This document shows positions 1-58,834 of a stretch of DNA of 58,834 bases, in pieces. Numbering within the stretch: the first letter of the stretch is position 1; the number at the start of each line of letters is the position of its first letter. Origin of the DNA: Nostoc sp. DedSLP01 (GTDB lineage: Bacteria > Cyanobacteriota > Cyanobacteriia > Cyanobacteriales > Nostocaceae); assembly GCA_034530875.2 (NCBI GenBank), contig JAVRCJ020000040.1, positions 1 through 58,834 of the forward strand, written 5' to 3'. The position numbers were made by a program, and so were the translations under genes. The notes beneath the pieces are model-generated. The model was not told the DNA's origin. It saw nothing but the letters and a program-made list of their open reading frames with translations, and searched no databases.

Positions 1-17
1 CTTGCGGATATGAGTGG

Positions 18-317
18 ATGCACACCTTGGACATTTCATCGCGATCGCTCAAATTCATACTTCAATTATGCAACGCCTTAATGTTTTTAATACCCTCAGT
101 ACTCAGAATGTCTGCGCTCAAAATAAAAATATCTTTTGTACCACAGTTTCGGCGAAACGCAGAGATTCAACGCACAGTCAAACGTTACTGGCAGAATGTA
201 CCAGGGGCGATCCCCTATTTGAAGGAGGCGATATGAACTTGGAAAGGAATTAAGTCACCGGAGGCTGTGTTTGTTGCGGCTTGTAAAGAAGGTAGGAAGC
301 CGGAGACACAGCAGGCC
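18..317 (+). pseudogene. Fragment of a hypothetical protein gene interrupted by an in-frame TGA (234-236) and fused in frame to the dGTPase fragment
   Basis: ORF 18..236 and ORF 267..1049 share a frame. The read-through is ...YLKEAI*TWKGIKSPEAVFVAACKEGRKPETQQA, which does not resemble a dGTPase N-terminus. Confidence 0.4.
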
Positions 318-1049
318 ATGGGAAGAGTGAACCAGAAAATACCCGGTCGTACTCATTTCTTAAGGGACTACAATCGTTTAGTGTTCTCTTCCCCTTTTCG
401 CCGCCTTAAAGATAAGACGCAAGTTTTTTCGTTATCTACAAATGACTATATTCGTACTCGTCTAATTCACAGTCTTGAGGTTTCCTGCGTTAGTCGTTCC
501 CTTGGTAGGATTGTCGGAAATGAGATTGTAAAAAGACACAAGCTTGATGAGTATGGTTTCAGTGCTTCAGATTTTGGTGAAATTGTGTCTGCGGCTTGTT
601 TAGCTCATGATATAGGTAATCCTCTTTTTGGGCATTCTGGAGAAGATGCTATTCGTACAGCATTTCAATCTTGGCACGCCACTGTTCAGCAAACAGAAGA
701 AAATTTTTTTGATAAATCTCAAAAAACAGATTTTGATCTATTTGAAGGTAATGCACAAGGTTTCCGCATTTTAACTAAACTGGAAATGCCTCCTCAAAAA
801 GGTGGAATGCAGCTTACTTGCCCGACTTTAGCAGCATTTACAAAATATCCTAGAGAATCTTTAATACCAGAATCTATTTTTAATGGATACAAGGGTCGAA
901 GAAGTATTAAGAAATATGGTTTTTTTCAAGCAGAGAAAGATTTATTTACTGAAGTAGCAGAAACGGTAGGGCTAATTCGTCGTCATGAACAAGTAGCATG
1001 GTGGGCGCGCCATCCGCTTGCGGGGCAATGTAATTCTAAAGCAGTTTAA
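318..1049 (+). pseudogene. dgt: Deoxyguanosinetriphosphate triphosphohydrolase (dGTPase, HD family), C-terminally truncated
   Basis: Motifs RDYNRLVFSSPFRRLKDKTQV, RTRLIHSLEV, ACLAHDIGNPLFGHSGE, FEGNAQGFRIL, KYP and RHPLA are present. The ORF stops 8 codons after RHPLA, before the conserved EAADD motif and the C-terminal region. Confidence 0.85.
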
Positions 1050-1174
1050 CTACTTGCTTGATTCATTCCTGGGTTGTATGCTCTCATTCGGCACACTAAA
1101 TATAATCTGTATTTTGTCAATAGACTGATTTACTTAAAAAAATTCAAAAAAAGCGATCGCTATGTAAAGAAGAG

Positions 1175-1208
1175 GGGGTAAGAGGGCAGCTAGTTGTTCT
1201 CTTACCCC
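1175..1208. terminator. Stem-loop (possible terminator)
   Basis: GGGGTAAGAG (1175-1184) pairs with CTCTTACCCC (1199-1208), and the stem is extendable with G-U pairs. Confidence 0.45.
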
Positions 1209-1538
1209 TAATTCTATATTGATAGTCAAGTATAAAGTAAGTAATTTTTAATACTTTATATATTATTAATAATAATTCAGAAAATATATCGATGAAATTA
1301 ATACCTGCAATCAGCAAAATGTTGAGAGGAGAAGAATTCTCATTTTTGAAATGTCTTTGAGTAATTAAGCTGAAAAATCAAGTTTGATTTTCAGAAATGA
1401 TTGTATTTAGTGATTTGCAATCAATTACAGTACATAAATTCTTAGGTTAGTGTCGTTCTAGCTTATAAATTATTGACTGTAAATAATGCTTTGGCGCTGA
1501 AAACATCTAATCTTCTAATAGCTTAACTACAAAAATTA

Positions 1539-4500
1539 GTGAATGGCTTAAATAACATGAATATGCAGAATAAAGGCATTATTTTCATTGATTTATCAGT
1601 TAAAGACTACGAAGTATTGCTAAATTATCTTGTATCAAAAATTGAGGTAATAGTTCTCGATCCCAGCCAAGATGGCGTAGAACAAATTACTCAAACACTG
1701 TTACAACGCCCTAAAGTTGAAAGCGTCCACATTGTCTCTCATGGTTCTCCCGGTTGCCTCTACCTGGGTAATACGCAACTCAGTCTCAGCAGTTTAGAAC
1801 GCTACACTCAACAGCTACAAACTTGGTTGTGTCCAATTCTGATACTCTACGGCTGTAAAGTCGCTGCTGGCGATGCGGGAGAGGAATTTTTGCAGAAGTT
1901 GCATCAATTGACTGGGGCAAATATTGCGGCTTCTAGTACACTCACAGGTAATGCTGCGTTGGGTGGAGATTGGAATCTACAGGTTCAAGTCGGCGAAGAT
2001 TTTTCAATTGCAAATCCTATAGCTTTGGCATTTCGCCAAGAAGCACTTTCTACTTATACCGGAGTACTTGCTCCTGGTAGCCTCGACACTACCTTTGGAG
2101 TTGGTGGTAAAGTCATTACAGATATCGGTGGTAGTGACACAGCTTATGGTGTTGCCGTTCAAGCAGATGGCAAGATTGTAGTAATAGGTGAAAGTTACAA
2201 TAGCAATGGTAACTTTGCCGTAGCTCGCTATAATCCCGATGGTAGCCTAGATAGTAGCTTTGGCAATGGTGGTAAAGCGATCGCCGATTTTGCTAACCAA
2301 ACAGATAAACCTTATAGCGTTACCATTCAGCCTGATGGCAAAATTTTAATCGCGGGAATTACTTACAATGGTAACCAAACTGATGCTGCTCTTATACGCT
2401 ACAACCCTAATGGTAGCTTAGATACCACCTTTGGTACTGGGGGAAAAGTTGTTACCAACTTTGAGGGGAAAAACGAATGGATAAAAAGCGTTGCCGTCCA
2501 GTCAGACGGCAAAATTATTGTGGGGGGATATCTTAACCCCAATGACGGTACTCTCAATAATGACTTTCTCCTGATACGTTACAACTCAGACGGTAGTCTG
2601 GATACTAGCTTTGGTAATGGCGGTAGGGTTCTTACTTCCATGAGCGACGGACAAGACGGCATTGCAAGTATCCTGATCCAGCCAGACGGTAAAATTGTAG
2701 TGACTGGCGGTGTCATGGTTAATGGCAGCAATAACTTTATCTTGGCACGTTACAACTCCAATGGCAGTATAGATACTAATTTTGGCAGTAGCGGTAAAGT
2801 AATCACAGACTTTCCTGGCACACATGACTTTGGATATAGTGTTGCTCTTGGGTCTGATGGCAAAATTGTCGTAGCGGGAGGTACTGGGGACATTGGTCTC
2901 AATGGAAATTTTGCTCTCACACGCTATAACTCCGATGGCACTCTGGACGCTAACTTCGGTAATGGGGGTAAGGTTGTTACAGATCTAGGCGGCAACGATG
3001 TTGGTCTAAGTTTGGCTATTTTACAGGATGGCAAAATTGTAGTATCTGGTTTTGCTGAAAACGCAAACGCTAACCGCGATTTTGCTTTAGTTGCTTACAA
3101 CTCGAATGGCAGCTTAGATACCAGCTTTGGCGATAGCGGTAAAGTCATAACTCCCGTTAACGGTAGTTCTTTTCAAGAGACTAGGGTTGCCGTCCAGTCT
3201 GACGGTAAGATTGTGGTTACAGGCAGTGACAGCGGTAACTTTGTTGTAGCACGTTACGAGGCACCCTCTAGTAACGTTCCTACTCCTTTGAATGTCAGTT
3301 ATTACAAACTAGCAACTAGCGACTTTCTCCAAGACTGGTCAAATTCTAATTTAATTACTAGCGATGATAATTGGAGTAATTTACCCAGTATTAGAGGTTT
3401 TCGAGGTGATGGTTTAGTCAGTAGCACGGGTACTAACCCACAAACATTACTAACTGATAGTTCTGCCACCCCTATTGATGTCAATGCTAATCAAACTAAT
3501 CCAAATACCTACACAAATAGCGGGATTACAGAATTCGCATTGAGCAATCCAACTATTGCGCTGAGAGGTTCATCAACTGCGACAGCACCGCATTTAGTTA
3601 TTTATTTAGATGCTACTGGACAGCAAAATCTCCAACTTAGTTTTACTTTACGTGACATAGATACCTCAATACGCGATGCCATTCAATCTGTTGCTGTACA
3701 ATACCGCGTTGGGGAAACAGGAAATTTCATCAATCTGCCAGCAGCTTTTGTACCTGATGCTTCTAATAACGCCTCAAGCTCAGCGTCTTACGACGCGCGG
3801 GAAGCACGCATCAGTGTCTTATTGCCACCCGAAGTTACCAATCAGACGAAAGTCCAAATTCGCTTTATTACTACTGATGCCAATGGAGAAGATGAGTGGA
3901 TTGGGGTAGATGATATCAAGGTTACGAGCAAACCTATTAGCACAAATCAAGCACCAGTAGCTAAAAATGATAGTTACTTGATTGCGGCAAACGGACAATT
4001 ACAGACTGGTGCTGCAATTACAGCACTGACCTTAGATAGCGATCGCGGTAATTATATCGGTCAGAGCGATTATTATAGCTATACTCCCGCCACAGGTAAT
4101 TTCAGTGCTGTCCGTGCTTATCCTAGTAATTCCAGCAGCAATAATGCTATCCGCATCAGCTATTCTGAGACGGGATCTGGCGGTCACTGGTGGGATCTGG
4201 AATTTGCAGCGCCATTTAATGCTCCCCTGACAGCAGGGACTACATACACAGGTGCAGCACGTTTCCCATTCCAAAATTCTAATCAGCCTGGTTTAGATGT
4301 CGGTGGTGATGGACGCGGCTATAACACCCTCACAGGTCAGTTTACAGTCAACCAAATCACCTATGGTTCTGGCGACGAAATCCTCAACTTTGATGCCACC
4401 TTCCAAGAATACGGTGATGGCGACCCTGCTAGCGAAAGCTTCAAAGGCCGCATTCAATACCGCGCTACCTCCAACAATTTAGTTGCTGGTGTATTAACCA

Positions 4501-7166
4501 ATGACACAGATACTGAAAATACGGCACTGAAAGCAACCTTAGTGTCTGGCCCAAACAACGGTAGCCTGATTTTCAATTCTGATGGGTCTTTTACTTACAC
4601 TCCTAATGCTGGCTTTCAAGGAATTGATACATTCACTTATAAAGCCAATGATGCAATTACTGATTCTAATATTGCCACAGTTAATTTATATGTTGGCAAT
4701 CAAGCGCCTACAGTCACTTTGCCTAGCACAAATCCGACTTACACTGAAAACGCACCTGCCATTTTCATCGACCCGAATGCAACTGTTACAGACCTTGATT
4801 CCCTAGACTTCGATTTAGGCAAATTGACTGTTCGCTTCAGTAATGGCGGAACTACTGACGATCGCCTGATTATCCAAAGCAGCACAACAAATAAAATTAC
4901 AGTCAACAGCACAAGCATTTTGTACGATGGTAGCTTTATCGGTACTTTCAGTGGTGGTATCGGTACTCAAGATTTGGTAATTAACTTTACCTCTAAAGCG
5001 ACACCTGCTGCTGTCCAAGCCTTAGTACGGAGTATTACTTACACCAATATCTCTGAGAGTCCCTCTACCACTCCCCGTAGCCTCAGTTTTGTCTTGACTG
5101 ATGGTGATGGCGGAACTAGTGCTACGGTGTTTAAGACAATTAATGTGACTGCTATCAACGATTCTCCGATACTCAGTTTGCCAGGAAGTAACCTGACCTA
5201 CACTGAAAATGCCCCTGCTATCTTCATCGATCCGAATGCAATTGTCGCAGACGTTGATTCCCTAGACTTCGATTTAGGCAAATTGACTGTTCGCTTCAAT
5301 AATGGCGGAAATGCTGATGACCGCCTGATTATCCAAAGCAGCACAACAAATAAAGTTACAGTCAACGGCACAAGCATTTTGTACGATGGTAGCTTTATCG
5401 GTACTTTCAGTGGCGGCATAGGTACTCAAGATTTAGTAATCAATTTTACCTCTAAAGCGACACTTGCTGTTGTCCAAGCTTTGGTAGGCAGTATTAGTTA
5501 CGCCAACATCTCCGATAATCCCGTTACTACTCCTTGTAGTGTTAGCTTTGTGGTGACTGATGGTGATGGCGGTACTAGTGCAACAGTCTTTAAGACAATT
5601 AATCTAACTGCTGTCAACGATTCTCCAATAATTAGTTTGCCAGGAACTAACCCTACATACACTGAAAATACTCCTGCTATCTTCATTGACCCAAATGCAA
5701 CTGTTGTAGACCCTGATTCCCAAGACTTCGATTCAGGTAAATTGACTGTTAGCCTCAGTAATGGTGGAACTGCTGATGACCGCCTCATCATCCAAAGCAA
5801 CACGACAAATAAAATTACAGTCACCGACACAATCATTTTGTACGATGGCAGCTTTATCGCTGCTTTCAGTGGCGGTATCGGTAATCAAGACTTGGTAATC
5901 TACTTTACTGCTAAAGCTACGGCTGCTGGTATCCAAGCTTTAGTAGATAGTATTAGTTATGCCAACGTTTCAGATAATCCCGCTACTACTCCCCGTAGCA
6001 TCAGCTTTGTATTGACTGATGGTGATGGCGGTACTAGTGCTAGTGTCTTTAAGACTATTAACCTGGCTGCTGTCAACGATGCGCCAGTTATTACCGCAAA
6101 TCAAAGCTTCAATATCAGGGAAAACGGCAGTGATGGTACGGTGGTTGGTACTGTAATTGCTACCGATGTCGAGGGAACAAGCTCATTTTCCAATTGGGCA
6201 ATTATTGGTGGTAACCTTGACCTCGATGGAGATGGGAAAGCTGTTTTTAGCATCAATTCTACTTCTGGACAAATTACAGTTGCCGATCGCGACGATCTGG
6301 ATTTCGAGAGTCAGCCGAACTTTCAACTACAAGTTGCTGTCAGCGATGGCACAGATACTAGTGCTATGCAAGCGATCGCTGTCAATCTCAATGATGTCAG
6401 CGAAAAGACTATCTATGGCAACTCTTTAAGCAATAAGCTTTACGGCAGTACAAGCGATGATACTATCTACGGCTACGAATCAAGCGACTATTTATACGGC
6501 TATGATGGTAACGATCGCTTGATTGCTGGTGCTGGTAATGACTACCTTTATGGTGGTGGAGGTGATGATATTCTCGATGGTGGTGATGGCACTGATTCAC
6601 TTAAGGAATCTGCTGATGTCAACTTTACTTTAACTAATACTCAACTATTTGGTTTAGGTACTGATAGCCTCAGCAGTATTGAAAAGGTAACGCTGACGGG
6701 TGGTGTCAGCGACAATACTTTGAATGCTTCATCATTCACAATTGCAGGAGTCTATCTTTATGGTGGTGATGGTCATGATAGTCTCTTAGGCGGTAGTAAT
6801 AATGATTACTTATACGGTGAGAATGGTAGCGATCGCCTGATTGGTAATGCTGGAATTGACAAGCTTTATGGTGGTGCAGATAACGACACCTTGATTAGCG
6901 GTGCTGGTAATGATGCACTTTATGGACAAGCAGGTGCAGATATTTTTGTTCTCGCCTCAGGAAACGGCACTGATACTATCTATGATTTTCAGGATGGTAT
7001 CGACAAACTTGGTTTATTTGGTGGTTTAACTTATGGGGCTTTAACTATCTCTGCAAGTAGTACTAAAACTTATATTCGGGTTACTTCTACTAATGAGACA
7101 TTAGCTCTTTTGAACAACATTACACCCAGCTTGATTACGGAAAGCGATTTTATAACTATTCTATAA
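1539..7166 (+). CDS. Large secreted/surface protein: DUF4347 domain, 7 delta-60 (DUF5122-type) beta-propeller repeats, Ig/cadherin-like domains, RTX Ca-binding repeats (type I secretion substrate)
   Basis: N-terminal DUF4347 motifs (HIVSHGSPG, LYGCKVA, GGDWNL); seven xxDGKI repeats; Big_9-like NSDGSFTYTPNAGFQGIDTFTY; cadherin-like LDFE; C-terminal GGxGxDxL nonapeptides and DTIYDFQDGIDKL. Confidence 0.9.
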   Translation: MNGLNNMNMQNKGIIFIDLSVKDYEVLLNYLVSKIEVIVLDPSQDGVEQITQTLLQRPKVESVHIVSHGSPGCLYLGNTQLSLSSLERYTQQLQTWLCPILILYGCKVAAGDAGEEFLQKLHQLTGANIAASSTLTGNAALGGDWNLQVQVGEDFSIANPIALAFRQEALSTYTGVLAPGSLDTTFGVGGKVITDIGGSDTAYGVAVQADGKIVVIGESYNSNGNFAVARYNPDGSLDSSFGNGGKAIADFANQTDKPYSVTIQPDGKILIAGITYNGNQTDAALIRYNPNGSLDTTFGTGGKVVTNFEGKNEWIKSVAVQSDGKIIVGGYLNPNDGTLNNDFLLIRYNSDGSLDTSFGNGGRVLTSMSDGQDGIASILIQPDGKIVVTGGVMVNGSNNFILARYNSNGSIDTNFGSSGKVITDFPGTHDFGYSVALGSDGKIVVAGGTGDIGLNGNFALTRYNSDGTLDANFGNGGKVVTDLGGNDVGLSLAILQDGKIVVSGFAENANANRDFALVAYNSNGSLDTSFGDSGKVITPVNGSSFQETRVAVQSDGKIVVTGSDSGNFVVARYEAPSSNVPTPLNVSYYKLATSDFLQDWSNSNLITSDDNWSNLPSIRGFRGDGLVSSTGTNPQTLLTDSSATPIDVNANQTNPNTYTNSGITEFALSNPTIALRGSSTATAPHLVIYLDATGQQNLQLSFTLRDIDTSIRDAIQSVAVQYRVGETGNFINLPAAFVPDASNNASSSASYDAREARISVLLPPEVTNQTKVQIRFITTDANGEDEWIGVDDIKVTSKPISTNQAPVAKNDSYLIAANGQLQTGAAITALTLDSDRGNYIGQSDYYSYTPATGNFSAVRAYPSNSSSNNAIRISYSETGSGGHWWDLEFAAPFNAPLTAGTTYTGAARFPFQNSNQPGLDVGGDGRGYNTLTGQFTVNQITYGSGDEILNFDATFQEYGDGDPASESFKGRIQYRATSNNLVAGVLTNDTDTENTALKATLVSGPNNGSLIFNSDGSFTYTPNAGFQGIDTFTYKANDAITDSNIATVNLYVGNQAPTVTLPSTNPTYTENAPAIFIDPNATVTDLDSLDFDLGKLTVRFSNGGTTDDRLIIQSSTTNKITVNSTSILYDGSFIGTFSGGIGTQDLVINFTSKATPAAVQALVRSITYTNISESPSTTPRSLSFVLTDGDGGTSATVFKTINVTAINDSPILSLPGSNLTYTENAPAIFIDPNAIVADVDSLDFDLGKLTVRFNNGGNADDRLIIQSSTTNKVTVNGTSILYDGSFIGTFSGGIGTQDLVINFTSKATLAVVQALVGSISYANISDNPVTTPCSVSFVVTDGDGGTSATVFKTINLTAVNDSPIISLPGTNPTYTENTPAIFIDPNATVVDPDSQDFDSGKLTVSLSNGGTADDRLIIQSNTTNKITVTDTIILYDGSFIAAFSGGIGNQDLVIYFTAKATAAGIQALVDSISYANVSDNPATTPRSISFVLTDGDGGTSASVFKTINLAAVNDAPVITANQSFNIRENGSDGTVVGTVIATDVEGTSSFSNWAIIGGNLDLDGDGKAVFSINSTSGQITVADRDDLDFESQPNFQLQVAVSDGTDTSAMQAIAVNLNDVSEKTIYGNSLSNKLYGSTSDDTIYGYESSDYLYGYDGNDRLIAGAGNDYLYGGGGDDILDGGDGTDSLKESADVNFTLTNTQLFGLGTDSLSSIEKVTLTGGVSDNTLNASSFTIAGVYLYGGDGHDSLLGGSNNDYLYGENGSDRLIGNAGIDKLYGGADNDTLISGAGNDALYGQAGADIFVLASGNGTDTIYDFQDGIDKLGLFGGLTYGALTISASSTKTYIRVTSTNETLALLNNITPSLITESDFITIL
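4698..6074 (+). repeat. Three tandem 459-nt (153-aa) intragenic repeats
   Basis: Units begin at 4698 (NQAP), 5157 (NDSP) and 5616 (NDSP), and the next domain begins at 6075 (NDAP). Shared TYTEN.PAIFIDPNA...DFD.GKLTV...DDRLIIQS...VLTDGDGGTSA. Confidence 0.9.
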
Positions 7167-7233
7167 TAGTGAGTAATTTTCAATTCTACTACTTAAAAAT
7201 CAGTTGAGTACGTAAGTGTAATCCATTGTAAAA

Positions 7234-7271
7234 ATCGCTCCTCAATTACAATTAAATAATTGGGGGGCGAT
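7234..7271. terminator. Stem-loop downstream of the RTX gene
   Basis: ATCGCTCCTCAATTA / TAATTGGGGGGCGAT inverted repeat (with G-U pairs). Confidence 0.5.
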
Positions 7272-7284
7272 ACTAACATTTATC

Positions 7285-7980
7285 ATGCAGGAGTATACTA
7301 TGCAGCGAATGCGACCCGATATCAGGAGCTTAGTAATTACTAAACGGGAATTTAAAAAACTAACTGGTATTTCGCCTAAATCTATACGCATGGAAGCACC
7401 AAGGCTGTCATCTTACAGACAGTCTTTAGTAACTGCATTTGAAATATTTGCTTTTATGTGTATTCTTAAGATTTATTTCACTTTTGGGTTTTCTAGTTTT
7501 ACTTTGCAAACAGTATTACTTACAGCGCTTATAGTAACTGGGGTGGCTATTATATTAGGTTTAGTAAGTGCAGATTATATATATCAGCGAGAAATCAAAA
7601 AGTATAGAGAACAACAAGCTCTCAGATATCTGATTTCGGAAATACAAAAACATTGTCATATTATCAAAGCAATTGATATTAAGGATCAATTGGAAGATGC
7701 AGGAAACAAACCCATTGCTCCCGAAAACAGACAGAAAGTAGTGGAAGCACTTCAATTGACTAGAGCAGATTTAATACGTGCTTTAAAAACAGAAAAAATT
7801 TTAAGAACAAACAAAGATTTTATTTTACAACACCCAGATACATTCACAAGTAACCTAGCAGCAGTGAAAGCACTACAAATTACCGAACAAGCAAGTGAAT
7901 GGGGACAGCTACTCAATCAAACATTAGAAGTTGCTGTAGAAGTTAAAGAAGAAATGCGTAAGCTACAGGCTGGAAATTAA
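7285..7980 (+). CDS. Cyanobacterial hypothetical membrane protein (2 TM helices plus helical C-terminus)
   Basis: 231-aa ORF with two hydrophobic segments and a C-terminal IKAIDIKDQLEDAGN...ALKTEKILR segment. Confidence 0.7.
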   Translation: MQEYTMQRMRPDIRSLVITKREFKKLTGISPKSIRMEAPRLSSYRQSLVTAFEIFAFMCILKIYFTFGFSSFTLQTVLLTALIVTGVAIILGLVSADYIYQREIKKYREQQALRYLISEIQKHCHIIKAIDIKDQLEDAGNKPIAPENRQKVVEALQLTRADLIRALKTEKILRTNKDFILQHPDTFTSNLAAVKALQITEQASEWGQLLNQTLEVAVEVKEEMRKLQAGN

Positions 7981-8015
7981 GTTTTATCTAAGTAGCCGTC
8001 ATGAACTGGGTACAC

Positions 8016-8678
8016 CAGAGGTTTACGTACTAGTTCTATAGGACTCATATTTGAATTCTGAAAAAAATCAGTACACCTAAACAAGACTTCTTTCCTACTC
8101 CCCACTCCCCACTCCCTGTCTACGCAAGTAAATTCACAAATCAAACCAGATTCCTATAGTAATGTTGTATCAGTTTGTAAAAATTGCCAAAGCTGCGTTC
8201 TATTTAAATTAGCCAAGTAATTTTTAATTTGGTGATAGCTAAGTAATCGTAAGAATATTGCACCATTTAGTTGGAGCCTTTCGGAATAGTTAGCATACTC
8301 CTCCCAACGGCTACACACCAGTAAATACTTTGGACGGTAATCGCTTTGTAAAAATTCATTCATCTTTCTTACACATGGTTCCTGACGTGCTGACTCCAAT
8401 TCATCTAAACCATCTAACATTGGTAGTAACTTAGCATTATCCAGCCATTTACTACTAATATCCTTTCGCACCCCATATTTCGACTTTAATTCCGCTACTA
8501 ACCAATCATGTATTAACTGTCTATCATTCTTCCAATTCGAGAGGTTAAATAGTACCGGAATAGGGTAATCAGCTTTTTTTTCTGCCCGTGAAATCAAGGC
8601 TTTTGCTAAATCTAATGTTGTAGTAGTTTTACCAGCACCAGGATTACCTAAAATTAACAACTTACCTGCAATTTCTTC
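8016..8678 (-). pseudogene. NACHT-domain NTPase fragment
   Basis: Walker A LILGNPGAGKTT, Walker B LPMLDGLDEL, IPVLFNLSNW and LLVCSR are present. The N-terminus is replaced by the IS remnant and the C-terminus is cut by the MITE. The frame resumes as ELVRKPL beyond the MITE. Confidence 0.85.
8039..8156. mobile_element. IS630-type MITE (~118 bp) with TA target duplication
   Basis: Left end TA|TAGGACTCATATTTGAATTCTGAA. Right end (reverse complement) TA|TAGGAATCTGGTTTGATTTGTGAA. TA at 8037-8038 and 8157-8158. Internal CCCACTC heptamer repeats. Confidence 0.8.
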
Positions 8679-8994
8679 CTAGGCTTGCTTCCAACCTGTT
8701 ATAGACCCTCGTGATACGTCTAAAATTGTTTGGATTTCATCATATAAGTAACCTTGATAAACCAGCTTTACTGCCAACGCTTTCCTTATCTCACGCGCAT
8801 CTGGATGCATATCTATAAAATTCTGTAGTTCCGCGATCGCATCAAGTACTGTTTCCTCTATTGGCTGTTGAGAGGATACTCCTACTGCCCGTCTAGCAGT
8901 TTGTACATACAGATTTATCATTGTTGCTTATTTTCCTTTTATGCCCCTTCCGTATTTTTTCGTAGTTTTGTTCAAAAATCAAATAGGACTCCTA
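8679..8994 (-). mobile_element. IS630-family remnant: terminal inverted repeat plus N-terminal HTH part of the transposase (ORF 8679..8921)
   Basis: The end sequence TATAGGAGTCCTATTTGATTTTTGAA (reverse complement of 8971-8996) matches the MITE termini. The ORF has REIRKALAVKL..QGY.YDEIQTILDVSRGSITGWKQA, typical of IS630 HTH. No DDE domain. Confidence 0.8.
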
Positions 8995-9222
8995 TAGTTA
9001 ACTTCATACCTCTGCTTTACCTAAATTTTCAGCATTATTTCTAATTGACAAAACAAAGATTATCTTAGCCTCTCAATGATGCTCTATAAACTTGGTGCAT
9101 ACTTATTTAAACTTCAAGAGCGATAAACAGGGTCGTTGGGCTATGACTTATTGTTAAGTAGTAGCTAGTTAGTAACTTCATTTGTGCTTAATTAAAATTG
9201 CTACTATTTGGGGAAACTTGCA

Positions 9223-12000
9223 ATGTCAAGTTTAAGCGTTATTCGATGGAGCGTTTTAGTGCCTATCTTAGGTATTACGTTTAGTACAATGAATTGTGCG
9301 ATCGCCCAAGTTACCCCAGATAATACTTTACCTAATAACTCCAGTGTCACAAGGGAGGGTAACATTTTCAACATCACCGGGGGAATGTCAGCAGGAAGGA
9401 ATTTGTTTCATAGCTTCAGCGAGTTTTCTGTTCCCACTGGTGGTGTTGCTTCCTTTAATAATGCTATTGATATTCAAAATATTATTAGCCGAGTAACGGG
9501 TGGTTCCACTTCTAATATTGATGGGTTAATCAAGACTAACGGTACAGCTAACTTATTTTTGATAAATCCTAACGGGATTATATTTGGTAAAAATGCTGAA
9601 TTAAATATTGGTGGCTCTTTTGTTACGACTACAGCATCGGCGATGGAATTTGGTAATCAAGGTGTGTTCAGCGCCACAAATCCAGAAAGTTCTTCATCGC
9701 TGCTGAGTGTCAATCCTTCTGCCTTACTATTTAATCAAATCAAAACCGCATTTATAGAAAATAATTCAGTTGGTTTGGACGTACCAAATGGCAATAGTTT
9801 GCTGTTAGTCGGGGGTGATATCAATATGGATGGTGGAGGATTATTTGCTTTTGATGGACGAATAGAGTTGGGTGGATCTTCTGGTGGAGGAAAGGTAGGA
9901 CTTCAGTTGGAAGGCAATAATCTACATTTAAGCTTTCCTAATGATGTAGCACTTGCAGATATATTACTTACTAATAGAGCCATACTAAATGCCAGTGGAG
10001 AGGGCGGCGGCTATATCCAAGTGCAGGGCAGAGATGTTACGCTCAAAAATAATTCAGCAATTTTTGCAGATACACTACGAAGTAAAAACGGCAGAGGTAT
10101 TTTCATCAGGGCAGAGCAGTTAAATATCGAGGGTGGCTCCAGTGTGAATGCTAACACGTTTAGCTCAGGGGTAGGTGGAAATGTGAGTATTAAGACTGGG
10201 CGATTGCTTGTCCGAGAAGGAGGAAGGGTATCAAGTAGTACTTTAAGCGCTGGTGAGGGAGGGGCTTTAGAAGTAACTACCACTGAATCGGTGGAAATAA
10301 TTGGAATGTCTGTCTTGAATTCTCAAAGCTATGAAAGCGGAGATGCTGGGGATTTGACAATTCAAACTCGGCAGTTAATTGTTCGAGATGAAGGTCAAGT
10401 ATCAAGTACTACTTATGGAGCCGGAAATGCTGGGGATTTGACGATTCAAACTGAGCAGTTAATTGTTCGAGATGGAGGCCAAGTAGTAAGTGGTACTTTT
10501 GGCGAGGGTTTTGGGGGGGCTTTGACTGTCAATGCCTCGGATTCCATAGAACTGATTGGAACAGAACCAGAAGGTCGTTTTACCAGAGGTTTGATTACTC
10601 AGAGTGATGGAACTGGAGATGCCAGAGACTTGACAATTACCACTGGAAAGCTGATTGTCCGAGATGGAGCACGAGTATCATCTGCTACAACTAATCAGGG
10701 AAAAAGCGGGGATATTCAGGTTAATGCTTTTAAGTTTGTGAATCTCTCTGGGGTTGGTTCTTTTGGATTCTCTAGTGGATTATTTGCTAGTACATCGGGA
10801 GTTGGTCAGGGAGGCAACATTACGGTTGATACCAGCGCCTTCCAAGTAGCAAACGGTGCGGTTCTGAGTGCCAAAACTGTAGCTGAGGGGAATAGTGGCA
10901 ACATAACTGTGAATGCTAATACCTTTGAAGCTGTAAACGGTGGTCAAGTTCTCACTAACACTCGCAGCAGGGGACGTACAGGGAATATTATCCTCAATGC
11001 CACTAACAGCATCACCCTCTCTGGCAGTGACTCTACCTATGCTGACCGACTAAGCCAATTTGGGTCAAACTTCATTAATAACGAAGGTGCTGAAAGTGGA
11101 CTGTTTGCCAGTAACAATTCTAGAGTCTCTGTCAAGGGTGGCGATATTTTTGTCAACGCCAGAATATTGAATGTTCAAGACAGCGCTAAAATTGCGGTTA
11201 ATAACTTGGGAACAGGACGAGGGGGCAACATCCAAATTCAAGCAGGTAATCTAACTCTCAAAAATCAAGCACTGATTTCAGCAGAAACGTTCAGCAGTCA
11301 GGGTGGCAATATTGAAATAGGGCTAAAAGGCATCTTGCTGCTGCGTCAGAGTAGTCGAATTTCTACCAATGCTGGCACTGCACAGCAGCCTGGAAACGGC
11401 GGCAACATCGCCATCAATGCACCATCAGGCTTTATCGTCGCTGTCCCCAGCGAAAACAGCGATATCACCGCCAATGCTTTTACAGGCAAAGGTGGCAGGA
11501 TCGATATCAAAGTAAATGGCATTTATGGTATTCAGTTCCGTGAAAGTCCAACTTTATTCAGTGACATCACTGCTAGTTCAGAATTTGGCATACAAGGTAC
11601 TGTAGAACTGAATACACCTGATATTGACCCCAACAGTGGTTTAGTTGAATTGCCAGCCGTACCAGTTGATACAGAGGTGGCGCAGGGCTGTAGTGCTGGT
11701 AGCTCTATAGCTAAAAGCCAATTTACAATCACGGGACGTGGTGGTTTGCCTCCTAATCCTGGCGAGGCACTTAACACTGATGCAGTGCAAGTTGATTTAG
11801 TAACTCTCAATCCAAAAGTTGCTCAACGCTCTAATACAGCAATTTCCACAACTATTAACTCTGCATCTCCTATCATCGAAGCTACTGGTTGGGTAATTAG
11901 TGCCAATGGTGATGTCACTCTTATAGCATCTAATTCCACGCTTGATAATTGGCAGAGAACACCTGATTGCCATGCATTCAATCAGCAATCAGGGGGTTGA
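9223..12000 (+). CDS. Filamentous haemagglutinin N-terminal domain protein (beta-helical exoprotein)
   Basis: Signal peptide (AIA-QVTPD), NLFHSFSEFSVP, NIISRVTGG, LFLINPNGIIFG, beta-helix repeats (AGDLTIQT..LIVRDG) and C-terminal GRGGLPPNP. ATG at 9223 preferred over TTG at 9208. Confidence 0.9.
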   Translation: MSSLSVIRWSVLVPILGITFSTMNCAIAQVTPDNTLPNNSSVTREGNIFNITGGMSAGRNLFHSFSEFSVPTGGVASFNNAIDIQNIISRVTGGSTSNIDGLIKTNGTANLFLINPNGIIFGKNAELNIGGSFVTTTASAMEFGNQGVFSATNPESSSSLLSVNPSALLFNQIKTAFIENNSVGLDVPNGNSLLLVGGDINMDGGGLFAFDGRIELGGSSGGGKVGLQLEGNNLHLSFPNDVALADILLTNRAILNASGEGGGYIQVQGRDVTLKNNSAIFADTLRSKNGRGIFIRAEQLNIEGGSSVNANTFSSGVGGNVSIKTGRLLVREGGRVSSSTLSAGEGGALEVTTTESVEIIGMSVLNSQSYESGDAGDLTIQTRQLIVRDEGQVSSTTYGAGNAGDLTIQTEQLIVRDGGQVVSGTFGEGFGGALTVNASDSIELIGTEPEGRFTRGLITQSDGTGDARDLTITTGKLIVRDGARVSSATTNQGKSGDIQVNAFKFVNLSGVGSFGFSSGLFASTSGVGQGGNITVDTSAFQVANGAVLSAKTVAEGNSGNITVNANTFEAVNGGQVLTNTRSRGRTGNIILNATNSITLSGSDSTYADRLSQFGSNFINNEGAESGLFASNNSRVSVKGGDIFVNARILNVQDSAKIAVNNLGTGRGGNIQIQAGNLTLKNQALISAETFSSQGGNIEIGLKGILLLRQSSRISTNAGTAQQPGNGGNIAINAPSGFIVAVPSENSDITANAFTGKGGRIDIKVNGIYGIQFRESPTLFSDITASSEFGIQGTVELNTPDIDPNSGLVELPAVPVDTEVAQGCSAGSSIAKSQFTITGRGGLPPNPGEALNTDAVQVDLVTLNPKVAQRSNTAISTTINSASPIIEATGWVISANGDVTLIASNSTLDNWQRTPDCHAFNQQSGG

Positions 12001-12040
12001 TAAACATAAAAGATTGTATCGAAACAAGAGAGCATTTTCG

Positions 12041-12790
12041 TTATTCTAAAATGCAGCACTCTAATTTTGGTTTAGTGACAAAATTATTTAAACCAACAGT
12101 TTGTAATAGTATCTCCCAAGAAGGATCTTGCGGATTATGACGACGCAGTTGCTCAGCTTCACTCAACGCGTCATGCCAAATACCATTGGCAGCATAAAGA
12201 GTTACGCGCTGGCTTGGTGTTGCTTTTTCTAGCTTAGTTTTAAGAGTTAAATTCAATTGTTCTCGTTTGATGTAACCTTCTACATTCGCAATAATTTGAC
12301 GATCGCTTTTACAGTAAATATTAAAATACCAACGATATTGTTTGCCTACTTCCAAAGGTTTTGCGCTTGATGGTAAAGCAAAACTAATCACTCCTGGTGT
12401 GCTTGGCAAAGAAGCTTTGTAAATAGACTGATTTTGTGCCTCATCTTCTAGGACAAACTCTCCATCAGCAAAAGAAGACAAATAAGGAACGTAGAACCAA
12501 AAGCGAGGATGTTCTGTGCTTGCAGTTGCAAATACCACATCTGACTTTGAATAAATAGGCACTAAAGCTGTTAGCTGCTCCAAAGTGCGAGAAACTAAAG
12601 GCTGATTAATATCTTGTTCGCAACCACGACTACCTGCTTCTGCTCGCTTACCCGGTTCACCAATGTCTTTCGGTGGGGATGGTGTATTGAATATTAACGA
12701 GCGGTTTATTTGTGCTTGTACTTGTGTATAGCTAAAAAATATTAAATTAATAATTAGAAAAAGTTGAATTTTATCTAAAGAAGATTTCAT
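12041..12790 (-). CDS. DUF928 domain protein (exported)
   Basis: Signal peptide, GSRGC, LTALVP, P.FWFYVPY, YRWYF.IYC, YAANGIWHDAL, W..LL..VGL. Confidence 0.85.
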   Translation of the reverse strand: MKSSLDKIQLFLIINLIFFSYTQVQAQINRSLIFNTPSPPKDIGEPGKRAEAGSRGCEQDINQPLVSRTLEQLTALVPIYSKSDVVFATASTEHPRFWFYVPYLSSFADGEFVLEDEAQNQSIYKASLPSTPGVISFALPSSAKPLEVGKQYRWYFNIYCKSDRQIIANVEGYIKREQLNLTLKTKLEKATPSQRVTLYAANGIWHDALSEAEQLRRHNPQDPSWEILLQTVGLNNFVTKPKLECCILE

Positions 12791-12802
12791 AATTTTTATT
12801 CC

Positions 12803-15121
12803 TCAACTTATAGCAATTAATTGTCGTTGATTTTTTGGGGAATTGAAATAAATTGCGCTACTTCCCGCAGTGACTACTAAAACCAATAGTGACGGAACAA
12901 GAGGAACCCAAACGCCAGAGCAAAAGAAAATTAAACTAAGGAAATATAAAATGCTAATAGCACCGCTACTCAGTAGTAATATACGTATTCCCGAGCGATC
13001 GCACACTGCAACTACACCACCAATCAAAGCCCAACTCCAAATCCATAACACTTCACCCCAAACAGGCCAAATAACTAATATAGACCGTCCATCTTTCACC
13101 GCACTCACAAGTTGGCTTATCATCTGTGCTTGCAAAATTACTCCAGGCATTTCTAGGTGAGAACCATCCTCCTCTAGATAAGGAGTAGAAATATAGTCGC
13201 GGAAGCTTTGAGCAGTAGTTCCAATCAGGACGATTTTATCTTTGACTTGAGCAGGATTGACTTTCCCTCGCAGTACATCTGTCAATGTGACTATAGGAGC
13301 AATTTTTAAAGGAGAACCCCCATAAGAACGGTAATTGAGTAGTATTTGATAGCCTCCTGTATCGGCTTGTTGATATCCACCTTGACGCGATTGCACTCGT
13401 TGAAAAACATTGTTACCAATCTTTAAATCCCCAGATTTTGTATACTGGGCAGAGATTCCTTCTTGCTGTAGATAGTGAAATGCTAGTTGGGCATTTAGGG
13501 CATAACGTGCAGTGCAAGAAGATGTAGGTTCTGCTGGTTGCATTGCTAGTAGATGGCGACGCATAACCCCATCTGCATCTAAGACAATATCACTAAACCC
13601 TTGACGTTCTTGTGGTATCCCTAAAGGTGCTGAAATTCCAGGCCGCTCTTTTGTGGGTTCTTTAACTTTGCAAATCGCCAACAAATTGCGCTCGGCAAAA
13701 GTTGCTGGATTAAGTTTAGATGGCTGATCGCGATAGATGTCTAAACCAATAGTTCGTGGTTTTAATTGTGCAAGTTTCTCTAAGAGTCGAGCTAGTGCTA
13801 CATCAGATAATGAACCGCTTCTGAGCTTTTGTTCTGGTAGTTGAAAATCTTCTTCGGTGACAGTAACTATCAATAACCGCGAATCTTGCTTTTCTTGGGG
13901 ACGCGATCGCACCAATTGATCGTAAGCTTGCAATTCCCATGTCTGCAAACCACCCTGGTATCTTAATCCTAATACACCCAAGGTAATCAACAAGCTCAAA
14001 ATCAGTAAATTCCTGAAGTGATAAATATTAAAAAATCTCTTAGGCTTGTTCCAATTCATCGGCACTATGCCAGGATGTTCGCAAATAACTGGCAACCAAG
14101 TAGCTCCTGGATATTCTTTTTCTAGTCCGGCAAGCCTTTCTCTAGCAGTGCGAACCGCAGCGTATATAGACTGTCCTGAAGAAAAAGCTTCTAGAAAATG
14201 TTTCAAAAATTTCTGAGCGACTAAATCTGGTACTGGTTCCCGCATGACAATCACTTGCGGAATCTGCAAATCTTGTAACTCTCTGGCTAAACCCAATCCA
14301 TCACAAGAGTTAAAAATTGCTAACTGTAACCCTTGGGCAACAGCTTGTTTTAAAGCATACTTGAGGTCGGTAATTGTAATACTATTTGTGGCATTAATAT
14401 AGATGCGACCAGTGTCACCTTCAGTTTTACTATGACCGGCGAAAAATAAAATATTCCAGGGTTGTTTCCACAACTCGTCATTAAGGTCTAAAAGCTGAGG
14501 TTCTACTAAAAAAGTTGTAGCAGCACCAGGTAATTTTTTTAGTAATTGACGGTCTTGCTCAACATCAATACCTTGACTATCGCCCAAAATCGCTAAAATA
14601 TTAATTTTCTTTTGACGAGAGAATGATTGTGAGCTAGATATTATTTGCTCTGATTCTGGAACGCTCAAAGCAACTTCAGCTTTTGGATAATCCCTGTCTA
14701 CTAAATCCCATAAATGCCAAGGAAGTTTATTCAGTTGTAAACAGGCAGTGCGGATTAATATTCTGACTTCATCCTCTGGCATTAAGTGCTTGAGCCATTT
14801 TTCCCGCACGGGACGAAATGATTCACAAAGCAGCCATTGATTTAGTTGCGATCGCAACTGGTAAGTTAAGTTGTAGCAATCCTCGCGTCGTTGTGAAATG
14901 GAACCATCATAAACAATTTTTTTGGCTTTGATGCGAGTAAATTTCCACAGACTACTATAGGTTGATTGCCACTGGTCAATTGCTTTTGCTATGTCTGGAT
15001 TTGGCGGTAAATGTCCTGAGATTTCTGTACTTGGACGAAAGCCTTCTTCCCCAATCTCTAACGTTACCCGCACTCCGACATTTAAATTACCATCTAGCCT
15101 TAGTACAACTAACTTTCTCAT
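12803..15121 (-). CDS. CHAT (caspase-like) domain - TM - CHASE2 sensor - 3 TM protein
   Basis: CHAT His/Cys motifs ILFFAGHS and AIFNSCDG, plus LPWHLWD. CHASE2 motifs DSRLLIV, IGLDIYRD, GFSDIVLDADG, KIVLIG and MPGV. Three C-terminal TM helices. Confidence 0.9.
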   Translation of the reverse strand: MRKLVVLRLDGNLNVGVRVTLEIGEEGFRPSTEISGHLPPNPDIAKAIDQWQSTYSSLWKFTRIKAKKIVYDGSISQRREDCYNLTYQLRSQLNQWLLCESFRPVREKWLKHLMPEDEVRILIRTACLQLNKLPWHLWDLVDRDYPKAEVALSVPESEQIISSSQSFSRQKKINILAILGDSQGIDVEQDRQLLKKLPGAATTFLVEPQLLDLNDELWKQPWNILFFAGHSKTEGDTGRIYINATNSITITDLKYALKQAVAQGLQLAIFNSCDGLGLARELQDLQIPQVIVMREPVPDLVAQKFLKHFLEAFSSGQSIYAAVRTARERLAGLEKEYPGATWLPVICEHPGIVPMNWNKPKRFFNIYHFRNLLILSLLITLGVLGLRYQGGLQTWELQAYDQLVRSRPQEKQDSRLLIVTVTEEDFQLPEQKLRSGSLSDVALARLLEKLAQLKPRTIGLDIYRDQPSKLNPATFAERNLLAICKVKEPTKERPGISAPLGIPQERQGFSDIVLDADGVMRRHLLAMQPAEPTSSCTARYALNAQLAFHYLQQEGISAQYTKSGDLKIGNNVFQRVQSRQGGYQQADTGGYQILLNYRSYGGSPLKIAPIVTLTDVLRGKVNPAQVKDKIVLIGTTAQSFRDYISTPYLEEDGSHLEMPGVILQAQMISQLVSAVKDGRSILVIWPVWGEVLWIWSWALIGGVVAVCDRSGIRILLLSSGAISILYFLSLIFFCSGVWVPLVPSLLVLVVTAGSSAIYFNSPKNQRQLIAIS

Positions 15122-15142
15122 GGCAGAACCTTTGTATCCGCG

Positions 15143-16102
15143 TTAGATGGCAAAATTTTCTATAGCACTAGTATCTTCCAAGACTAGTTTAACGCTGAAA
15201 TGTTCTCCTGTTTCGCCGCTAAATTGTAATTGAATATTCTTATTAGTATTTCTTGTTTGGGCTTCCATAACGCAAGCTCCTTCAAAGTCGAGTATCTTTA
15301 GTTGTAAATTAGCAGGTAAATAAAGTTCTTTTTGTGTGGGATGTATTTCTACTATAATGTCAACTTCTTGTTCGGATTCTGGAGTCAAAGTCACAACTAA
15401 AACTACTTGGCGATCGGTGTTTCGTTGCCCCAATTCAACTATTTTCCCTCTACTTATAAAAGTGCTTCTAGTATTTCTGAGACTGCTATCTGCATAAATA
15501 GCTTGGCTACCTAAAAGATATTCAATTTCTTGCCAACCAGTATCAACAATATTTTCAACCCACCGCCGCAAGTTTACCAGTCTATTATTTATTGGTGATT
15601 GAATAGCTGATTTTGCCATATTCAATCCATTTAAATATTCTAAATAGCTTAGTAAATTTTCTAAGGAGTTTAATTGACTGATTGCTAATGAATTAGTTAA
15701 TATTTCTTTAACAAATCCTAGCAGCTTTGCTTCTCGCAATGATTTATTGATTTGCACGACTACATAGCCAATTCGGTTAGTTAATGCTTCGGGTGGCACA
15801 TAGACAAACTCTTCCCCTTCTAACACCGGACGGCATTCCAAAGAACCTAAGTTTTTTAATGATAGATCCGCTACATCCATAAGTAACTGCTGTACGGGAT
15901 TCCAAGAGTCACTTGCTTGTAAGTCTGTCTCAAATCCCATGTATTGTAAATATAAATTTACAAAGCCTACAGCTAAAATATTTAAACAAACTTGTTCACC
16001 TTTTTGTGGTGTAGCTTGTTGACTAGCTATTTTTTGGGCTAACTGCCTGGCACTGGCAGGTATAATGCCTGAATAAGTTAAAAAAGCTGTTTGGTTACTC
16101 AT
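15143..16102 (-). CDS. DUF1822 family protein
   Basis: LAV..V..YL, DSWNP, LECRPV, RIGYVVVQI, A.LLGF, VNLRRW...GWQ, LPANLQL, F.GE.GE.FSV motifs. Confidence 0.85.
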   Translation of the reverse strand: MSNQTAFLTYSGIIPASARQLAQKIASQQATPQKGEQVCLNILAVGFVNLYLQYMGFETDLQASDSWNPVQQLLMDVADLSLKNLGSLECRPVLEGEEFVYVPPEALTNRIGYVVVQINKSLREAKLLGFVKEILTNSLAISQLNSLENLLSYLEYLNGLNMAKSAIQSPINNRLVNLRRWVENIVDTGWQEIEYLLGSQAIYADSSLRNTRSTFISRGKIVELGQRNTDRQVVLVVTLTPESEQEVDIIVEIHPTQKELYLPANLQLKILDFEGACVMEAQTRNTNKNIQLQFSGETGEHFSVKLVLEDTSAIENFAI

Positions 16103-16134
16103 ATTTTTCCCGATCCGATGAAATGGAAGAAAAT

Positions 16135-16770
16135 CTATACATATTCTTTTAATTTAGGGGCAAATTTTTTAACACATCTTTGAAAGAAAGTATTTAATGT
16201 TGTAATTCCAATCCCCCATTCTTCCGAGATATCTTTCCAGGAAACTCCAGAGTACCTTCTTTTCGCTATTGATTGAAAATTTACTTCTGGATGATTCTTG
16301 ATATGTTCTTTGAAAAAAATGCCTTCAGGATCGTCCTCAATACATTGAATAATTTGTTCAAATATGGATATAGATTCAGAGAATGAAAGATTTTCTATAT
16401 GACTCTTTTCTAAAGATATTTCATTTTTTTTACCAATAATTTTAGGTATAGCTTCTGGGAAAAAACGTTTGGTTAGTAATGTATTCACCCAGGTGAGAAA
16501 TTCTCCACGTTCTGGATCGTATTTACTAATATTGTCATCTTCACAAAGGTAAAAGAATAAATTTTGTACTGCTTCTTCATAAATATCCTCATAATTCATT
16601 AAAAATTGACCGCTATAGGGGCGACAAAGTTTACCTGATAGCCAAATTTTACTAATTAATTGTGTTAAAGCCATACGCCGCTCTTTGCTTAATTTTGAGT
16701 GTTGTTGAGCAAAAAGTGCTAATTCTTTTAGTTGTTCATCCAGCTGTTTTCTCGACGAATCGTTACTCAT
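16135..16770 (-). CDS. Sigma-70-like RNA polymerase sigma factor / HTH regulator
   Basis: Region-2-like YEEAVQNLFFYL..ISKYDPERGEFLTWVN. C-terminal HTH VSWKDISEEWGIGITTLNTFFQRC. Confidence 0.8.
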   Translation of the reverse strand: MSNDSSRKQLDEQLKELALFAQQHSKLSKERRMALTQLISKIWLSGKLCRPYSGQFLMNYEDIYEEAVQNLFFYLCEDDNISKYDPERGEFLTWVNTLLTKRFFPEAIPKIIGKKNEISLEKSHIENLSFSESISIFEQIIQCIEDDPEGIFFKEHIKNHPEVNFQSIAKRRYSGVSWKDISEEWGIGITTLNTFFQRCVKKFAPKLKEYV

Positions 16771-16945
16771 AAGCGGCCTCGAATACTATCGCACCTAGTA
16801 GCGAATCTCTATTTCTCTCTGCTAAAAGGCGCAATTTTTACACAAACAATTGTCAAATGTTATAAAAATACACATTTTGATATTGTTACCTCGCCTCCTT
16901 AAACCCAATCTTAACAACTAACCTTTGTGCCTAAACTCTCCAAGA

Positions 16946-19516
16946 TTACAGCCAATTCCCCAACAGAACGTAAGGTGCCCAAAATTGAGGGCGTTTATAC
17001 TTTGGATTCTGTAAAAGAGCTAATTGAGCGCGCCGGAGAGCTTCAGCCTTTGTTATTTTTTTATTTGCCAGTTCTTGGTAAAATTTACTCATTAACACCG
17101 CAGTAGATTCATCATCCAAATTCCACAGAGAAGCAATTGTACTGCGCGCTCCCGCTTGAAAAGCAACACCAGCAATTCCTAGTGCGGCCCGGGCATCTCC
17201 AGTAGCAGTTTGGCAAGCACTTAAAACAAGTAATTCAATTGCTTCTGGTTTATTTTGCTCTACAGTCCGGACTAAATTATTCAACTGTTTGACGTAAATG
17301 CGACCGTCCCAAGCTAGAATAAATGTTTCTTCAGCTTTAGAACTAAATTGACCATGAGTTGCAAGATGTACTACCGGGAAAGGTAGAGAATTAATGCTCT
17401 GTTGTAAAGACTTGCTAGTAAATTCTTGATTGAGAAGAATGCTGCTAGGTAATTCAGAACCAATTTCCTCTAATTCTTGTTTTACTTTTGGTAATGCAGA
17501 AAATCCTGGACGTGCTTCACTCAATCCAGCTGCTATAATTTTTAACTCTTTTTGTAATGGTTTCGGTTCAATTAGATTCTGCCCAGGGGTCAGAGCAATT
17601 GCATACTTTTCGATTAGATACTGTTGACCGTCATAGAGAACCGCCATTGGAATATTTCGCAACCAACTATCTAAAACAAACACCAAATTAGGAATCTTAT
17701 TATCAACTAAGGCAACCTCAGCAGGTTGAATCAACCAGTTATATATTTTTTGGGATAGAGATTGAACCTGTCGCAATGTGTGGGGCTTACGTAAATCTTC
17801 TTGCAGTTGTTTTAAGGTAGTTTGGACTTCTTGTTCATCGACAGCCGTACTGTAGTGCAGCCAACGATTTTGCGGCAGATTTACTATTACTTCTACTCGG
17901 TCTGGCAAAATAAATGGATAGAGAACTGCTGCTGTTTGATTTGTTTTTTTAGTTAGAATTCGAGCATTTAAACATGTATTGCGGAAAAAGTTTTCCAGTT
18001 CGGCGATTTGCAGCAACTCTATTGTTTCGCTTGCTTTTTCGAGATTTTTGGGATTGGTTTGAGAATTTCCTTGGGGTTGCAACAGCAACTGTACTAGCTC
18101 TCGGTATACAGGTTCGACTTCTTCTCGAAAGGAAAACCTGACTTGAGAATTAACTTTAACTAAGTCGTATCGTAAAGCTTGGAGGTAGTTAACAGCTTCA
18201 GTATATGCGGCGATCGCTTCATTTATTTCTCCTCTCAGCTTCAGCAAACGCCCTAATTGCCATTGCCACCGATAAGCAATATCTTTAGCATCAATAGCTT
18301 GAGCCATCAACAAGGCTTGCTGAGTCAGGTTTTGAGCATCACTCCACTGCTGAGTTTGTTCGTACACCCCACCCAGAACACCAACAGCATAGGATTCGGT
18401 ACGTTTATCTTCCAGGCTTCTAGCTTGTTCAATAGCAACTGATAATAATTGAGCAATATCCAACCATGACACAGTGTCGGTGGTGAATTTCTTTTTAAAT
18501 TGCGTTAGAGTTTGAGCAAAGTTGATGCGCGCAAAGATGGCTGTGCGACTAGCTGGTAAGGTACTAAGTTGAGCTTGGATTTGAGATGACAACGCCGTTA
18601 AAGCAGGAAATTGCTCGGTTTCTAGTAACAGCCTCAATTGATTAACTTGAGCTTGGATGCGTGTAGTAGGCGAAGCGGCCGCATTAGCAGCTTGTTGGTA
18701 AAATTTGATAGCCGTTGGCACATCTTGTTCGGCACGGGCTGTATTGCCTAAACTAAGTAAAATATCAGCTACTGCTTGCTTGTCCTGTAACGATGAAGCT
18801 ACTTCTAAACTGTGCTGTAATATTTTTCGAGAAGTTGCTAAATCTCCAGTAACTTGTACGACATTGCCCAGACTACGTAACCCAGTGACTTTTAAAGGTG
18901 AGTTAGGCTGCTGTTGCAGAATTTGGATACTTTGTTCTAATGTCTTTTGGGCTTGACGATAATAACCTAGTGTTTGTAAAGCTTGAGCCTGGTTGATTTG
19001 ATTACGAATAGTTGCATTAGTGTCATCAATTTTTTGATAAATACTAGCTGCTTGTTGCCAGATATTTAGAGCATCTTCAGGTTTGCTTTGAGCTAATAGT
19101 AAACGCCCTTTAATATCTAATATCTGAGCTAAGACTTGAGGGTTAGGTTGTATAGTTTTTAATAAATTCAGACTTTGAGATATGGCCTCTTGTGCCGCAT
19201 TCCACTGTCCCAATTGCTGATAAGCTAATGATAAATTGCCCAAAGTCATAGCTTTTGTTAATTCATCCCCCGAAGTCAACGCAGAGATAGCTTGTTGCCA
19301 AGAAGTCACTGCTTGGGCAAAGCGTTCAGCTTCATAATATTTTCTGCCTTGCTCCACTAAATTTTGGGCACTGGGTAAGCTGTGAACGATAGAATTTTTT
19401 GCTGTTGTATGGGCAAAGGTGGGCGGAAATAACCCCGTACCCAACAATATAACCAAAAACAGCAGAACACTGAAGACACGTTTAATTTTACGGAATCTAA
19501 ATTTTTTCTTAACCAT
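16946..19516 (-). CDS. TPR-CHAT domain protease (caspase/HetF-like family) with N-terminal signal/TM segment
   Basis: TPR repeats; CHAT dyad VHLATHGQF and LLVLSACQTA; ASLWNLDD; WAPYVLLGNWL. ATG at 19516 chosen because it lies just after the upstream FHA stop. Confidence 0.92.
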   Translation of the reverse strand: MVKKKFRFRKIKRVFSVLLFLVILLGTGLFPPTFAHTTAKNSIVHSLPSAQNLVEQGRKYYEAERFAQAVTSWQQAISALTSGDELTKAMTLGNLSLAYQQLGQWNAAQEAISQSLNLLKTIQPNPQVLAQILDIKGRLLLAQSKPEDALNIWQQAASIYQKIDDTNATIRNQINQAQALQTLGYYRQAQKTLEQSIQILQQQPNSPLKVTGLRSLGNVVQVTGDLATSRKILQHSLEVASSLQDKQAVADILLSLGNTARAEQDVPTAIKFYQQAANAAASPTTRIQAQVNQLRLLLETEQFPALTALSSQIQAQLSTLPASRTAIFARINFAQTLTQFKKKFTTDTVSWLDIAQLLSVAIEQARSLEDKRTESYAVGVLGGVYEQTQQWSDAQNLTQQALLMAQAIDAKDIAYRWQWQLGRLLKLRGEINEAIAAYTEAVNYLQALRYDLVKVNSQVRFSFREEVEPVYRELVQLLLQPQGNSQTNPKNLEKASETIELLQIAELENFFRNTCLNARILTKKTNQTAAVLYPFILPDRVEVIVNLPQNRWLHYSTAVDEQEVQTTLKQLQEDLRKPHTLRQVQSLSQKIYNWLIQPAEVALVDNKIPNLVFVLDSWLRNIPMAVLYDGQQYLIEKYAIALTPGQNLIEPKPLQKELKIIAAGLSEARPGFSALPKVKQELEEIGSELPSSILLNQEFTSKSLQQSINSLPFPVVHLATHGQFSSKAEETFILAWDGRIYVKQLNNLVRTVEQNKPEAIELLVLSACQTATGDARAALGIAGVAFQAGARSTIASLWNLDDESTAVLMSKFYQELANKKITKAEALRRAQLALLQNPKYKRPQFWAPYVLLGNWL

Positions 19517-19526
19517 CTGCTTGCCC

Positions 19527-22500
19527 TCATCTTTCTGAGTGCTGACAACCAGCACTGTGGCGAACATTAGCTATGAGAGTCACGTTACCATTAGCATCGA
19601 TCGCCCAATCCTGAGCTTCTACAATCGTAGAATTTGGTGTTGGGGAAACTGCTACTTTTGGATTAAGAGTAACTAAATCTACCTGCACTGCATCAGTGTT
19701 GAGAGCTTCGCCTGGGTTAGGAGGCAAGCCGCCACGACCAACAATATTAAATTCGCTCTTAGCTACGGTTCCACCCGCAGTACAGCCCTGTGTTATTTCA
19801 GTATCAACAGGTACATTCGGTAAGTTAACTAATCCTTGGTTAGGATCGATTCCAGGAGAGTTAATAGTTATTACACCGTTAAACGAAGGGTTTTGTTGAG
19901 AAATTGCTGTGATATCACTTGTTGGTAATAGAAACGGATTTAGTCGATCTGGCTTGTTTGTACCTAACAACTTCACTAGATCTTCTCGACTACGCACGAC
20001 CATACCAAAGATACTAGTAGCGTTGATAGTGACATTTCCACCTTTGCCCTCAAATGCATTGGCAGTAATGTCACTATTTTCCAAAGGAACAGCGGCAATA
20101 AATTTAGCATCAATGTCAATATTGCCGCCATTGCCACCAGCTTGCGTAGTTCCAGCAGTAGTTGAGATTTGACTGTTGCGGCGCATCAACAATAAGTCCA
20201 AATCCTGTAACGTAATATTTCCCCCATTGCCTGAACTGGTTGTAGCTATAATTACTCCTCGATCGTCCAGTTGGATGGAGCGTGCCCTAACTTCTAAGTT
20301 ACCTGCTTTCCCCGCTTCTAAGCTACTTACAGATACTTGAGCTCGATCTCCCACACTTAACTTTCCTGTATTAATTCTCAAATCCCCGGCAGTTCCAGTA
20401 CCTTCTGTTTGAGTAGATATGGAACTAGAAAACCTGCCATCTGCTGAGATGCCACTCACTACTACAGACTCGGAGGCGCTGATATTTATTTTCCCGCCTG
20501 CTCCGTCACTAAAAGTACCAGCTGATATCTCTGCACCATCCCGAACACTCAACTGCTGTGTATCAATTGTCAAATCTCCTGCGGCTCCAGTGCCTTGTGC
20601 CCCAGTAGTCAAGCTGCTAAAAAACTGATTATTTACTGAGTTACCACTGAGCGTCACAGACTTTGAAGCAGTTACATTCAAGTTTCCCCCTCGCCCGGCG
20701 CTAAAAGTAGCAGTAGATGCCTGTGCCCCATTTTGGACAATCAGCTGCCCTGTATTAATTGTCAAATCTCCGGCGACTCCGGTTCCAGTCGTCTGCGTCA
20801 ACAGACCGCTAAAAAACCGATCTGAAGTTCCACTGAGTACTGTGGACTGAGAAGCATTAACATTCAAGTTTCCTCCTTGTCCATCACCATAAGTACTAGC
20901 AGTTACTTGTGCCCCATCTCGAACAATCAACTGCCCTGTGTTAATTGTTAAATCTCCGGCAGATCCAATGCCTTGTGTCCCAGTAATCAAGCCACTGGCA
21001 ACCTTTCCATTTGTTGAGGTTCCAGTTATTGTCACAGACTGGGAGGCATTCAGACTTAAGTTTCCTCCTCGCCCGGCGCTATCAGTAGCAGTAGATGCTT
21101 GTCCCCCATCTTGGATAAACAACTGCCCTGTATTAATCGTCAAATTCCCAGCATTTCCAGTACCTTCTGTCCCGGTGGTCAAACCACTGGCAATCTCCCC
21201 ATTTTTTGAGGTTCCTATTAGTGCTACAAACTGCGATGCGCTGACACTCAAGTTTCCTGCTAGTCCGGCGCTAAAAGTAGCAGTAGATGCTTGGGCACCA
21301 TCCCGAATTGTTAACTGCCCTGTATTAATCGTTAAATTCCCGGCGGTTCCTGTACCCTGTGTAGTAGTAAACAAGCCGCTGGTAATCTCTCCATTGTTTG
21401 AAGAACCAATTATCTCCACCGCATCGCGAGCTGCAACTGACAACTGACCGGCTGCTCCTTCACCATAAGTGCTAGAGCGTATCTGTCCGCCATCTTGCAG
21501 AAATAATTTCCCGGTTTCCAAAGTTAAATTTCCGCCTGCACCTGTGGCTCCTGGGTTAGCTTGACTAAATAAGCCGCTAGGAAATCGGCCATCTGCGGTG
21601 GTGCCAATGACTTTCACCACATCACCAACCTTGACAGCCAAGTTGCCCGCGTTCCCTTGACCAAATGTACTAGTTTGTATTTGTCCGCCATCTTGAATCG
21701 TTAACTGCCCGGTTTCCAAGGTTAAATTTCCGCCTGCACCTGTTGCACCTGCGTTGACTAAATTTCTGATGGCGCTGCCAAACAAACCGTTTTTTGAACT
21801 ACCAATTACTTCTGTGCGGCGAGCTACAACTGCCAAATTACCTACTGGACCTTCACCAAAAGTACTAGCTTCTATCTGTCCACCATCTCGCAGAATTAAC
21901 CGCCCGGTTTCTAAAGTTAAATTTCCCCCTGCACCTGTAGCTCCTGGGTTGGCAGAATTTTTGATTTCACTAGAAAAATTACCATTTGCTGTAGTGCCAA
22001 TCACTTCGACCAGATCGCCAGCTTTCACTAACAAATCACCTGCGGCTGCACTACCAGAGGTAGTAGCTTGGATCTTCGCTCCATCTCGAACCATTAACCG
22101 CCCGGTTTCCACAGTTACATTTCCGCCAGCACCTGTGGCTCCTGATTCAACGGCAGAGCTTAATTCACTAGGAAATACAAAATTGGCTGAGGAGCCAATT
22201 ACTTCTACCACATCGCGAGCTTTGATAGTCAAGTTACCCGCTTTGCCTTCACCAAAGGTACTAGTTCGGATCTGTCCTCCTTCTCGGAGACTTAATTTCC
22301 CAGTTTCTAGAGTTAAATTTCCGCCAGCATCAGCTGTTCCTGAAAAGATTTGAGTGGTTAATTGACTGGGAAAATACCCATTTACTGTAGTACCAGATAC
22401 CTCAACTGCATCGCGAGCTTTAACTGTTAAGTTACCTGTTGCTCCTTGACCAAATGAACTTGTTTGTATCTGTGCGCCATCTCGAAGGCTTAACCGTTTA

Positions 22501-24119
22501 GTCTCTAAAGTGACATTTCCTCCAGCACCTTTGGTTTCTGAGTAGACGAAAGTCCCTAAGGTACTCCCCAATAAACCATCAGCTGAACTGCCAAAAATGG
22601 CGATCGCTTCGTCAGCTTTGACTGTTAAGTTGCCTGTTGCTCCTGCACCATAGGTCTTAGCTTCTATCTGTCCACCATTTCCAACAATTAACTGTCTAGC
22701 TTGTATAGTTAAATCTCCCCCAGCACCCGTAGCGGCTGACTCGACTTTACTAAATAAACTGCTCTGAAACAGACCATTTTTGGAAGAGCCGATCGCTTCC
22801 ACTGCATCGCCTGCTTCGATCGCCAACTGACCTGCTGTTCCTGTACTGGAGGTAATGGTTCCTATCCTTGCGCCATCTCTAACGCTTAACCGCCCGGTTT
22901 CTATAGTTAAATCTCCCCCAGCACCTGTGGCTCCCAATCCAACGGCAGATCTTAATTCACTGGGAAACGAGCCATCAACTGAAGTGCCAATCACTTCCAC
23001 AGTGCCGCGAGTTTTAATCGTTAAGTTACCTCCCGGCCCTTTACCATTTGTATCAGTTCCGATCCATGCTCCATCTCGAAGTACTAAACGTCCGGTTTCC
23101 AGGGTGAGATTGCCACCAGCACCAATATCTTCTTTTGAGAGGACAGTAGTGGTTAAGCCACTGAAAGCCAAGCCGTCTTTTGAGGAACCAATGACTTCTA
23201 CTGATTCCGAGGCGTTCGCATCCAAATTTCCTCCCGATTCTGCTCCCTCGGTCAAGGTTGCGATCCGCGAACCATCCTCTAGCTTGATATTCCTACCCCA
23301 GATTTGAATATCTCTGTTGTCTTTGCTACCAGATGTCACTACATTAGATTCATTTATCAGCGATACATCAGCTCGTGCTACATCATTGGGAAAATTCAAA
23401 CGTAGATTGTTGCCATCCACATTCAGCCCTACTGTTCCCGCTTCACTGATTCCTGCCAGATTCACTTGGCCATCTGTAGTGGATAATACTGCATTATCCA
23501 AAGTCACATTTCCACCCACCAGTGCTAAGGTTTTTTCTGGCAGCAAAAAAGCCTGGTTGACAAGTATGCTTTTTGCTGAATCTCCATATTGCAGACCAAT
23601 TGGCACATTGATAGATAGCAGTGGCTGGTTTTGAGGCGCATTTACACTAAACTCTTTGCCATCAGGAAACTTGAGGCTATTGGCCGTACTCGCTAGAAAC
23701 GAGCCACCGATATTCAATAATGCATTAGGCCCAAAGATAATTCCATTAGGATTGAGCAAAAATAGGTTGGCATTACCGTTAACGCTGATGAAACCATCAA
23801 TATTTGAGACTGATTTACCTGTTACGCGACTGATAATGTTTTGGACATCAACAGCATTATTGAAGTAAGCTGTACCCCCAGTGGAAACAGAAAACCGATC
23901 GAAACTGTGGAATAAGTTTTTCCCTGCTTGGGTTCCTCCTTCAATAATACTGATGTCGTTAATTTTTGTGACACTAGAATTATTGGGGAGAGTGCTATCG
24001 GGGTTAATTTGAGCAAAAGCACAATTATTAGTGGAGGCGATCGCTACACTCATCGCTAAAAAGCTAAATATCTCTAATTTCCAGTCCCAACGTTGCCAAT
24101 ATTTAGTTGTTCTGGACAT
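19527..24119 (-). CDS. Filamentous haemagglutinin N-terminal domain protein (long beta-helix)
   Basis: AFA-QINPD signal, NLFHSFDRFS, LFLLNPNGIIFG, many GAGGNLTLETG.L...DG repeats, C-terminal GRGGLPPNP. Confidence 0.92.
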   Translation of the reverse strand: MSRTTKYWQRWDWKLEIFSFLAMSVAIASTNNCAFAQINPDSTLPNNSSVTKINDISIIEGGTQAGKNLFHSFDRFSVSTGGTAYFNNAVDVQNIISRVTGKSVSNIDGFISVNGNANLFLLNPNGIIFGPNALLNIGGSFLASTANSLKFPDGKEFSVNAPQNQPLLSINVPIGLQYGDSAKSILVNQAFLLPEKTLALVGGNVTLDNAVLSTTDGQVNLAGISEAGTVGLNVDGNNLRLNFPNDVARADVSLINESNVVTSGSKDNRDIQIWGRNIKLEDGSRIATLTEGAESGGNLDANASESVEVIGSSKDGLAFSGLTTTVLSKEDIGAGGNLTLETGRLVLRDGAWIGTDTNGKGPGGNLTIKTRGTVEVIGTSVDGSFPSELRSAVGLGATGAGGDLTIETGRLSVRDGARIGTITSSTGTAGQLAIEAGDAVEAIGSSKNGLFQSSLFSKVESAATGAGGDLTIQARQLIVGNGGQIEAKTYGAGATGNLTVKADEAIAIFGSSADGLLGSTLGTFVYSETKGAGGNVTLETKRLSLRDGAQIQTSSFGQGATGNLTVKARDAVEVSGTTVNGYFPSQLTTQIFSGTADAGGNLTLETGKLSLREGGQIRTSTFGEGKAGNLTIKARDVVEVIGSSANFVFPSELSSAVESGATGAGGNVTVETGRLMVRDGAKIQATTSGSAAAGDLLVKAGDLVEVIGTTANGNFSSEIKNSANPGATGAGGNLTLETGRLILRDGGQIEASTFGEGPVGNLAVVARRTEVIGSSKNGLFGSAIRNLVNAGATGAGGNLTLETGQLTIQDGGQIQTSTFGQGNAGNLAVKVGDVVKVIGTTADGRFPSGLFSQANPGATGAGGNLTLETGKLFLQDGGQIRSSTYGEGAAGQLSVAARDAVEIIGSSNNGEITSGLFTTTQGTGTAGNLTINTGQLTIRDGAQASTATFSAGLAGNLSVSASQFVALIGTSKNGEIASGLTTGTEGTGNAGNLTINTGQLFIQDGGQASTATDSAGRGGNLSLNASQSVTITGTSTNGKVASGLITGTQGIGSAGDLTINTGQLIVRDGAQVTASTYGDGQGGNLNVNASQSTVLSGTSDRFFSGLLTQTTGTGVAGDLTINTGQLIVQNGAQASTATFSAGRGGNLNVTASKSVTLSGNSVNNQFFSSLTTGAQGTGAAGDLTIDTQQLSVRDGAEISAGTFSDGAGGKINISASESVVVSGISADGRFSSSISTQTEGTGTAGDLRINTGKLSVGDRAQVSVSSLEAGKAGNLEVRARSIQLDDRGVIIATTSSGNGGNITLQDLDLLLMRRNSQISTTAGTTQAGGNGGNIDIDAKFIAAVPLENSDITANAFEGKGGNVTINATSIFGMVVRSREDLVKLLGTNKPDRLNPFLLPTSDITAISQQNPSFNGVITINSPGIDPNQGLVNLPNVPVDTEITQGCTAGGTVAKSEFNIVGRGGLPPNPGEALNTDAVQVDLVTLNPKVAVSPTPNSTIVEAQDWAIDANGNVTLIANVRHSAGCQHSER

Positions 24120-24412
24120 TTTTCCCCCTTGATTACCAGTAGTTTGGCAGACTACAACCCGTTAAGTTCAGGATTAATCACTAGCCAACCTAACCGTTAG
24201 CTAGAATTTGTTACCAATATTTATGTATGGACATTACCCGGAGCGTATGCTGAAAGCATATTTATTTGCTCTATTTTGGTGGAGCGATCGCATTTACCCT
24301 ACAAACACTACAACTAATCGCTACGCTTTCCCAGTGTCTGTAGTAGTCTTATTTGAGCCGTCAGAAGAGTTTTTGAAAGCATCGTCAAGAACTCCTTAGC
24401 AAACAGAAGAAA

Positions 24413-27400
24413 TTAAGAATTAGCAAGTCGCAAGAATTCTTTACGCAAAGGTGTTGGTGGTGCGAGTGTTAGCACTGAAGGAATGCGCGATGGTTCTGCA
24501 AGGCGTAGTAGTTCGTAACCGATACCAGCAAGTCCGGTCATGAGTCCGGGCGTTTCCACTCCTAATGGCACTCCACACAACCAGCCATGTTGATTGATGC
24601 TTTCGAGGATGATAGCTGCAAGGGAGTTAACTTTTGAATGCAAGTTGGAGTCGTTAAGGGTAAGGCTTGCCAGCAACAACATCTCTAAATTACCCAAATC
24701 CCCATGACATAAACAGTGGTTAAGTCCAAAGCCTTGAGTCAGAGTAGTCTTGAGTACTGTATCAATTTCTAAACGAATTTCAGCATTATCGAGATAGGAT
24801 AGCGATCGCAATCTTCCTAATCCAACTCCTGGCGCACCATGACACCAAGCGGTTATAAAATTAACTGGCTCTTGGTTTCCTGAGAGAACTGTATTTTCCA
24901 ACTCGCGCAAATCTGGCCAATTACCTACTCTGTGACATAAGAGACTTTGTTCGTAAGTAATAGCTTTTAGGGCTACTTTGTAATAACGCTCATCACTCGT
25001 AATTGCTGAGAGTTCCAGTAACGCCGAAGCTATGCCAGCTACCCCGTGAGAAAATCCCGCTAGTGGTTTCTTCCCCATTCTTGGAGCAATCCAACCCATA
25101 CCATTTTCCATTGTTTGGACACGGGCGAGGAGGCGATCGCCACATTGAATTGCTGCTGCAAGTGTACTTTGAGAGGGAGCAATTTGATACAAGTTGAGCA
25201 AACTAGCAATACAACCAGCAGCACCGCCAATAATATCTAATTGTTCATCTTTAGCAATTAAATTTGGGAGCAAATCAACCAGGGATTCAGCTTGTACTAG
25301 CAGTTCTGTTTCATCCCATAAAACTCCTAAATGAGTCAGAGTATAAATGATACCTCCCCAGCCATTAAACCCGCCTATTGCAGTAGTGAATGCTTTGTCA
25401 GTCTCTAGTTGACGCTGCATTGTGCTCAATGCATTTTTTGCCAGAGTAGTGTAGCGATTTTCTTGTGTCACACTACCAAGGTAGGCAAGAAATAAAATCA
25501 CTCCCGATAGACCATCGTAGAGGTCGATTCTCAAAGATGCCAAAGTCCAGTATTTTTCATTGATTAGTGTTAAGCCAAGCCAAGAAACATTTTTATCGTC
25601 TCGCAATGCTAGTGATTCTAAGCGATCGCCTACTGCCAAGGCTGCTTTTATCAGTTGTTCGGGATTAGCATTGTTTCGCGGTTCGCTCAGATGGTAACTA
25701 GGCCAATTTACTTGTGCCTCTCCCATGACCAAAGTTGTCACAGATGCACGAATAAACCACAATTGTTGCTGCAAATCAGCTTCATTAAGTAGTTGAATAC
25801 GTCGATGCACTCCTTGCATACCTGTTTCATCAAAGAAGTCGGCAATTTTTCGATCGCAACTGCTCCAAATAGCACGGGAGTTAGGACGGGTAGTAAACAT
25901 AGGAATGTCACCTTGCCATAAATCGTAGCGTTCGGCCGCAATGATTTTCGCCAGATAAGGTTGTTGCTCGATTCCTACCCATAAACGGTCGAAGTGGCGA
26001 TCGCGTTCTAAAGCATTGCGTAAGAAATCAGGATGGAAGCTTTCTGAAAGCAATAAGCTATAAGTGCGGGTAGATCTAAAAATGACCCGTACTTCGTCCT
26101 CGGCAAAACAAGCTAAAGGCCCATTTTCTGACAACAACTCATCTCGATATTGCAACAGTAGTTGGTAAATAATAGTAAAGCCAGTAATAATTGCCTCGGT
26201 GTAATCCAGTACATTTACTTCAGCATCATTTAAAGTTGGTCGATTCTGACTGCCAAACATAGGCATACGCTCGCGCACAAACCGCATTTCATCAGTGCCA
26301 ATTGCTTCCAAGTGGGAAACGCGATAAGGCGTGAGTTGACCGGCTGTTCCACCTAAACCACTCAAGTCAACTCCTTCTGACTCAGCATTTGCCCAAAGAC
26401 GTTGAGGTAGTAACCCAACTCGTAAAACCGAATAAATAATTTGATTAACTGTAGGCAAGTCTGAGTGCGTAATTTCCATGCCTTCAGTCCGAAGATGAAA
26501 GAGCGACTCTAGGTCAACTAAAACCGGGTGTTCTCCAGCAGCAATTAAATTTTCTAAATGAAAATCTGTAGCTTCTAGAGCATATAGTAATGCTAAGTAT
26601 GCGCCCTGTCGTTCATAAAATCGTTCGATACCGTCAGGCTCCGTGCAGCCTTGAGCGATCGCGAATTCTACCCAGCCATGAGTTTTACGATTTAATATTT
26701 TCAGAATCCGAAATGCTGGATGATTACCACGTTGATTTAGCCAAGTTAGAAGTTGCTGAAAATGTACTTCAATATCAAGCGGTCTAGGCTTATATACTAT
26801 TTGTAAACCAGAGCTAAAATGAGCAATTAGCACCGACCTTCCACCCCGATGAGTATCACCAAGATTACCGTCTATTTTGACTAAGAACCCTGGAGCGTTA
26901 TCTGAACTAAAGATATTAACAATTTCTTTCCAATCTTCACAAAGATGTTGTAGAAATTCCAGGCTAAAATTAACCCATCGGTTAATAGTAATTACTAACT
27001 GACGAGCTAATACAGGATACTCTTGTAATAGAGAAAGCACAATTTCAGGTTGACGTAGATGTTGTAAAAAACTCTGAAATCTCTCTTGTTGGGTATCACC
27101 TGATAATACTCCTTGTAGCCGTGTGACATTAAGTTCTAAAACCATTGTGCGACCCAGCATAGACAAAAGTTGTTCTGGCAGAATGCTAAATAATAAATCT
27201 ACAATGTGATTAGGATTAAAAGGTATATGAAATTGTGTTTTGATGAGTTCTTGAATTTCATTATATAGGCGATCGCATCCTTGATTAATTAAAGGTAGAA
27301 TCGCATCTAAAAAACCAGTTAACTCTGAAGCTGCAAATTCCTCTAAAGATGGCATTGAACGAGAATTAGGATCGGCAAATGCTTGATTTATCTGCGTTAA

Positions 27401-27685
27401 CCAGTCTGGAAGCTCATTGCAACGGTTCTGCACAGTCTCAATAGATTCACCTAAAATTTGGCAAAATTCATCTTCTGTCACACCATCTTGTGCTAAACGC
27501 TGAGAAAAGTAAGAGTTATTACTGAAAGGAGATTGCGATTTCCAACGCTGTATCTGTCGTTTTTGCAGTTCGGGGTTGATATGACTGTTAGTGCGATCGC
27601 TTTGGTTGTTGTGAAGAGATGCAATCCTTTCAGTTAAGGTAGTAGCTTTATACCATGTAGCAGATTGAAAATAAGATTGACTCAT
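24413..27685 (-). CDS. lanM: Class II lanthipeptide synthetase LanM
   Basis: Dehydratase motifs GDTHRGG, YKPR, TDFHLENL and VDLESLF. LanC-like cyclase with GFSHG, AWCHGAPG, CLCHGDLG and GLMTGLAG. Confidence 0.97.
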   Translation of the reverse strand: MSQSYFQSATWYKATTLTERIASLHNNQSDRTNSHINPELQKRQIQRWKSQSPFSNNSYFSQRLAQDGVTEDEFCQILGESIETVQNRCNELPDWLTQINQAFADPNSRSMPSLEEFAASELTGFLDAILPLINQGCDRLYNEIQELIKTQFHIPFNPNHIVDLLFSILPEQLLSMLGRTMVLELNVTRLQGVLSGDTQQERFQSFLQHLRQPEIVLSLLQEYPVLARQLVITINRWVNFSLEFLQHLCEDWKEIVNIFSSDNAPGFLVKIDGNLGDTHRGGRSVLIAHFSSGLQIVYKPRPLDIEVHFQQLLTWLNQRGNHPAFRILKILNRKTHGWVEFAIAQGCTEPDGIERFYERQGAYLALLYALEATDFHLENLIAAGEHPVLVDLESLFHLRTEGMEITHSDLPTVNQIIYSVLRVGLLPQRLWANAESEGVDLSGLGGTAGQLTPYRVSHLEAIGTDEMRFVRERMPMFGSQNRPTLNDAEVNVLDYTEAIITGFTIIYQLLLQYRDELLSENGPLACFAEDEVRVIFRSTRTYSLLLSESFHPDFLRNALERDRHFDRLWVGIEQQPYLAKIIAAERYDLWQGDIPMFTTRPNSRAIWSSCDRKIADFFDETGMQGVHRRIQLLNEADLQQQLWFIRASVTTLVMGEAQVNWPSYHLSEPRNNANPEQLIKAALAVGDRLESLALRDDKNVSWLGLTLINEKYWTLASLRIDLYDGLSGVILFLAYLGSVTQENRYTTLAKNALSTMQRQLETDKAFTTAIGGFNGWGGIIYTLTHLGVLWDETELLVQAESLVDLLPNLIAKDEQLDIIGGAAGCIASLLNLYQIAPSQSTLAAAIQCGDRLLARVQTMENGMGWIAPRMGKKPLAGFSHGVAGIASALLELSAITSDERYYKVALKAITYEQSLLCHRVGNWPDLRELENTVLSGNQEPVNFITAWCHGAPGVGLGRLRSLSYLDNAEIRLEIDTVLKTTLTQGFGLNHCLCHGDLGNLEMLLLASLTLNDSNLHSKVNSLAAIILESINQHGWLCGVPLGVETPGLMTGLAGIGYELLRLAEPSRIPSVLTLAPPTPLRKEFLRLANS

Positions 27686-27731
27686 GTTCCTAATAGTTTC
27701 AATTGTTGAGGATAGTTAATTAAAAAGGATG

Positions 27732-27756
27732 AAGAGGGATTACTACGATCCCTCTT
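27732..27756 (-). terminator. Stem-loop between precursor and lanM
   Basis: AAGAGGGAT / ATCCCTCTT 9-bp stem with a 7-nt loop. Confidence 0.6.
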
Positions 27757-27820
27757 TTGTTGATGTTTTGATTCATTAGTAGTGTTAGTAACAAAAACCT
27801 GAACTAACATTACAAATTAA

Positions 27821-28075
27821 TTAAAAAGGACATCGGCAACGCCCAGTTACAGTACTTGGACAACCACACTCAGCAGTAACAGTACAAACACGACCACCTG
27901 AAATATGAAAACTAAATCCTCCTTCAATTCCGTTTATTTCTTCATCCGTCAAATCAACTAGTCCAGCAGGATTGTCTGGAATTTGAGCGCGTTGAGCTTC
28001 AGTTAGGCTGGAGCGATATTCTTCATCTTTCCAAGCGCGAACGACATCGATATCGTTGATATTGATATTACCCAT
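27821..28075 (-). CDS. lanA: Mersacidin/lichenicidin-family class II lanthipeptide precursor
   Basis: Leader DVVRAWKDEEYR..L...P.NPAG..LTDEEINGIEGG. Core FSFHISGGRVCTVTAECGCPSTVTGRCRCPF. AGGAG RBS upstream. Confidence 0.95.
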   Translation of the reverse strand: MGNININDIDVVRAWKDEEYRSSLTEAQRAQIPDNPAGLVDLTDEEINGIEGGFSFHISGGRVCTVTAECGCPSTVTGRCRCPF

Positions 28076-28725
28076 GATTGACTCCTTGATTATTCAATGA
28101 AAGTTGAGATTTTTTTCGAATAAATTATTAACAATCTCATCAATAGCAAGATGACAATATCAATTCTCATCTATGCAATTTGAATGAGTAGCGAGAATCT
28201 GTACAGAAATTAAACTTGTTTGTTTAAGTTCTTGATTTATATTTTCTAAATTTACTTTCCAGAAATCAAGTAGAAAATTTTAATAGCAAAAACAAAAATC
28301 CAAGAATAATGTTTTTGAATCTTATTTAATGAAGGCAGGGGGCAATTCTTGCTGGAGTCCGTTTTTGTAACGATGATTTATATCCCGTGACAAAAACTTT
28401 GGACGAACTTCGGTTTTAGACCCGATTGTTTTGATAATAACGAATATTAGCTATTTTATATAAATAACTGTCGAGCTATAAATATAGTATGCTTGTATTT
28501 TTTCTTTAAATATTATGCTAGCTTGAATTACATAGAAAACATTCAAAAACAAAATATTATGACTTATGTTTAAAAAATAGCATAGATTCAAGGCAGTCAG
28601 AGCAGGAAGACAATCTTAATTATTTATGCTTGCAAAAATATTTTAATTTATCAAACCAAATAAATAACTATATTTATAAATTATCTAGTAAGAGTTAAGT
28701 CTAATATACCCCCTAATAGATAGAA

Positions 28726-28758
28726 GGTGCGTTACGCTATCGCGTTAACACACCCTAC
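28726..28758. repeat. REP-like/short dispersed palindromic repeat
   Basis: GGTGCGTTA..TAACACACC-CTAC (GTAG foot on the minus strand). A related copy lies at 33011-33060. Confidence 0.6.
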
Positions 28759-28810
28759 GAATAATTTATGGCACAAAGATTAGCTGAGTTTAAAATAATG
28801 ATATAAAATC

Positions 28811-29581
28811 CTAATAATGCTGTTCAGTACCCGAAACAGTCCTAGTATTTGTTTGTAGCCAATCTTGAAAAAGTGAGTCTAAGACTTGCTTTCTGATTTC
28901 ACTGAATTCAGCCGGGAAACACTTTTCAACCCTAAGAATGTGATAACCCAATTTTGTATTGATTGGCCCAATTACTTCGCCTGCTTTTGCTTGAGAAATA
29001 GCTTGTGTAATTTCTGGCATCAATTCTGATAGAAAACGCACACCAACAAAGCCACCATTTTGTTTAGATTGTTTACCTTTGGAGTATTCTATTGCTAAAA
29101 CACAGAATGACTCATTTGACTCTTGAATTGCATACATTACTTTTTGAGCTTCTGTGAGGTTGCTGACTAAAATTTGAGATAAGGCTACACGTTGATAATC
29201 TTTACGATTGCTTAGATAATGAGCATCAACAGCATCTCCAAACAGATATTCTTTTAACTTGTTTGTCAGTAGTTCTAATCTAATACCCTGAGACCAATCT
29301 TCTACGCTAATTTGCTGTTGTTGTAGCCATGCTAAGGTTTCAGAAACTCCTAGTAACTTATGTTCGAGCCGAAATTTATCTCCGGCTATTTGCAATTCTT
29401 CATCAGTCACAGTCAAATCAAACTCTTGACAGATATTTAAAATGAACCGATCGCGTGCGGCTAAAACTGCATATTCAGCTATTTTATGAGAATAGCGCAG
29501 GTAGGCAATTACATCTGCATCTGTTGCTTGGGGAATTTCTGGAACAGATGATAATTCTGTGTTTGTCAAAGTTTCTGTCAT
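28811..29581 (-). CDS. PpiC/SurA-type peptidyl-prolyl isomerase-like protein
   Basis: VTDEELQ, F..LA.EYS, GGFVG, GEVIGPI.T.LGYHILRV rotamase motifs. Confidence 0.85.
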   Translation of the reverse strand: MTETLTNTELSSVPEIPQATDADVIAYLRYSHKIAEYAVLAARDRFILNICQEFDLTVTDEELQIAGDKFRLEHKLLGVSETLAWLQQQQISVEDWSQGIRLELLTNKLKEYLFGDAVDAHYLSNRKDYQRVALSQILVSNLTEAQKVMYAIQESNESFCVLAIEYSKGKQSKQNGGFVGVRFLSELMPEITQAISQAKAGEVIGPINTKLGYHILRVEKCFPAEFSEIRKQVLDSLFQDWLQTNTRTVSGTEQHY

Positions 29582-29593
29582 GGTTTTGTTCTC

Positions 29594-30622
29594 CTATGAA
29601 AGATAATTTTGGCGATAAATCAATTTTTCCGATGGAATTTGGTTAATTGACAAATGATTGCGATGTAAATCGCCGTAGAGATTTAGATATTCCACTTCAG
29701 AGGTCGTTAGTTTACCTTGCTGAACGCCAGCGATCGCTGCATCAATTTCTTGGCGGTTAGTCAAACCTGTTAAGCAAACATCGACACAATTTTGCGTCAA
29801 CGAATATCGATATAGATCGGGGACACTAGGTCGCCAACATTTTTCGGGTAAACTACTCGGAACATCTAGGATAGGGCCTGAGTGAGAACCTGTAGATTTG
29901 AAGGTGACGATACCTGGTCGAGAAGAGTCTTGCGCGTGCAATTGATTGAATACCCGACTCTGAGCAGATCGATGCGCGATGTTGTGTCTGACCATGACCA
30001 CATCTAATAAGTCACTATGCAAGCACTGTTGTGCTAAATTAATATCGTGAAAAGAAGCACCGATATAGCGGACGGCTCCCATTTTTTTGAGTCTTTCGGA
30101 AGCGCCAAACATTCTTTCAATGGCGCGTTGATAAACGCTATTGCTACCTCTTAAATCTGGAGAAAGTTGCAAGCAATTCTGTAAAATTGACCGATCGCTA
30201 GAACCAATCCAGCCCCAAAACAACACATCAATATAATCAATTTCTAGCTCTACAAATTGATCTAATAAAGCAGCTAATGCCATTTCTGGACTCTTGATGT
30301 ATGTCACAGTTGCCAACACTACTTTCTCTCGCACTGAAGAGCGACGGCTACACATCTGGCGTAATGCTCCAGACATGGAACTGTAAATATAGTGGTGCAA
30401 GTCGCTAGAGTAGAAAAAGTAGTTAATTCCACGCTCAAAGGCGTAAAGAGTATCTTCACTTGAGATGCTACCACCACCACCCAAACCAAGACAGCTGACT
30501 GTTAAATCAGTACGTCCCAATTTGCGGTAAAACGATAAGTCGGACTCTGGGAAGTTATGTGTTACATGACTAACTTCGCTGGCTGGGGTGACTTGAGGCG
30601 GTGCAAGATCGGTTAGTTTCAT
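29594..30622 (-). CDS. Aldo/keto reductase fold protein (atypical active site)
   Basis: YRKLGRTDLTVSCLGLG, GINYF, DYIDV and G.VRYIGAS motifs. Start overlaps the HopA1-like stop (ATGA). Confidence 0.8.
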   Translation of the reverse strand: MKLTDLAPPQVTPASEVSHVTHNFPESDLSFYRKLGRTDLTVSCLGLGGGGSISSEDTLYAFERGINYFFYSSDLHHYIYSSMSGALRQMCSRRSSVREKVVLATVTYIKSPEMALAALLDQFVELEIDYIDVLFWGWIGSSDRSILQNCLQLSPDLRGSNSVYQRAIERMFGASERLKKMGAVRYIGASFHDINLAQQCLHSDLLDVVMVRHNIAHRSAQSRVFNQLHAQDSSRPGIVTFKSTGSHSGPILDVPSSLPEKCWRPSVPDLYRYSLTQNCVDVCLTGLTNRQEIDAAIAGVQQGKLTTSEVEYLNLYGDLHRNHLSINQIPSEKLIYRQNYLS

Positions 30623-31710
30623 CGTTCTAATGGGGTGTAGATATCTTCAGAGTTGGCATTGAGATAAGAATGTTGCCAGTCAATTCCTAGAAGATAGAAA
30701 TGTTGATGAATAAATTCCATACGGCTTTGGGGTGATTCATCACCTTTTTGGCGAGCTTCTAGTAAGGCATTGGCAACAATTTGGCAACGGTTCATCCCAA
30801 AACTTTCAGACTCAGCAAATTTGAAATCGGGTTCTTCTGCTAAAGCAATTCCAGGGGCGAGAAATTTTGTAAATAGGGGTACTTCTGTGCGGAAATAGGA
30901 TTGCATTTCCGCATAAATATTTCTTAGCACTTGCCAGATTGCTTGATAATTGCTTTTCTCAAAGTAGAGAACACCACTGTCATACCGTCCGTAATCAGAG
31001 GGGTTGTATAACACTTTAAAAGTGAAGGGAATTCCGATTTGGTTTAAGTGCTGTGTCAGGCTTTCCATCAAGGCAACTGCACCTTCAGGTAGCAAGTTAA
31101 AGTAAACTCTGACTGTCTGAGGAGAAGTGTCTGGCCCAGCATCGCCCACAGCCATGTAAAATCCATTTTGAACTAGATTTCGCGGCATCCGAATAGCAAC
31201 TAAGTCGCCGATAGATGCCGATCGCTCGCTAGGTTGTAAATGGCGATCGCGCTCAATATGCAAAGTTAAACCGCCCTTGGTGACTGCGAGGCTCCCATCA
31301 CTTTCTTGGCGCACCAGTAACCAACCTGGGTCAAAGTAACCTTCACCAAGATTACTTTTGTGTAGGCGCTCGTAAAACTCTACGTCTACTCCTAAAAAAG
31401 TATTGTTCTCTAAATTTTGATGTCGTGCTAAGTCAGTCGAACGAGCATCTTTTGCTAACTCAGATCGTAGAGAGCCATTGTAATAAATGCCGTAAAGAAA
31501 ACTTTGCAGTTGGATACTTAAATATTTATTTTGCAAATCCAAAGGTGTTCGCTGAAAACGGGCTATTATCTCAGCAGGAATATCCAAGGGTTTGTAAGCT
31601 GGATGGCTAATACAGAAGTCGGACTTAATTTGAATATTGTTGGCTATGTCTTGCAGAGAATCTAGCACAGAAGTTGATATTGAGCTTTGAGGAGAATCTA
31701 GTAATTGCAT
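30619..31710 (-). CDS. HopA1-like protein (putative phospho-Ser/Thr lyase, LanY-like)
   Basis: GYFDPGW, VRVYFNL, FTFKVLYNP..YGRYDSGVLY, PLFTKFLAPGIALAEEP, ESFGMNRC. Adjacent to an APH kinase. Confidence 0.85.
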   Translation of the reverse strand: MQLLDSPQSSISTSVLDSLQDIANNIQIKSDFCISHPAYKPLDIPAEIIARFQRTPLDLQNKYLSIQLQSFLYGIYYNGSLRSELAKDARSTDLARHQNLENNTFLGVDVEFYERLHKSNLGEGYFDPGWLLVRQESDGSLAVTKGGLTLHIERDRHLQPSERSASIGDLVAIRMPRNLVQNGFYMAVGDAGPDTSPQTVRVYFNLLPEGAVALMESLTQHLNQIGIPFTFKVLYNPSDYGRYDSGVLYFEKSNYQAIWQVLRNIYAEMQSYFRTEVPLFTKFLAPGIALAEEPDFKFAESESFGMNRCQIVANALLEARQKGDESPQSRMEFIHQHFYLLGIDWQHSYLNANSEDIYTPLER

Positions 31711-31735
31711 AATGTTTGAGTGCCGCTAAGAATAT

Positions 31736-32902
31736 TTAAACTAAAGAAGCTTTACCATGAGCGAGTTGTGATTCCGCAACTCCAAAAACTGTTGAGATTG
31801 ATTGTTCTGGACGACACAACAAACTTTTGGCAACTTGAAGCATACAGATACCAATATTTCCAAAAGATTTTTGATGCTGAATCATTGCTTGAATTTGTTG
31901 AATTATGGCAAGTCCAGAAAACTGCACAACTCGTTTGAGAAAATCAGGGCGATGCTCTAAAATTTCTGGAAAGTTTGCCAAATATGCTTGAGTTAAAGCA
32001 GCAATGGAAGGCTGAAGTTGTTCGAGTGGTGTCATCGCTAACCGCAAAGATTCTTCGACATCAATAGATTTACTCACCACTAAACTATTTAGCCAAAGTT
32101 GTAAATAACTGGCGATGAGCATTCCTAAGTCAAATGCAGGATCGCCCCAAGCGCCTCGTTCCCAGTCAATAAGTCTAATTGCACTATTAGTTGTCAGGAC
32201 TTCTTGCCAATTGTTGTGCAGGAGGATATTGTTCAGCTTGAGGTCATTGTGTGTGAGACAGCAAGGTACGGATTTAGCGATCAGTTGTGCGATCGCTTTT
32301 CCCAGGCTGTCATATCTTTGATAGAGAGCAAAGAATTTCAATCCATCTGCGGGAACCCGACCGAAAACTTCAGGAGTAATCTTGTCTAGCCCAAGATTAA
32401 AGTTAAGAACTTGTTCAATAGATGTGTCATCAGATTGCTGAGCGAAAAATTCTTGGTAGTCGTGACGTTGGAAAGTCGCTTGATGGATGGTAGCTAAAGT
32501 AGTACCAATTGCAGATGCGATCGCAGTTGGAAAAATATTCTCCTTGATATAAAAATCAGCTAGATCGCAATAGTCATTGAGATAATTAAAAACAATAATC
32601 GAATGCTCTACATCAAAATGTAAAGCCTCTGAAAGCATTGAACAAATATGACTGAGTTCATGAGTTTGTTGAAAAAACTCATGAATTCGCCATTCACTCA
32701 AAAATTCACCCGCAGTTTTCCCTTCTTGATTGTGACGTTCCTGTTTAACAAGGAGTTTACGTTCATCGTCTAAACTCAGTAATAAGTTGAAGTTTTTCGC
32801 AGCTTTTGGCTCGACTTGTTTCAAATCCTGCTCTTGCAGAAAAAATAACTCTTGATTAAATAAGTACTGGAAAACGTTTTGAGAACTTAATAAAAATGTC
32901 AC
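31736..32902 (-). CDS. Aminoglycoside-phosphotransferase-family kinase (LanK-like)
   Basis: KNFNL, LLVKQE, CLTHNDLKLNNILL, LIDWE..WGDPAFDLG. GTG start at 32902 after a G-rich RBS. Confidence 0.88.
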   Translation of the reverse strand: MTFLLSSQNVFQYLFNQELFFLQEQDLKQVEPKAAKNFNLLLSLDDERKLLVKQERHNQEGKTAGEFLSEWRIHEFFQQTHELSHICSMLSEALHFDVEHSIIVFNYLNDYCDLADFYIKENIFPTAIASAIGTTLATIHQATFQRHDYQEFFAQQSDDTSIEQVLNFNLGLDKITPEVFGRVPADGLKFFALYQRYDSLGKAIAQLIAKSVPCCLTHNDLKLNNILLHNNWQEVLTTNSAIRLIDWERGAWGDPAFDLGMLIASYLQLWLNSLVVSKSIDVEESLRLAMTPLEQLQPSIAALTQAYLANFPEILEHRPDFLKRVVQFSGLAIIQQIQAMIQHQKSFGNIGICMLQVAKSLLCRPEQSISTVFGVAESQLAHGKASLV

Positions 32903-33010
32903 AACTAAACCCCCATAAAATGTATTACACAAGGCTGGCTTATTGCATAGATGATTTTTTTGAAACTTGATTAGCTTTAATTTGCTAGGATGCTTTATGC
33001 AAATTCGTCC

Positions 33011-33060
33011 TAACGCACCAAAAATCTGGGATGGTGTGTTAGTTTGTGGCATAACACACC
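33011..33060. repeat. REP-like palindromic repeat between the precursor array and the kinase
   Basis: TAACGCACC...GGTGTGTTA...TAACACACC. Confidence 0.55.
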
Positions 33061-33085
33061 ATAACTCTGTAAATTCAGTTAATCC

Positions 33086-33325
33086 TTAATTGCGCTTAAA
33101 CAAGCGTCCAACACCACCAATTGCTCCAGCTATACCAATAGCACATTGCTGTGAGGAACGAGCGCCAATATATCCCAGCCTAGCTGCTGATAAAATTAGC
33201 GCTGGTGTGAAACCACCGTAGATATTTTCAAATTCATTGTCACCAAAATCGTCCATATAGCCTTCAGAATCACAAAATAAATCAGAACCCTTAGGACGCA
33301 AATCGGAAATATTGATACTAGCCAT
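33086..33325 (-). CDS. Double-glycine RiPP precursor P5
   Basis: Leader MASINISDLRP.GSDLF.DSEGY...ENIYGG. Core FTPALILSAARLGYIGARSSQQCAIGIAGAIGGVGRLFKRN. Confidence 0.88.
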   Translation of the reverse strand: MASINISDLRPKGSDLFCDSEGYMDDFGDNEFENIYGGFTPALILSAARLGYIGARSSQQCAIGIAGAIGGVGRLFKRN

Positions 33326-33385
33326 TGTTTTGCCTCTTGAATGAAATTAATTGAAATGTAATTAGTAGGTTGGATTTTTTGAGTT

Positions 33386-33447
33386 TCAAAGTCTTCTCGA
33401 AGAAATTGTGTAATTATCATTAAAATCTTTATTCAAGAAGACTTTGA
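33386..33447. promoter_or_regulatory. Long intergenic hairpin between precursors P4 and P5
   Basis: TCAAAGTCTTCT / AGAAGACTTTGA perfect 12-bp stem, extendable with mismatches. Confidence 0.55.
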
Positions 33448-33459
33448 TGGGTTTTGTAT

Positions 33460-33687
33460 TTATAGCCTAGCTATTATGCTCTTGTTGTAGTCATGAATTT
33501 TCCTTGTCGCCATAGAAAATCCATACGTCAACATAAAGACCCCAATTGAGGCACATACAGGAGTAGATAAAGCACCTCCACGCATCAAACCAATTTCATC
33601 ATCATTGATTTCATTGAGATAACTCTCTTTATCTAACAGGAGGTCAAATCCTGTTGCAGAGAGATTGTTAATTGCAATGTTTGCCAT
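33460..33687 (-). CDS. Double-glycine RiPP precursor P4
   Basis: Leader MANIAINNL..TGFDL..DKESYLNEI.DDEI..MRGG. Core ALSTPVCASIGVFMLTYGFSMATRKIHDYNKSIIARL. Confidence 0.88.
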   Translation of the reverse strand: MANIAINNLSATGFDLLLDKESYLNEINDDEIGLMRGGALSTPVCASIGVFMLTYGFSMATRKIHDYNKSIIARL

Positions 33688-33718
33688 ACTAGGTTTCTCC
33701 AGGTAACTATTAACTTAG

Positions 33719-33958
33719 TTAACGACCAACAATCCAGCCAGAAACAGCACCACTTACAGCTACTGCTCCTGAAACTGCATATTTGGCACACTTGGCTGAT
33801 GAAATACGTATTGAGTAGCCAACAGCCCATATAGCAAATGGAATACCACCATAAACTTGATTAGATTCGCTGTAACCGAGTTCATCCATATAGCCTTCAG
33901 AATCGGAAAATAGCTCCAAACCAGTAGGACGCAAATCGGAAATATTAATGTTAGCCAT
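33719..33958 (-). CDS. Double-glycine RiPP precursor P3
   Basis: True start at 33958 (MANINISDLRPTG, AGGAG RBS). Core after VYGG: IPFAIWAVGYSIRISSAKCAKYAVSGAVAVSGAVSGWIVGR. Confidence 0.88.
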   Translation of the reverse strand: MANINISDLRPTGLELFSDSEGYMDELGYSESNQVYGGIPFAIWAVGYSIRISSAKCAKYAVSGAVAVSGAVSGWIVGR

Positions 33959-34002
33959 TGTTGTTCTCCTTGAATTTTTACAACGTTTACCAAGCCAAAT
34001 TT

Positions 34003-34221
34003 TTAACCTATTTTTTTGAGCTGCGCAGTTAGTCTCCAAAAAGGTGGATATATAGGTCTTGGTGTAGGAATAGGACGGCAATAAGGACTAAACCACGGAC
34101 GAGAAATTAATCCACCCTGAATGTTGAGTTCTTCTTCTGATAAATCGTTGATGAATTGTTCAGAATCAGAAAACAGATCGTAACCAGCAGGATGCAGATT
34201 TGAAATTGCAATATTAGCCAT
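34003..34221 (-). CDS. Double-glycine RiPP precursor P2 (Pro-rich core)
   Basis: True start at 34221 (MANIAISNLHPAG, AGGAG RBS). Core after IQGG: LISRPWFSPYCRPIPTPRPIYPPFWRLTAQLKKIG. Confidence 0.88.
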   Translation of the reverse strand: MANIAISNLHPAGYDLFSDSEQFINDLSEEELNIQGGLISRPWFSPYCRPIPTPRPIYPPFWRLTAQLKKIG

Positions 34222-34259
34222 ACTAGCTCTCCTATTGATTGAGGTTACTTTTACTCTTC

Positions 34260-34484
34260 CTATGGTTTTATTCTTGAAGTAGTAGCAGCCCATACTGTAA
34301 CAGCAATACCAGGAGAACCGAAACCAGCACTAGTTACTATACTCAGTACACATCTCCATTTAGACCATTTTCCACCTTGGATATTGCCAACTTCACTGTC
34401 TATTAAATCGTTCATATAGCTTTCGGAATCTTTGAATAGCTCAGAGCCAGTAGGATTCAAATCAGAAATTTCAATGTTAGCCAT
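34260..34484 (-). CDS. Double-glycine RiPP precursor P1
   Basis: Leader MANIEISDLNPTGSELFKDSESYMNDL...NIQGG. Core KWSKWRCVLSIVTSAGFGSPGIAVTVWAATTSRIKP. Confidence 0.88.
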   Translation of the reverse strand: MANIEISDLNPTGSELFKDSESYMNDLIDSEVGNIQGGKWSKWRCVLSIVTSAGFGSPGIAVTVWAATTSRIKP

Positions 34485-34919
34485 GAGATTTTACCTTTTA
34501 GTAAATTTTTGTGCTAGATGTTATCTGCACATTTCCTTATGTCTCTTCAATCTTCTGATAATAATTTGAGGATTTCAAGGTTTTTAAGCTGGCTGTTTGT
34601 ACATAATTAAAGGACTTATGTTTCGTGCTTAAATACTTTCAGACTTAATGATTTCTTGGCAATTAATATAATAAAAGGTTGCGTTAAGGCAATTTAAAAC
34701 GAATGTTATCTATTTATCGGTAGAGTCCGCTTATTTTGGTTTGGTACACTACAAATGCCAGAAAAGCCAGATTTCTAACCACAAGCAAAAATATTATGTA
34801 CTTTTGTAACAAGTTGTGGAATTCCCGGAGTTTTGATTCAGAGAAGTAACAGAGAGTTTCAGGAATTATCCAGATTAATTTCTATCTGGGCATTGCAAGT
34901 TATACCAGGAGGAATTGCT

Positions 34920-35477
34920 GTGAACAAGCAAGGTCTATATTTAACAACGTTTCAACGTAAGCTTTTGCTCAAGAGTTTAGAAACAGATTTACGTCCAGAA
35001 TACCGCCGTCGGATTGAAATCATGCTGTTGGCAGATGCAGGTCAATCTCAGACTCAAATATGCGAAGCTTTAGGATGCTCTCAGGAGACAGCACGGCACT
35101 GGATTACTATGGCACAAACAGGCCAGGCTCATCATTGGAATGACCGCCTGATGGGTCGTCCTAAAGCTGTGAATGAGCAATATCTCGCTCGCTTACAAGA
35201 ACTAGCAAATCATAGCCCGCGTGAGTATGGTTATGCATTTGAACGCTGGACAGGACAATGGTTAAGCAAGCATTTGGCAAAAGAGTTTGGCATTAAAGTT
35301 AGTGCTTGCCACGTTAACCGTCTGCTGAAGGAAATGGGACTTTCGACTCGACAGACACGCAAAACAGAGCAAAAAACTGATAACACCAAAAATTCTCGGA
35401 TTACGATTGGCAATCTGTTACCCAATCCAGAGCCTAATTTTCGATGGTCGTTGAATTTCGTTAAAACCAGTAATTAA
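34920..35477 (+). CDS. Helix-turn-helix protein related to the DNA-binding half of IS630 transposases (putative regulator)
   Basis: AGGAGG plus GTG start at 34920. RRIEIMLL...SQTQICEALGCSQETARHW, GRPK, WT..WL..HL..EFGI.VS..HV.RLL..MG. No DDE domain. Confidence 0.75.
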   Translation: MNKQGLYLTTFQRKLLLKSLETDLRPEYRRRIEIMLLADAGQSQTQICEALGCSQETARHWITMAQTGQAHHWNDRLMGRPKAVNEQYLARLQELANHSPREYGYAFERWTGQWLSKHLAKEFGIKVSACHVNRLLKEMGLSTRQTRKTEQKTDNTKNSRITIGNLLPNPEPNFRWSLNFVKTSN

Positions 35478-35489
35478 TTTTTTCAAATC

Positions 35490-38400
35490 ATGGTTCAGAA
35501 CAAATCAGAATTTTCTCTTCAACAGCTTGCCCAAACTCTGGGTCAGACTCTTACACCACAAGAATTTTCAGACTGCATTAAAAAAATTGAAATTATCCAG
35601 CCAAGTGCAGGCAAACTTTTTTGGCAGACAACAGACGCAAACATAGGCATTTATCTAATTTTGGCAGGTAAAGCCAGATTGCTCGATCGCAGCGATAATT
35701 TAATTGCTTCTATCGGTATAGGAACATCCTTCGCCCAGTTAACGCTATTTCCCGAAGAACAATTTCAACCTTACGCTGTTCGGGCTTCGGTAAATCTCAA
35801 AGTTGGTTATATTCCTGGGGAATGTTTGCGATCGCTCATTCGCAAGTATCCCACCATTGGGCAGCATCTTCACAACCAAGCTGTACTTTGGGATTTATTA
35901 CTGTTATGTCGCCAAAATCCTGCACTGAATAATGTTACTTACGAAGGTGTAACGCAAATTCAACCACTTCTAGAACAGCACAATCTCCAAATTAACAAAC
36001 TGCCATCTTCTTTACTCAAAGACCAGCAACTCTGGATATTACGGCGTGGCGAACTATTGCACACATCAGGACTAAAACTAACTGCTAGCAATATTTACAC
36101 CTTAACTCAGTTACCTAAAGACCGTGGTTGGCAAGTAACTCAAAGTTCGCAACTATACAGCCTCAGCAGTTTACATTGGCAAACTGCATTGCAACACATA
36201 CCACAACTGGCTGAACTCGATGCTAACAACCATCCCGTTGCAGTCTCTCAGCCTGCGATGTTGCCCCAATTGACGGTTGAGCCAAAAAACCAGTTAAAGA
36301 AGAAAATTAGTAAAGCTTACTTCCCTAGCCCAACCGTAAAAATCGGTCATTTATGGCAACGTATTACTCGCCGCTATCCCTTCTTTGAACAACAAAGTGC
36401 GTCTGATTGTGGCGCGGCTTGCTTGGTGATGGTTGGTCGCTACTGGGGTAAGCATTTTAGCATCAATCGGCTGCGAGATATTGCTAACGTCGATCGGGAT
36501 GGGTCATCGCTGCGAGGTTTAGCAGCAGCAGCAGAAAGCATCGGCTTTTCAACTCGACCTGTCAAAGCCAGCCTGGATAAACTTGCACAGCAAAGCCTTC
36601 CGGCTATTGTGCATTGGGAAGGCAAACATTATATCGTTGTCTATGAAGTCAAAGGCGATCGCATTATCGTTGGAGATCCTGGTATTGGTCAGCGTACCCT
36701 CTCACATTCAGAATTTCAAGCAGGTTGGACTGGCTATGCTTTGTTACTCCAACCGACAGCCCTACTGCGAGAAGCCAAAGAAGCCAGCACTCCTTTTTGG
36801 CAGTTTTTTGAATTAACTAAACCTCACTGGCTGGTATTGTTAGAAGTTCTGATTGCTTCTATTCTGATTCAAATCTTTGGCCTAGTCACACCACTATTTA
36901 CACAACTATTACTAGACCGAGTGGTTGTGCAGCGTAGTAACTTAACATTAACGGCTGTCGGTATAGGTTTAATTATCTTTAGTCTGTTTCGAGTTGCTAT
37001 CACTGGACTGCGGCAATATCTTCTCGACCACACAGCTAACCGAGTAGATTTAGCCTTGATTGTGGGATTTATTACCCATACCTTTCGCTTACCTCTAAAC
37101 TATTTTGAGTCTCGTTATGTGGGCGATATCATTTCTCGCGTGCAAGAAAACCGCAAAATTCAACGTTTCTTAACTGGTGAAGCACTATCTATCTTTTTGG
37201 ATTTACTTACAGTATTTGTCTATGTTGGATTGATGTTTTGGTATAGCTGGAAAATGGCATTAATGACCTTAGTGATTGTGCCACCATTTGTCTTATTGGC
37301 ACTGATAGCTACACCTTTTTTACAACGTGTTTCCCGCGAAATTTTTGGCGCACATAACGAAGAAACTGGGTATTTAATTCAATCTTTGACGGGTATCCGC
37401 ACGATTAAATCGATGGCAGTTGAGCAAACTGTCCGCTGGCAATGGGAAGAACTTTTTGGTAAGTCAGTAAAAAAGACTTTTTCGGGGCAAGTCATTGGCA
37501 ACACACTGCAAATATTTAGCTCTGGTATTGAAGCTGTAGTTACCGCAGCATTATTATGGTTTGGTGCGTGGCAAGTGATTCAAAATGAACTCACCATTGG
37601 GCAACTGATAGCTTTTAATATGTTGCTCAGTAATGTGATTAATCCTTTTCAAAGGCTGATTTTGTTGTGGAATGAACTACAAGAAGTACTGATTGCTGTT
37701 GAACGAATTAATGATGTGATTGATGCCGAACCAGAAGAAGATTTACAACATCAACATTATCAATCATTACCAGCAATTCGCGGTTATATTCGCTTTGATA
37801 AAGTTACTTTTCGCTATCATCCAGAAAGTGAGATAAATACCTTAGAAAATATCAGTTTTGAAGTCCAACCAGGACAAACAATTGCACTTGTCGGACGTAG
37901 TGGTTCGGGAAAAACAACTATTTCTAAGCTGATATTAGGATTGTATCTGCCTATAGAAGGGAAGATTTTAATTGATAGCTATGATGTCACTAGTTTATCG
38001 CTGCGATCGCTCCGTCAGCAAATTGGTGTAGTCGATCAAGATACCTTTTTGTTTGGTAGTACAATTCGCGAAAACATTTCTTTAGGCCATCCCGAAGCTT
38101 CTTTAGAAGAAGTTATAGAAGCCGCTAAACAAGCAGGCGCACATCAGTTTATTAAAGAACTACCGATGGGCTACGAAACCCTAATTGGAGAAGGGGGAGG
38201 AACGCTATCTGGTGGACAAAGACAAAGATTAGCGATCGCCCGTGCCCTTGTCGGAAATCCCCGACTGCTAATTTTAGATGAAGCTACCAGCAGCCTTGAC
38301 GCTGAATCTGAACGCATTATTCAGACGAACCTCAACACAATTCTTCAAGATAGAACAACTGTGGTGATTGCACATCGCCTCTCAACAATACGCAATGCAG

Positions 38401-38519
38401 ACAGAATTTTAGTACTAGATAAAGGCTTGTTAGTTGAAAGTGGCACTCACGATGAATTAATGGCTAAACGCGGTCACTATTTCTACCTAAATCAACAACA
38501 ACTGACTCTAGCAATTTAA
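35490..38519 (+). CDS. Peptidase-containing ABC transporter (cNMP-like N-terminus, C39 peptidase, ABC membrane, NBD)
   Basis: C39 motifs QQSASDCGAACL and HWEGKHYIVV..GDP. Walker A GRSGSGKT, LSGGQRQR, ILDEATSSLD. Confidence 0.97.
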   Translation: MVQNKSEFSLQQLAQTLGQTLTPQEFSDCIKKIEIIQPSAGKLFWQTTDANIGIYLILAGKARLLDRSDNLIASIGIGTSFAQLTLFPEEQFQPYAVRASVNLKVGYIPGECLRSLIRKYPTIGQHLHNQAVLWDLLLLCRQNPALNNVTYEGVTQIQPLLEQHNLQINKLPSSLLKDQQLWILRRGELLHTSGLKLTASNIYTLTQLPKDRGWQVTQSSQLYSLSSLHWQTALQHIPQLAELDANNHPVAVSQPAMLPQLTVEPKNQLKKKISKAYFPSPTVKIGHLWQRITRRYPFFEQQSASDCGAACLVMVGRYWGKHFSINRLRDIANVDRDGSSLRGLAAAAESIGFSTRPVKASLDKLAQQSLPAIVHWEGKHYIVVYEVKGDRIIVGDPGIGQRTLSHSEFQAGWTGYALLLQPTALLREAKEASTPFWQFFELTKPHWLVLLEVLIASILIQIFGLVTPLFTQLLLDRVVVQRSNLTLTAVGIGLIIFSLFRVAITGLRQYLLDHTANRVDLALIVGFITHTFRLPLNYFESRYVGDIISRVQENRKIQRFLTGEALSIFLDLLTVFVYVGLMFWYSWKMALMTLVIVPPFVLLALIATPFLQRVSREIFGAHNEETGYLIQSLTGIRTIKSMAVEQTVRWQWEELFGKSVKKTFSGQVIGNTLQIFSSGIEAVVTAALLWFGAWQVIQNELTIGQLIAFNMLLSNVINPFQRLILLWNELQEVLIAVERINDVIDAEPEEDLQHQHYQSLPAIRGYIRFDKVTFRYHPESEINTLENISFEVQPGQTIALVGRSGSGKTTISKLILGLYLPIEGKILIDSYDVTSLSLRSLRQQIGVVDQDTFLFGSTIRENISLGHPEASLEEVIEAAKQAGAHQFIKELPMGYETLIGEGGGTLSGGQRQRLAIARALVGNPRLLILDEATSSLDAESERIIQTNLNTILQDRTTVVIAHRLSTIRNADRILVLDKGLLVESGTHDELMAKRGHYFYLNQQQLTLAI

Positions 38520-38541
38520 ATTAATAATTAGAGAAATAACC

Positions 38542-39924
38542 ATGACAGACGAATTTATTCCACAAAAGCAATTTAGCCACAATGGTCACTACCATAGTCA
38601 TCAACTAGATTTAAAAACTCAATCAAAATCTTTTACACCTATCAGCGAAGATTGGTCTTCTTTAACTAAAGAGTTAATTGATACATTACCACGAGTGTGG
38701 ACACGCGGATTGCTGTATTGGCTAGTAATATTTGCGGCGATCGTTTTACCTTGGGCGATGCTATCTCAAGTAGACGAAACAGGTACTGCTAGAGGAAGGC
38801 TGGAACCTCAAGGTAAAACTCTGAGATTGGATGCACCTGTTACGGGTAAAGTTATATCTATCAAAGTTAAAGAAGGGCAAACTGTCAAAGCTGGAGAAAC
38901 TTTATTGGAGTTGGAATCAGATTTAACCCGCACTGAACTACAACAAACTCAGGCAAAACTTGAGGGTCAACAAAATCGTATAAATCAACTTCAGTTACTC
39001 AAAAACCAACTAACAATGTCTTTACGCACTCAGCAATTACAAAACCAAGCCCAAGAGACTGAACAACTTGCTCAACTCGCTCAAATTAAACAACGTTTAA
39101 ATTCAAGTAAACAAGTATATACTTTGGAAAAAGGCCGCTTGAACTTAGCTAATAACGAAATCCAACGTTATCGATATCTTTCGCAAAAAGGCGCTATTTC
39201 TAAAAGTAAATTAGAAGAAGTAGAAGGCGCTATGTTTGAACGCCAGAGACTTTTAGAACAAGCACAATCAGAGATTCAACAAGCCACAACCGAAATTACT
39301 AAACAACAAAGCACAAATCAACGTCTTAGTCGTGCAGGTGAACTAGCACTTTTAGAAGGTCAAAAACAAATAAAAGAACTCCAGTCTCAAGTTATAGATG
39401 TGCTATCAGAAATTGGCCAAACTCAAAAGCAAATTCAGGCTTTGCAATTTCAACTACAACAGCAAACTCTTCGTACTCCTATTGATGGCACAATTTTTCA
39501 GTTATCTATAAATAATGCCGGAACTGTTTTGCAACCAGGACAAATGATTACTCAAATTGCGCCTAAAGATGTACCTTTGATATTTAGAGCCGAGATGCCT
39601 AGTCAAGAAAGTGGTTTTTTACTTGTAGGAATGCCAGTAAAACTGAAATTTGATGCTTATCCTTTTCAGGATTATGGAGTGGTAGAAGGCAAACTTCGCT
39701 GGATTTCACCAGATTCTAAAGTTGTCGAAACACCTCAAGGCAAGTTAGAAAATTTTGAACTAGAAATTGAAATATCAAAAGCCGCTATTCAAACTAAAGA
39801 AAAAAGGATAGCTTTAACGCCAGGTCAAACAGCAACTGCTGAAGTAATTGTACGGAAGCGCCGTTTGATTGACTTTGTACTAGATCCATTTAAGAAGTTA
39901 CAAAAAAGCGGTTTAGAACTTTAG
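38542..39924 (+). CDS. HlyD-family membrane fusion protein
   Basis: Single TM; GRLEP, VKEGQTVKAGE, coiled coil, TPIDG, KFDAYPFQDYG, LTPGQTATAEV. Confidence 0.95.
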   Translation: MTDEFIPQKQFSHNGHYHSHQLDLKTQSKSFTPISEDWSSLTKELIDTLPRVWTRGLLYWLVIFAAIVLPWAMLSQVDETGTARGRLEPQGKTLRLDAPVTGKVISIKVKEGQTVKAGETLLELESDLTRTELQQTQAKLEGQQNRINQLQLLKNQLTMSLRTQQLQNQAQETEQLAQLAQIKQRLNSSKQVYTLEKGRLNLANNEIQRYRYLSQKGAISKSKLEEVEGAMFERQRLLEQAQSEIQQATTEITKQQSTNQRLSRAGELALLEGQKQIKELQSQVIDVLSEIGQTQKQIQALQFQLQQQTLRTPIDGTIFQLSINNAGTVLQPGQMITQIAPKDVPLIFRAEMPSQESGFLLVGMPVKLKFDAYPFQDYGVVEGKLRWISPDSKVVETPQGKLENFELEIEISKAAIQTKEKRIALTPGQTATAEVIVRKRRLIDFVLDPFKKLQKSGLEL

Positions 39925-39948
39925 AAATTATTCATAAGGAGTTTAACT

Positions 39949-40704
39949 ATGTTAGATTTACTTGTTGTCTACAAAGATGAAATTATTCACCAAATCAAAC
40001 TTTCTTGCCAACTTCCAAATATTGCTGAGAGTATCATTACTCGCAAAATTATAATAAATACAGCACAAGAACTAGGCATAAAAGTTGAAACAAAAGAACT
40101 TCAAGAAGCCGCAGATAGCTTGCGGGTTTTCAACAGGCTTGAGAGCGCTGAAACAACTTGGTCTTGGTTACAAAAACAAAGTCTTTCTTTAGATAATTTT
40201 GAAGAGTTAGTTTATTATAACGTCATCTCTTCAAAGTTAGCCGAGTATTTATTTGCTGACAAAGTTGAACAGCACTTTGTTGAAAATCAATTAGATTATA
40301 CTCAAGTCATCATGTATGAAGTTGTCTTTGATGATTTAGACTTGGCAATGGAACTTTTTTATGCGATTCAAGAAGATGAGATTAGTTTTTCTGAAGTTGC
40401 CCATCAATATATTCAAGATGATGAGTTACGCCGTAGTGGAGGATATAAGGGAATACTAAACCGTACAGATTTAAAATCAGAAATATCAGCAAAGGTATTT
40501 GCAGCAACTCCACCCCAGCTTCTTATACCAATTGTCACTTATAAAGGAGCGCATTTGATTAATGTTGAAGAAATAATCAAACCCGAATTGAATCAAACTT
40601 TACATTTAACAATTATTTCGCAGCTATTTTCAGAATGGCTGAAGCAGCAATTAGAGCAAGTTCAAGTCGAATACTCAGATATTGGGTTTAACCTTGGCGA
40701 TTAG
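39949..40704 (+). CDS. PpiC/SurA-type peptidyl-prolyl isomerase-like protein
   Basis: ELQEAAD, SFSEVAHQY, GGYKG, PI.T.KG.HLI.V motifs. Last gene of the transporter operon. Confidence 0.85.
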   Translation: MLDLLVVYKDEIIHQIKLSCQLPNIAESIITRKIIINTAQELGIKVETKELQEAADSLRVFNRLESAETTWSWLQKQSLSLDNFEELVYYNVISSKLAEYLFADKVEQHFVENQLDYTQVIMYEVVFDDLDLAMELFYAIQEDEISFSEVAHQYIQDDELRRSGGYKGILNRTDLKSEISAKVFAATPPQLLIPIVTYKGAHLINVEEIIKPELNQTLHLTIISQLFSEWLKQQLEQVQVEYSDIGFNLGD

Positions 40705-40719
40705 ATATTCCACTTATCA

Positions 40720-40931
40720 ATTATTCGTAATCGAATTAACCAAGCACAAGCTTTACAAGCTTTGGGATTTTATCGTCAAGCTGAAAAAACCTTAAGGGAA
40801 ACTAATACAATACTGCAAAGCGAACCTAACTCGCTTTTGAAAGTCGTAGAGTTGCGTAGTCTCGGCAATGTCGTGCAAGTCACGGGTGATTTAGAAACAT
40901 CTCAGCAGATATTGCAGCAAAGTTTAAAAGT
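40720..40931 (+). pseudogene. Fragment of a TPR-CHAT gene paralogous to 16946..19516
   Basis: IRNRINQAQALQALGFYRQAEKTL...LRSLGNVVQVTGDLETSQQILQQSL aligns by eye to IRNQINQAQALQTLGYYRQAQKTL...LRSLGNVVQVTGDLATSRKILQHSL (about 18801-19009). Confidence 0.85.
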
Positions 40932-41142
40932 CAGTAGACCGAAAAGTTTTTCACAAGGCTTATCAGTCCTTAATTTAAGGTTGCGATCGCCATCTGCCAA
41001 AATCAGCTTCCAATCAACCTTTCAAGCATCTCTGTTCCAGATGGATAAATAGAGCGCGAGCCTGTGGTCGTGAAGTAGCAGGGAAAAGCATCGCTTTAAA
41101 CCCTGATTCTTTCGTCAACTTTCAAAAGTTTTCGGTCTACTG
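40932..41142. mobile_element. 211-bp MITE / internally deleted IS
   Basis: Terminal inverted repeats: CAGTAGACCGAAAAGTTTT on the left and CAGTAGACCGAAAACTTTT (reverse complement) on the right. No target duplication visible. Confidence 0.8.
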
Positions 41143-41426
41143 TCCTTGCGTTGGCGTAAAATATCTTTTAGCCGACTGGGAACTGCGATAAGAGCATAGG
41201 CTTTTAAGCTAGAGCATTTTTCTAGATTAAAATTTTTGAGAATTGTTTCAATTTCAGCATTCGCCATTTGAAAATAATCTGCTAGGCTATGTTGACTATT
41301 TGTAAATTTGGCAATTGTTTTTTTAGCAGCCCAATAATTTGGTTCCTGTAAATAAGCAGATAAATGCATTCTAGCAAGGCTATTAGATTCCTCTCGCCAG
41401 CACTTATGCCAATGTAACGCCCAAAA
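41143..41426 (-). pseudogene. Fragment of a cyanobacterial sigma-70-like factor
   Basis: FWALHWHKCW...ARMHLSAYLQEP.YWAA...LADYFQMA...ILKNFN..K.SSLKAYA...RLKDILRQ. Cut by the MITE at 41142. Confidence 0.7.
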
Positions 41427-41481
41427 GCCTTATAGATAATCGATTTGCCGTTAACAAGCGTGCCATTCGGCTAGGAATGAA

Positions 41482-43431
41482 TCAATACACTGGAGTTTGA
41501 TTAATCGCACTCACATTCGGATCGAGATTGTCACCAGTGCCGTAGACATAATTAAATGCGCCTCGATCGTGGAGAAGATGCGATCGCAAAAATAATCCAC
41601 TCCAGCGTCCGATGGTCTCAGTTGCTGTGGTCTGGCCTAAGGTGGGTCTGTTTGGCTCTCGCTCGGGGTTGTCAACGTTTGTGATGCTATAGTGGTTAGC
41701 ACCTTCTACGGTAACTAATACTTTGGGCGGATTGAGAATGCGATCGTAAGTTGTTTGAGTATTGAGCGGTGGAATCACACCATCCAAACTTCCCCGAATC
41801 AGCCCGACTGCGATTCCTTTGTTATTGACTGGGAAAAATTCTCCAGTTTGCGGATCGCGAAAGCTAGTGCCGTAGAAAATACCTGCCTGCAACTCCGGCG
41901 GTGGCGTGTAGTTTGGCGAGCAAATTCCAGGTATGCAAATCTCGTCCTGTGTTGCGCCTAATCCGGCGCCTCCGCCAAACGAGTGCCCCAGGAGTCCTAG
42001 CGTTTCGGTCTCGGCAATTTTAAAAATCGGTGAAGTCGGATCGGCATCTTCCACTTTCATCCAATCCAGCACCTCATTCACTTGTCCTTGTTCAGAAAGT
42101 AGACCCGTCACCGTTTGACCATCGGGTGCGGTTACCGTCCGCTCATTGTTGGGAACTACGACCACAAATCCATAGCTGGCAACTATTTCGGCATAGTTAG
42201 AATAGTCTGCTTTATCGACCAGACCACCTTGCAGCATCAGCGCGATCGGCAGTCGATCCGGCGTTGAATTGGGCAGCACTGGATAATACACATCGGCTGG
42301 ATCGCCATCTGCGGCAATTGTGGTTGTGTAGTGCTTCACTTGGTCATAAATCGGGTCGGGATTGAAACTTGTCTGTTGTTCTATACTCAACCGCAGTACC
42401 TCCCCCTGTCCTGCAACAAAGCCTTTATTAGAGATGTAAATGTCACCGTCAGCACCGATTTCTAAACCCGTCGGATTCGTTAGTTCATCGTCTGCGATCG
42501 TCGTGCGAGTTTTACCATCAGGAGACACATAGATCAGCGCACCTGCGTCACCTTCATTCAAAAGCCCGTTCGCATCGTATTCCAGGACATACAAACCGCC
42601 GGATTTGTCAAAAGCTAAATCGACGATATGCGTAAACCCGCCTGCATAGATTTCCGGTTGACCTTCAGCATTGATGCGATAAACTTTTGCTGTTTCTGCT
42701 TGAAAAGGAAACCCAGTCAATTCGCCGACATAGAAAGCACCATCTGGGCCAACGGCGACTGAGGTGGGGACAGGCTGTCGCACCACTGATTCACCCGTGA
42801 GCGGATCGGTCGTGGTATAAATTGGAAGGACTGTTTCTAGAGACACTTCGCCACCAAAGGCTCGCTGACTAAGCAAATCATTGCCACCTGCATCCACCAC
42901 ATAGGCTGTATTGTCCTCAATGAGCAAGTCATAGAGATTGGTAACGACATCTTGCCCATCAGGGTTGTTATTTTGCTCATACGCTCCAAAATCCCTGAGT
43001 CTTGTCCAGTCAGCACCACCGTCAAAGTTATCGATCGCAATCAACTGGCTAAAATCAGGAACTTGCAATAGATTATCTCGATTGGCAGGATTGCTGGCAA
43101 GACCAACGATCGCATAGGCGTTGCCATAAGCATCAAACTCAATGTCACTAACACCTGATGCATCCGATCCATCGGGTAATGCTAGCGAGGGGAGTCCGGT
43201 GACAACTCGTTTCACATTCCCGTTTTGAATGCGGGCGATCGCACCCGTTGCGCCATAGAACAAAGACGCGCCCGGTATACTTGGAGATGGAACACTGGCT
43301 CCTGTTCCCCCTCGTCCTGCTTCGGCGACATAAAGTGCGCCATCCCGGCCAAAAGTCAGCTTCCGAGGACTATCCAGACCCGATCCTAGCACTTCAATTT
43401 CTGATATGTGTGGCGTTTCTACTTCAGTCAT
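41482..43431 (-). CDS. ScyD/ScyE-family beta-propeller fused to a chlorophyllase-like alpha/beta hydrolase
   Basis: N-half: GLDSPR.L.FG.DGALYVAEAG.GG, VVDAGGNDL, VPTSVAVGPDGAFYVGELTGFPF. C-half: DPADVYYP, ASYGFVVVVP, GHSFGG, DGVI, GANHYSIT. Confidence 0.8.
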   Translation of the reverse strand: MTEVETPHISEIEVLGSGLDSPRKLTFGRDGALYVAEAGRGGTGASVPSPSIPGASLFYGATGAIARIQNGNVKRVVTGLPSLALPDGSDASGVSDIEFDAYGNAYAIVGLASNPANRDNLLQVPDFSQLIAIDNFDGGADWTRLRDFGAYEQNNNPDGQDVVTNLYDLLIEDNTAYVVDAGGNDLLSQRAFGGEVSLETVLPIYTTTDPLTGESVVRQPVPTSVAVGPDGAFYVGELTGFPFQAETAKVYRINAEGQPEIYAGGFTHIVDLAFDKSGGLYVLEYDANGLLNEGDAGALIYVSPDGKTRTTIADDELTNPTGLEIGADGDIYISNKGFVAGQGEVLRLSIEQQTSFNPDPIYDQVKHYTTTIAADGDPADVYYPVLPNSTPDRLPIALMLQGGLVDKADYSNYAEIVASYGFVVVVPNNERTVTAPDGQTVTGLLSEQGQVNEVLDWMKVEDADPTSPIFKIAETETLGLLGHSFGGGAGLGATQDEICIPGICSPNYTPPPELQAGIFYGTSFRDPQTGEFFPVNNKGIAVGLIRGSLDGVIPPLNTQTTYDRILNPPKVLVTVEGANHYSITNVDNPEREPNRPTLGQTTATETIGRWSGLFLRSHLLHDRGAFNYVYGTGDNLDPNVSAINQTPVY

Positions 43432-43566
43432 GATTTACTTGCTTTGAATTTTTGAGGCTCTATTCTCTGTAGCGGACAAAAACTTACAAAATTATAGATA
43501 GGATTTCATGAAAATCACCGAGGCAATTTATGGCGATGCTCTCTTCAGCAGTGTGGGTAGTTAATC

Positions 43567-44037
43567 TTACACGAGCAGGGCGTCCGATCGCTGCAACACT
43601 GCCATATCCTCTTCATCCAGTTTAACAGGGATGCCGCTGCGGATCAGTTCAGCAAAATCCTCGTTGGGAACCATAATCGTTAGCGTATAGAGGCGACCCA
43701 TCCCCGTATTTTCAATGGCATGAATTCCGGTTGGCGGCACCATAACGCTGTCTCCGGGGCGAATATCGACGGCTTTGCCATCACACATAGCTACGCCCTC
43801 TCCCTTGAGGACAAAAAACATTTCCACCGCCATTTGATGTCGGTTGGGCGGCGTTTTCCCACCGACATCAAAAATTTCCACACAATACGTCAAAGGCATC
43901 CGAGTACTCATCGGATCGAACACGATCGCCAGCCGATTTGTAGAATCCGGACTAATCCGATAAGCCTGATAATCGCTTGGCGATTTGAACATCGGAATCA
44001 CACACTTTTTTGTACTTGTAGCATCATTCATTTGCAT
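43567..44037 (-). CDS. Cupin domain protein
   Basis: TPPNRH..AVEMFFVLKGEG and PGD...VPP...H.IEN.G cupin motifs. Confidence 0.9.
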   Translation of the reverse strand: MQMNDATSTKKCVIPMFKSPSDYQAYRISPDSTNRLAIVFDPMSTRMPLTYCVEIFDVGGKTPPNRHQMAVEMFFVLKGEGVAMCDGKAVDIRPGDSVMVPPTGIHAIENTGMGRLYTLTIMVPNEDFAELIRSGIPVKLDEEDMAVLQRSDALLV

Positions 44038-44104
44038 TCCTCCATTTGAGAGTGACTAACAGTCTGTCCAACCACTTTAAGAACGTGTTTTAAAAGTAGT
44101 GATG

Positions 44105-44152
44105 ACTGAGTACCGAGAAAGAGTTAATACTCAGTCCTCAGCACTCAGTACT
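44105..44152. repeat. Short heptamer (STRR-like) repeats in inverted arrangement
   Basis: ACTGAGTACCGAG ... TACTCAGTCCTCAGCACTCAGTACT. Confidence 0.45.
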
Positions 44153-44185
44153 GTCTAAACCCAGATTTGGCTTTTCAAACAGATC

Positions 44186-45853
44186 CTAAGGAGTAAACGA
44201 CTCCTCCTCAATTGCCTTACAGGAAGCGGCTTTACAAGTACGCAGTTTACTTAGTCGGTTAGCAAGCTGTTGGAGTAGAGCTGAATCGGCTGTAGCAGCC
44301 TTGTTGTTCAACTGATAGGGGTCTTTTTTGATGTCGTACAGTTCCTTGGCCCCAGTTTCATATTCAACATAGGTGTAATCTCGTGTCCGGATCGCCTGGT
44401 AAGTAGGGATATACAGTTTATTCTTCTTCAGTTTATCGGGGCACTCTGAGCGATCTTCATCTGCAAGCTGTGACTGCTCCTCCTGTGCAAGCTGTAACAG
44501 ATCGTTGTCTAGATCGTCTAGATCCTCCTCTTCAAGTACATTTGGATTCTTCTGATCTGGTGTGTGTTCTATCAAAAATGCAGAGCGCCACTTGCGGGGT
44601 TCTGGTGTCGTACCCTTTAACAAGGGTAAGAACGAGCGTCCATCAACAAAACGGGGTGGTTGAACTCCAGCTATATCGGCAAAGGTGGGGAAAAAGTCGA
44701 TATTACCCACTATCTCTTGCAGTTTCTTGCCGGCGGGAATTCCCGGTCCACGCACTACCAGATTCAAGCGAATATCTTCTTCGTAGGCACTTTGTTTGCC
44801 TAAGCTTACCCGGTGAATACCCTGTTTGTAACCGTTATCGGAGGTGAGAATGATGTAAGTATTGTCAAGTTGCCCTGACGCCTTGAGCGTATCGACTAAC
44901 TTGTTAACTGTATCGTCAACCGACTGTAGCGATCGCAAGCGCTTTCGATAACTTTTATTAACACATTCAATTTGTTCGCGATCGAGTCGATTCTTCAACT
45001 GATTCTGCATGAATTTAGGCTTAGTACTAAAGCCGCCCTCACCGTCGGTTTCGTTAAAATTGGGTGGGGTGGGCGCTTCAACACCTTGGAAGAGGGGCTT
45101 ATAGCGATCTGCTGGCGTATATGGCGAATGAATGTTGTAGGGAGCCAGATAAAGGAAAAACGGTTTGTTGTCTCTGGCAGAACGTTTGATGAAATCAGTG
45201 GCGAAGGCAGTATAAACGTCTGTACCGTAGTCTTCGGGATTGTTACCGTACTTGACCAGCTTGCCATTCTGGTTCAGTGTATAGCCGTACTGTGTGTATG
45301 GATTGCCATAACCCTGTTGTTTGTTTTTCTCGCCTTTTTCCATTGCGCTATACCACTCTGTCCAACCAGGCGGGACGTAGGTATCATTGGGGGCTGTGTT
45401 GGGGTAGCCGTTGAGGTACTTGCCAATCAAAGCTGTCCGGTAGTCATTTGCCTTTAATAAGCTGGCTATCGTCTGTTTTTCTGGACCATTGCCTTTGTCA
45501 TAGAATTTCTGGAAACCTCCATCAGGTTTTTTGTTGTTCAAAACCCCCGTATTGTGGGGATACTGACCGCGCAAAATGCTTGAGCGCGATGGGCAGCATA
45601 GAGATACATCGACAAAAAAGTTGGGAAATGTTACGCCCTTGTCGATCAAAAGCGACTTGATGTGTGGTGCATATTTCTCCGGATCTCTGTTAATTGTGTC
45701 AGCGTCCATGTCATCTACTAGGACGAAAACGATATTAGGTTTACTTGTTTGGGTAAAAGCTTTTTGTGGTGCTGATAGTAGCACATTGACTACCAAAACA
45801 CCGACCATCATTAGAACAAAGAACTTTGTTCTCAAACTGGATGTTTTCATCAA
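44186..45853 (-). CDS. Secreted sulfatase (formylglycine-dependent, N-acetylglucosamine-6-sulfatase-like)
   Basis: Signal peptide, PNIVFVLVDD, CCPSRSSILRGQYPHN, GKYLN, TSDNG, DPYQLNN. Confidence 0.93.
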   Translation of the reverse strand: MMKTSSLRTKFFVLMMVGVLVVNVLLSAPQKAFTQTSKPNIVFVLVDDMDADTINRDPEKYAPHIKSLLIDKGVTFPNFFVDVSLCCPSRSSILRGQYPHNTGVLNNKKPDGGFQKFYDKGNGPEKQTIASLLKANDYRTALIGKYLNGYPNTAPNDTYVPPGWTEWYSAMEKGEKNKQQGYGNPYTQYGYTLNQNGKLVKYGNNPEDYGTDVYTAFATDFIKRSARDNKPFFLYLAPYNIHSPYTPADRYKPLFQGVEAPTPPNFNETDGEGGFSTKPKFMQNQLKNRLDREQIECVNKSYRKRLRSLQSVDDTVNKLVDTLKASGQLDNTYIILTSDNGYKQGIHRVSLGKQSAYEEDIRLNLVVRGPGIPAGKKLQEIVGNIDFFPTFADIAGVQPPRFVDGRSFLPLLKGTTPEPRKWRSAFLIEHTPDQKNPNVLEEEDLDDLDNDLLQLAQEEQSQLADEDRSECPDKLKKNKLYIPTYQAIRTRDYTYVEYETGAKELYDIKKDPYQLNNKAATADSALLQQLANRLSKLRTCKAASCKAIEEESFTP

Positions 45854-46000
45854 ATGACCTCTTGATTTACAATGTCAGAGTTTCATTTTTTGGCTTGGGG
45901 TATGGTTAGTAAAAACCAAACTTTTATTTCAAGCTTGTACGCGCAAAGATGATTGAGGTGAAAGTGATTTGCAACTTCTACAGTGACCGAGACAATGCAA

Positions 46001-46027
46001 GGATTTTAGATTTTGGATTTTGGATTA
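46001..46027. repeat. STRR-like heptamer tandem repeat (GATTTTG)n
   Basis: GGATTTTAGATTTTGGATTTTGGATT. Confidence 0.55.
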
Positions 46028-46355
46028 AATCTAAATTTACGGAGAAAAAAACAAGAACATTCAATATTTAAGCCTCTTCTTTACTTGGTACGGGTAGTGT
46101 GAAGGTGCGATCGCCCTCAAAAAATCCACCTGACTGACAATTTTGAAAAAATGTTCAGTTTTTCAAGTAATTTAGATTGTAAGTTGACATTCTGGTTTGC
46201 CATGAGTCCTTTATCTTTAGTAAAGAGTAATTTTGCACCCAAAAGGGACTTACAGATTGACAAAAATCTAATTATGTAAGTTGAGCCTTCTGATTCTTAA
46301 TTGGTAGCAATATTTTCGTTTATTCACTGTGGAAAATCAAAGGTTTTTAGTTTTT

Positions 46356-47363
46356 TCATAACAGTTTTACCGCTTCAATAATGTTGACCATTGAAGGAGT
46401 CGGAATTATTCGCGTCAGTTCAAAGCCATTCGATCGCAAAAACGCTCGATATTCTGCCTCAGTTCGTTCCCGTCCACCCACCATCACCAGCATCAGCAAG
46501 TCAATAAACTTTGCTGGAGCGGGTTCGTTTCCTGGTGGAATAATGTTTTCGACAAGGAGTAATTTGCCACGATCCGGCATCGCCTGATGACAGTTTTTGA
46601 GAATGAGTGAGGACTTTTCATCATTCCAATCGTGGATTATCCAGCGCATCAGGTAAACATCACCACCTGATGGCACAGACTCAAAGAAATTCCCAGCAAC
46701 GGGTTGAATTTTGTCGTCTACACTGACATTGGCAATGACTCCGGGCAGATCGAACAGAATCCCTTTTAGATGGGGATATGACTGGATAATTGCAGAAATT
46801 AAGCTGCCTTGCGCTCCACCAACATCAACAATCGTACTGAATTGGGAAAAGTCATAGCTGGCAGCAACCGCTTGTGCGCTCTCACTTCCTACATTAGTCA
46901 TCGACTGCGACTGTATTTGACCCTCTTGGGGATGTCGAGCATAGTAATCCCAAAGCGACATACCTGCGGCAGCATCGAACGCAATCTCTCCGGTTTTCAA
47001 ACTGTGCAAGCCATGACTCCAGCCCAAAGAACACTCGTATCCCATCTGCGACAGGGCAAAATATCGCATTGAGCTAGGACTATTGCTTTGTAGCGTTGCT
47101 CCTAATGAGGTCAGTGCAAAACATCGATCGGACACTTCAGTAAAGATGCCAACACTCGTTAAGGCACGCATGAGTCGATAGAGCGATCGCGGTTCGGTGT
47201 TCGTTGCGGCTGCGAGTTGAGCGATGGTCTGTGGCCGCTCGTCAAACACATCAGCAATCCCTAACTGTGCAGCAAGATAGATCGATCGAGCAATCCAAAA
47301 GCCACTGATTAGATCGAACATCTTTGCTTGAGCGGTAGTTTCTGATGTTTTCATCTCGTTCAC
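46356..47363 (-). CDS. SAM-dependent O-methyltransferase (dimerisation plus Methyltransf_2)
   Basis: VDVGGAQG, LFDLP, GNFFESVP, IIHDW, GGRERT. Confidence 0.93.
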   Translation of the reverse strand: MNEMKTSETTAQAKMFDLISGFWIARSIYLAAQLGIADVFDERPQTIAQLAAATNTEPRSLYRLMRALTSVGIFTEVSDRCFALTSLGATLQSNSPSSMRYFALSQMGYECSLGWSHGLHSLKTGEIAFDAAAGMSLWDYYARHPQEGQIQSQSMTNVGSESAQAVAASYDFSQFSTIVDVGGAQGSLISAIIQSYPHLKGILFDLPGVIANVSVDDKIQPVAGNFFESVPSGGDVYLMRWIIHDWNDEKSSLILKNCHQAMPDRGKLLLVENIIPPGNEPAPAKFIDLLMLVMVGGRERTEAEYRAFLRSNGFELTRIIPTPSMVNIIEAVKLL

Positions 47364-47493
47364 TCCTGAATACTAAATTGTTAATCACATCTTGGATACT
47401 CAAACAACGAGCGATCGCAAACATGAAACGCCGATAACATCAGATTTAAAACTGGACTGGCTAAAACTATTATTTTGACGATCCGTATTAATC

Positions 47494-48075
47494 TTAGTTG
47501 CGATCGATCAGTGTGTTTGAGGGCAAGCTCGGATCGAGTGCCTTACGCGCACTTTCAACGCCTACAACGGGTAACGTACTAGGATCGAGCAAGCCAAGTT
47601 GAACTAATACACTCGCCTGATCCCAGTAGATATGCTCGTGAGCTAGTTTGTTGTCAAAAAACTGAACGATCGCTACCATTGCCACTTCAACCGGTTTAAG
47701 AGTCGGAGCAATGCCAGGTAGCATCCAATCCATTCGGACGGTATGAGTGAACTTAAGCACCATTTCATCGACGAGCCGATCGGTTCCGATCGTCCGCGAA
47801 ATCAGGGTCAGCGCCGTGTCTGGCGGCATCTGTGAAATGAAGCATTTGGAATAAAACTCGCGCAGTGCTGGTTTCCCCACTCCCCCAGTCATCACCGGAA
47901 TGTCGTTCACGTAAGCATCCTCAACCATCGTGGCCAGGGTATCTTCAGTGTTGTGAGCCTCAAACTCATACCGCAGATGTTCTTCCCAGAGTTCTTGCAA
48001 AACCTGCTGGGCTGGTGTCAGGTTGGGAGTTGCCTGTAAAGAAGCTTGTTCGTTTATAGTTTGCTGTTTGTCCAT
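47494..48075 (-). CDS. SnoaL-like / ester cyclase family protein
   Basis: LWEEH...EF, PVMTGGVG, RTIG.DRLVDE, MDWMLPG, HEHIYWDQASVL. Confidence 0.85.
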   Translation of the reverse strand: MDKQQTINEQASLQATPNLTPAQQVLQELWEEHLRYEFEAHNTEDTLATMVEDAYVNDIPVMTGGVGKPALREFYSKCFISQMPPDTALTLISRTIGTDRLVDEMVLKFTHTVRMDWMLPGIAPTLKPVEVAMVAIVQFFDNKLAHEHIYWDQASVLVQLGLLDPSTLPVVGVESARKALDPSLPSNTLIDRN

Positions 48076-48169
48076 GATTGAATTCTCCTACTTGTTCAGA
48101 TACTCTTCTGACTCTAGAAACTCAAACTAAAACTAATTGAAGCGAATATTATTCTCTAAAGAGGATAGC

Positions 48170-49567
48170 CTACCAGCTTTGTACTGATTTTTGCGACACT
48201 TTCAATGGCAGGCTGTACTTGACTGCTCTAGCAATATCAAGCTGTAAAAGGTTACCCAATAGCACCCTCAGAGAAATTTTAGGGTGCATTAAGCTCTTTG
48301 GTGAAGCCATAAAGTTCGTCACCTGTAAAAATGCGATCGCCACCACTCGATCTCTTCGAGCAGCAACGTGTAACTTACTCATATACCAGTTGAGAAAGCG
48401 TACCATCGGGCTGCGCGTCGCTTGTATCTGGGGAATACGCAGATCGTTGTTCACAGCTATGCTCCAAGCGATGTCTACTACCTTACCCGCCTCTTTGAAG
48501 AAACGCGCCCGCAGATTTTGGCTACCTTGAGCAAGGCAATTTTGCAAAGCGAGGGACTCAAGGGCAGCAACCGTCATGCCTTGACCGTAGATAGGGTTAA
48601 AGCTGCAAATGGCATCGCCAAAAACCAAGTAATTTTCGGGAAAACGCGCCATTCCTTCATAATAGCGGCGCTGGCTGGTCGGAAACTTGTAGGGTAATAG
48701 TTCGCAGAGGGGTTCAGCATCTTTAATGACTTCGTAGATCTCCTGAGCAGGTAGAGACTTGGCGAATTCGAGGAAACCTTTTTCGTCACTGGGTACGCGA
48801 TCGCCCAGATAGGCACCGAGGGTAACAATCCAGAGATCGCCTTCTTGACCCAACATTACCCCATAGCGCCAGTTGGGGAGGCAGGGTGAGACGACTGTAG
48901 CTAGATCGCCTTGGAGGTGTTCTGGTCGGCGGCGATAGATGCGAGTCATATAGCCGATGTCCACACGTACCTGTTCCTCTTGGGGCTGTTCATAGCCGAG
49001 TTTTTCTAGCCAGACAGGGCTTTGGGATCTCCGCCCCGTCGCATCTACCACCAGATCGGCGTTTAGTGCTGACTCAAAACTCCCATCACGATGATGGATC
49101 GGGCTTACCCCGGCGATGCGAGTCCGATCGGGAGTCGTCAGCAACCCCAGTACATGACAATTCTCAATCACCTTGATATTCGGCAAAGACAACAGACGTT
49201 TGCGTACTTGAGCTTCAAGTAAGGGACGACTGACTAACAGCCCGTTTAGATCGCTTTGGCTTTTTTGGAAATACCCTCCATTAGCAAACCAACGTGTTTG
49301 TTGTAATGAATCCGTCGATAGTGCTCCCTGTGCCTTGAGTTCTTGTGTGATGCCAGGGAAAAACTGCTCAAGTACCTCTCGACCCCTCGATAATAGTGCG
49401 TGTGCGTGGCGATCCTGGGGTACTCCCTTGCGATTCTTGCCTGGGTCAGGGAAAATATCGCGCTCCAGCACTGTTACCTGCTGGTAATAATCTGCTAATG
49501 CCCTCGCTGCCAGCAGTCCGCCCATGCTTGCCCCAATGACAATTGCTTGTTGAGCGATCGTTTTCAT
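48170..49567 (-). CDS. FAD-dependent oxidoreductase/monooxygenase
   Basis: Rossmann AIVIGASMGGL, RKGVPQ..HAH, LVVDATGR, GDAICSFNPIYGQGM. Confidence 0.9.
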   Translation of the reverse strand: MKTIAQQAIVIGASMGGLLAARALADYYQQVTVLERDIFPDPGKNRKGVPQDRHAHALLSRGREVLEQFFPGITQELKAQGALSTDSLQQTRWFANGGYFQKSQSDLNGLLVSRPLLEAQVRKRLLSLPNIKVIENCHVLGLLTTPDRTRIAGVSPIHHRDGSFESALNADLVVDATGRRSQSPVWLEKLGYEQPQEEQVRVDIGYMTRIYRRRPEHLQGDLATVVSPCLPNWRYGVMLGQEGDLWIVTLGAYLGDRVPSDEKGFLEFAKSLPAQEIYEVIKDAEPLCELLPYKFPTSQRRYYEGMARFPENYLVFGDAICSFNPIYGQGMTVAALESLALQNCLAQGSQNLRARFFKEAGKVVDIAWSIAVNNDLRIPQIQATRSPMVRFLNWYMSKLHVAARRDRVVAIAFLQVTNFMASPKSLMHPKISLRVLLGNLLQLDIARAVKYSLPLKVSQKSVQSW

Positions 49568-49736
49568 AGTTTGTTCCTCCAGCTTTTCTAGATCGCGAAT
49601 GTGTTAATCATTACAAATATTTCCACTTACCTTTGACCTTGATGTAGGTTTTATCGACTCGCTATGAAATATTATTATTGGATATCATAATAACTATCCT
49701 CAGCAAGACATTAATTAGAGTCAAGGATCGAGGAAT

Positions 49737-50309
49737 TTAATGACTTGCAGCGACAATAGCTGCCTGCAATTGCTCGATGTTCCAGCGTCCGGAATACTGA
49801 ATTCTATTGATAAACAGGGCTGGGGCAGCCGTTACTCCACTTTGTAATCCACTTTCAATATCTTCATTGATGCGAGCAACATGCACTTGTCTGTACAGAT
49901 CTCGAACAAACTGAGTGACATCAAGCCCTAAATTATCAGCGTATTCCGCTAGATAGCCATCCCCCAGATCTTGCTGATGGGCGAACAAAATGTCATGCAT
50001 CTGCCAGAATTGTCCCTTTGCTGCCGCTGCTTCTGCTGCCGCTGCTGCCTTTTGAGCTTGAGGATGAATTCGAGGCTGAGGAAAATGCCTGTAGACAAAG
50101 CAGAGATCGTTTTGCTCGGATGTGTTAAGCCCTTCTTGCACTGTCTGAATTAAGGTATGAAGTTCTCCACATTGAGAGCATTGATAATCCCCATACTCAA
50201 CAAGCACAACTTTGGCATTCAGCGATCCTTGGTGACGATCTCGCTGGGATGGTGGTACAGCTAATTGATTGCGATCGCCAGTTGCTTGGGCAAAAATATT
50301 GTCACTCAT
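49737..50309 (-). CDS. DsbA-family thioredoxin-fold protein
   Basis: LVEYGDYQCSQC, FVYRHFP, GQFWQMHD. ATG at 50309 preceded by GAGG. Confidence 0.88.
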   Translation of the reverse strand: MSDNIFAQATGDRNQLAVPPSQRDRHQGSLNAKVVLVEYGDYQCSQCGELHTLIQTVQEGLNTSEQNDLCFVYRHFPQPRIHPQAQKAAAAAEAAAAKGQFWQMHDILFAHQQDLGDGYLAEYADNLGLDVTQFVRDLYRQVHVARINEDIESGLQSGVTAAPALFINRIQYSGRWNIEQLQAAIVAASH

Positions 50310-50478
50310 TCTCAACCTCGACGAACAAAGCATTCACTGTACAGGTGGCACTGTGAAATATTTTTTGTCAATCCTAACTAACATCTATATAACTTAATAT
50401 ATGGAGTCAGCTTGAAGCTGTCATCAATTCAGAGTTTATATTTTAAGTGACAAAAAGATCGCCGATGAGCGATCTAAA

Positions 50479-50532
50479 GTACTTAACTTCAACTGTACTT
50501 AAGTTCAGATTTATTTCAACTTAAGTTGGAAT
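50479..50532. repeat. 54-bp direct repeat copy 1 with ACTTAAGT palindromes (putative operator)
   Basis: 49/54 identical to 51512-51565. Confidence 0.85.
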
Positions 50533-50667
50533 CATAAGACGGTGGTGTTCTAAAACTGTTGGAAGAGGGCTTTGTTGCATGAATGCAACTTCAACAACCA
50601 AAGATTTCCATTTGAACACTGCGGTTTATTATTTTATCTAGAGCTTGCAAGCGAGGAAACTTACATA

Positions 50668-51450
50668 ATGACATCTCAGTCCGTTGATAATGTTGCTCAA
50701 AGGGAGAACCAGCTCCAAAATTGGAATAATTTTTGCCGCTATCATGTAGGCGACTGGTATGGTATCTGGACTAAATATTCGCCAGAAGGACACTCAATTG
50801 ACTCCTTCAAGTGTGTTCGCTCCTTCCATCTCAGTGAAGATAGTAGCCAGATAACTCAGCAAAATTACTACACTTATTCTGATGGAAAGACTGAACTACA
50901 AAGTCCAGGCCCTTATACTAGTGCAGGTATATCTTTTAACGGGCATCACTTTGTGGTTTTGTTTCTAGACAACAGCTTTTCCTGGGGATCTACAACGATC
51001 GCAAATGTGGATGCTCAGTTATTCTGTGAAACAGGGTTCACCTATGGAAACAGGAGGATGAGCCTCAGCGTTTTTTACAAAAAAAGCGGAGAATTGCAGC
51101 ATATAACAGCGATCTCTGAGCAATTAGACAGCTTTAATGAAGCGATTCCAGCTCCTAATGTGATTCAACCTGATGGCGTTTGGCAGGGGACTGTCAAACA
51201 GATAACCCCCGATTTAGTCACATCCTCTCCAGAGAAAATTGGATGGCAACCCTTGGAGAACGAATGTGGCAATAATCAGGTATTTCACTTTCCAGGAGGC
51301 TCGATTAGTTGTCCCTTGAGGATTGAAAGCAACACAGTCCTGGATCTGATTGTCGATTGGCAGGCGGCTCCAAACAAATTATTCCGTGGAATTCGCCACT
51401 TTGACAATTCCGAGTTGAGTCGCTTTTTGCTTCAAGTCTACGAATCCTAA
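50668..51450 (+). CDS. DUF3598-family hypothetical protein
   Basis: NWNNF..YHVGDW.GIWTKYSP.G...SF..VRSF, W.G....ITPDL, GGSISCP. ATG at 50668 after GAGG. Confidence 0.7.
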   Translation: MTSQSVDNVAQRENQLQNWNNFCRYHVGDWYGIWTKYSPEGHSIDSFKCVRSFHLSEDSSQITQQNYYTYSDGKTELQSPGPYTSAGISFNGHHFVVLFLDNSFSWGSTTIANVDAQLFCETGFTYGNRRMSLSVFYKKSGELQHITAISEQLDSFNEAIPAPNVIQPDGVWQGTVKQITPDLVTSSPEKIGWQPLENECGNNQVFHFPGGSISCPLRIESNTVLDLIVDWQAAPNKLFRGIRHFDNSELSRFLLQVYES

Positions 51451-51511
51451 TCAGATTCGGCGATCGCAGCACAAGTATAGGCAATAGCAATTAATAAAAC
51501 CTTTTTTGTTC

Positions 51512-51565
51512 GTACTTAACTTTAACTCTACTTAAGTTCAGAGCTATTCCAACTTAAGTTGGAAT
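51512..51565. repeat. 54-bp direct repeat copy 2 with ACTTAAGT palindromes (putative operator)
   Basis: Contains the perfect palindrome TTCCAACTTAAGTTGGAA and lies just downstream of the response regulator stop. Confidence 0.85.
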
Positions 51566-51572
51566 AATGAAA

Positions 51573-52196
51573 CTAAAGGCTAGCAATTCCTCGCTTTAAA
51601 GCGATAATGGTTGCCTGGGTGCGATCTTTAGCCCCTAACTTGCTTAAAATCCGGTTGATATTTGATTTGACCGTGCTTTCGCTAACATTCAAAGTAGTAC
51701 CAATCTCCAGGTTGCTCATCCCTTGTGCCACCAATTGAAGCACCTCTAACTCACGCTGGCTCAATTCTGGATGATTCATGCGCTGTACTAATTTGGCAGC
51801 AACATGTGGTGGAATATACTGCTGCCCCTCATGAACGGTACGAATAGCGGTTCGCAATTCGCAAGGTCTACAGTCCTTGAGCAGGTATCCCTTTGCCCCT
51901 GCCCGTAGCCCTTGATAAATATCCTCATCTCCGTCATAAGTCGTCAATACCATGATGCGGGCTGTTTTAAATTCCGCGCAAATCGTACTAATCGCTTCAA
52001 CGCCTCCCATTTGGGGCATTCGTAAGTCCATGAGGGTGACATCGGGTTGCGTTTGGCGGAATAACGCGATCGCCTCAATCCCGTCCTTGGCTTGACCCAC
52101 AACAGTCATATCGGATTCTTCATTGATGATGGCTGCTAATCCTTGCTGAACGATGGCATGGTCTTCAACAATCAGAACGCGAATGACTAGACTCAT
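51573..52196 (-). CDS. NarL/LuxR-family response regulator
   Basis: REC domain VEDH, MDLRMP, LTT, GYLLK. LuxR HTH LSQRELEVL...GMSN.EI...SESTVK...KLG. Confidence 0.95.
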   Translation of the reverse strand: MSLVIRVLIVEDHAIVQQGLAAIINEESDMTVVGQAKDGIEAIALFRQTQPDVTLMDLRMPQMGGVEAISTICAEFKTARIMVLTTYDGDEDIYQGLRAGAKGYLLKDCRPCELRTAIRTVHEGQQYIPPHVAAKLVQRMNHPELSQRELEVLQLVAQGMSNLEIGTTLNVSESTVKSNINRILSKLGAKDRTQATIIALKRGIASL

Positions 52197-52202
52197 GACA
52201 GC

Positions 52203-55200
52203 TTACTCCCGATTCAGTATGACAATAATTTCTGTGCCTTGACCAGGCTGACTGTTGACGATTAGTTCACCGCCAATACGCTCAGCCCGTTCGCTCATCC
52301 CCAATAAGCCAAATCCTTGATTCATGATTATTTGGTTAGTGTCAAATCCCTGCCCGTTGTCTTTTATTCGCAAACAGCACTGCATTTTCTCGTAAACTAA
52401 TTCAACTTGAATCTCTGTGGCATGGGCATATTTAATCGCATTGGTTAGGGCTTCTTGTCCAATGCGTAGTAGATTATTCTCTATATCAGGTGATGAAGAG
52501 TAGGCTGTACCGATGACTTCACAGGTAATATTGGTATCAGTAGAAGATTTCATTTGCGCGGTTAGGTGTTTGAGGGCACTAATTAAGTCTCCCTCTTCTA
52601 ACAGTTTTGGTCGCAGCGCCGCCACCGATCGCCGCGCTTCAGTCAGTCCAGTGCGGGCTAATTCATCCACCGTTTCCATGTGTGCCTGAGCCGTCTGTGG
52701 TTTCTTTGTCATTAGCTCTATCGCTGTGCCGTTATGCAGTACAATGCCTGTAAAGGCTTGCGCTAACGTATCGTGTATTTCCCGTGCCATCCGGTTGCGT
52801 TCCTCCAAAATCGAAGCTGACTCGGCACGTTTGCGATCGCTAATATCAGTAATCACACCTTCCATATATCCATCGGTTGCATTCAGATGAAAAGAGTTAA
52901 GCCCCCAAAACGATGTGCCGTCTCGTTTTCGCATCTGAATTTCAATGTTTTGCAGGTCACCATGACGCAGCAGCAATTCAACGACTTGTTGGCGATCGCT
53001 AAGATTTACATAAAAGTCTGGGGAATATACAATCCCAATTATCTCATCGGGTGAATTAAAGCCAAACAACTCTGCAATGCGTTGATTCGCATCGAGAGCT
53101 AATCCATCCGAAAGGCGCGATCGAAAGATGCCGACCTGTGAGTTTTCAAAGATGTTGCGGAACTTAGTTTCACTGCACTGTAGGGCTTTTTCTGCTTGTT
53201 TGCGCTGGGTGATGTCATTGCCAACCGATAAAATTTCAACTAAATCTCCCTGTTTATTCAACATTGCTTGATTCGACCAGGCAACCCAAACCCGTCTGCC
53301 GTCTCGACACAGGTTTTCATTCTCCATTTGCAAGTAAGAGGTAGAGTCGAGACGATTGTAAAATACATTGTGGATGAATTGTTTGAGATTGCGCCCAGAG
53401 GTTTCGATTTCTGGAACGATTGTTTCGAGTAAGGTACGCCCTAAAATCTGATGTTCCTCATAGCCAAAAAATCTCAGCCCGTAATCGTTCAGGTATTGAA
53501 TCCGTCCTTGTGCATCACAGCGAAGAATGATTGAGTTTGCGGTTTGAACTAAGTTGCGATAATTCGTTTCACTTTTCTGTAACGCTGCTGTTCGTTCGCC
53601 GACCTGTTGCTCTAAAGTCCGGTTATAGTCTGCTAGCAGTTTCTCTGCTTGTTTGCGCTCGGTAATGTCTTGAAAAGTGGCGATCGCATAGACTACATTG
53701 CCCCGTTCGTCATAAACTGGAGTTCCCCACACCTCGACTGGAATTTTGGCGTTGTTTTGGCAAATTTCTACGTCGTCAACCCTAGTGCGTTCGCCCTTCA
53801 ATGCCCGCACGATCGGCATTTTCTCAGTCGGATAGGGTTGCTCCGTTCCCGCTAAATAAATTTGATAAACTTCTGCAAGTCGATCCGATGTCACCTCAGG
53901 ATCAATTCCTTTACCCAATAGTTGAATTGCCCGTTGATTGGAGTAGTATGGGTGACCCACCGCATCTACAACTCCAATTCCCACTGGGACAGCTTCGAGA
54001 AATTGAGTCATCTTGCTTTCGCTAGCACGCAGCTTTGAGTAGAGTTTAGCATTTTCGATGGCGATCGCTGCCTGAGTCGATAATAAATGCAAAACTTGCG
54101 ATTGCTCTGGTGTAAATGCCCCAACTGCTAATTGATTTTCTAAATACAACACGCCAACCAGATCCGCTTGATTGAGTAGCGGCAAACAGAAAATAGATTT
54201 AGTTTGGTTGTGCTGAATGTATGGAGCGTTGATAAAACTACCTTCACGAGTTGCATCATTTAAGACAATAGTTTCATGAGTCCGAATTACATAATTAATA
54301 ATTGATTCAGGCAGGCAATTTATAATCGGAACCGATTGCAGCACCTGTGTAGTGTATACATTCTCGCCATCACTATCATTTAGTTGACCAGTCGCTTCAA
54401 TTACCCATTCTCCTGCGTTTTCCAAAATTAGAAATCCGGTTTGAGCGCCAGCGTTCTCAATTAATATCTGCATTAAGGAACGAAGCAACTGCTCTAATTC
54501 AATTTCACGAGAAATCGCCTGAGATGCTTTCATCACCGTTGCTAAATCTAAAGCGATGTTTGAGGTATTAGAGGTAGTTTTAGACATAGTGGGGGTTGAC
54601 GTGGGAGCTTCCCTATAAGACTGAGAAAAAAATTGCCCATAGCGATTTTCTAAGTCTTTAACTTTAGCTTTTGCACCCCAGCGATCGTAGCAATAGTGGG
54701 CTTCTTTTATGTATATTTGAGCAATTTTTGACCGACCTCGCGCCAGATAATGTTTAGCTGCTAACTCATAAGCTAATGCTTCTTCTTGGATAAACTCATT
54801 CTCAGCAGCACCCGCTATAGCTTGTTCGTAAAACTCTTCAGCCTCAAGAAATTGCCCTAAGACTCGCGCTTTCTCTGCCTCGACTAAATGAAATTTATGT
54901 ATATAATTCATTGGGGCATATTCTGCCCATTTTTTCATCTTTTCTTGGTTGGTACTAACACAACTGAGCCAAGCTTCTTTTTCAGCGATCGAAGCCTCAA
55001 CCAATAGGCTCAAAAGCACCAGTGAATCATAGAAATGAAATAAAGGTACAGGTATCATTGCTGTTACCTCTTCTAAATACTGCCTCGCTAAGACAGCAGT
55101 CTGTGCAGCTTGATGGTACTCTCCAAATAGATAACACAGTATAAGTTTGTTTAAATAGAAATAGTGAATTCCAGTTCCGTCTTTAGCTGCAATAGCGTGC

Positions 55201-58200
55201 GATAGAGCTTGCTCTTCATCATATACCCTACCAATTAAGCGGCTGGGGTTCTCAGACCTATCTAACAAATTAAGGATTGTCTGCCACAACAGTGCAATCC
55301 AATTAGAGGGGTTTTCTCGTCTGATTTGACCGATTGCTTTGCTGTAAGTTGCCGTTTTTTGTTCTAGTTGGGTGAGTTCCTCACCGATAAAAAACGAGTG
55401 ATAACATACATGATATGCAGCATAGCCAGCGTATTCAAATTCTCCGGTTTCCACTCCGTTCTGATAAGCATCAACCAGCGTTGGTATTGTTTTTCTAAGA
55501 TGCACTTTCCAGTGCATGACGTGGGCACTAAATCCCGTTAATGCTTTAGCATTCCCTTTTTTTGTACTCAATCGTTGTGCCAAGCTAAGAGCCAATTTGC
55601 CAAATTTATAACCGAGTTCAATGTCTTGAACAGTTCCACATAGAACAAATCCGTAGGCAGCATAACTCAGTGGTGACCAGGTAGCATTGCCGTAGCTGAT
55701 TGATAAATTTACCATCTTACACACAATCAGTATCATCAGTGCTGGTGACATCATATGTGCAGTAGCCGCAACATTTGCCATGATATACATTGCTGCCAGT
55801 GGTTCTGGTGCAGTCATCTCTGGTAGCTCGATTAAGTCTTCGATTTTTTGTTCAGCTAATAGGGAAGATGTTTCTTCCAATTCTTTTTGAACCTCTAACT
55901 GACTTGGAGTTTCTATTAAGGTTACTCCAAACAGCTTCAATACTTCCAGTCCAGTTTTAAGTGCTTCTTTTAGCTTGCCCTGTGACAAAAACGCTTGAAT
56001 TTTGCTATCGTAAACCTGCACTTTGTCGATGGCTGTCTTCGCATTGTTGAGTACCACTTCAACGAATTGTTCCATCTCATCAAAGCAACCATGCAAATAC
56101 GCTGCTTCTGCTGCTTGGGAGTACAGTGCTAAGGTCAGGTCATACTCACTCAGCCAACTATCTGTATCTAGGAGTTTAAGCCCTGTAGTGAAATACTTAA
56201 GAGCCGCTTCATAAGCTGTTGCTGCCTTGGCTTTTTGACCTACAATTAAATTCAAGAAAGCAATTTCAATTCGTTCTGCTCGTTCGGCGATCGGCTCATT
56301 TCCCCGATTGAGATGATCGACAATTTCAAACAGTCGCTCGGCTCGCTGCTCTTGTGAAGTTTTTTCGAGTAAATTTCGACCGATTTGAAGATGAACAACT
56401 TGTTTGTGTGACTCATCAATTAAGGCATAAGCAGCTTGTTGTACGCGATCGTGCAAAAACTTATAGTCTTGAACTAACAAGTTTTCGTCTAATTCAGATA
56501 TAGGTTGAATTAATCCAGCTTCGATAGCTGCTAGTAAATCTAGAGAAACTGCTTTAGGTGATTTTTCACAAACAATCGCTAAAGTTTCTAAATTAAATTC
56601 AGAGCCAAGACAAGCGGCTAAACTCAGAATTTGCCGTGTTTCTTTTGGCAGTTTATTCAACCCGATCAGCAGCAAATCCACCACATTATCAGCAATATCT
56701 TGGGCTTGAATCTGGGCAATGTCCCACTGCCAGCATAAGTGTTTCGCATCAAAAGAAAACAGATTTTCGCCATACAGCATTCGCAAAAATTCACCGACAA
56801 AGAAAGGATTGCCCTCGGTTTTACGTAACACTAATTGAGCTAGGGAACGAACGGTGTCAACGTTGCAATGTAGCGTCTCAGCAATCAATTGACTCAACGG
56901 TTCGGGGGTTAAGGGTGCTAAGATAATCTCCTGAAGTAGTGCCCCTTGTTTTCTCAGTTCTAAGAGCGTCAATGCCAATGGATGCGTTGGAGTCACTTCA
57001 TTATCTCGGTAGGCTCCAATCAAAAATAGATACTGGGTTTGCTCGTCGAGTAATATTAACTCGATTAACTTCAGAGTGGCGGAGTCGATCCACTGTAAAT
57101 CGTCTAAGAAGATGACCAGGGGATGTTCTTTTGAACAAAACACCCGCACAAACTTTTGAAAGACTGAATTGAAGCGATTTTGAGCTTGGGTTGCTCCAAC
57201 AGAGGGTACGGGTGGCTGTTTGCCAATAATTAACTCAACTTCAGGGATGACATCAACGATCGGTTGTCCATTGCTTCCCAATGCCGTAAGCAGACGATTG
57301 CGCCACTGTTGCACTTGCTCGTCTGGTTCCCCTAGTAGTTGCTGTACCAATTTTTGCAGGGCATTGGCGATCGCACTGTAGGGAACATTGCGCCCAAATT
57401 GGTCAAACTTACCCCAAATAAAATAGCCGTGCTTTGCCGTGATGGGTTTATAGAGTTCTTGCACCAATGCTGATTTGCCTACTCCCGCATAACCAGAAAC
57501 CAACATCATTTCGACGTTGAATTGAGCATTTTCTCGCTCTTTGCTTGCGGCTACTCTGTCAAATGCCGCTAATAATGCGCCAATTTCTGCTTCTCGTCCG
57601 TACAGTTTTTGGGAAATTTGAAATTGCTGGGAAATATCTTGAAAACCTAATTGGATGTAGTCAATTTGGCCAATTTCTACTAATTGCTGGGTGCAGTATT
57701 CTAAATCTGCTTTGATGCCCCAGGCACTCTGATAGCGATCTTCCGCATTTTTCGCCATTAGTTTCAAAATTATGTCGGAAACAGGCTTGGGAATCTTTGA
57801 ATTGATTTCGTGCGGTGGAACAGGTGTTTTGGCAATATGGCAATGAACTAGTTCTAGGATATCGCTGGTGGGAAACGGCAACTGTCCGGTCAAAAGTTCG
57901 TAAAATGTTGCACCTAGCGAGTAAAAATCGCTGCGGTAGTCGAGCATCCGGTTCATGCGTCCGGTTTGTTCTGGAGATAAATAGGCAGGGGTTCCTTCTA
58001 GAAGATGAAGACTTTTAAATGTTGGATTGGTGCGGCTGAATCGAGTTGCAATCCCAAAATCAATCATTTTAACAACGCCAGTATTTGGATTCAGGACGAT
58101 GTTGCTAGGATTGATATCTTTATGAATAATGTTAGCAGCATGGATTCTGCCCAGAATCTCTGTAATGGCGATCGCCAGTCCAAGAAAATTCGATAAGCGT

Positions 58201-58511
58201 ATGGGGTAGAAGTTCGATTGCTGCTGCCGCAAGCGTTCTAAAGACTCTCCACCAAAATCTTCTAGAAGGATGACGAGCGTGCGCTGATAGTCCTGCTGGC
58301 TGTATGCCTTAACTACGCCATCGATGTTGAGGGAATGGGTAATTTCATATTCCTGCCTGTAGCGAGTTAATTCCCCAGCTGAGGGATAATCTTGCTTGAG
58401 GACTTTAGCGACAACTGCACAGTTATCTTGCTCTCTAATACCCCGGTACACAAGAGTTGCCGAACTTTCATAGATTTTGCTTAAGATGGCAACTCCAGGT
58501 AGGGTAATCAT
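52203..58511 (-). CDS. Hybrid Ser/Thr kinase - AAA ATPase - GAF - PAS x3 - histidine kinase (HisKA_3), HstK type
   Basis: HKDINPSN, IDFG, SPEQTGR; Walker A GYAGVGKS, LDDLQW; GAF GVLYLEN; PAS ends DITERK/DITQRK/DISDRK; ERNRMAREIHD, EALTNA, DNGQGF, GFGLLGM. Confidence 0.95.
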   Translation of the reverse strand: MITLPGVAILSKIYESSATLVYRGIREQDNCAVVAKVLKQDYPSAGELTRYRQEYEITHSLNIDGVVKAYSQQDYQRTLVILLEDFGGESLERLRQQQSNFYPIRLSNFLGLAIAITEILGRIHAANIIHKDINPSNIVLNPNTGVVKMIDFGIATRFSRTNPTFKSLHLLEGTPAYLSPEQTGRMNRMLDYRSDFYSLGATFYELLTGQLPFPTSDILELVHCHIAKTPVPPHEINSKIPKPVSDIILKLMAKNAEDRYQSAWGIKADLEYCTQQLVEIGQIDYIQLGFQDISQQFQISQKLYGREAEIGALLAAFDRVAASKERENAQFNVEMMLVSGYAGVGKSALVQELYKPITAKHGYFIWGKFDQFGRNVPYSAIANALQKLVQQLLGEPDEQVQQWRNRLLTALGSNGQPIVDVIPEVELIIGKQPPVPSVGATQAQNRFNSVFQKFVRVFCSKEHPLVIFLDDLQWIDSATLKLIELILLDEQTQYLFLIGAYRDNEVTPTHPLALTLLELRKQGALLQEIILAPLTPEPLSQLIAETLHCNVDTVRSLAQLVLRKTEGNPFFVGEFLRMLYGENLFSFDAKHLCWQWDIAQIQAQDIADNVVDLLLIGLNKLPKETRQILSLAACLGSEFNLETLAIVCEKSPKAVSLDLLAAIEAGLIQPISELDENLLVQDYKFLHDRVQQAAYALIDESHKQVVHLQIGRNLLEKTSQEQRAERLFEIVDHLNRGNEPIAERAERIEIAFLNLIVGQKAKAATAYEAALKYFTTGLKLLDTDSWLSEYDLTLALYSQAAEAAYLHGCFDEMEQFVEVVLNNAKTAIDKVQVYDSKIQAFLSQGKLKEALKTGLEVLKLFGVTLIETPSQLEVQKELEETSSLLAEQKIEDLIELPEMTAPEPLAAMYIMANVAATAHMMSPALMILIVCKMVNLSISYGNATWSPLSYAAYGFVLCGTVQDIELGYKFGKLALSLAQRLSTKKGNAKALTGFSAHVMHWKVHLRKTIPTLVDAYQNGVETGEFEYAGYAAYHVCYHSFFIGEELTQLEQKTATYSKAIGQIRRENPSNWIALLWQTILNLLDRSENPSRLIGRVYDEEQALSHAIAAKDGTGIHYFYLNKLILCYLFGEYHQAAQTAVLARQYLEEVTAMIPVPLFHFYDSLVLLSLLVEASIAEKEAWLSCVSTNQEKMKKWAEYAPMNYIHKFHLVEAEKARVLGQFLEAEEFYEQAIAGAAENEFIQEEALAYELAAKHYLARGRSKIAQIYIKEAHYCYDRWGAKAKVKDLENRYGQFFSQSYREAPTSTPTMSKTTSNTSNIALDLATVMKASQAISREIELEQLLRSLMQILIENAGAQTGFLILENAGEWVIEATGQLNDSDGENVYTTQVLQSVPIINCLPESIINYVIRTHETIVLNDATREGSFINAPYIQHNQTKSIFCLPLLNQADLVGVLYLENQLAVGAFTPEQSQVLHLLSTQAAIAIENAKLYSKLRASESKMTQFLEAVPVGIGVVDAVGHPYYSNQRAIQLLGKGIDPEVTSDRLAEVYQIYLAGTEQPYPTEKMPIVRALKGERTRVDDVEICQNNAKIPVEVWGTPVYDERGNVVYAIATFQDITERKQAEKLLADYNRTLEQQVGERTAALQKSETNYRNLVQTANSIILRCDAQGRIQYLNDYGLRFFGYEEHQILGRTLLETIVPEIETSGRNLKQFIHNVFYNRLDSTSYLQMENENLCRDGRRVWVAWSNQAMLNKQGDLVEILSVGNDITQRKQAEKALQCSETKFRNIFENSQVGIFRSRLSDGLALDANQRIAELFGFNSPDEIIGIVYSPDFYVNLSDRQQVVELLLRHGDLQNIEIQMRKRDGTSFWGLNSFHLNATDGYMEGVITDISDRKRAESASILEERNRMAREIHDTLAQAFTGIVLHNGTAIELMTKKPQTAQAHMETVDELARTGLTEARRSVAALRPKLLEEGDLISALKHLTAQMKSSTDTNITCEVIGTAYSSSPDIENNLLRIGQEALTNAIKYAHATEIQVELVYEKMQCCLRIKDNGQGFDTNQIIMNQGFGLLGMSERAERIGGELIVNSQPGQGTEIIVILNRE

Positions 58512-58834
58512 TCAATTCTCTCCCTATGAGTGTTATTAACAGCTCTAATACTACAAAGTATATCGTTTGCCAAACTCCAAGAGATGAAACAATTCCACAA
58601 AGATCGCGATCTAACGCTAAAAGCTAGAATGCTTGAATGCCACTAAAAAAGCTCTAAGCTATGTGGAATAAGGGCTATAGTTTGAAATGCCGGACGAGGA
58701 GTAAGTAAGTAGGCAGGCGATCGCTAATGAAGAAATAATGTAGAGTTGTCCAAAAGTTTTTGGAGATAGAAAAAGCTTACTCGTTCATGAAATTCTTTCA
58801 AAAAGACGAGCAAGCCAACACCATAAACACTACT

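Follow-up and report, generated by a model that had tools for sequence, protein, structure and literature searches.

In the class Va lanthipeptides (cacaoidin, lexapeptide, pristinin A3, triantimycins and rosins) the dehydratase is split into LanK and LanY, there is no LanC, and the (S/T)2X2C motif of the precursor cyclises with K/Y alone, the knockouts of LanD and LanX being without effect (PMC11186320; PMC12291118). The cassette described here is similar in its LanK/LanY pair, in having no LanC and in the (S/T)2X2C motif, whereas LanD, LanX, the C-terminal Cys or AviMeCys, the N-methyltransferase and the F420-dependent LanJ(C), which is common but not universal in class Va clusters, are missing. 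It has a GG leader and a C39 exporter in contrast to the M16 peptidase of class Va, and AKR-fold and PPIase-like proteins instead of the class Va tailoring set. The class Vb system mSmoA likewise uses LanK/LanY without AviCys formation, but it requires a standalone LanC, which the cassette does not have. The known LanJ reductases are LanJ(A), dependent on Zn/NADPH, LanJ(B), a flavin enzyme, and LanJ(C), which uses F420H2 (PMC11519912), and a 2025 review records class V lanthipeptides from actinobacteria only so far (PMC12328550).

Cyanobacterial relatives have been catalogued by genome mining. Eyles et al, 2021 (PMC8153245) describe a “Family 1A” of 570 peptides from 183 clusters of cyanobacteria, with aldo/keto reductase and PPIase among the co-occurring domains that they tabulate (columns of dataset 1); the accessible text gives no role to the AKR and reports no product. 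The window system is a member of this family and does not differ from it in kind, sharing the leader, the GG site, several diverse precursors, the HopA1/phosphotransferase pair and the restriction to cyanobacteria, with its closest relatives in the Nostocales. The same text describes cores without conserved Ser/Thr/Cys, whereas a strong Cys-anchored motif was found here. Liang et al, 2022 (PMC9486802) list cyanobacterial “type-B” class V precursors, to which those of the window probably belong, judging from the legend of their leader alignment (Fig. S6B) and from the text, which both fit. The cyanobacterial bacteriocin groups I/II (Wang et al, 2011; PMC3140520) also combine a long-type C39 transporter, HlyD and SurA; neither the kinase nor an aldo-keto reductase turned up when the text of the paper was searched. 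No product of this cyanobacterial cluster type was found in the literature, which agrees with the suggestion of the initial annotation that the system is uncharacterised, although the system type itself had already been catalogued by Eyles et al and probably by Liang et al.

Cassette organisation, precursors and export operon

The features of the window, i.e. the whole stretch of 58,834 nucleotides of contig JAVRCJ020000040.1 of Nostoc sp. DedSLP01, are collected in Table 1. In agreement with the initial annotation, there are five tandem minus-strand ORFs within the range of 72–79 aa (74, 72, 79, 75 and 79 aa) with a common leader of 37–38 aa ending in GG, none of the five cores ends in Cys, and Pfam matches placed the kinase, HopA1-like, AKR-like and PPIase-like genes downstream of them on the same strand. 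A GTDB scan returned 306 LanY-related stretches. With the leader profile, precursors of this kind were recovered at 77 of the 80 closest LanY loci, which is beyond chance, and the kinase was found in all 80; these and the other locus counts refer to the best 80 matches per search, and the loci are mutually related, so that the counts are not independent. In these loci the kinase/HopA1 pair travels with GG-leader peptides.

Table 1. Coordinates of the cassette, the export operon and the neighbouring LanM system in the window
Feature	Position	Strand	Evidence and remarks
Class II LanM	24413..27685	-	TIGR03897, 1046 bits
LanA, mersacidin/lichenicidin-type	27821..28075	-	TIGR03898 E=1.4e-19; Cys-rich core
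PpiC/SurA-like protein 1, 256 aa	28811..29581	-	PF00639 E=4.8e-15
AKR-fold protein without catalytic tetrad, 342 aa	29594..30622	-	PF00248 E=1.4e-8; candidate Dha/Dhb reductase
LanY, HopA1-like phospho-Ser/Thr lyase, 363 aa	30619..31710	-	PF17914 E=4.5e-63
LanK, APH-family Ser/Thr kinase, 388 aa from GTG	31736..32902	-	PF01636 E=1.2e-9
Precursor 5, 79 aa	33086..33325	-	SSQQC motif internally
Precursor 4, 75 aa	33460..33687	-	STPVC motif close to core N-terminus
Precursor 3, 79 aa	33719..33958	-	Hydrophobic core, 6 Ser, SSAKC ring motif internally
Precursor 2, 72 aa	34003..34221	-	Pro/Arg-rich core, 4 Ser/Thr, single Cys within S-P-x-C
Precursor 1, 74 aa	34260..34484	-	GG leader of 38 aa; cationic core of 36 aa
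Helix-turn-helix protein, IS630-like HTH region only	34833..35477	+	First gene of export operon
C39-peptidase ABC transporter, long type with cNMP-binding domain	35490..38519	+	PF03412, PF00664, PF00005, weak PF00027
HlyD adaptor	38542..39924	+	TIGR01843, 209.2 bits, at cut-off
PpiC/SurA-like protein 2, export operon	39949..40704	+	PF00639; 29% identical to protein 1

The core of precursor 1 has nine Ser/Thr and its single Cys within S-x-x-x-C, and some of its relatives carry the full (S/T)2X2C at the equivalent place. Precursor 2 has a near-identical orthologue in a Nostoc minutum locus (L001); the orthologous precursors of this locus, which fall in network 1, and alternating cores of Nostoc linckia are rows of dataset 2 in the ESI of Eyles et al. 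The core of precursor 3 resembles HopA1-linked precursors of Nonomuraea. A gene of the precursor 4 type comes after one of the precursor 3 type in loci L001, L012, L015 and L020, and the two may form a two-component pair. The SSQQC motif of precursor 5 is shared with class Va precursors of Streptomyces and Amycolatopsis. The Streptomyces precursors with which it has the ring region in common are probably of the lexapeptide type, judging from their core of 38 residues with Ser at position 28, which corresponds to D-Ala28. Core 3 is related to core 5, a similarity this high being reached in only 3 of 1000 shuffles. The earlier description of the cores as unrelated was therefore overstated, since each has one Cys, three of the five have (S/T)2X2C and cores 3 and 5 are related; “library-type” was half right, as the cores are recurring families, some of them common to actinobacterial class Va precursors, with a conserved ring motif.

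The divergent operon at 34833–40704, encoding the helix-turn-helix protein, the C39 transporter, HlyD and the second PPIase, had been omitted from the initial annotation. The helix-turn-helix protein is likely a regulator and has homologues in 32 of 80 loci. From its domains, the transporter is predicted to cut at GG and export the peptides; an ABC match was obtained in 54 of 80 loci, a few being merely 25–34% identical. The exported products would, with fair probability, be cationic, mostly hydrophobic and probably membrane-active, some of them acting as two-component pairs. In the cassette itself, PPIase-like protein 1 is likely a chaperone or substrate carrier. Its gene and that of the AKR-fold protein were both present in 52, both absent in 19 and discordant in 2 of the 73 loci with enough downstream DNA.

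Split dehydratase and ring motif

The LanK ORF reaches up to ATG 33052; the start is probably GTG 32902, giving 388 aa as in most homologues. LanK matched the LxmK model NF038156 with E=5.2e-26 and 91.5 bits, under the cut-off of 315, and is therefore a distant member. Its catalytic residues are present (K53, E70, H218-x-D220...N225 and D246). In LanY, R201, K232, R242 and Y249 are spaced 31/10/7, compared with 32/10/7 for R187/K219/R229/Y236 of CaoY, a match resting on spacing and conservation and not on alignment to the CaoY sequence. The search of PDB with LanY returned 9dk1_B, “Lyase”, as the sole match (E=2.4e-8). These catalytic residues are kept in at least 95% of 82 LanK and 85 LanY aligned rows, except kinase D220, which is altered in five rows, four of them second-copy kinases and one a D-to-E change. 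With intact catalytic residues and its association with GG-leader peptides, the pair supports the earlier assignment of the kinase and the HopA1-like protein to a class V-type split dehydratase. On these residues and the CaoK/CaoY precedent, LanK would very probably phosphorylate Ser/Thr and LanY eliminate the phosphate to give Dha/Dhb. The cassette has one kinase only. A third K/Y pair of the genome, on contig C24, has no recognisable precursor nearby.

Each window core has exactly one Cys. The (S/T)2X2C motif occurs in cores 3, 4 and 5, and cores 1 and 2 have a single upstream Ser instead; three such motifs among five cores were matched by 1 of 20000 shuffles. Among relatives, the motif was found in 69 of 110 unique Cys-containing cores (shuffle mean 4.7, maximum 14) and, after clustering, in 36 of 62 (mean 3.0, maximum 8). 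Cys stands at the C-terminus in just 4 of 293 related cores, and 183 of the 293 are Cys-free, so many of the products cannot be lanthipeptides. By analogy with class Va, it is quite probable that the single Cys would attack a dehydro residue located three or four positions before it; for cores 3, 4 and 5, (Dhx)2-X-X-Cys would template the ring unaided, as judged from triantimycin and rosin.

No HFCD flavoprotein (PF02441) was found on the contig, in agreement with the earlier report of no LanD or decarboxylase; the two of the genome are on contigs C6 and C19. AviCys is not formed, a C-terminal Cys, LanD and LanX all being absent. None of the six PF00296 genes of the genome, searched as candidates for an F420H2-dependent LanJ(C), lies on this contig. 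The claim that a cyclase is missing held for a standalone LanC, which was not found in the genome, but it passed over the neighbouring LanM ~1.1 kb past the cassette, whose LanC-like domain, with cyclase motifs present, was the sole one detected in the genome. A self-cyclising motif accounts for the missing LanC and LanD, an explanation the initial annotation did not see. The neighbouring LanA/LanM is probably a separate pathway; its LanA has homologues in 6 of 80 loci.

The AKR-fold protein and its family

The structure of the AKR-fold protein was modelled with a pLDDT of 92.6 as a (beta/alpha)8 AKR fold. The top 29 VIA rows of the structure comparison were nearly all AKR-superfamily chains, and Foldseek agreed. 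The best fold match had a Z of 24.3 and an rmsd of 2.8 Å over 256 residues with 20% identity, and the protein was at most 22% identical to any solved chain among the matches listed. The fold is thus like that of aldo-keto reductases such as L-galactose dehydrogenase and AKR11C1, but the Asp-Tyr-Lys-His catalytic tetrad of this superfamily is replaced; by alignment, its positions are F70, L75, V106 and G137, each in 55 of 55 close homologues. Y80, Y108 or H76 may be a spatial stand-in. The invariant residues new to the family (H76, Y108, H192, R212, N214 and H217) lie at the C-terminal ends of the barrel strands. Among generally known classical AKR cofactor contacts, G46/G48 of the G-x-G loop, S190 and the aromatic F241 are kept and M210, F191 and A296 are altered, which makes NAD(P)H binding uncertain. 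The protein matched no known LanJ fold (Zn-ADH, flavin or F420) by Pfam or structure comparison. It is the new element of the cassette and likely an enzyme of a new kind, although its cofactor site, judged from sequence, looks eroded; the initial annotation had listed it as an atypical AKR without recognising it as the new element.

Newly fetched close AKR loci contained LanY in 75 of 77 cases and LanM in the remaining 2. At distant AKR loci, LanB (28) or LanK with LanY (29) was found within 7 kb in 57 of 80, and no dehydratase was seen in 23 of the 80 fetched stretches, including 8 of 43 full-length ones. The close and distant profiles are 32% identical (hhalign E=1.2e-48). The type of dehydratase partner switches repeatedly along the family tree, members standing beside LanK/LanY, LanB or LanM in several phyla. 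Two LanY-AKR fusions were found (P0185 and an ORF in locus L173, mutually 63% identical), and an NHLP-like leader accompanies the AKR in locus L159, so the family is not tied to a single leader type.

In eight sister loci, one of which lies in the same genome, every second residue of the encoded cores is Ser or Thr, and some of the cores finish with four alternately placed Trp. Gramicidin A shows L/D alternation as printed in PMC8689412, and the sister clusters (e.g. L081 and L152) resemble it in having Ser/Thr where its D-residues fall and Trp at every second C-terminal position. Gramicidin A is non-ribosomal, whereas the sister products would be ribosomal, with D-Ala/D-Abu formed by dehydration and reduction; the genes of these loci were not found to include an epimerase or a known LanJ. 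The five window cores do not alternate and lack this pattern. Ser/Thr alternation is not enriched across the whole family (lag-2 z=-0.9), and a single Nostoc clade accounts for most of the strongly alternating cores.

Proposed pathway and alternative readings

We consider that the window holds a cyanobacterial class V-type cluster in which K/Y would dehydrate five exported peptides, rings would likely close without a cyclase and the AKR-fold protein would likely reduce the leftover dehydro residues to D-amino acids, a reading for which the chances are about even. In its reductive step, the AKR-fold protein, perhaps with PPIase-like protein 1, would deliver hydride to leftover Dha/Dhb and so produce D-Ala/D-Abu, a task that falls to the F420-dependent LanJ(C) in the class V clusters of actinobacteria; the gene context points to this role with an evenly balanced probability. 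This role and the habit of accompanying varied dehydratase classes would liken it to the known LanJ, none of which is an AKR-fold barrel. More tentatively, and a little short of an even chance, the tetrad-less AKR family would be a fourth LanJ class that makes D-Ala/D-Abu and serves class I, II and V dehydratases in cyanobacteria, myxobacteria, acidobacteria and planctomycetes; the Nostoc gramicidin mimics would be ribosomally made and fully L/D-alternating, and the cyanobacterial clusters a third class V subclass without LanC, LanD and LanX.

With the same dehydratase and rings, the His/Tyr/Arg site of the AKR-fold protein could instead perform non-redox chemistry on Dha/Dhb, e.g. add water back stereospecifically, with net epimerisation of Ser/Thr, or add a different nucleophile. 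The lost tetrad, the altered cofactor contacts and the invariant H192, R212, N214, H217 and Y108 favour such a site, and co-occurrence with three dehydratase types fits it equally; the retained G-x-G loop, S190 and aromatic at 241 argue against it, as do the known fate of Dha/Dhb in class V clusters, which is reduction, and the lack of any other LanJ in the present clusters, and we regard it as unlikely.

A somewhat weaker case can be made for a non-catalytic AKR-fold protein (a scaffold, a chaperone with PPIase-like protein 1 or self-protection against reactive dehydropeptides), with plain dehydro/lanthionine products and alternating cores that are beta-strand amphiphiles and not L/D helices. 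A ppGpp-binding AKR-fold chain (SmbA, 6gtm) is among the fold matches, the AKR is missing from 21 of 80 loci retaining K/Y, polar/non-polar alternation also yields beta-sheets according to a passage of PMC8689412, and Synechococcus GG-motif proteins are reported to function in biofilm formation (PMC4997328). A scaffold would not, however, be expected to shift between unrelated LanB, LanM and LanK/Y systems, and the conserved residues cluster on the usual active-site face of the barrel.

It is improbable that the AKR-fold protein acts as the missing cyclase or that the neighbouring LanM closes the rings. The (S/T)2X2C motif is commoner with the AKR (among places having a Cys core, 42 of 57 with the AKR vs 2 of 9 without it) and LanM, with its cyclase motifs, is 1.1 kb distant, but 40 of 97 AKR places have exclusively Cys-free cores, the family adjoins a LanC-like gene in 16 K/Y and at least 7 LanB loci, and LanM was matched in just 8 of 80 loci, the one in the window being accompanied by a precursor of its own whose leader is different. 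Least probable is a LanO-type ketoreductase that, once the leader is gone, would reduce a pyruvyl/2-oxobutyryl group at the N-terminus to a hydroxy acid: the chemistry is typical of ordinary AKRs, the reaction has precedents in TaaRed and ElxO, and trimming could expose the Ser/Thr-Pro near the N-terminus of 74 of 293 cores, but the carbonyl-reducing tetrad is absent, no window core starts with Ser/Thr, 69 of 97 AKR places are without any such core, and the exporter would remove the leader as the peptide leaves the cytoplasm.

Hundreds of cyanobacterial clusters of this type still await a product, and this analysis offers a testable chemistry for them. If the AKR-fold protein acts otherwise than by reduction, it would still be a tailoring protein that is widespread among RiPP systems and has its AKR site rebuilt, and for which no function was found in the literature. 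If the reductive reading is true, and Dha and Dhb are reduced at up to ten alternate positions without F420, the family would provide a useful E. coli-compatible tool for introducing D-amino acids into ribosomal peptides and, besides the radical-SAM epimerases, a second ribosomal route to beta-helical channel peptides.

The cassette, its family and its neighbours

The five precursors and the kinase, HopA1-like, AKR-like and PPIase-like genes were all found where the initial annotation had placed them, although its inventory had left out a divergent export operon as well as a class II LanM and the precursor that belongs to it (see table). The source genome of the contig is 8.57 Mb, and the closest LanY relatives in a genome scan were from Nostocales. 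Cyanobacterial clusters of this type are catalogued as Family 1A, with products left open and with PF00248 and rotamase among the tabulated neighbours, in the consulted sections of Eyles et al (PMC8153245). Cyanobacterial type-B precursors are described as uncharacterised in passages of Liang et al (PMC9486802), distant cyanobacterial homologues are mentioned in excerpts from Kloosterman et al (PMC7794033), and further related literature was seen as partial text (PMC10880069, PMC3140520, PMC12328550, PMC4558948, PMC8068269 and two bioRxiv preprints). A literature search covering few subscription journals found no characterised member, no RiPP enzyme with an AKR fold and no ribosomally made mimic of gramicidin of this kind; the AKR gene may appear in Liang S6 or Eyles Fig. 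7/S26/S28, and text matches to "aldo" in three papers were "retro-aldol", not aldo-keto reductase. The earlier description of the system as plausibly uncharacterised appears to hold for its biochemistry but not for its discovery, Family 1A being already on record. The cassette is genuine and intact and falls within a catalogued, apparently uncharacterised cyanobacterial class V-type family; by the defining tests of class Va and class Vb it belongs to neither.

Locations of the features discussed in the contig and in related loci
Feature	Record	Position
Two filamentous-haemagglutinin (TPS) proteins with CHAT-TPR, sigma-like, DUF1822, CHASE2 and DUF928 genes	window	9208-24119
Class II pair	window	24413-28075
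LanM of the pair	window	24413-27685
Terminator-like hairpin	window	27732-27756
Mersacidin-type precursor (LanA) of the pair	window	27821-28075
Divergent export operon: HTH, long-type C39 ABC transporter, HlyD, second PPIase	window	34833-40704
HTH gene of the operon	window	34833-35477
Consecutive O-methyltransferase, SnoaL-like protein and FAD-dependent oxidoreductase genes	window	46356-49567 (-)
Sister cassette, own genome	L081, contig C31	about 228-6175
Third LanK/LanY pair, own genome	L082, contig C24	about 12560-15445
Second LanK/LanY pair	L032	2244-4479
Second LanK/LanY pair	L037	9561-12174
Second LanK/LanY pair	L068/L069	10971-13346
AKR-family domain fusion	L173	834-3254
TIGR04103 maturase/146-aa protein, example	L076	3125-4384
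TIGR04103 maturase/146-aa protein, example	L053	11510-11947

Because a LanM match occurred in just 8 of the 80 closest LanY loci (best 80 of 306), LanM was rejected as a cassette member and treated as a mere neighbour. The sole LanC-like match of the whole genome lies within it. The class II pair has no transporter of its own nearby and may use the same exporter as the cassette; the N-terminus of its LanA resembles the beginning of class V leaders, a likeness hinting at a common export or chaperone signal. The terminator-like hairpin falls between the LanM precursor and lanM, the promoter scan remained at chance level (21 found against 23.9 expected), and no RNA was listed for the region. The HTH gene was rejected as an intact IS630 transposase, its match scoring 83.6 bits (cut-off 100) and covering only positions 1-126 of 299. 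The rest of the transposase is missing from this IS630-like protein, which is conserved before the C39 transporter in many loci and is likely a domesticated regulator. Neither NCBIfam nor Pfam has a model that covers the five precursors, and NCBIfam also lacks one for LanY and for the AKR-fold protein. Elsewhere in the window, genes like those of the TPS/CHAT stretch recur next to related cassettes, and the O-methyltransferase group possibly forms a small separate secondary-metabolite unit.

The predicted split dehydratase and the precursor cores

The kinase (LanK) retains K53, E70, H218-x-D220...N225 and D246, and the lyase (LanY) retains R201, K232, R242 and Y249 with spacing like that of R187, K219, R229 and Y236 in CaoY, where R187, K219 and R229 matter by mutagenesis according to the part consulted of Liang et al (PMC9486802). 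The sole PDB sequence match to LanY was 9dk1, titled "Lyase". The LanY genome scan returned 306 related stretches, of which the best 80 were taken on. The association of the enzyme pair with GG-leader peptides, on which the initial annotation depended, was borne out in these 80 loci by a kinase in all 80 and one to six leader-matching precursors in 77; the AKR-fold gene was present in 59 and PPIase 1 in 57. Recurrent unlabelled neighbours were checked in Pfam through 22 of their 33 cluster representatives, and none proved to be a flavoprotein decarboxylase, a standalone LanC or an F420-type reductase. An exception to the pairing is a seemingly intact third LanK/LanY pair of the same genome, on contig C24, with no recognisable precursor, AKR or exporter nearby; it may act in trans. 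The record L025, labelled Rhizobium, carries a cyanobacterial-type cassette with 61-86% identity to that of the window and is probably a mis-binned contig.

The 161 loci fetched, at 126 distinct places, supplied 418 precursors with 293 unique cores, once precursors without a clear GG/GA site, with X in the sequence or with a core shorter than 10 aa had been left out. Cys was absent from 183 of the 293 and C-terminal in four. The class Va ring motif (S/T)2X2C occurred in 69 of the 110 Cys-containing cores (shuffle mean 4.7, maximum 14), in 36 of 62 after clustering at about 40% identity (shuffle mean 3.0, maximum 8), and in window cores 3, 4 and 5. In the 79 single-Cys cores, Ser/Thr stood at both -4 and -3 in 53, at -4 only in 13, at -3 only in eight and at neither in five. 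The available portions of Ding et al (PMC11186320) and Xie et al (PMC12291118) report that LanK/LanY suffice for this motif to form a (Me)Lan ring, LanD and LanX being needed only for the C-terminal AviMeCys; therefore, the missing LanC, LanD and LanX fit the core requirements. In the Eyles dataset, the ring region of core 5 recurs in precursors from Streptomyces and Amycolatopsis, and precursors from Nonomuraea are similar to core 3; the core 5 motif is also in 13 rows of Ding's class Va table. Judged from sequence, the system is predicted to operate as class Va does, but without the AviCys module.

Every one of the five window cores carries a positive net charge (+3 to +6), and four of them are hydrophobic overall. 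Tandem A-B-A-B precursor pairs in L027, L063, L072, L118, L122 and L131 suggest putative two-component peptides. Further variety was seen among the fetched loci. Thirty-three cores (L030, L036, L042, L044, L045, L053, L054, L056, L061, L067, L155) are rich in Asn and in Ser/Thr, repeat Asn-Thr motifs and are possibly another structural class; M16 peptidase pairs occur in L042, L045 and L057. Frequent neighbours of the cassettes, in about 34 loci, are an unannotated 146-aa protein and a Nif11-class radical SAM maturase (TIGR04103), some with an extra precursor beside them. In L032, L037, L068 and L069, a second pair has a kinase without the catalytic Asp and a lyase without the residues equivalent to R201 and K232; AKR is absent from these loci, and their Cys-containing cores lack (S/T)2X2C. 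This second pair may be a cyclase made of pseudo-enzymes, comparable to LanX with its kinase fold.

The AKR-fold protein and its genomic company

The model of the AKR-fold protein (pLDDT 92.6) matched AKR barrels, the best with Z 24.3 and rmsd 2.8 A over 256 aligned residues. Profile alignments to solved AKRs placed F70, L75, V106 and G137 at the catalytic tetrad positions, each invariant among 55 close homologues. H192, N214, R212, H217 and Y108, located at strand C-terminal ends in the model, were each conserved in 85-93 of the 94 aligned rows, close and distant homologues taken together. Residues are changed at several positions that we take to be classical AKR cofactor contacts, and therefore a redox role is not secure. 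AKR1D1 is a precedent for a C=C-reducing AKR; no usable open-access source on such enzymes was found. In the ESM Atlas, the matching clusters, from Cyanobacteriota, Chloroflexota and Myxococcota, were labelled no more specifically than "aldo/keto reductase" or hypothetical.

Genomic context is the chief evidence on the role of this protein. A housekeeping role was rejected, the gene being present in 9 of 301 sampled genomes of the phylum and in none of five of the same genus. An AKR-anchored scan found 173 relatives, and 77 of the best 80 were new loci: LanY was present in 75 of these and LanM without LanK/LanY in two, one of the latter having an NHLP-like precursor; LanY was also present in the three fetched earlier. 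A scan with a distant subgroup found 105 relatives, and among the best 80, LanB occurred in 28 and LanK with LanY in 29 (16 of these also with a LanC-like gene), neither dehydratase being within the examined DNA in 23; in loci of at least 14 kb, a dehydratase was present in 35 of 43. On a quick AKR tree of 96 rows (15 cyanobacterial loci, the window and all 80 distant loci), the dehydratase labels need 23 changes, with the "none" label behind many. Since Dha/Dhb is the common denominator of LanB, LanM and LanK/LanY, these residues would most likely be the substrate of the AKR family.

Distant members are fused to LanY, a JmjC/cupin domain, an ABC ATPase or HEAT repeats (L173, P0185, P0240, P0204, P0226); the LanY-AKR fusions are two proteins, each a single metagenomic sequence. 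JmjC/cupin genes adjoin myxobacterial LanK/LanY/AKR loci, and L165 and L166 hold arrays of short GG-leader precursors (three and nine seen) with a LanC-like gene, L166 also with LanB.

Candidate reactions and the alternating sister cores

Sister cassettes with LanK, LanY, AKR and PPIase were found in L081 of the same genome and in seven Nostoc loci (L135, L136, L138, L143, L144, L146, L152). They encode 26 unique cores; in 24 of these, all Ser/Thr (5-10 residues) fall in a single alternating register, and two are off by one. Hydrophobic residues alternate with the Ser/Thr, and some cores finish with four Trp at alternate positions. In the sister cluster on contig C31, the alternating precursors are free of Cys and lie at about 3296-4597. 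The alternating arrangement follows the L/D residue pattern of gramicidin A as printed in the consulted part of PMC8689412. No epimerase or LanJ was identified among the genes of these clusters, and of the three LanJ classes described in the sections seen of PMC11519912, none has an AKR fold. The alternating cores are the positive clue to the reaction of the AKR-fold protein, which would be a LanJ-type reduction of Dha/Dhb to D-Ala/D-Abu. The same cores could instead be beta-strand amphiphiles, and against the gramicidin-like reading stand their origin largely from one clade and the window's own five cores, which do not alternate. Across the family, no i,i+2 Ser/Thr periodicity was found, and the higher Ser/Thr content of cores in AKR loci (0.215 versus 0.155) was given no weight in view of the relatedness of the loci. 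Ketoreduction at the N-terminus is unlikely, with 69 of 97 AKR places lacking any core that begins with Ser/Thr and the catalytic tetrad lost. A cyclase is also unlikely, as 40 of the 97 places have Cys-free cores only and the family is found together with LanC.

The sister clusters also carry an exporter and a CAAX-protease-like gene, downstream in the seven Nostoc loci, with a possible role in immunity. Matching CAAX/PPIase/HlyD/C39 genes lie at the start of contig C2 (L083), which may be a continuation of C31, although an overlap between the two was looked for and not found.

Together, an AKR family devoid of the catalytic tetrad and sister cores of alternating pattern offer a good chance of new enzymology in these cyanobacterial cassettes.

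Follow-up and report, generated by a model that had tools for sequence, protein, structure and literature searches.

The predicted cores of five small precursors, P1-P5, encoded by Nostoc sp. DedSLP01 within a stretch of 58,834 nucleotides (the window), each contain a single Cys preceded at a distance of three or four residues by Ser or Thr, and in P3, P4 and P5 this arrangement takes the form of the motif (S/T)(S/T)xxC (SSAKC, STPVC and SSQQC). This is a real feature, in which a known chemical rule appears in a new setting. Judged from sequence comparisons, the motif is under selection and is not a product of chance, and the surrounding genes would constitute a class V lanthipeptide cluster of a cyanobacterial, AviCys-free form, albeit with a kinase (LanK) that scores below the LxmK cut-off. 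It is probable that P3, P4 and P5 would each be closed into a single ring without the help of a cyclase.

Precursors P1-P5

P1-P5 are encoded by five minus-strand ORFs, each preceded on its 5' side by purine-rich sequence, and share an acidic leader with a Gly-Gly end. P1 (34260..34484, 74 amino acids, core at 34260-34370) carries S-K-W-R-C at 34350-34364, with a lone Ser at -4 relative to the Cys, whereas P2 (34003..34221, 72 amino acids) has a Pro/Arg-rich core with S-P-Y-C at 34078-34089 and thus Ser at -3. The motif proper is found in P3 (33719..33958, 79 amino acids; S-S-A-K-C at 33788-33802), P4 (33460..33687, 75 amino acids; S-T-P-V-C at 33553-33567, core positions 3-7) and P5 (33086..33325, 79 amino acids; S-S-Q-Q-C at 33143-33157). 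Re-reading of the five ORFs bears out the claim of a first-pass annotation that five dissimilar cores have one Cys each, with Ser or Thr three to four residues before it, and that P3, P4 and P5 carry the doublet motif; the second Cys of P5 sits in the leader, outside the core. The motif is also internal in P3 and P5, as had been proposed (it starts at core positions 15 and 19, respectively), but that of P4 is not strictly N-terminal, as it starts at position 3.

P1 and P2 lack a Ser/Thr doublet and instead show the patterns S-x-W-x-C and S-P-x-C. The core of P1 is 83% identical to a core in a homologous locus (L031) that has S-G-W-K-C, and P1-related cores show SSWKC and SSWFC, while S-P-x-C is recurrent around non-doublet Cys in homologues. 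The N-terminal motif of P4 matches that of another locus (L032); its four nearest core relatives have no Cys, and therefore the ring appears to be dispensable in the P4 lineage. None of the five precursors matched an NCBIfam or Pfam family, and hence they are without a LanM-type leader; in the genome of this strain, all nine matches to their leader family lie at LanK/LanY loci. A promoter scan gave hits at the chance level (21 vs. 20.4).

When the P1-P5 cores were shuffled 100,000 times, 126 draws placed Ser or Thr at -3 or -4 in every core, and 6 gave at least three cores with the doublet motif. It should be noted that these figures overstate the case, because the pattern was picked post hoc and because P3 and P5 are paralogues (46% identity over 83 columns). 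The test on homologous precursors described below was therefore relied upon as the real support, and it is on this sequence evidence that extension of the motif mechanism to the P1-P5 family is well supported.

The gene cluster around the precursors

P1-P5 lie upstream of genes for LanK and LanY, with gaps of only 33 bp between P5 and LanK and 25 bp between LanK and LanY. LanK (31736..33052, minus strand, 438 amino acids) is an APH-family Ser/Thr kinase (Pfam APH, PF01636, E 1.2e-9), in which H268-N269-D270, N275 and D296-W297-E298 are kept in at least 97% of 131 aligned homologues. Its match to the NCBIfam LxmK model (E 5e-26, 91.5 bits) falls under the cut-off of 315, and because this model is an actinobacterial equivalog, the shortfall lowers the case for orthology but not the likeness. 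LanY (30619..31710, minus strand, 363 amino acids) belongs to the HopA1-family phosphoSer/Thr lyases (Pfam PF17914, E 4.5e-63) and matches the PDB chain 9dk1_B, 'Lyase' (E 2.4e-8). It has R201, K232, R242 and Y249, and the last three, compared by spacing and through the 9dk1_B alignment, are spaced like K219/R229/Y236 of CaoY, as given in the accessible text of PMC9486802. By these alignments, the catalytic residues of both enzymes are intact. The catalytic Lys is missing in 12 of 139 LanY rows, and in none of these 12 was a precursor match found.

The next gene on the same strand encodes an aldo-keto-reductase (AKR)-fold protein (29594..30622, 342 amino acids, PF00248); its start overlaps the LanY stop by 4 bp, and it is coupled to a gene for a PpiC-type rotamase-domain protein (28811..29581, minus strand), with which it co-occurs in 65 of 68 AKR loci. 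A class II precursor with a mersacidin/lichenicidin-type leader (27821..28075, minus strand; TIGR03898, E 1.4e-19) begins 735 bp past the PpiC gene and has five Cys and no doublet motif. It is accompanied by a LanM (24413..27685, minus strand; TIGR03897, 1046 bits) with an intact Zn-binding cyclase domain (GFSHG877, WCHG947, CHG993). Divergently, on the plus strand, lie genes for a helix-turn-helix protein conserved at homologous loci (34923..35477), a peptidase C39-ABC transporter (35490..38519; PF03412, PF00664, PF00005), an HlyD adaptor (38542..39924) and a second PpiC-type protein (39949..40704). The transporter presumably cleaves double-Gly leaders and exports the products, which may be cationic, hydrophobic and singly stapled peptides freed of their leader.

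Enrichment of the motif among homologous cores

Eighty loci were gathered, together with 60 from a phylum-wide draw and the three of the strain's own genome, and 139 distinct LanY loci were kept after 3 of 142 were dropped for duplicate LanY. Homologous precursors were found with a leader profile made from P1-P5. Excluded were 16 of 384 leader matches without a cleavage site, matches that contained X or exceeded 130 amino acids, cores shorter than 10 amino acids, duplicate cores and the five of the window; cleavage was placed by prediction, which misses the site by at least one residue in a few cases. Among the resulting 336 unique cores, 252 have no Cys, 53 have one and 31 have two or more, so 'exactly one Cys', which the first-pass annotation had put forward as the shared rule, does not describe the family.

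The enrichment check that the same annotation had suggested turned out in favour of the motif: (S/T)(S/T)xxC occurs in 46 of the 84 Cys-bearing cores and in 35 of the 53 single-Cys cores, and 76 of the 84 have Ser or Thr three or four residues before a Cys. Clustered at 50% identity, the cores give a cluster-weighted motif count of 23.5 (24 of 51 clusters) compared with 2.14 after shuffling (0/2000), and at 40% identity the count is 8.1 vs. 1.52 in 30 clusters (0/2000). Enrichment is weaker under 35% single-linkage (3 of 17 clusters; 2.7 vs. 0.82, 73/2000), so that a small number of ancestral peptides may account for much of the signal. In the first set, the frequency of Ser/Thr is 0.55 at -4 and -3 and 0.04-0.11 at -5, -2 and -1, against a background of 0.18, and the mirror motif C-x-x-(S/T)2 is not enriched. 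The 49 motif instances represent 33 distinct pentamers at core positions 1-23: 13 begin at the core start and 26 within the first five residues, whereas 21 begin from position 9 onwards. Motif Ser codons are of both the TCN (55) and AGY (26) types, and 12 changes of the motif are placed on the LanY tree.

At AKR loci, Cys-free cores are depleted in Ser/Thr doublets (55, where 182 would be expected), whereas 46 of the 70 doublets in Cys-bearing cores have a Cys at +4. A later sample, collected via the AKR gene, provided 80 unseen cores, 10 of them with Cys and 8 of these 10 with the motif (shuffle mean 0.46, maximum 4). In the phylum-wide second set (134 cores), the motif was found in only 2 of 10 Cys-bearing cores and is therefore a property of certain clades.

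The AKR-fold protein

PF00248 is the only family that the AKR-fold protein matches (E 1.4e-8, 34.6 bits, cut-off 24), and the top Foldseek matches of its model (pLDDT 66) all have the AKR fold, with a TM of about 0.5. In a weak alignment with Kv-beta2 (E 1e-6), the positions that we take to be the Asp, Lys and His of the Asp/Tyr/Lys/His tetrad correspond to F70, V106 and G137, which are invariant (63/63); the tetrad Tyr could be Y78 or the invariant Y80. As far as this weak alignment and our assumed reference positions allow, the protein is without the usual catalytic Asp, Lys and His. It is reasonable to assume that hydride could be transferred to a C=C bond without a carbonyl-activating tetrad. 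A missing tetrad does not in itself mark a RiPP cluster, because a distant AKR-like ORF elsewhere in the genome (contig C45), whose contig contains no LanK, LanY or LanM match, is without these residues as well.

The gene is found in 68 of the 139 LanY loci: it is present in 28 of 30 motif loci and absent from two, and it also occurs in 7 of the 22 loci whose Cys-bearing cores lack the motif and in 32 where every core is Cys-free. Co-evolution with the motif was not significant on independent pairs (5 and 3 supported pairs). A search of 401 genomes yielded 14 close AKR matches, 12 near a LanY match and two beside LanMs; at these two loci, the zinc Cys of WCHG is lost in all four LanMs, and 18 of the 19 neighbouring cores are Cys-free, the lone exception beginning with T-T-G-V-C. 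Among 40 widely flanked AKR loci from a family draw, which overlaps in part with the earlier loci, 33 lie beside LanY, six beside LanM (WCHG is missing from five of these LanMs, including one that is a partial gene) and one on a 4.4-kb contig; in 25 of 29 narrowly flanked loci, LanY is within 1.5 kb. Thus, in 39 of the 40 wide loci the gene adjoins that of a Ser/Thr dehydratase, which may be LanY or LanM, and the adjoining LanMs are mostly cyclase-dead, with Cys-free precursors. Since the AKR-fold protein follows two unrelated Ser/Thr dehydratases, with and without Cys in their substrates, it would most simply act on Dha/Dhb.

Three LanJ classes, with folds other than that of AKRs, are known to reduce Dha/Dhb to D-Ala/D-Abu (PMC11519912, PMC10373908; accessible text). 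Genomic association makes the AKR-fold protein a candidate for a fourth class, which in the P1-P5 pathway may convert leftover Dha/Dhb to D-Ala/D-Abu; we regard the chances of this as about even. A literature search found no paper on an aldo-keto-reductase that acts on dehydroamino acids in lanthipeptides or other RiPPs, although subscription journals were mostly outside its reach and absence from print is not implied. A function as an N-terminal pyruvyl-to-lactyl reductase was considered and rejected (the core starts with Ser/Thr in 26 of 188 cores at AKR loci vs. 22 of 148 at others), as was alternation of Ser/Thr as a general rule at AKR loci (lag-2 ratio 0.94). Such alternation is a gramicidin-like pattern. 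Four or more alternating Ser/Thr units occur in only 8 of 125 Cys-free cores, at six AKR loci.

Proposed ring formation and alternative explanations

In the proposed pathway, LanK and LanY would probably dehydrate Ser/Thr of P1-P5. In P3, P4 and P5, the single Cys would then attack the Dha at -4 without the aid of a cyclase and form one five-residue lanthionine ring, with the second dehydro residue at -3 steering spontaneous closure towards -4. P1, with its lone Ser at -4, might form such a ring with poor stereocontrol, and the S-P-x-C of P2 might yield a four-residue ring; both suggestions are weaker than that for P3-P5. The claim that the motif closes a ring without a cyclase after LanK/LanY dehydration agrees with published Streptomyces class Va biochemistry (PMC11186320, PMC12291118; accessible text), and by analogy both steps are likely in P3-P5. 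Indeed, StnA3 together with StnKY alone gives LL-MeLan in E. coli, and triantimycin A1 (TAM A1) contains an internal LL-Lan (both PMC11186320). In rosin A1, the Dha-Dhb-x-x-Cys ring also closes non-enzymatically, with the DL configuration, and removal of the second dehydro residue leads to a 1:1 mixture (PMC12291118); stereocontrol is lost in rosin T7A. Thus, by analogy, an LL ring is favoured for P3-P5 over the DL form, which has precedent; it is not assured, as the first-pass annotation had taken it to be, because the same motif gives DL in rosin A1.

That annotation had also spoken of a missing LanC, which holds for a standalone enzyme only, because the LanM carries an intact LanC-like domain, the sole LANC_like match in the genome, on the same strand as P1-P5 and 5.4 kb downstream of P5. 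This domain, or another LanC-like domain acting in trans, might cyclise dehydrated P1-P5, with the motif merely making them good substrates; indeed, the LanM of cytolysin contributes to cyclisation of the same Dhx-Dhx-x-x-Cys sequence (PMC11186320), and 5 of the 30 other motif loci likewise contain the LanM cassette. However, the LanM unit is separated from the PpiC gene by the 735-bp gap, and in all seven loci where the precursor of the neighbouring LanM was found, the LanM has its own, Cys-rich and motif-less, with a different leader. Moreover, 25 of the 30 loci have no LanM (in 19 of these 25, the downstream sequence covers 7 kb or more), and a LANC_like match, present in 13 of 20 motif-bearing genomes, is absent from seven, where the genomes were picked from motif loci and their assemblies may be incomplete. 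The motif therefore persists in genomes in which no cyclase domain is found, and we consider cyclisation by LanM quite improbable. Still more improbable is that the AKR-fold protein itself serves as the cyclase or as a template that determines the ring and its configuration, for which the kinase-fold cyclase RosX would be a parallel. The skewed distribution of its gene between motif loci and loci with motif-less Cys cores would fit such a role, as would the replacement of Asp, Lys and His among otherwise invariant residues, but the gene is also present where all cores are Cys-free and next to LanMs whose precursors have no Cys, two motif loci do without it, and the association fails on independent pairs.

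A further, unlikely alternative is that the products are linear, with Ser/Thr converted to Dha/Dhb or D-residues, the Cys free or engaged between chains, and the motif inherited or structural. Three-quarters of the family (252/336 cores) manage without Cys, enrichment of the motif fades under loose clustering, and a fast reductase could use up Dha ahead of Cys addition. Nonetheless, the exact -4/-3 spacing is kept over 33 pentamers at many positions while doublets elsewhere are avoided, and in two published systems (PMC11186320, PMC12291118; accessible text), a Cys thiol that is free and lies four residues away from Dha in this motif needs no help to cyclise. Spontaneous closure of a single ring in P3-P5 thus appears to be the best account of these observations.

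Relation to known lanthipeptides

In the papers compared, as far as their text is accessible, characterised class V lanthipeptides come from actinobacteria and depend on LanD/LanX or LanC. The P1-P5 family would be a minimal class V system, in which a kinase, a lyase and a five-residue motif suffice for dozens of unrelated cores, and would constitute a natural library on when substrate control yields LL and when DL rings. A new enzyme class for the installation of D-amino acids would be added if the AKR-fold protein is indeed a Dha/Dhb reductase. Of 401 genomes sampled from the phylum, 59 have a LanY match, and of 251 from the taxonomic family, 63 have a close AKR match. It is possible, with somewhat less than even chances, that all of this reflects a large combinatorial platform of cyanobacteria that resembles class V, where a portable (S/T)(S/T)xxC staples unrelated cores without a cyclase and a tetrad-less AKR-fold protein, common to LanK/LanY and cyclase-dead LanM clusters, writes D-Ala/D-Abu as a fourth class of dehydroamino-acid reductase, with a few loci (including one on contig C31 of the same genome) giving alternating L/D hydrophobic peptides.

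Among class II lanthipeptides, cytolysin, carnolysin and haloduracin beta have the same substrate-controlled five-residue Dhx-Dhx-x-x-Cys ring (per the accessible text of PMC11186320). Unlike the putative products of P3-P5, they are made by LanM and contain several rings. The Npn precursors of Nostoc punctiforme are not known to contain Cys. LanJA, LanJB and LanJC, notably NpnJA of Nostoc punctiforme, have the role proposed for the AKR-fold protein and are likewise encoded next to a Ser/Thr dehydratase, but depend on Zn/NADPH, flavin or F420H2 and are not described as having an AKR fold in the accessible text of PMC11519912, PMC10373908 and PMC12328550; the AKR-fold protein matches none of these families.

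Cyanobacterial short ORFs beside LanK/LanY, with a common leader and diverse cores, have been described as uncharacterised 'type-B' class V LanA (Liang et al. 2022, PMC9486802), and the P1-P5 leader family likely belongs to them, as judged from their description; the accessible part of that account discusses neither a core motif nor an AKR gene. According to the accessible text of a 2025 review, class V lanthipeptides are found in actinobacteria only (PMC12328550), and our literature search, with subscription papers mostly outside its reach and absence from print not implied, found no characterised cyanobacterial LanK/LanY product, as judged from titles and the openings of abstracts. In class Vb, mSmoA likewise involves LanK/LanY dehydration and only (Me)Lan rings, without AviCys, but it needs a standalone LanC for its overlapping rings (PMC11186320, PMC12328550; accessible text), and because the genome with P1-P5 has none, the cluster is not class Vb.

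The closest parallels are with class Va (triantimycins stn, cacaoidin cao, rosins ros, pristinins and lexapeptide), in which, as far as the accessible text goes, a standalone LanK and LanY likewise serve several precursors per cluster, and rings are closed without LanC. (S/T)2X2C is the signature of this class at both N-terminal and internal sites (PMC11186320, PMC12291118), so that the shared rule was not hidden, as the first-pass annotation had it, but already described, internal copies included. The P1-P5 cluster differs in having no LanD, LanX, C-terminal Cys/AviMeCys, methyltransferase or F420-dependent LanJC, in pairing a double-Gly leader with a C39 transporter where class Va uses M16 peptidases, in its cyanobacterial host and in the Cys-free nature of most family members. 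Matches to PF02441 (LanD) lie on other contigs only (C6 and C19), the contig with P1-P5 has one LanK-like match, and none of the five precursors has a C-terminal Cys. Because LanD, LanX and a C-terminal Cys are lacking, the cluster is not class Va, and P3-P5 would thus, by analogy, combine ring closure of the Va type with a place outside that class.

Judged from its sequence, the precursor P4 (33460-33687, minus strand) looks like a mosaic. Its N-terminal STPVCASI has a counterpart at the homologous locus L032, and its C-terminal half resembles Cys-free precursors that occupy the equivalent array position in L031, L042, L045 and L050. This composition hints that the Ser/Thr-doublet motif, (S/T)(S/T)xxC, moves as a cassette. 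Alongside the doublet, S-P-x-C is a second conserved Cys rule; a precursor with two tandem S-P-x-C units lies between the aldo-keto-reductase-fold (AKR) gene, a candidate dehydroamino acid reductase, and the rotamase-domain gene PpiC in L034, L037, L038, L040, L046-L048 and L052.

The host genome carries a second locus of the order LanK (kinase)-precursors-LanY (lyase)-AKR-PpiC (contig G000:C31, about 250-6200). Ser/Thr alternates with hydrophobic residues in three of its four cores, two of which end in W-S-W-T-W, and similar cores occur in L063, L064 and L220. If dehydrated and reduced, the alternating cores on C31 would yield alternating L/D peptides. Within the Cys-free cores of AKR-containing loci, neighbouring Ser/Thr pairs are approximately threefold depleted (55 vs. 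182 expected), with no comparable depletion at AKR-less loci (108 vs. 122). A large AKR-less clade (L115, L129, L132-L136, and L142-L165) has near-identical, tandem Cys-free cores whose C-terminal motif is of the G-H-x-A-K-S-(F/Y)-S type.

No precursor match was obtained at an orphan LanK/LanY clade (G000:C24:12560-15444 in the host; L138-L141, L146, L149, L158, L159, and L167-L169), whose LanY has Gln or Glu in place of the lyase Lys. Since LanY matches are present in all 45 sampled genomes of the host's taxonomic family, a widespread non-RiPP role is suggested for some copies. The HTH protein encoded upstream of the transporter at most loci (34923-35477, plus strand; 53-92% conservation) is similar to the IS630 transposase N-terminus and is likely a domesticated regulator.

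LanM-like genes with altered kinase motifs lie directly 3' of LanY in L117, L128 and L071 and may act as cyclase-only partners; two of these loci have multi-Cys precursors that lack the doublet. LanMs without the zinc-binding WCHG Cys accompany an AKR-fold gene in L171 (G050:C41), L172 (G059:C1), L214, L231, L240 and L241, where the precursors have Nif11/NHLP leaders and are mostly Cys-free; these are likely clusters for linear dehydro/D-amino-acid peptides.
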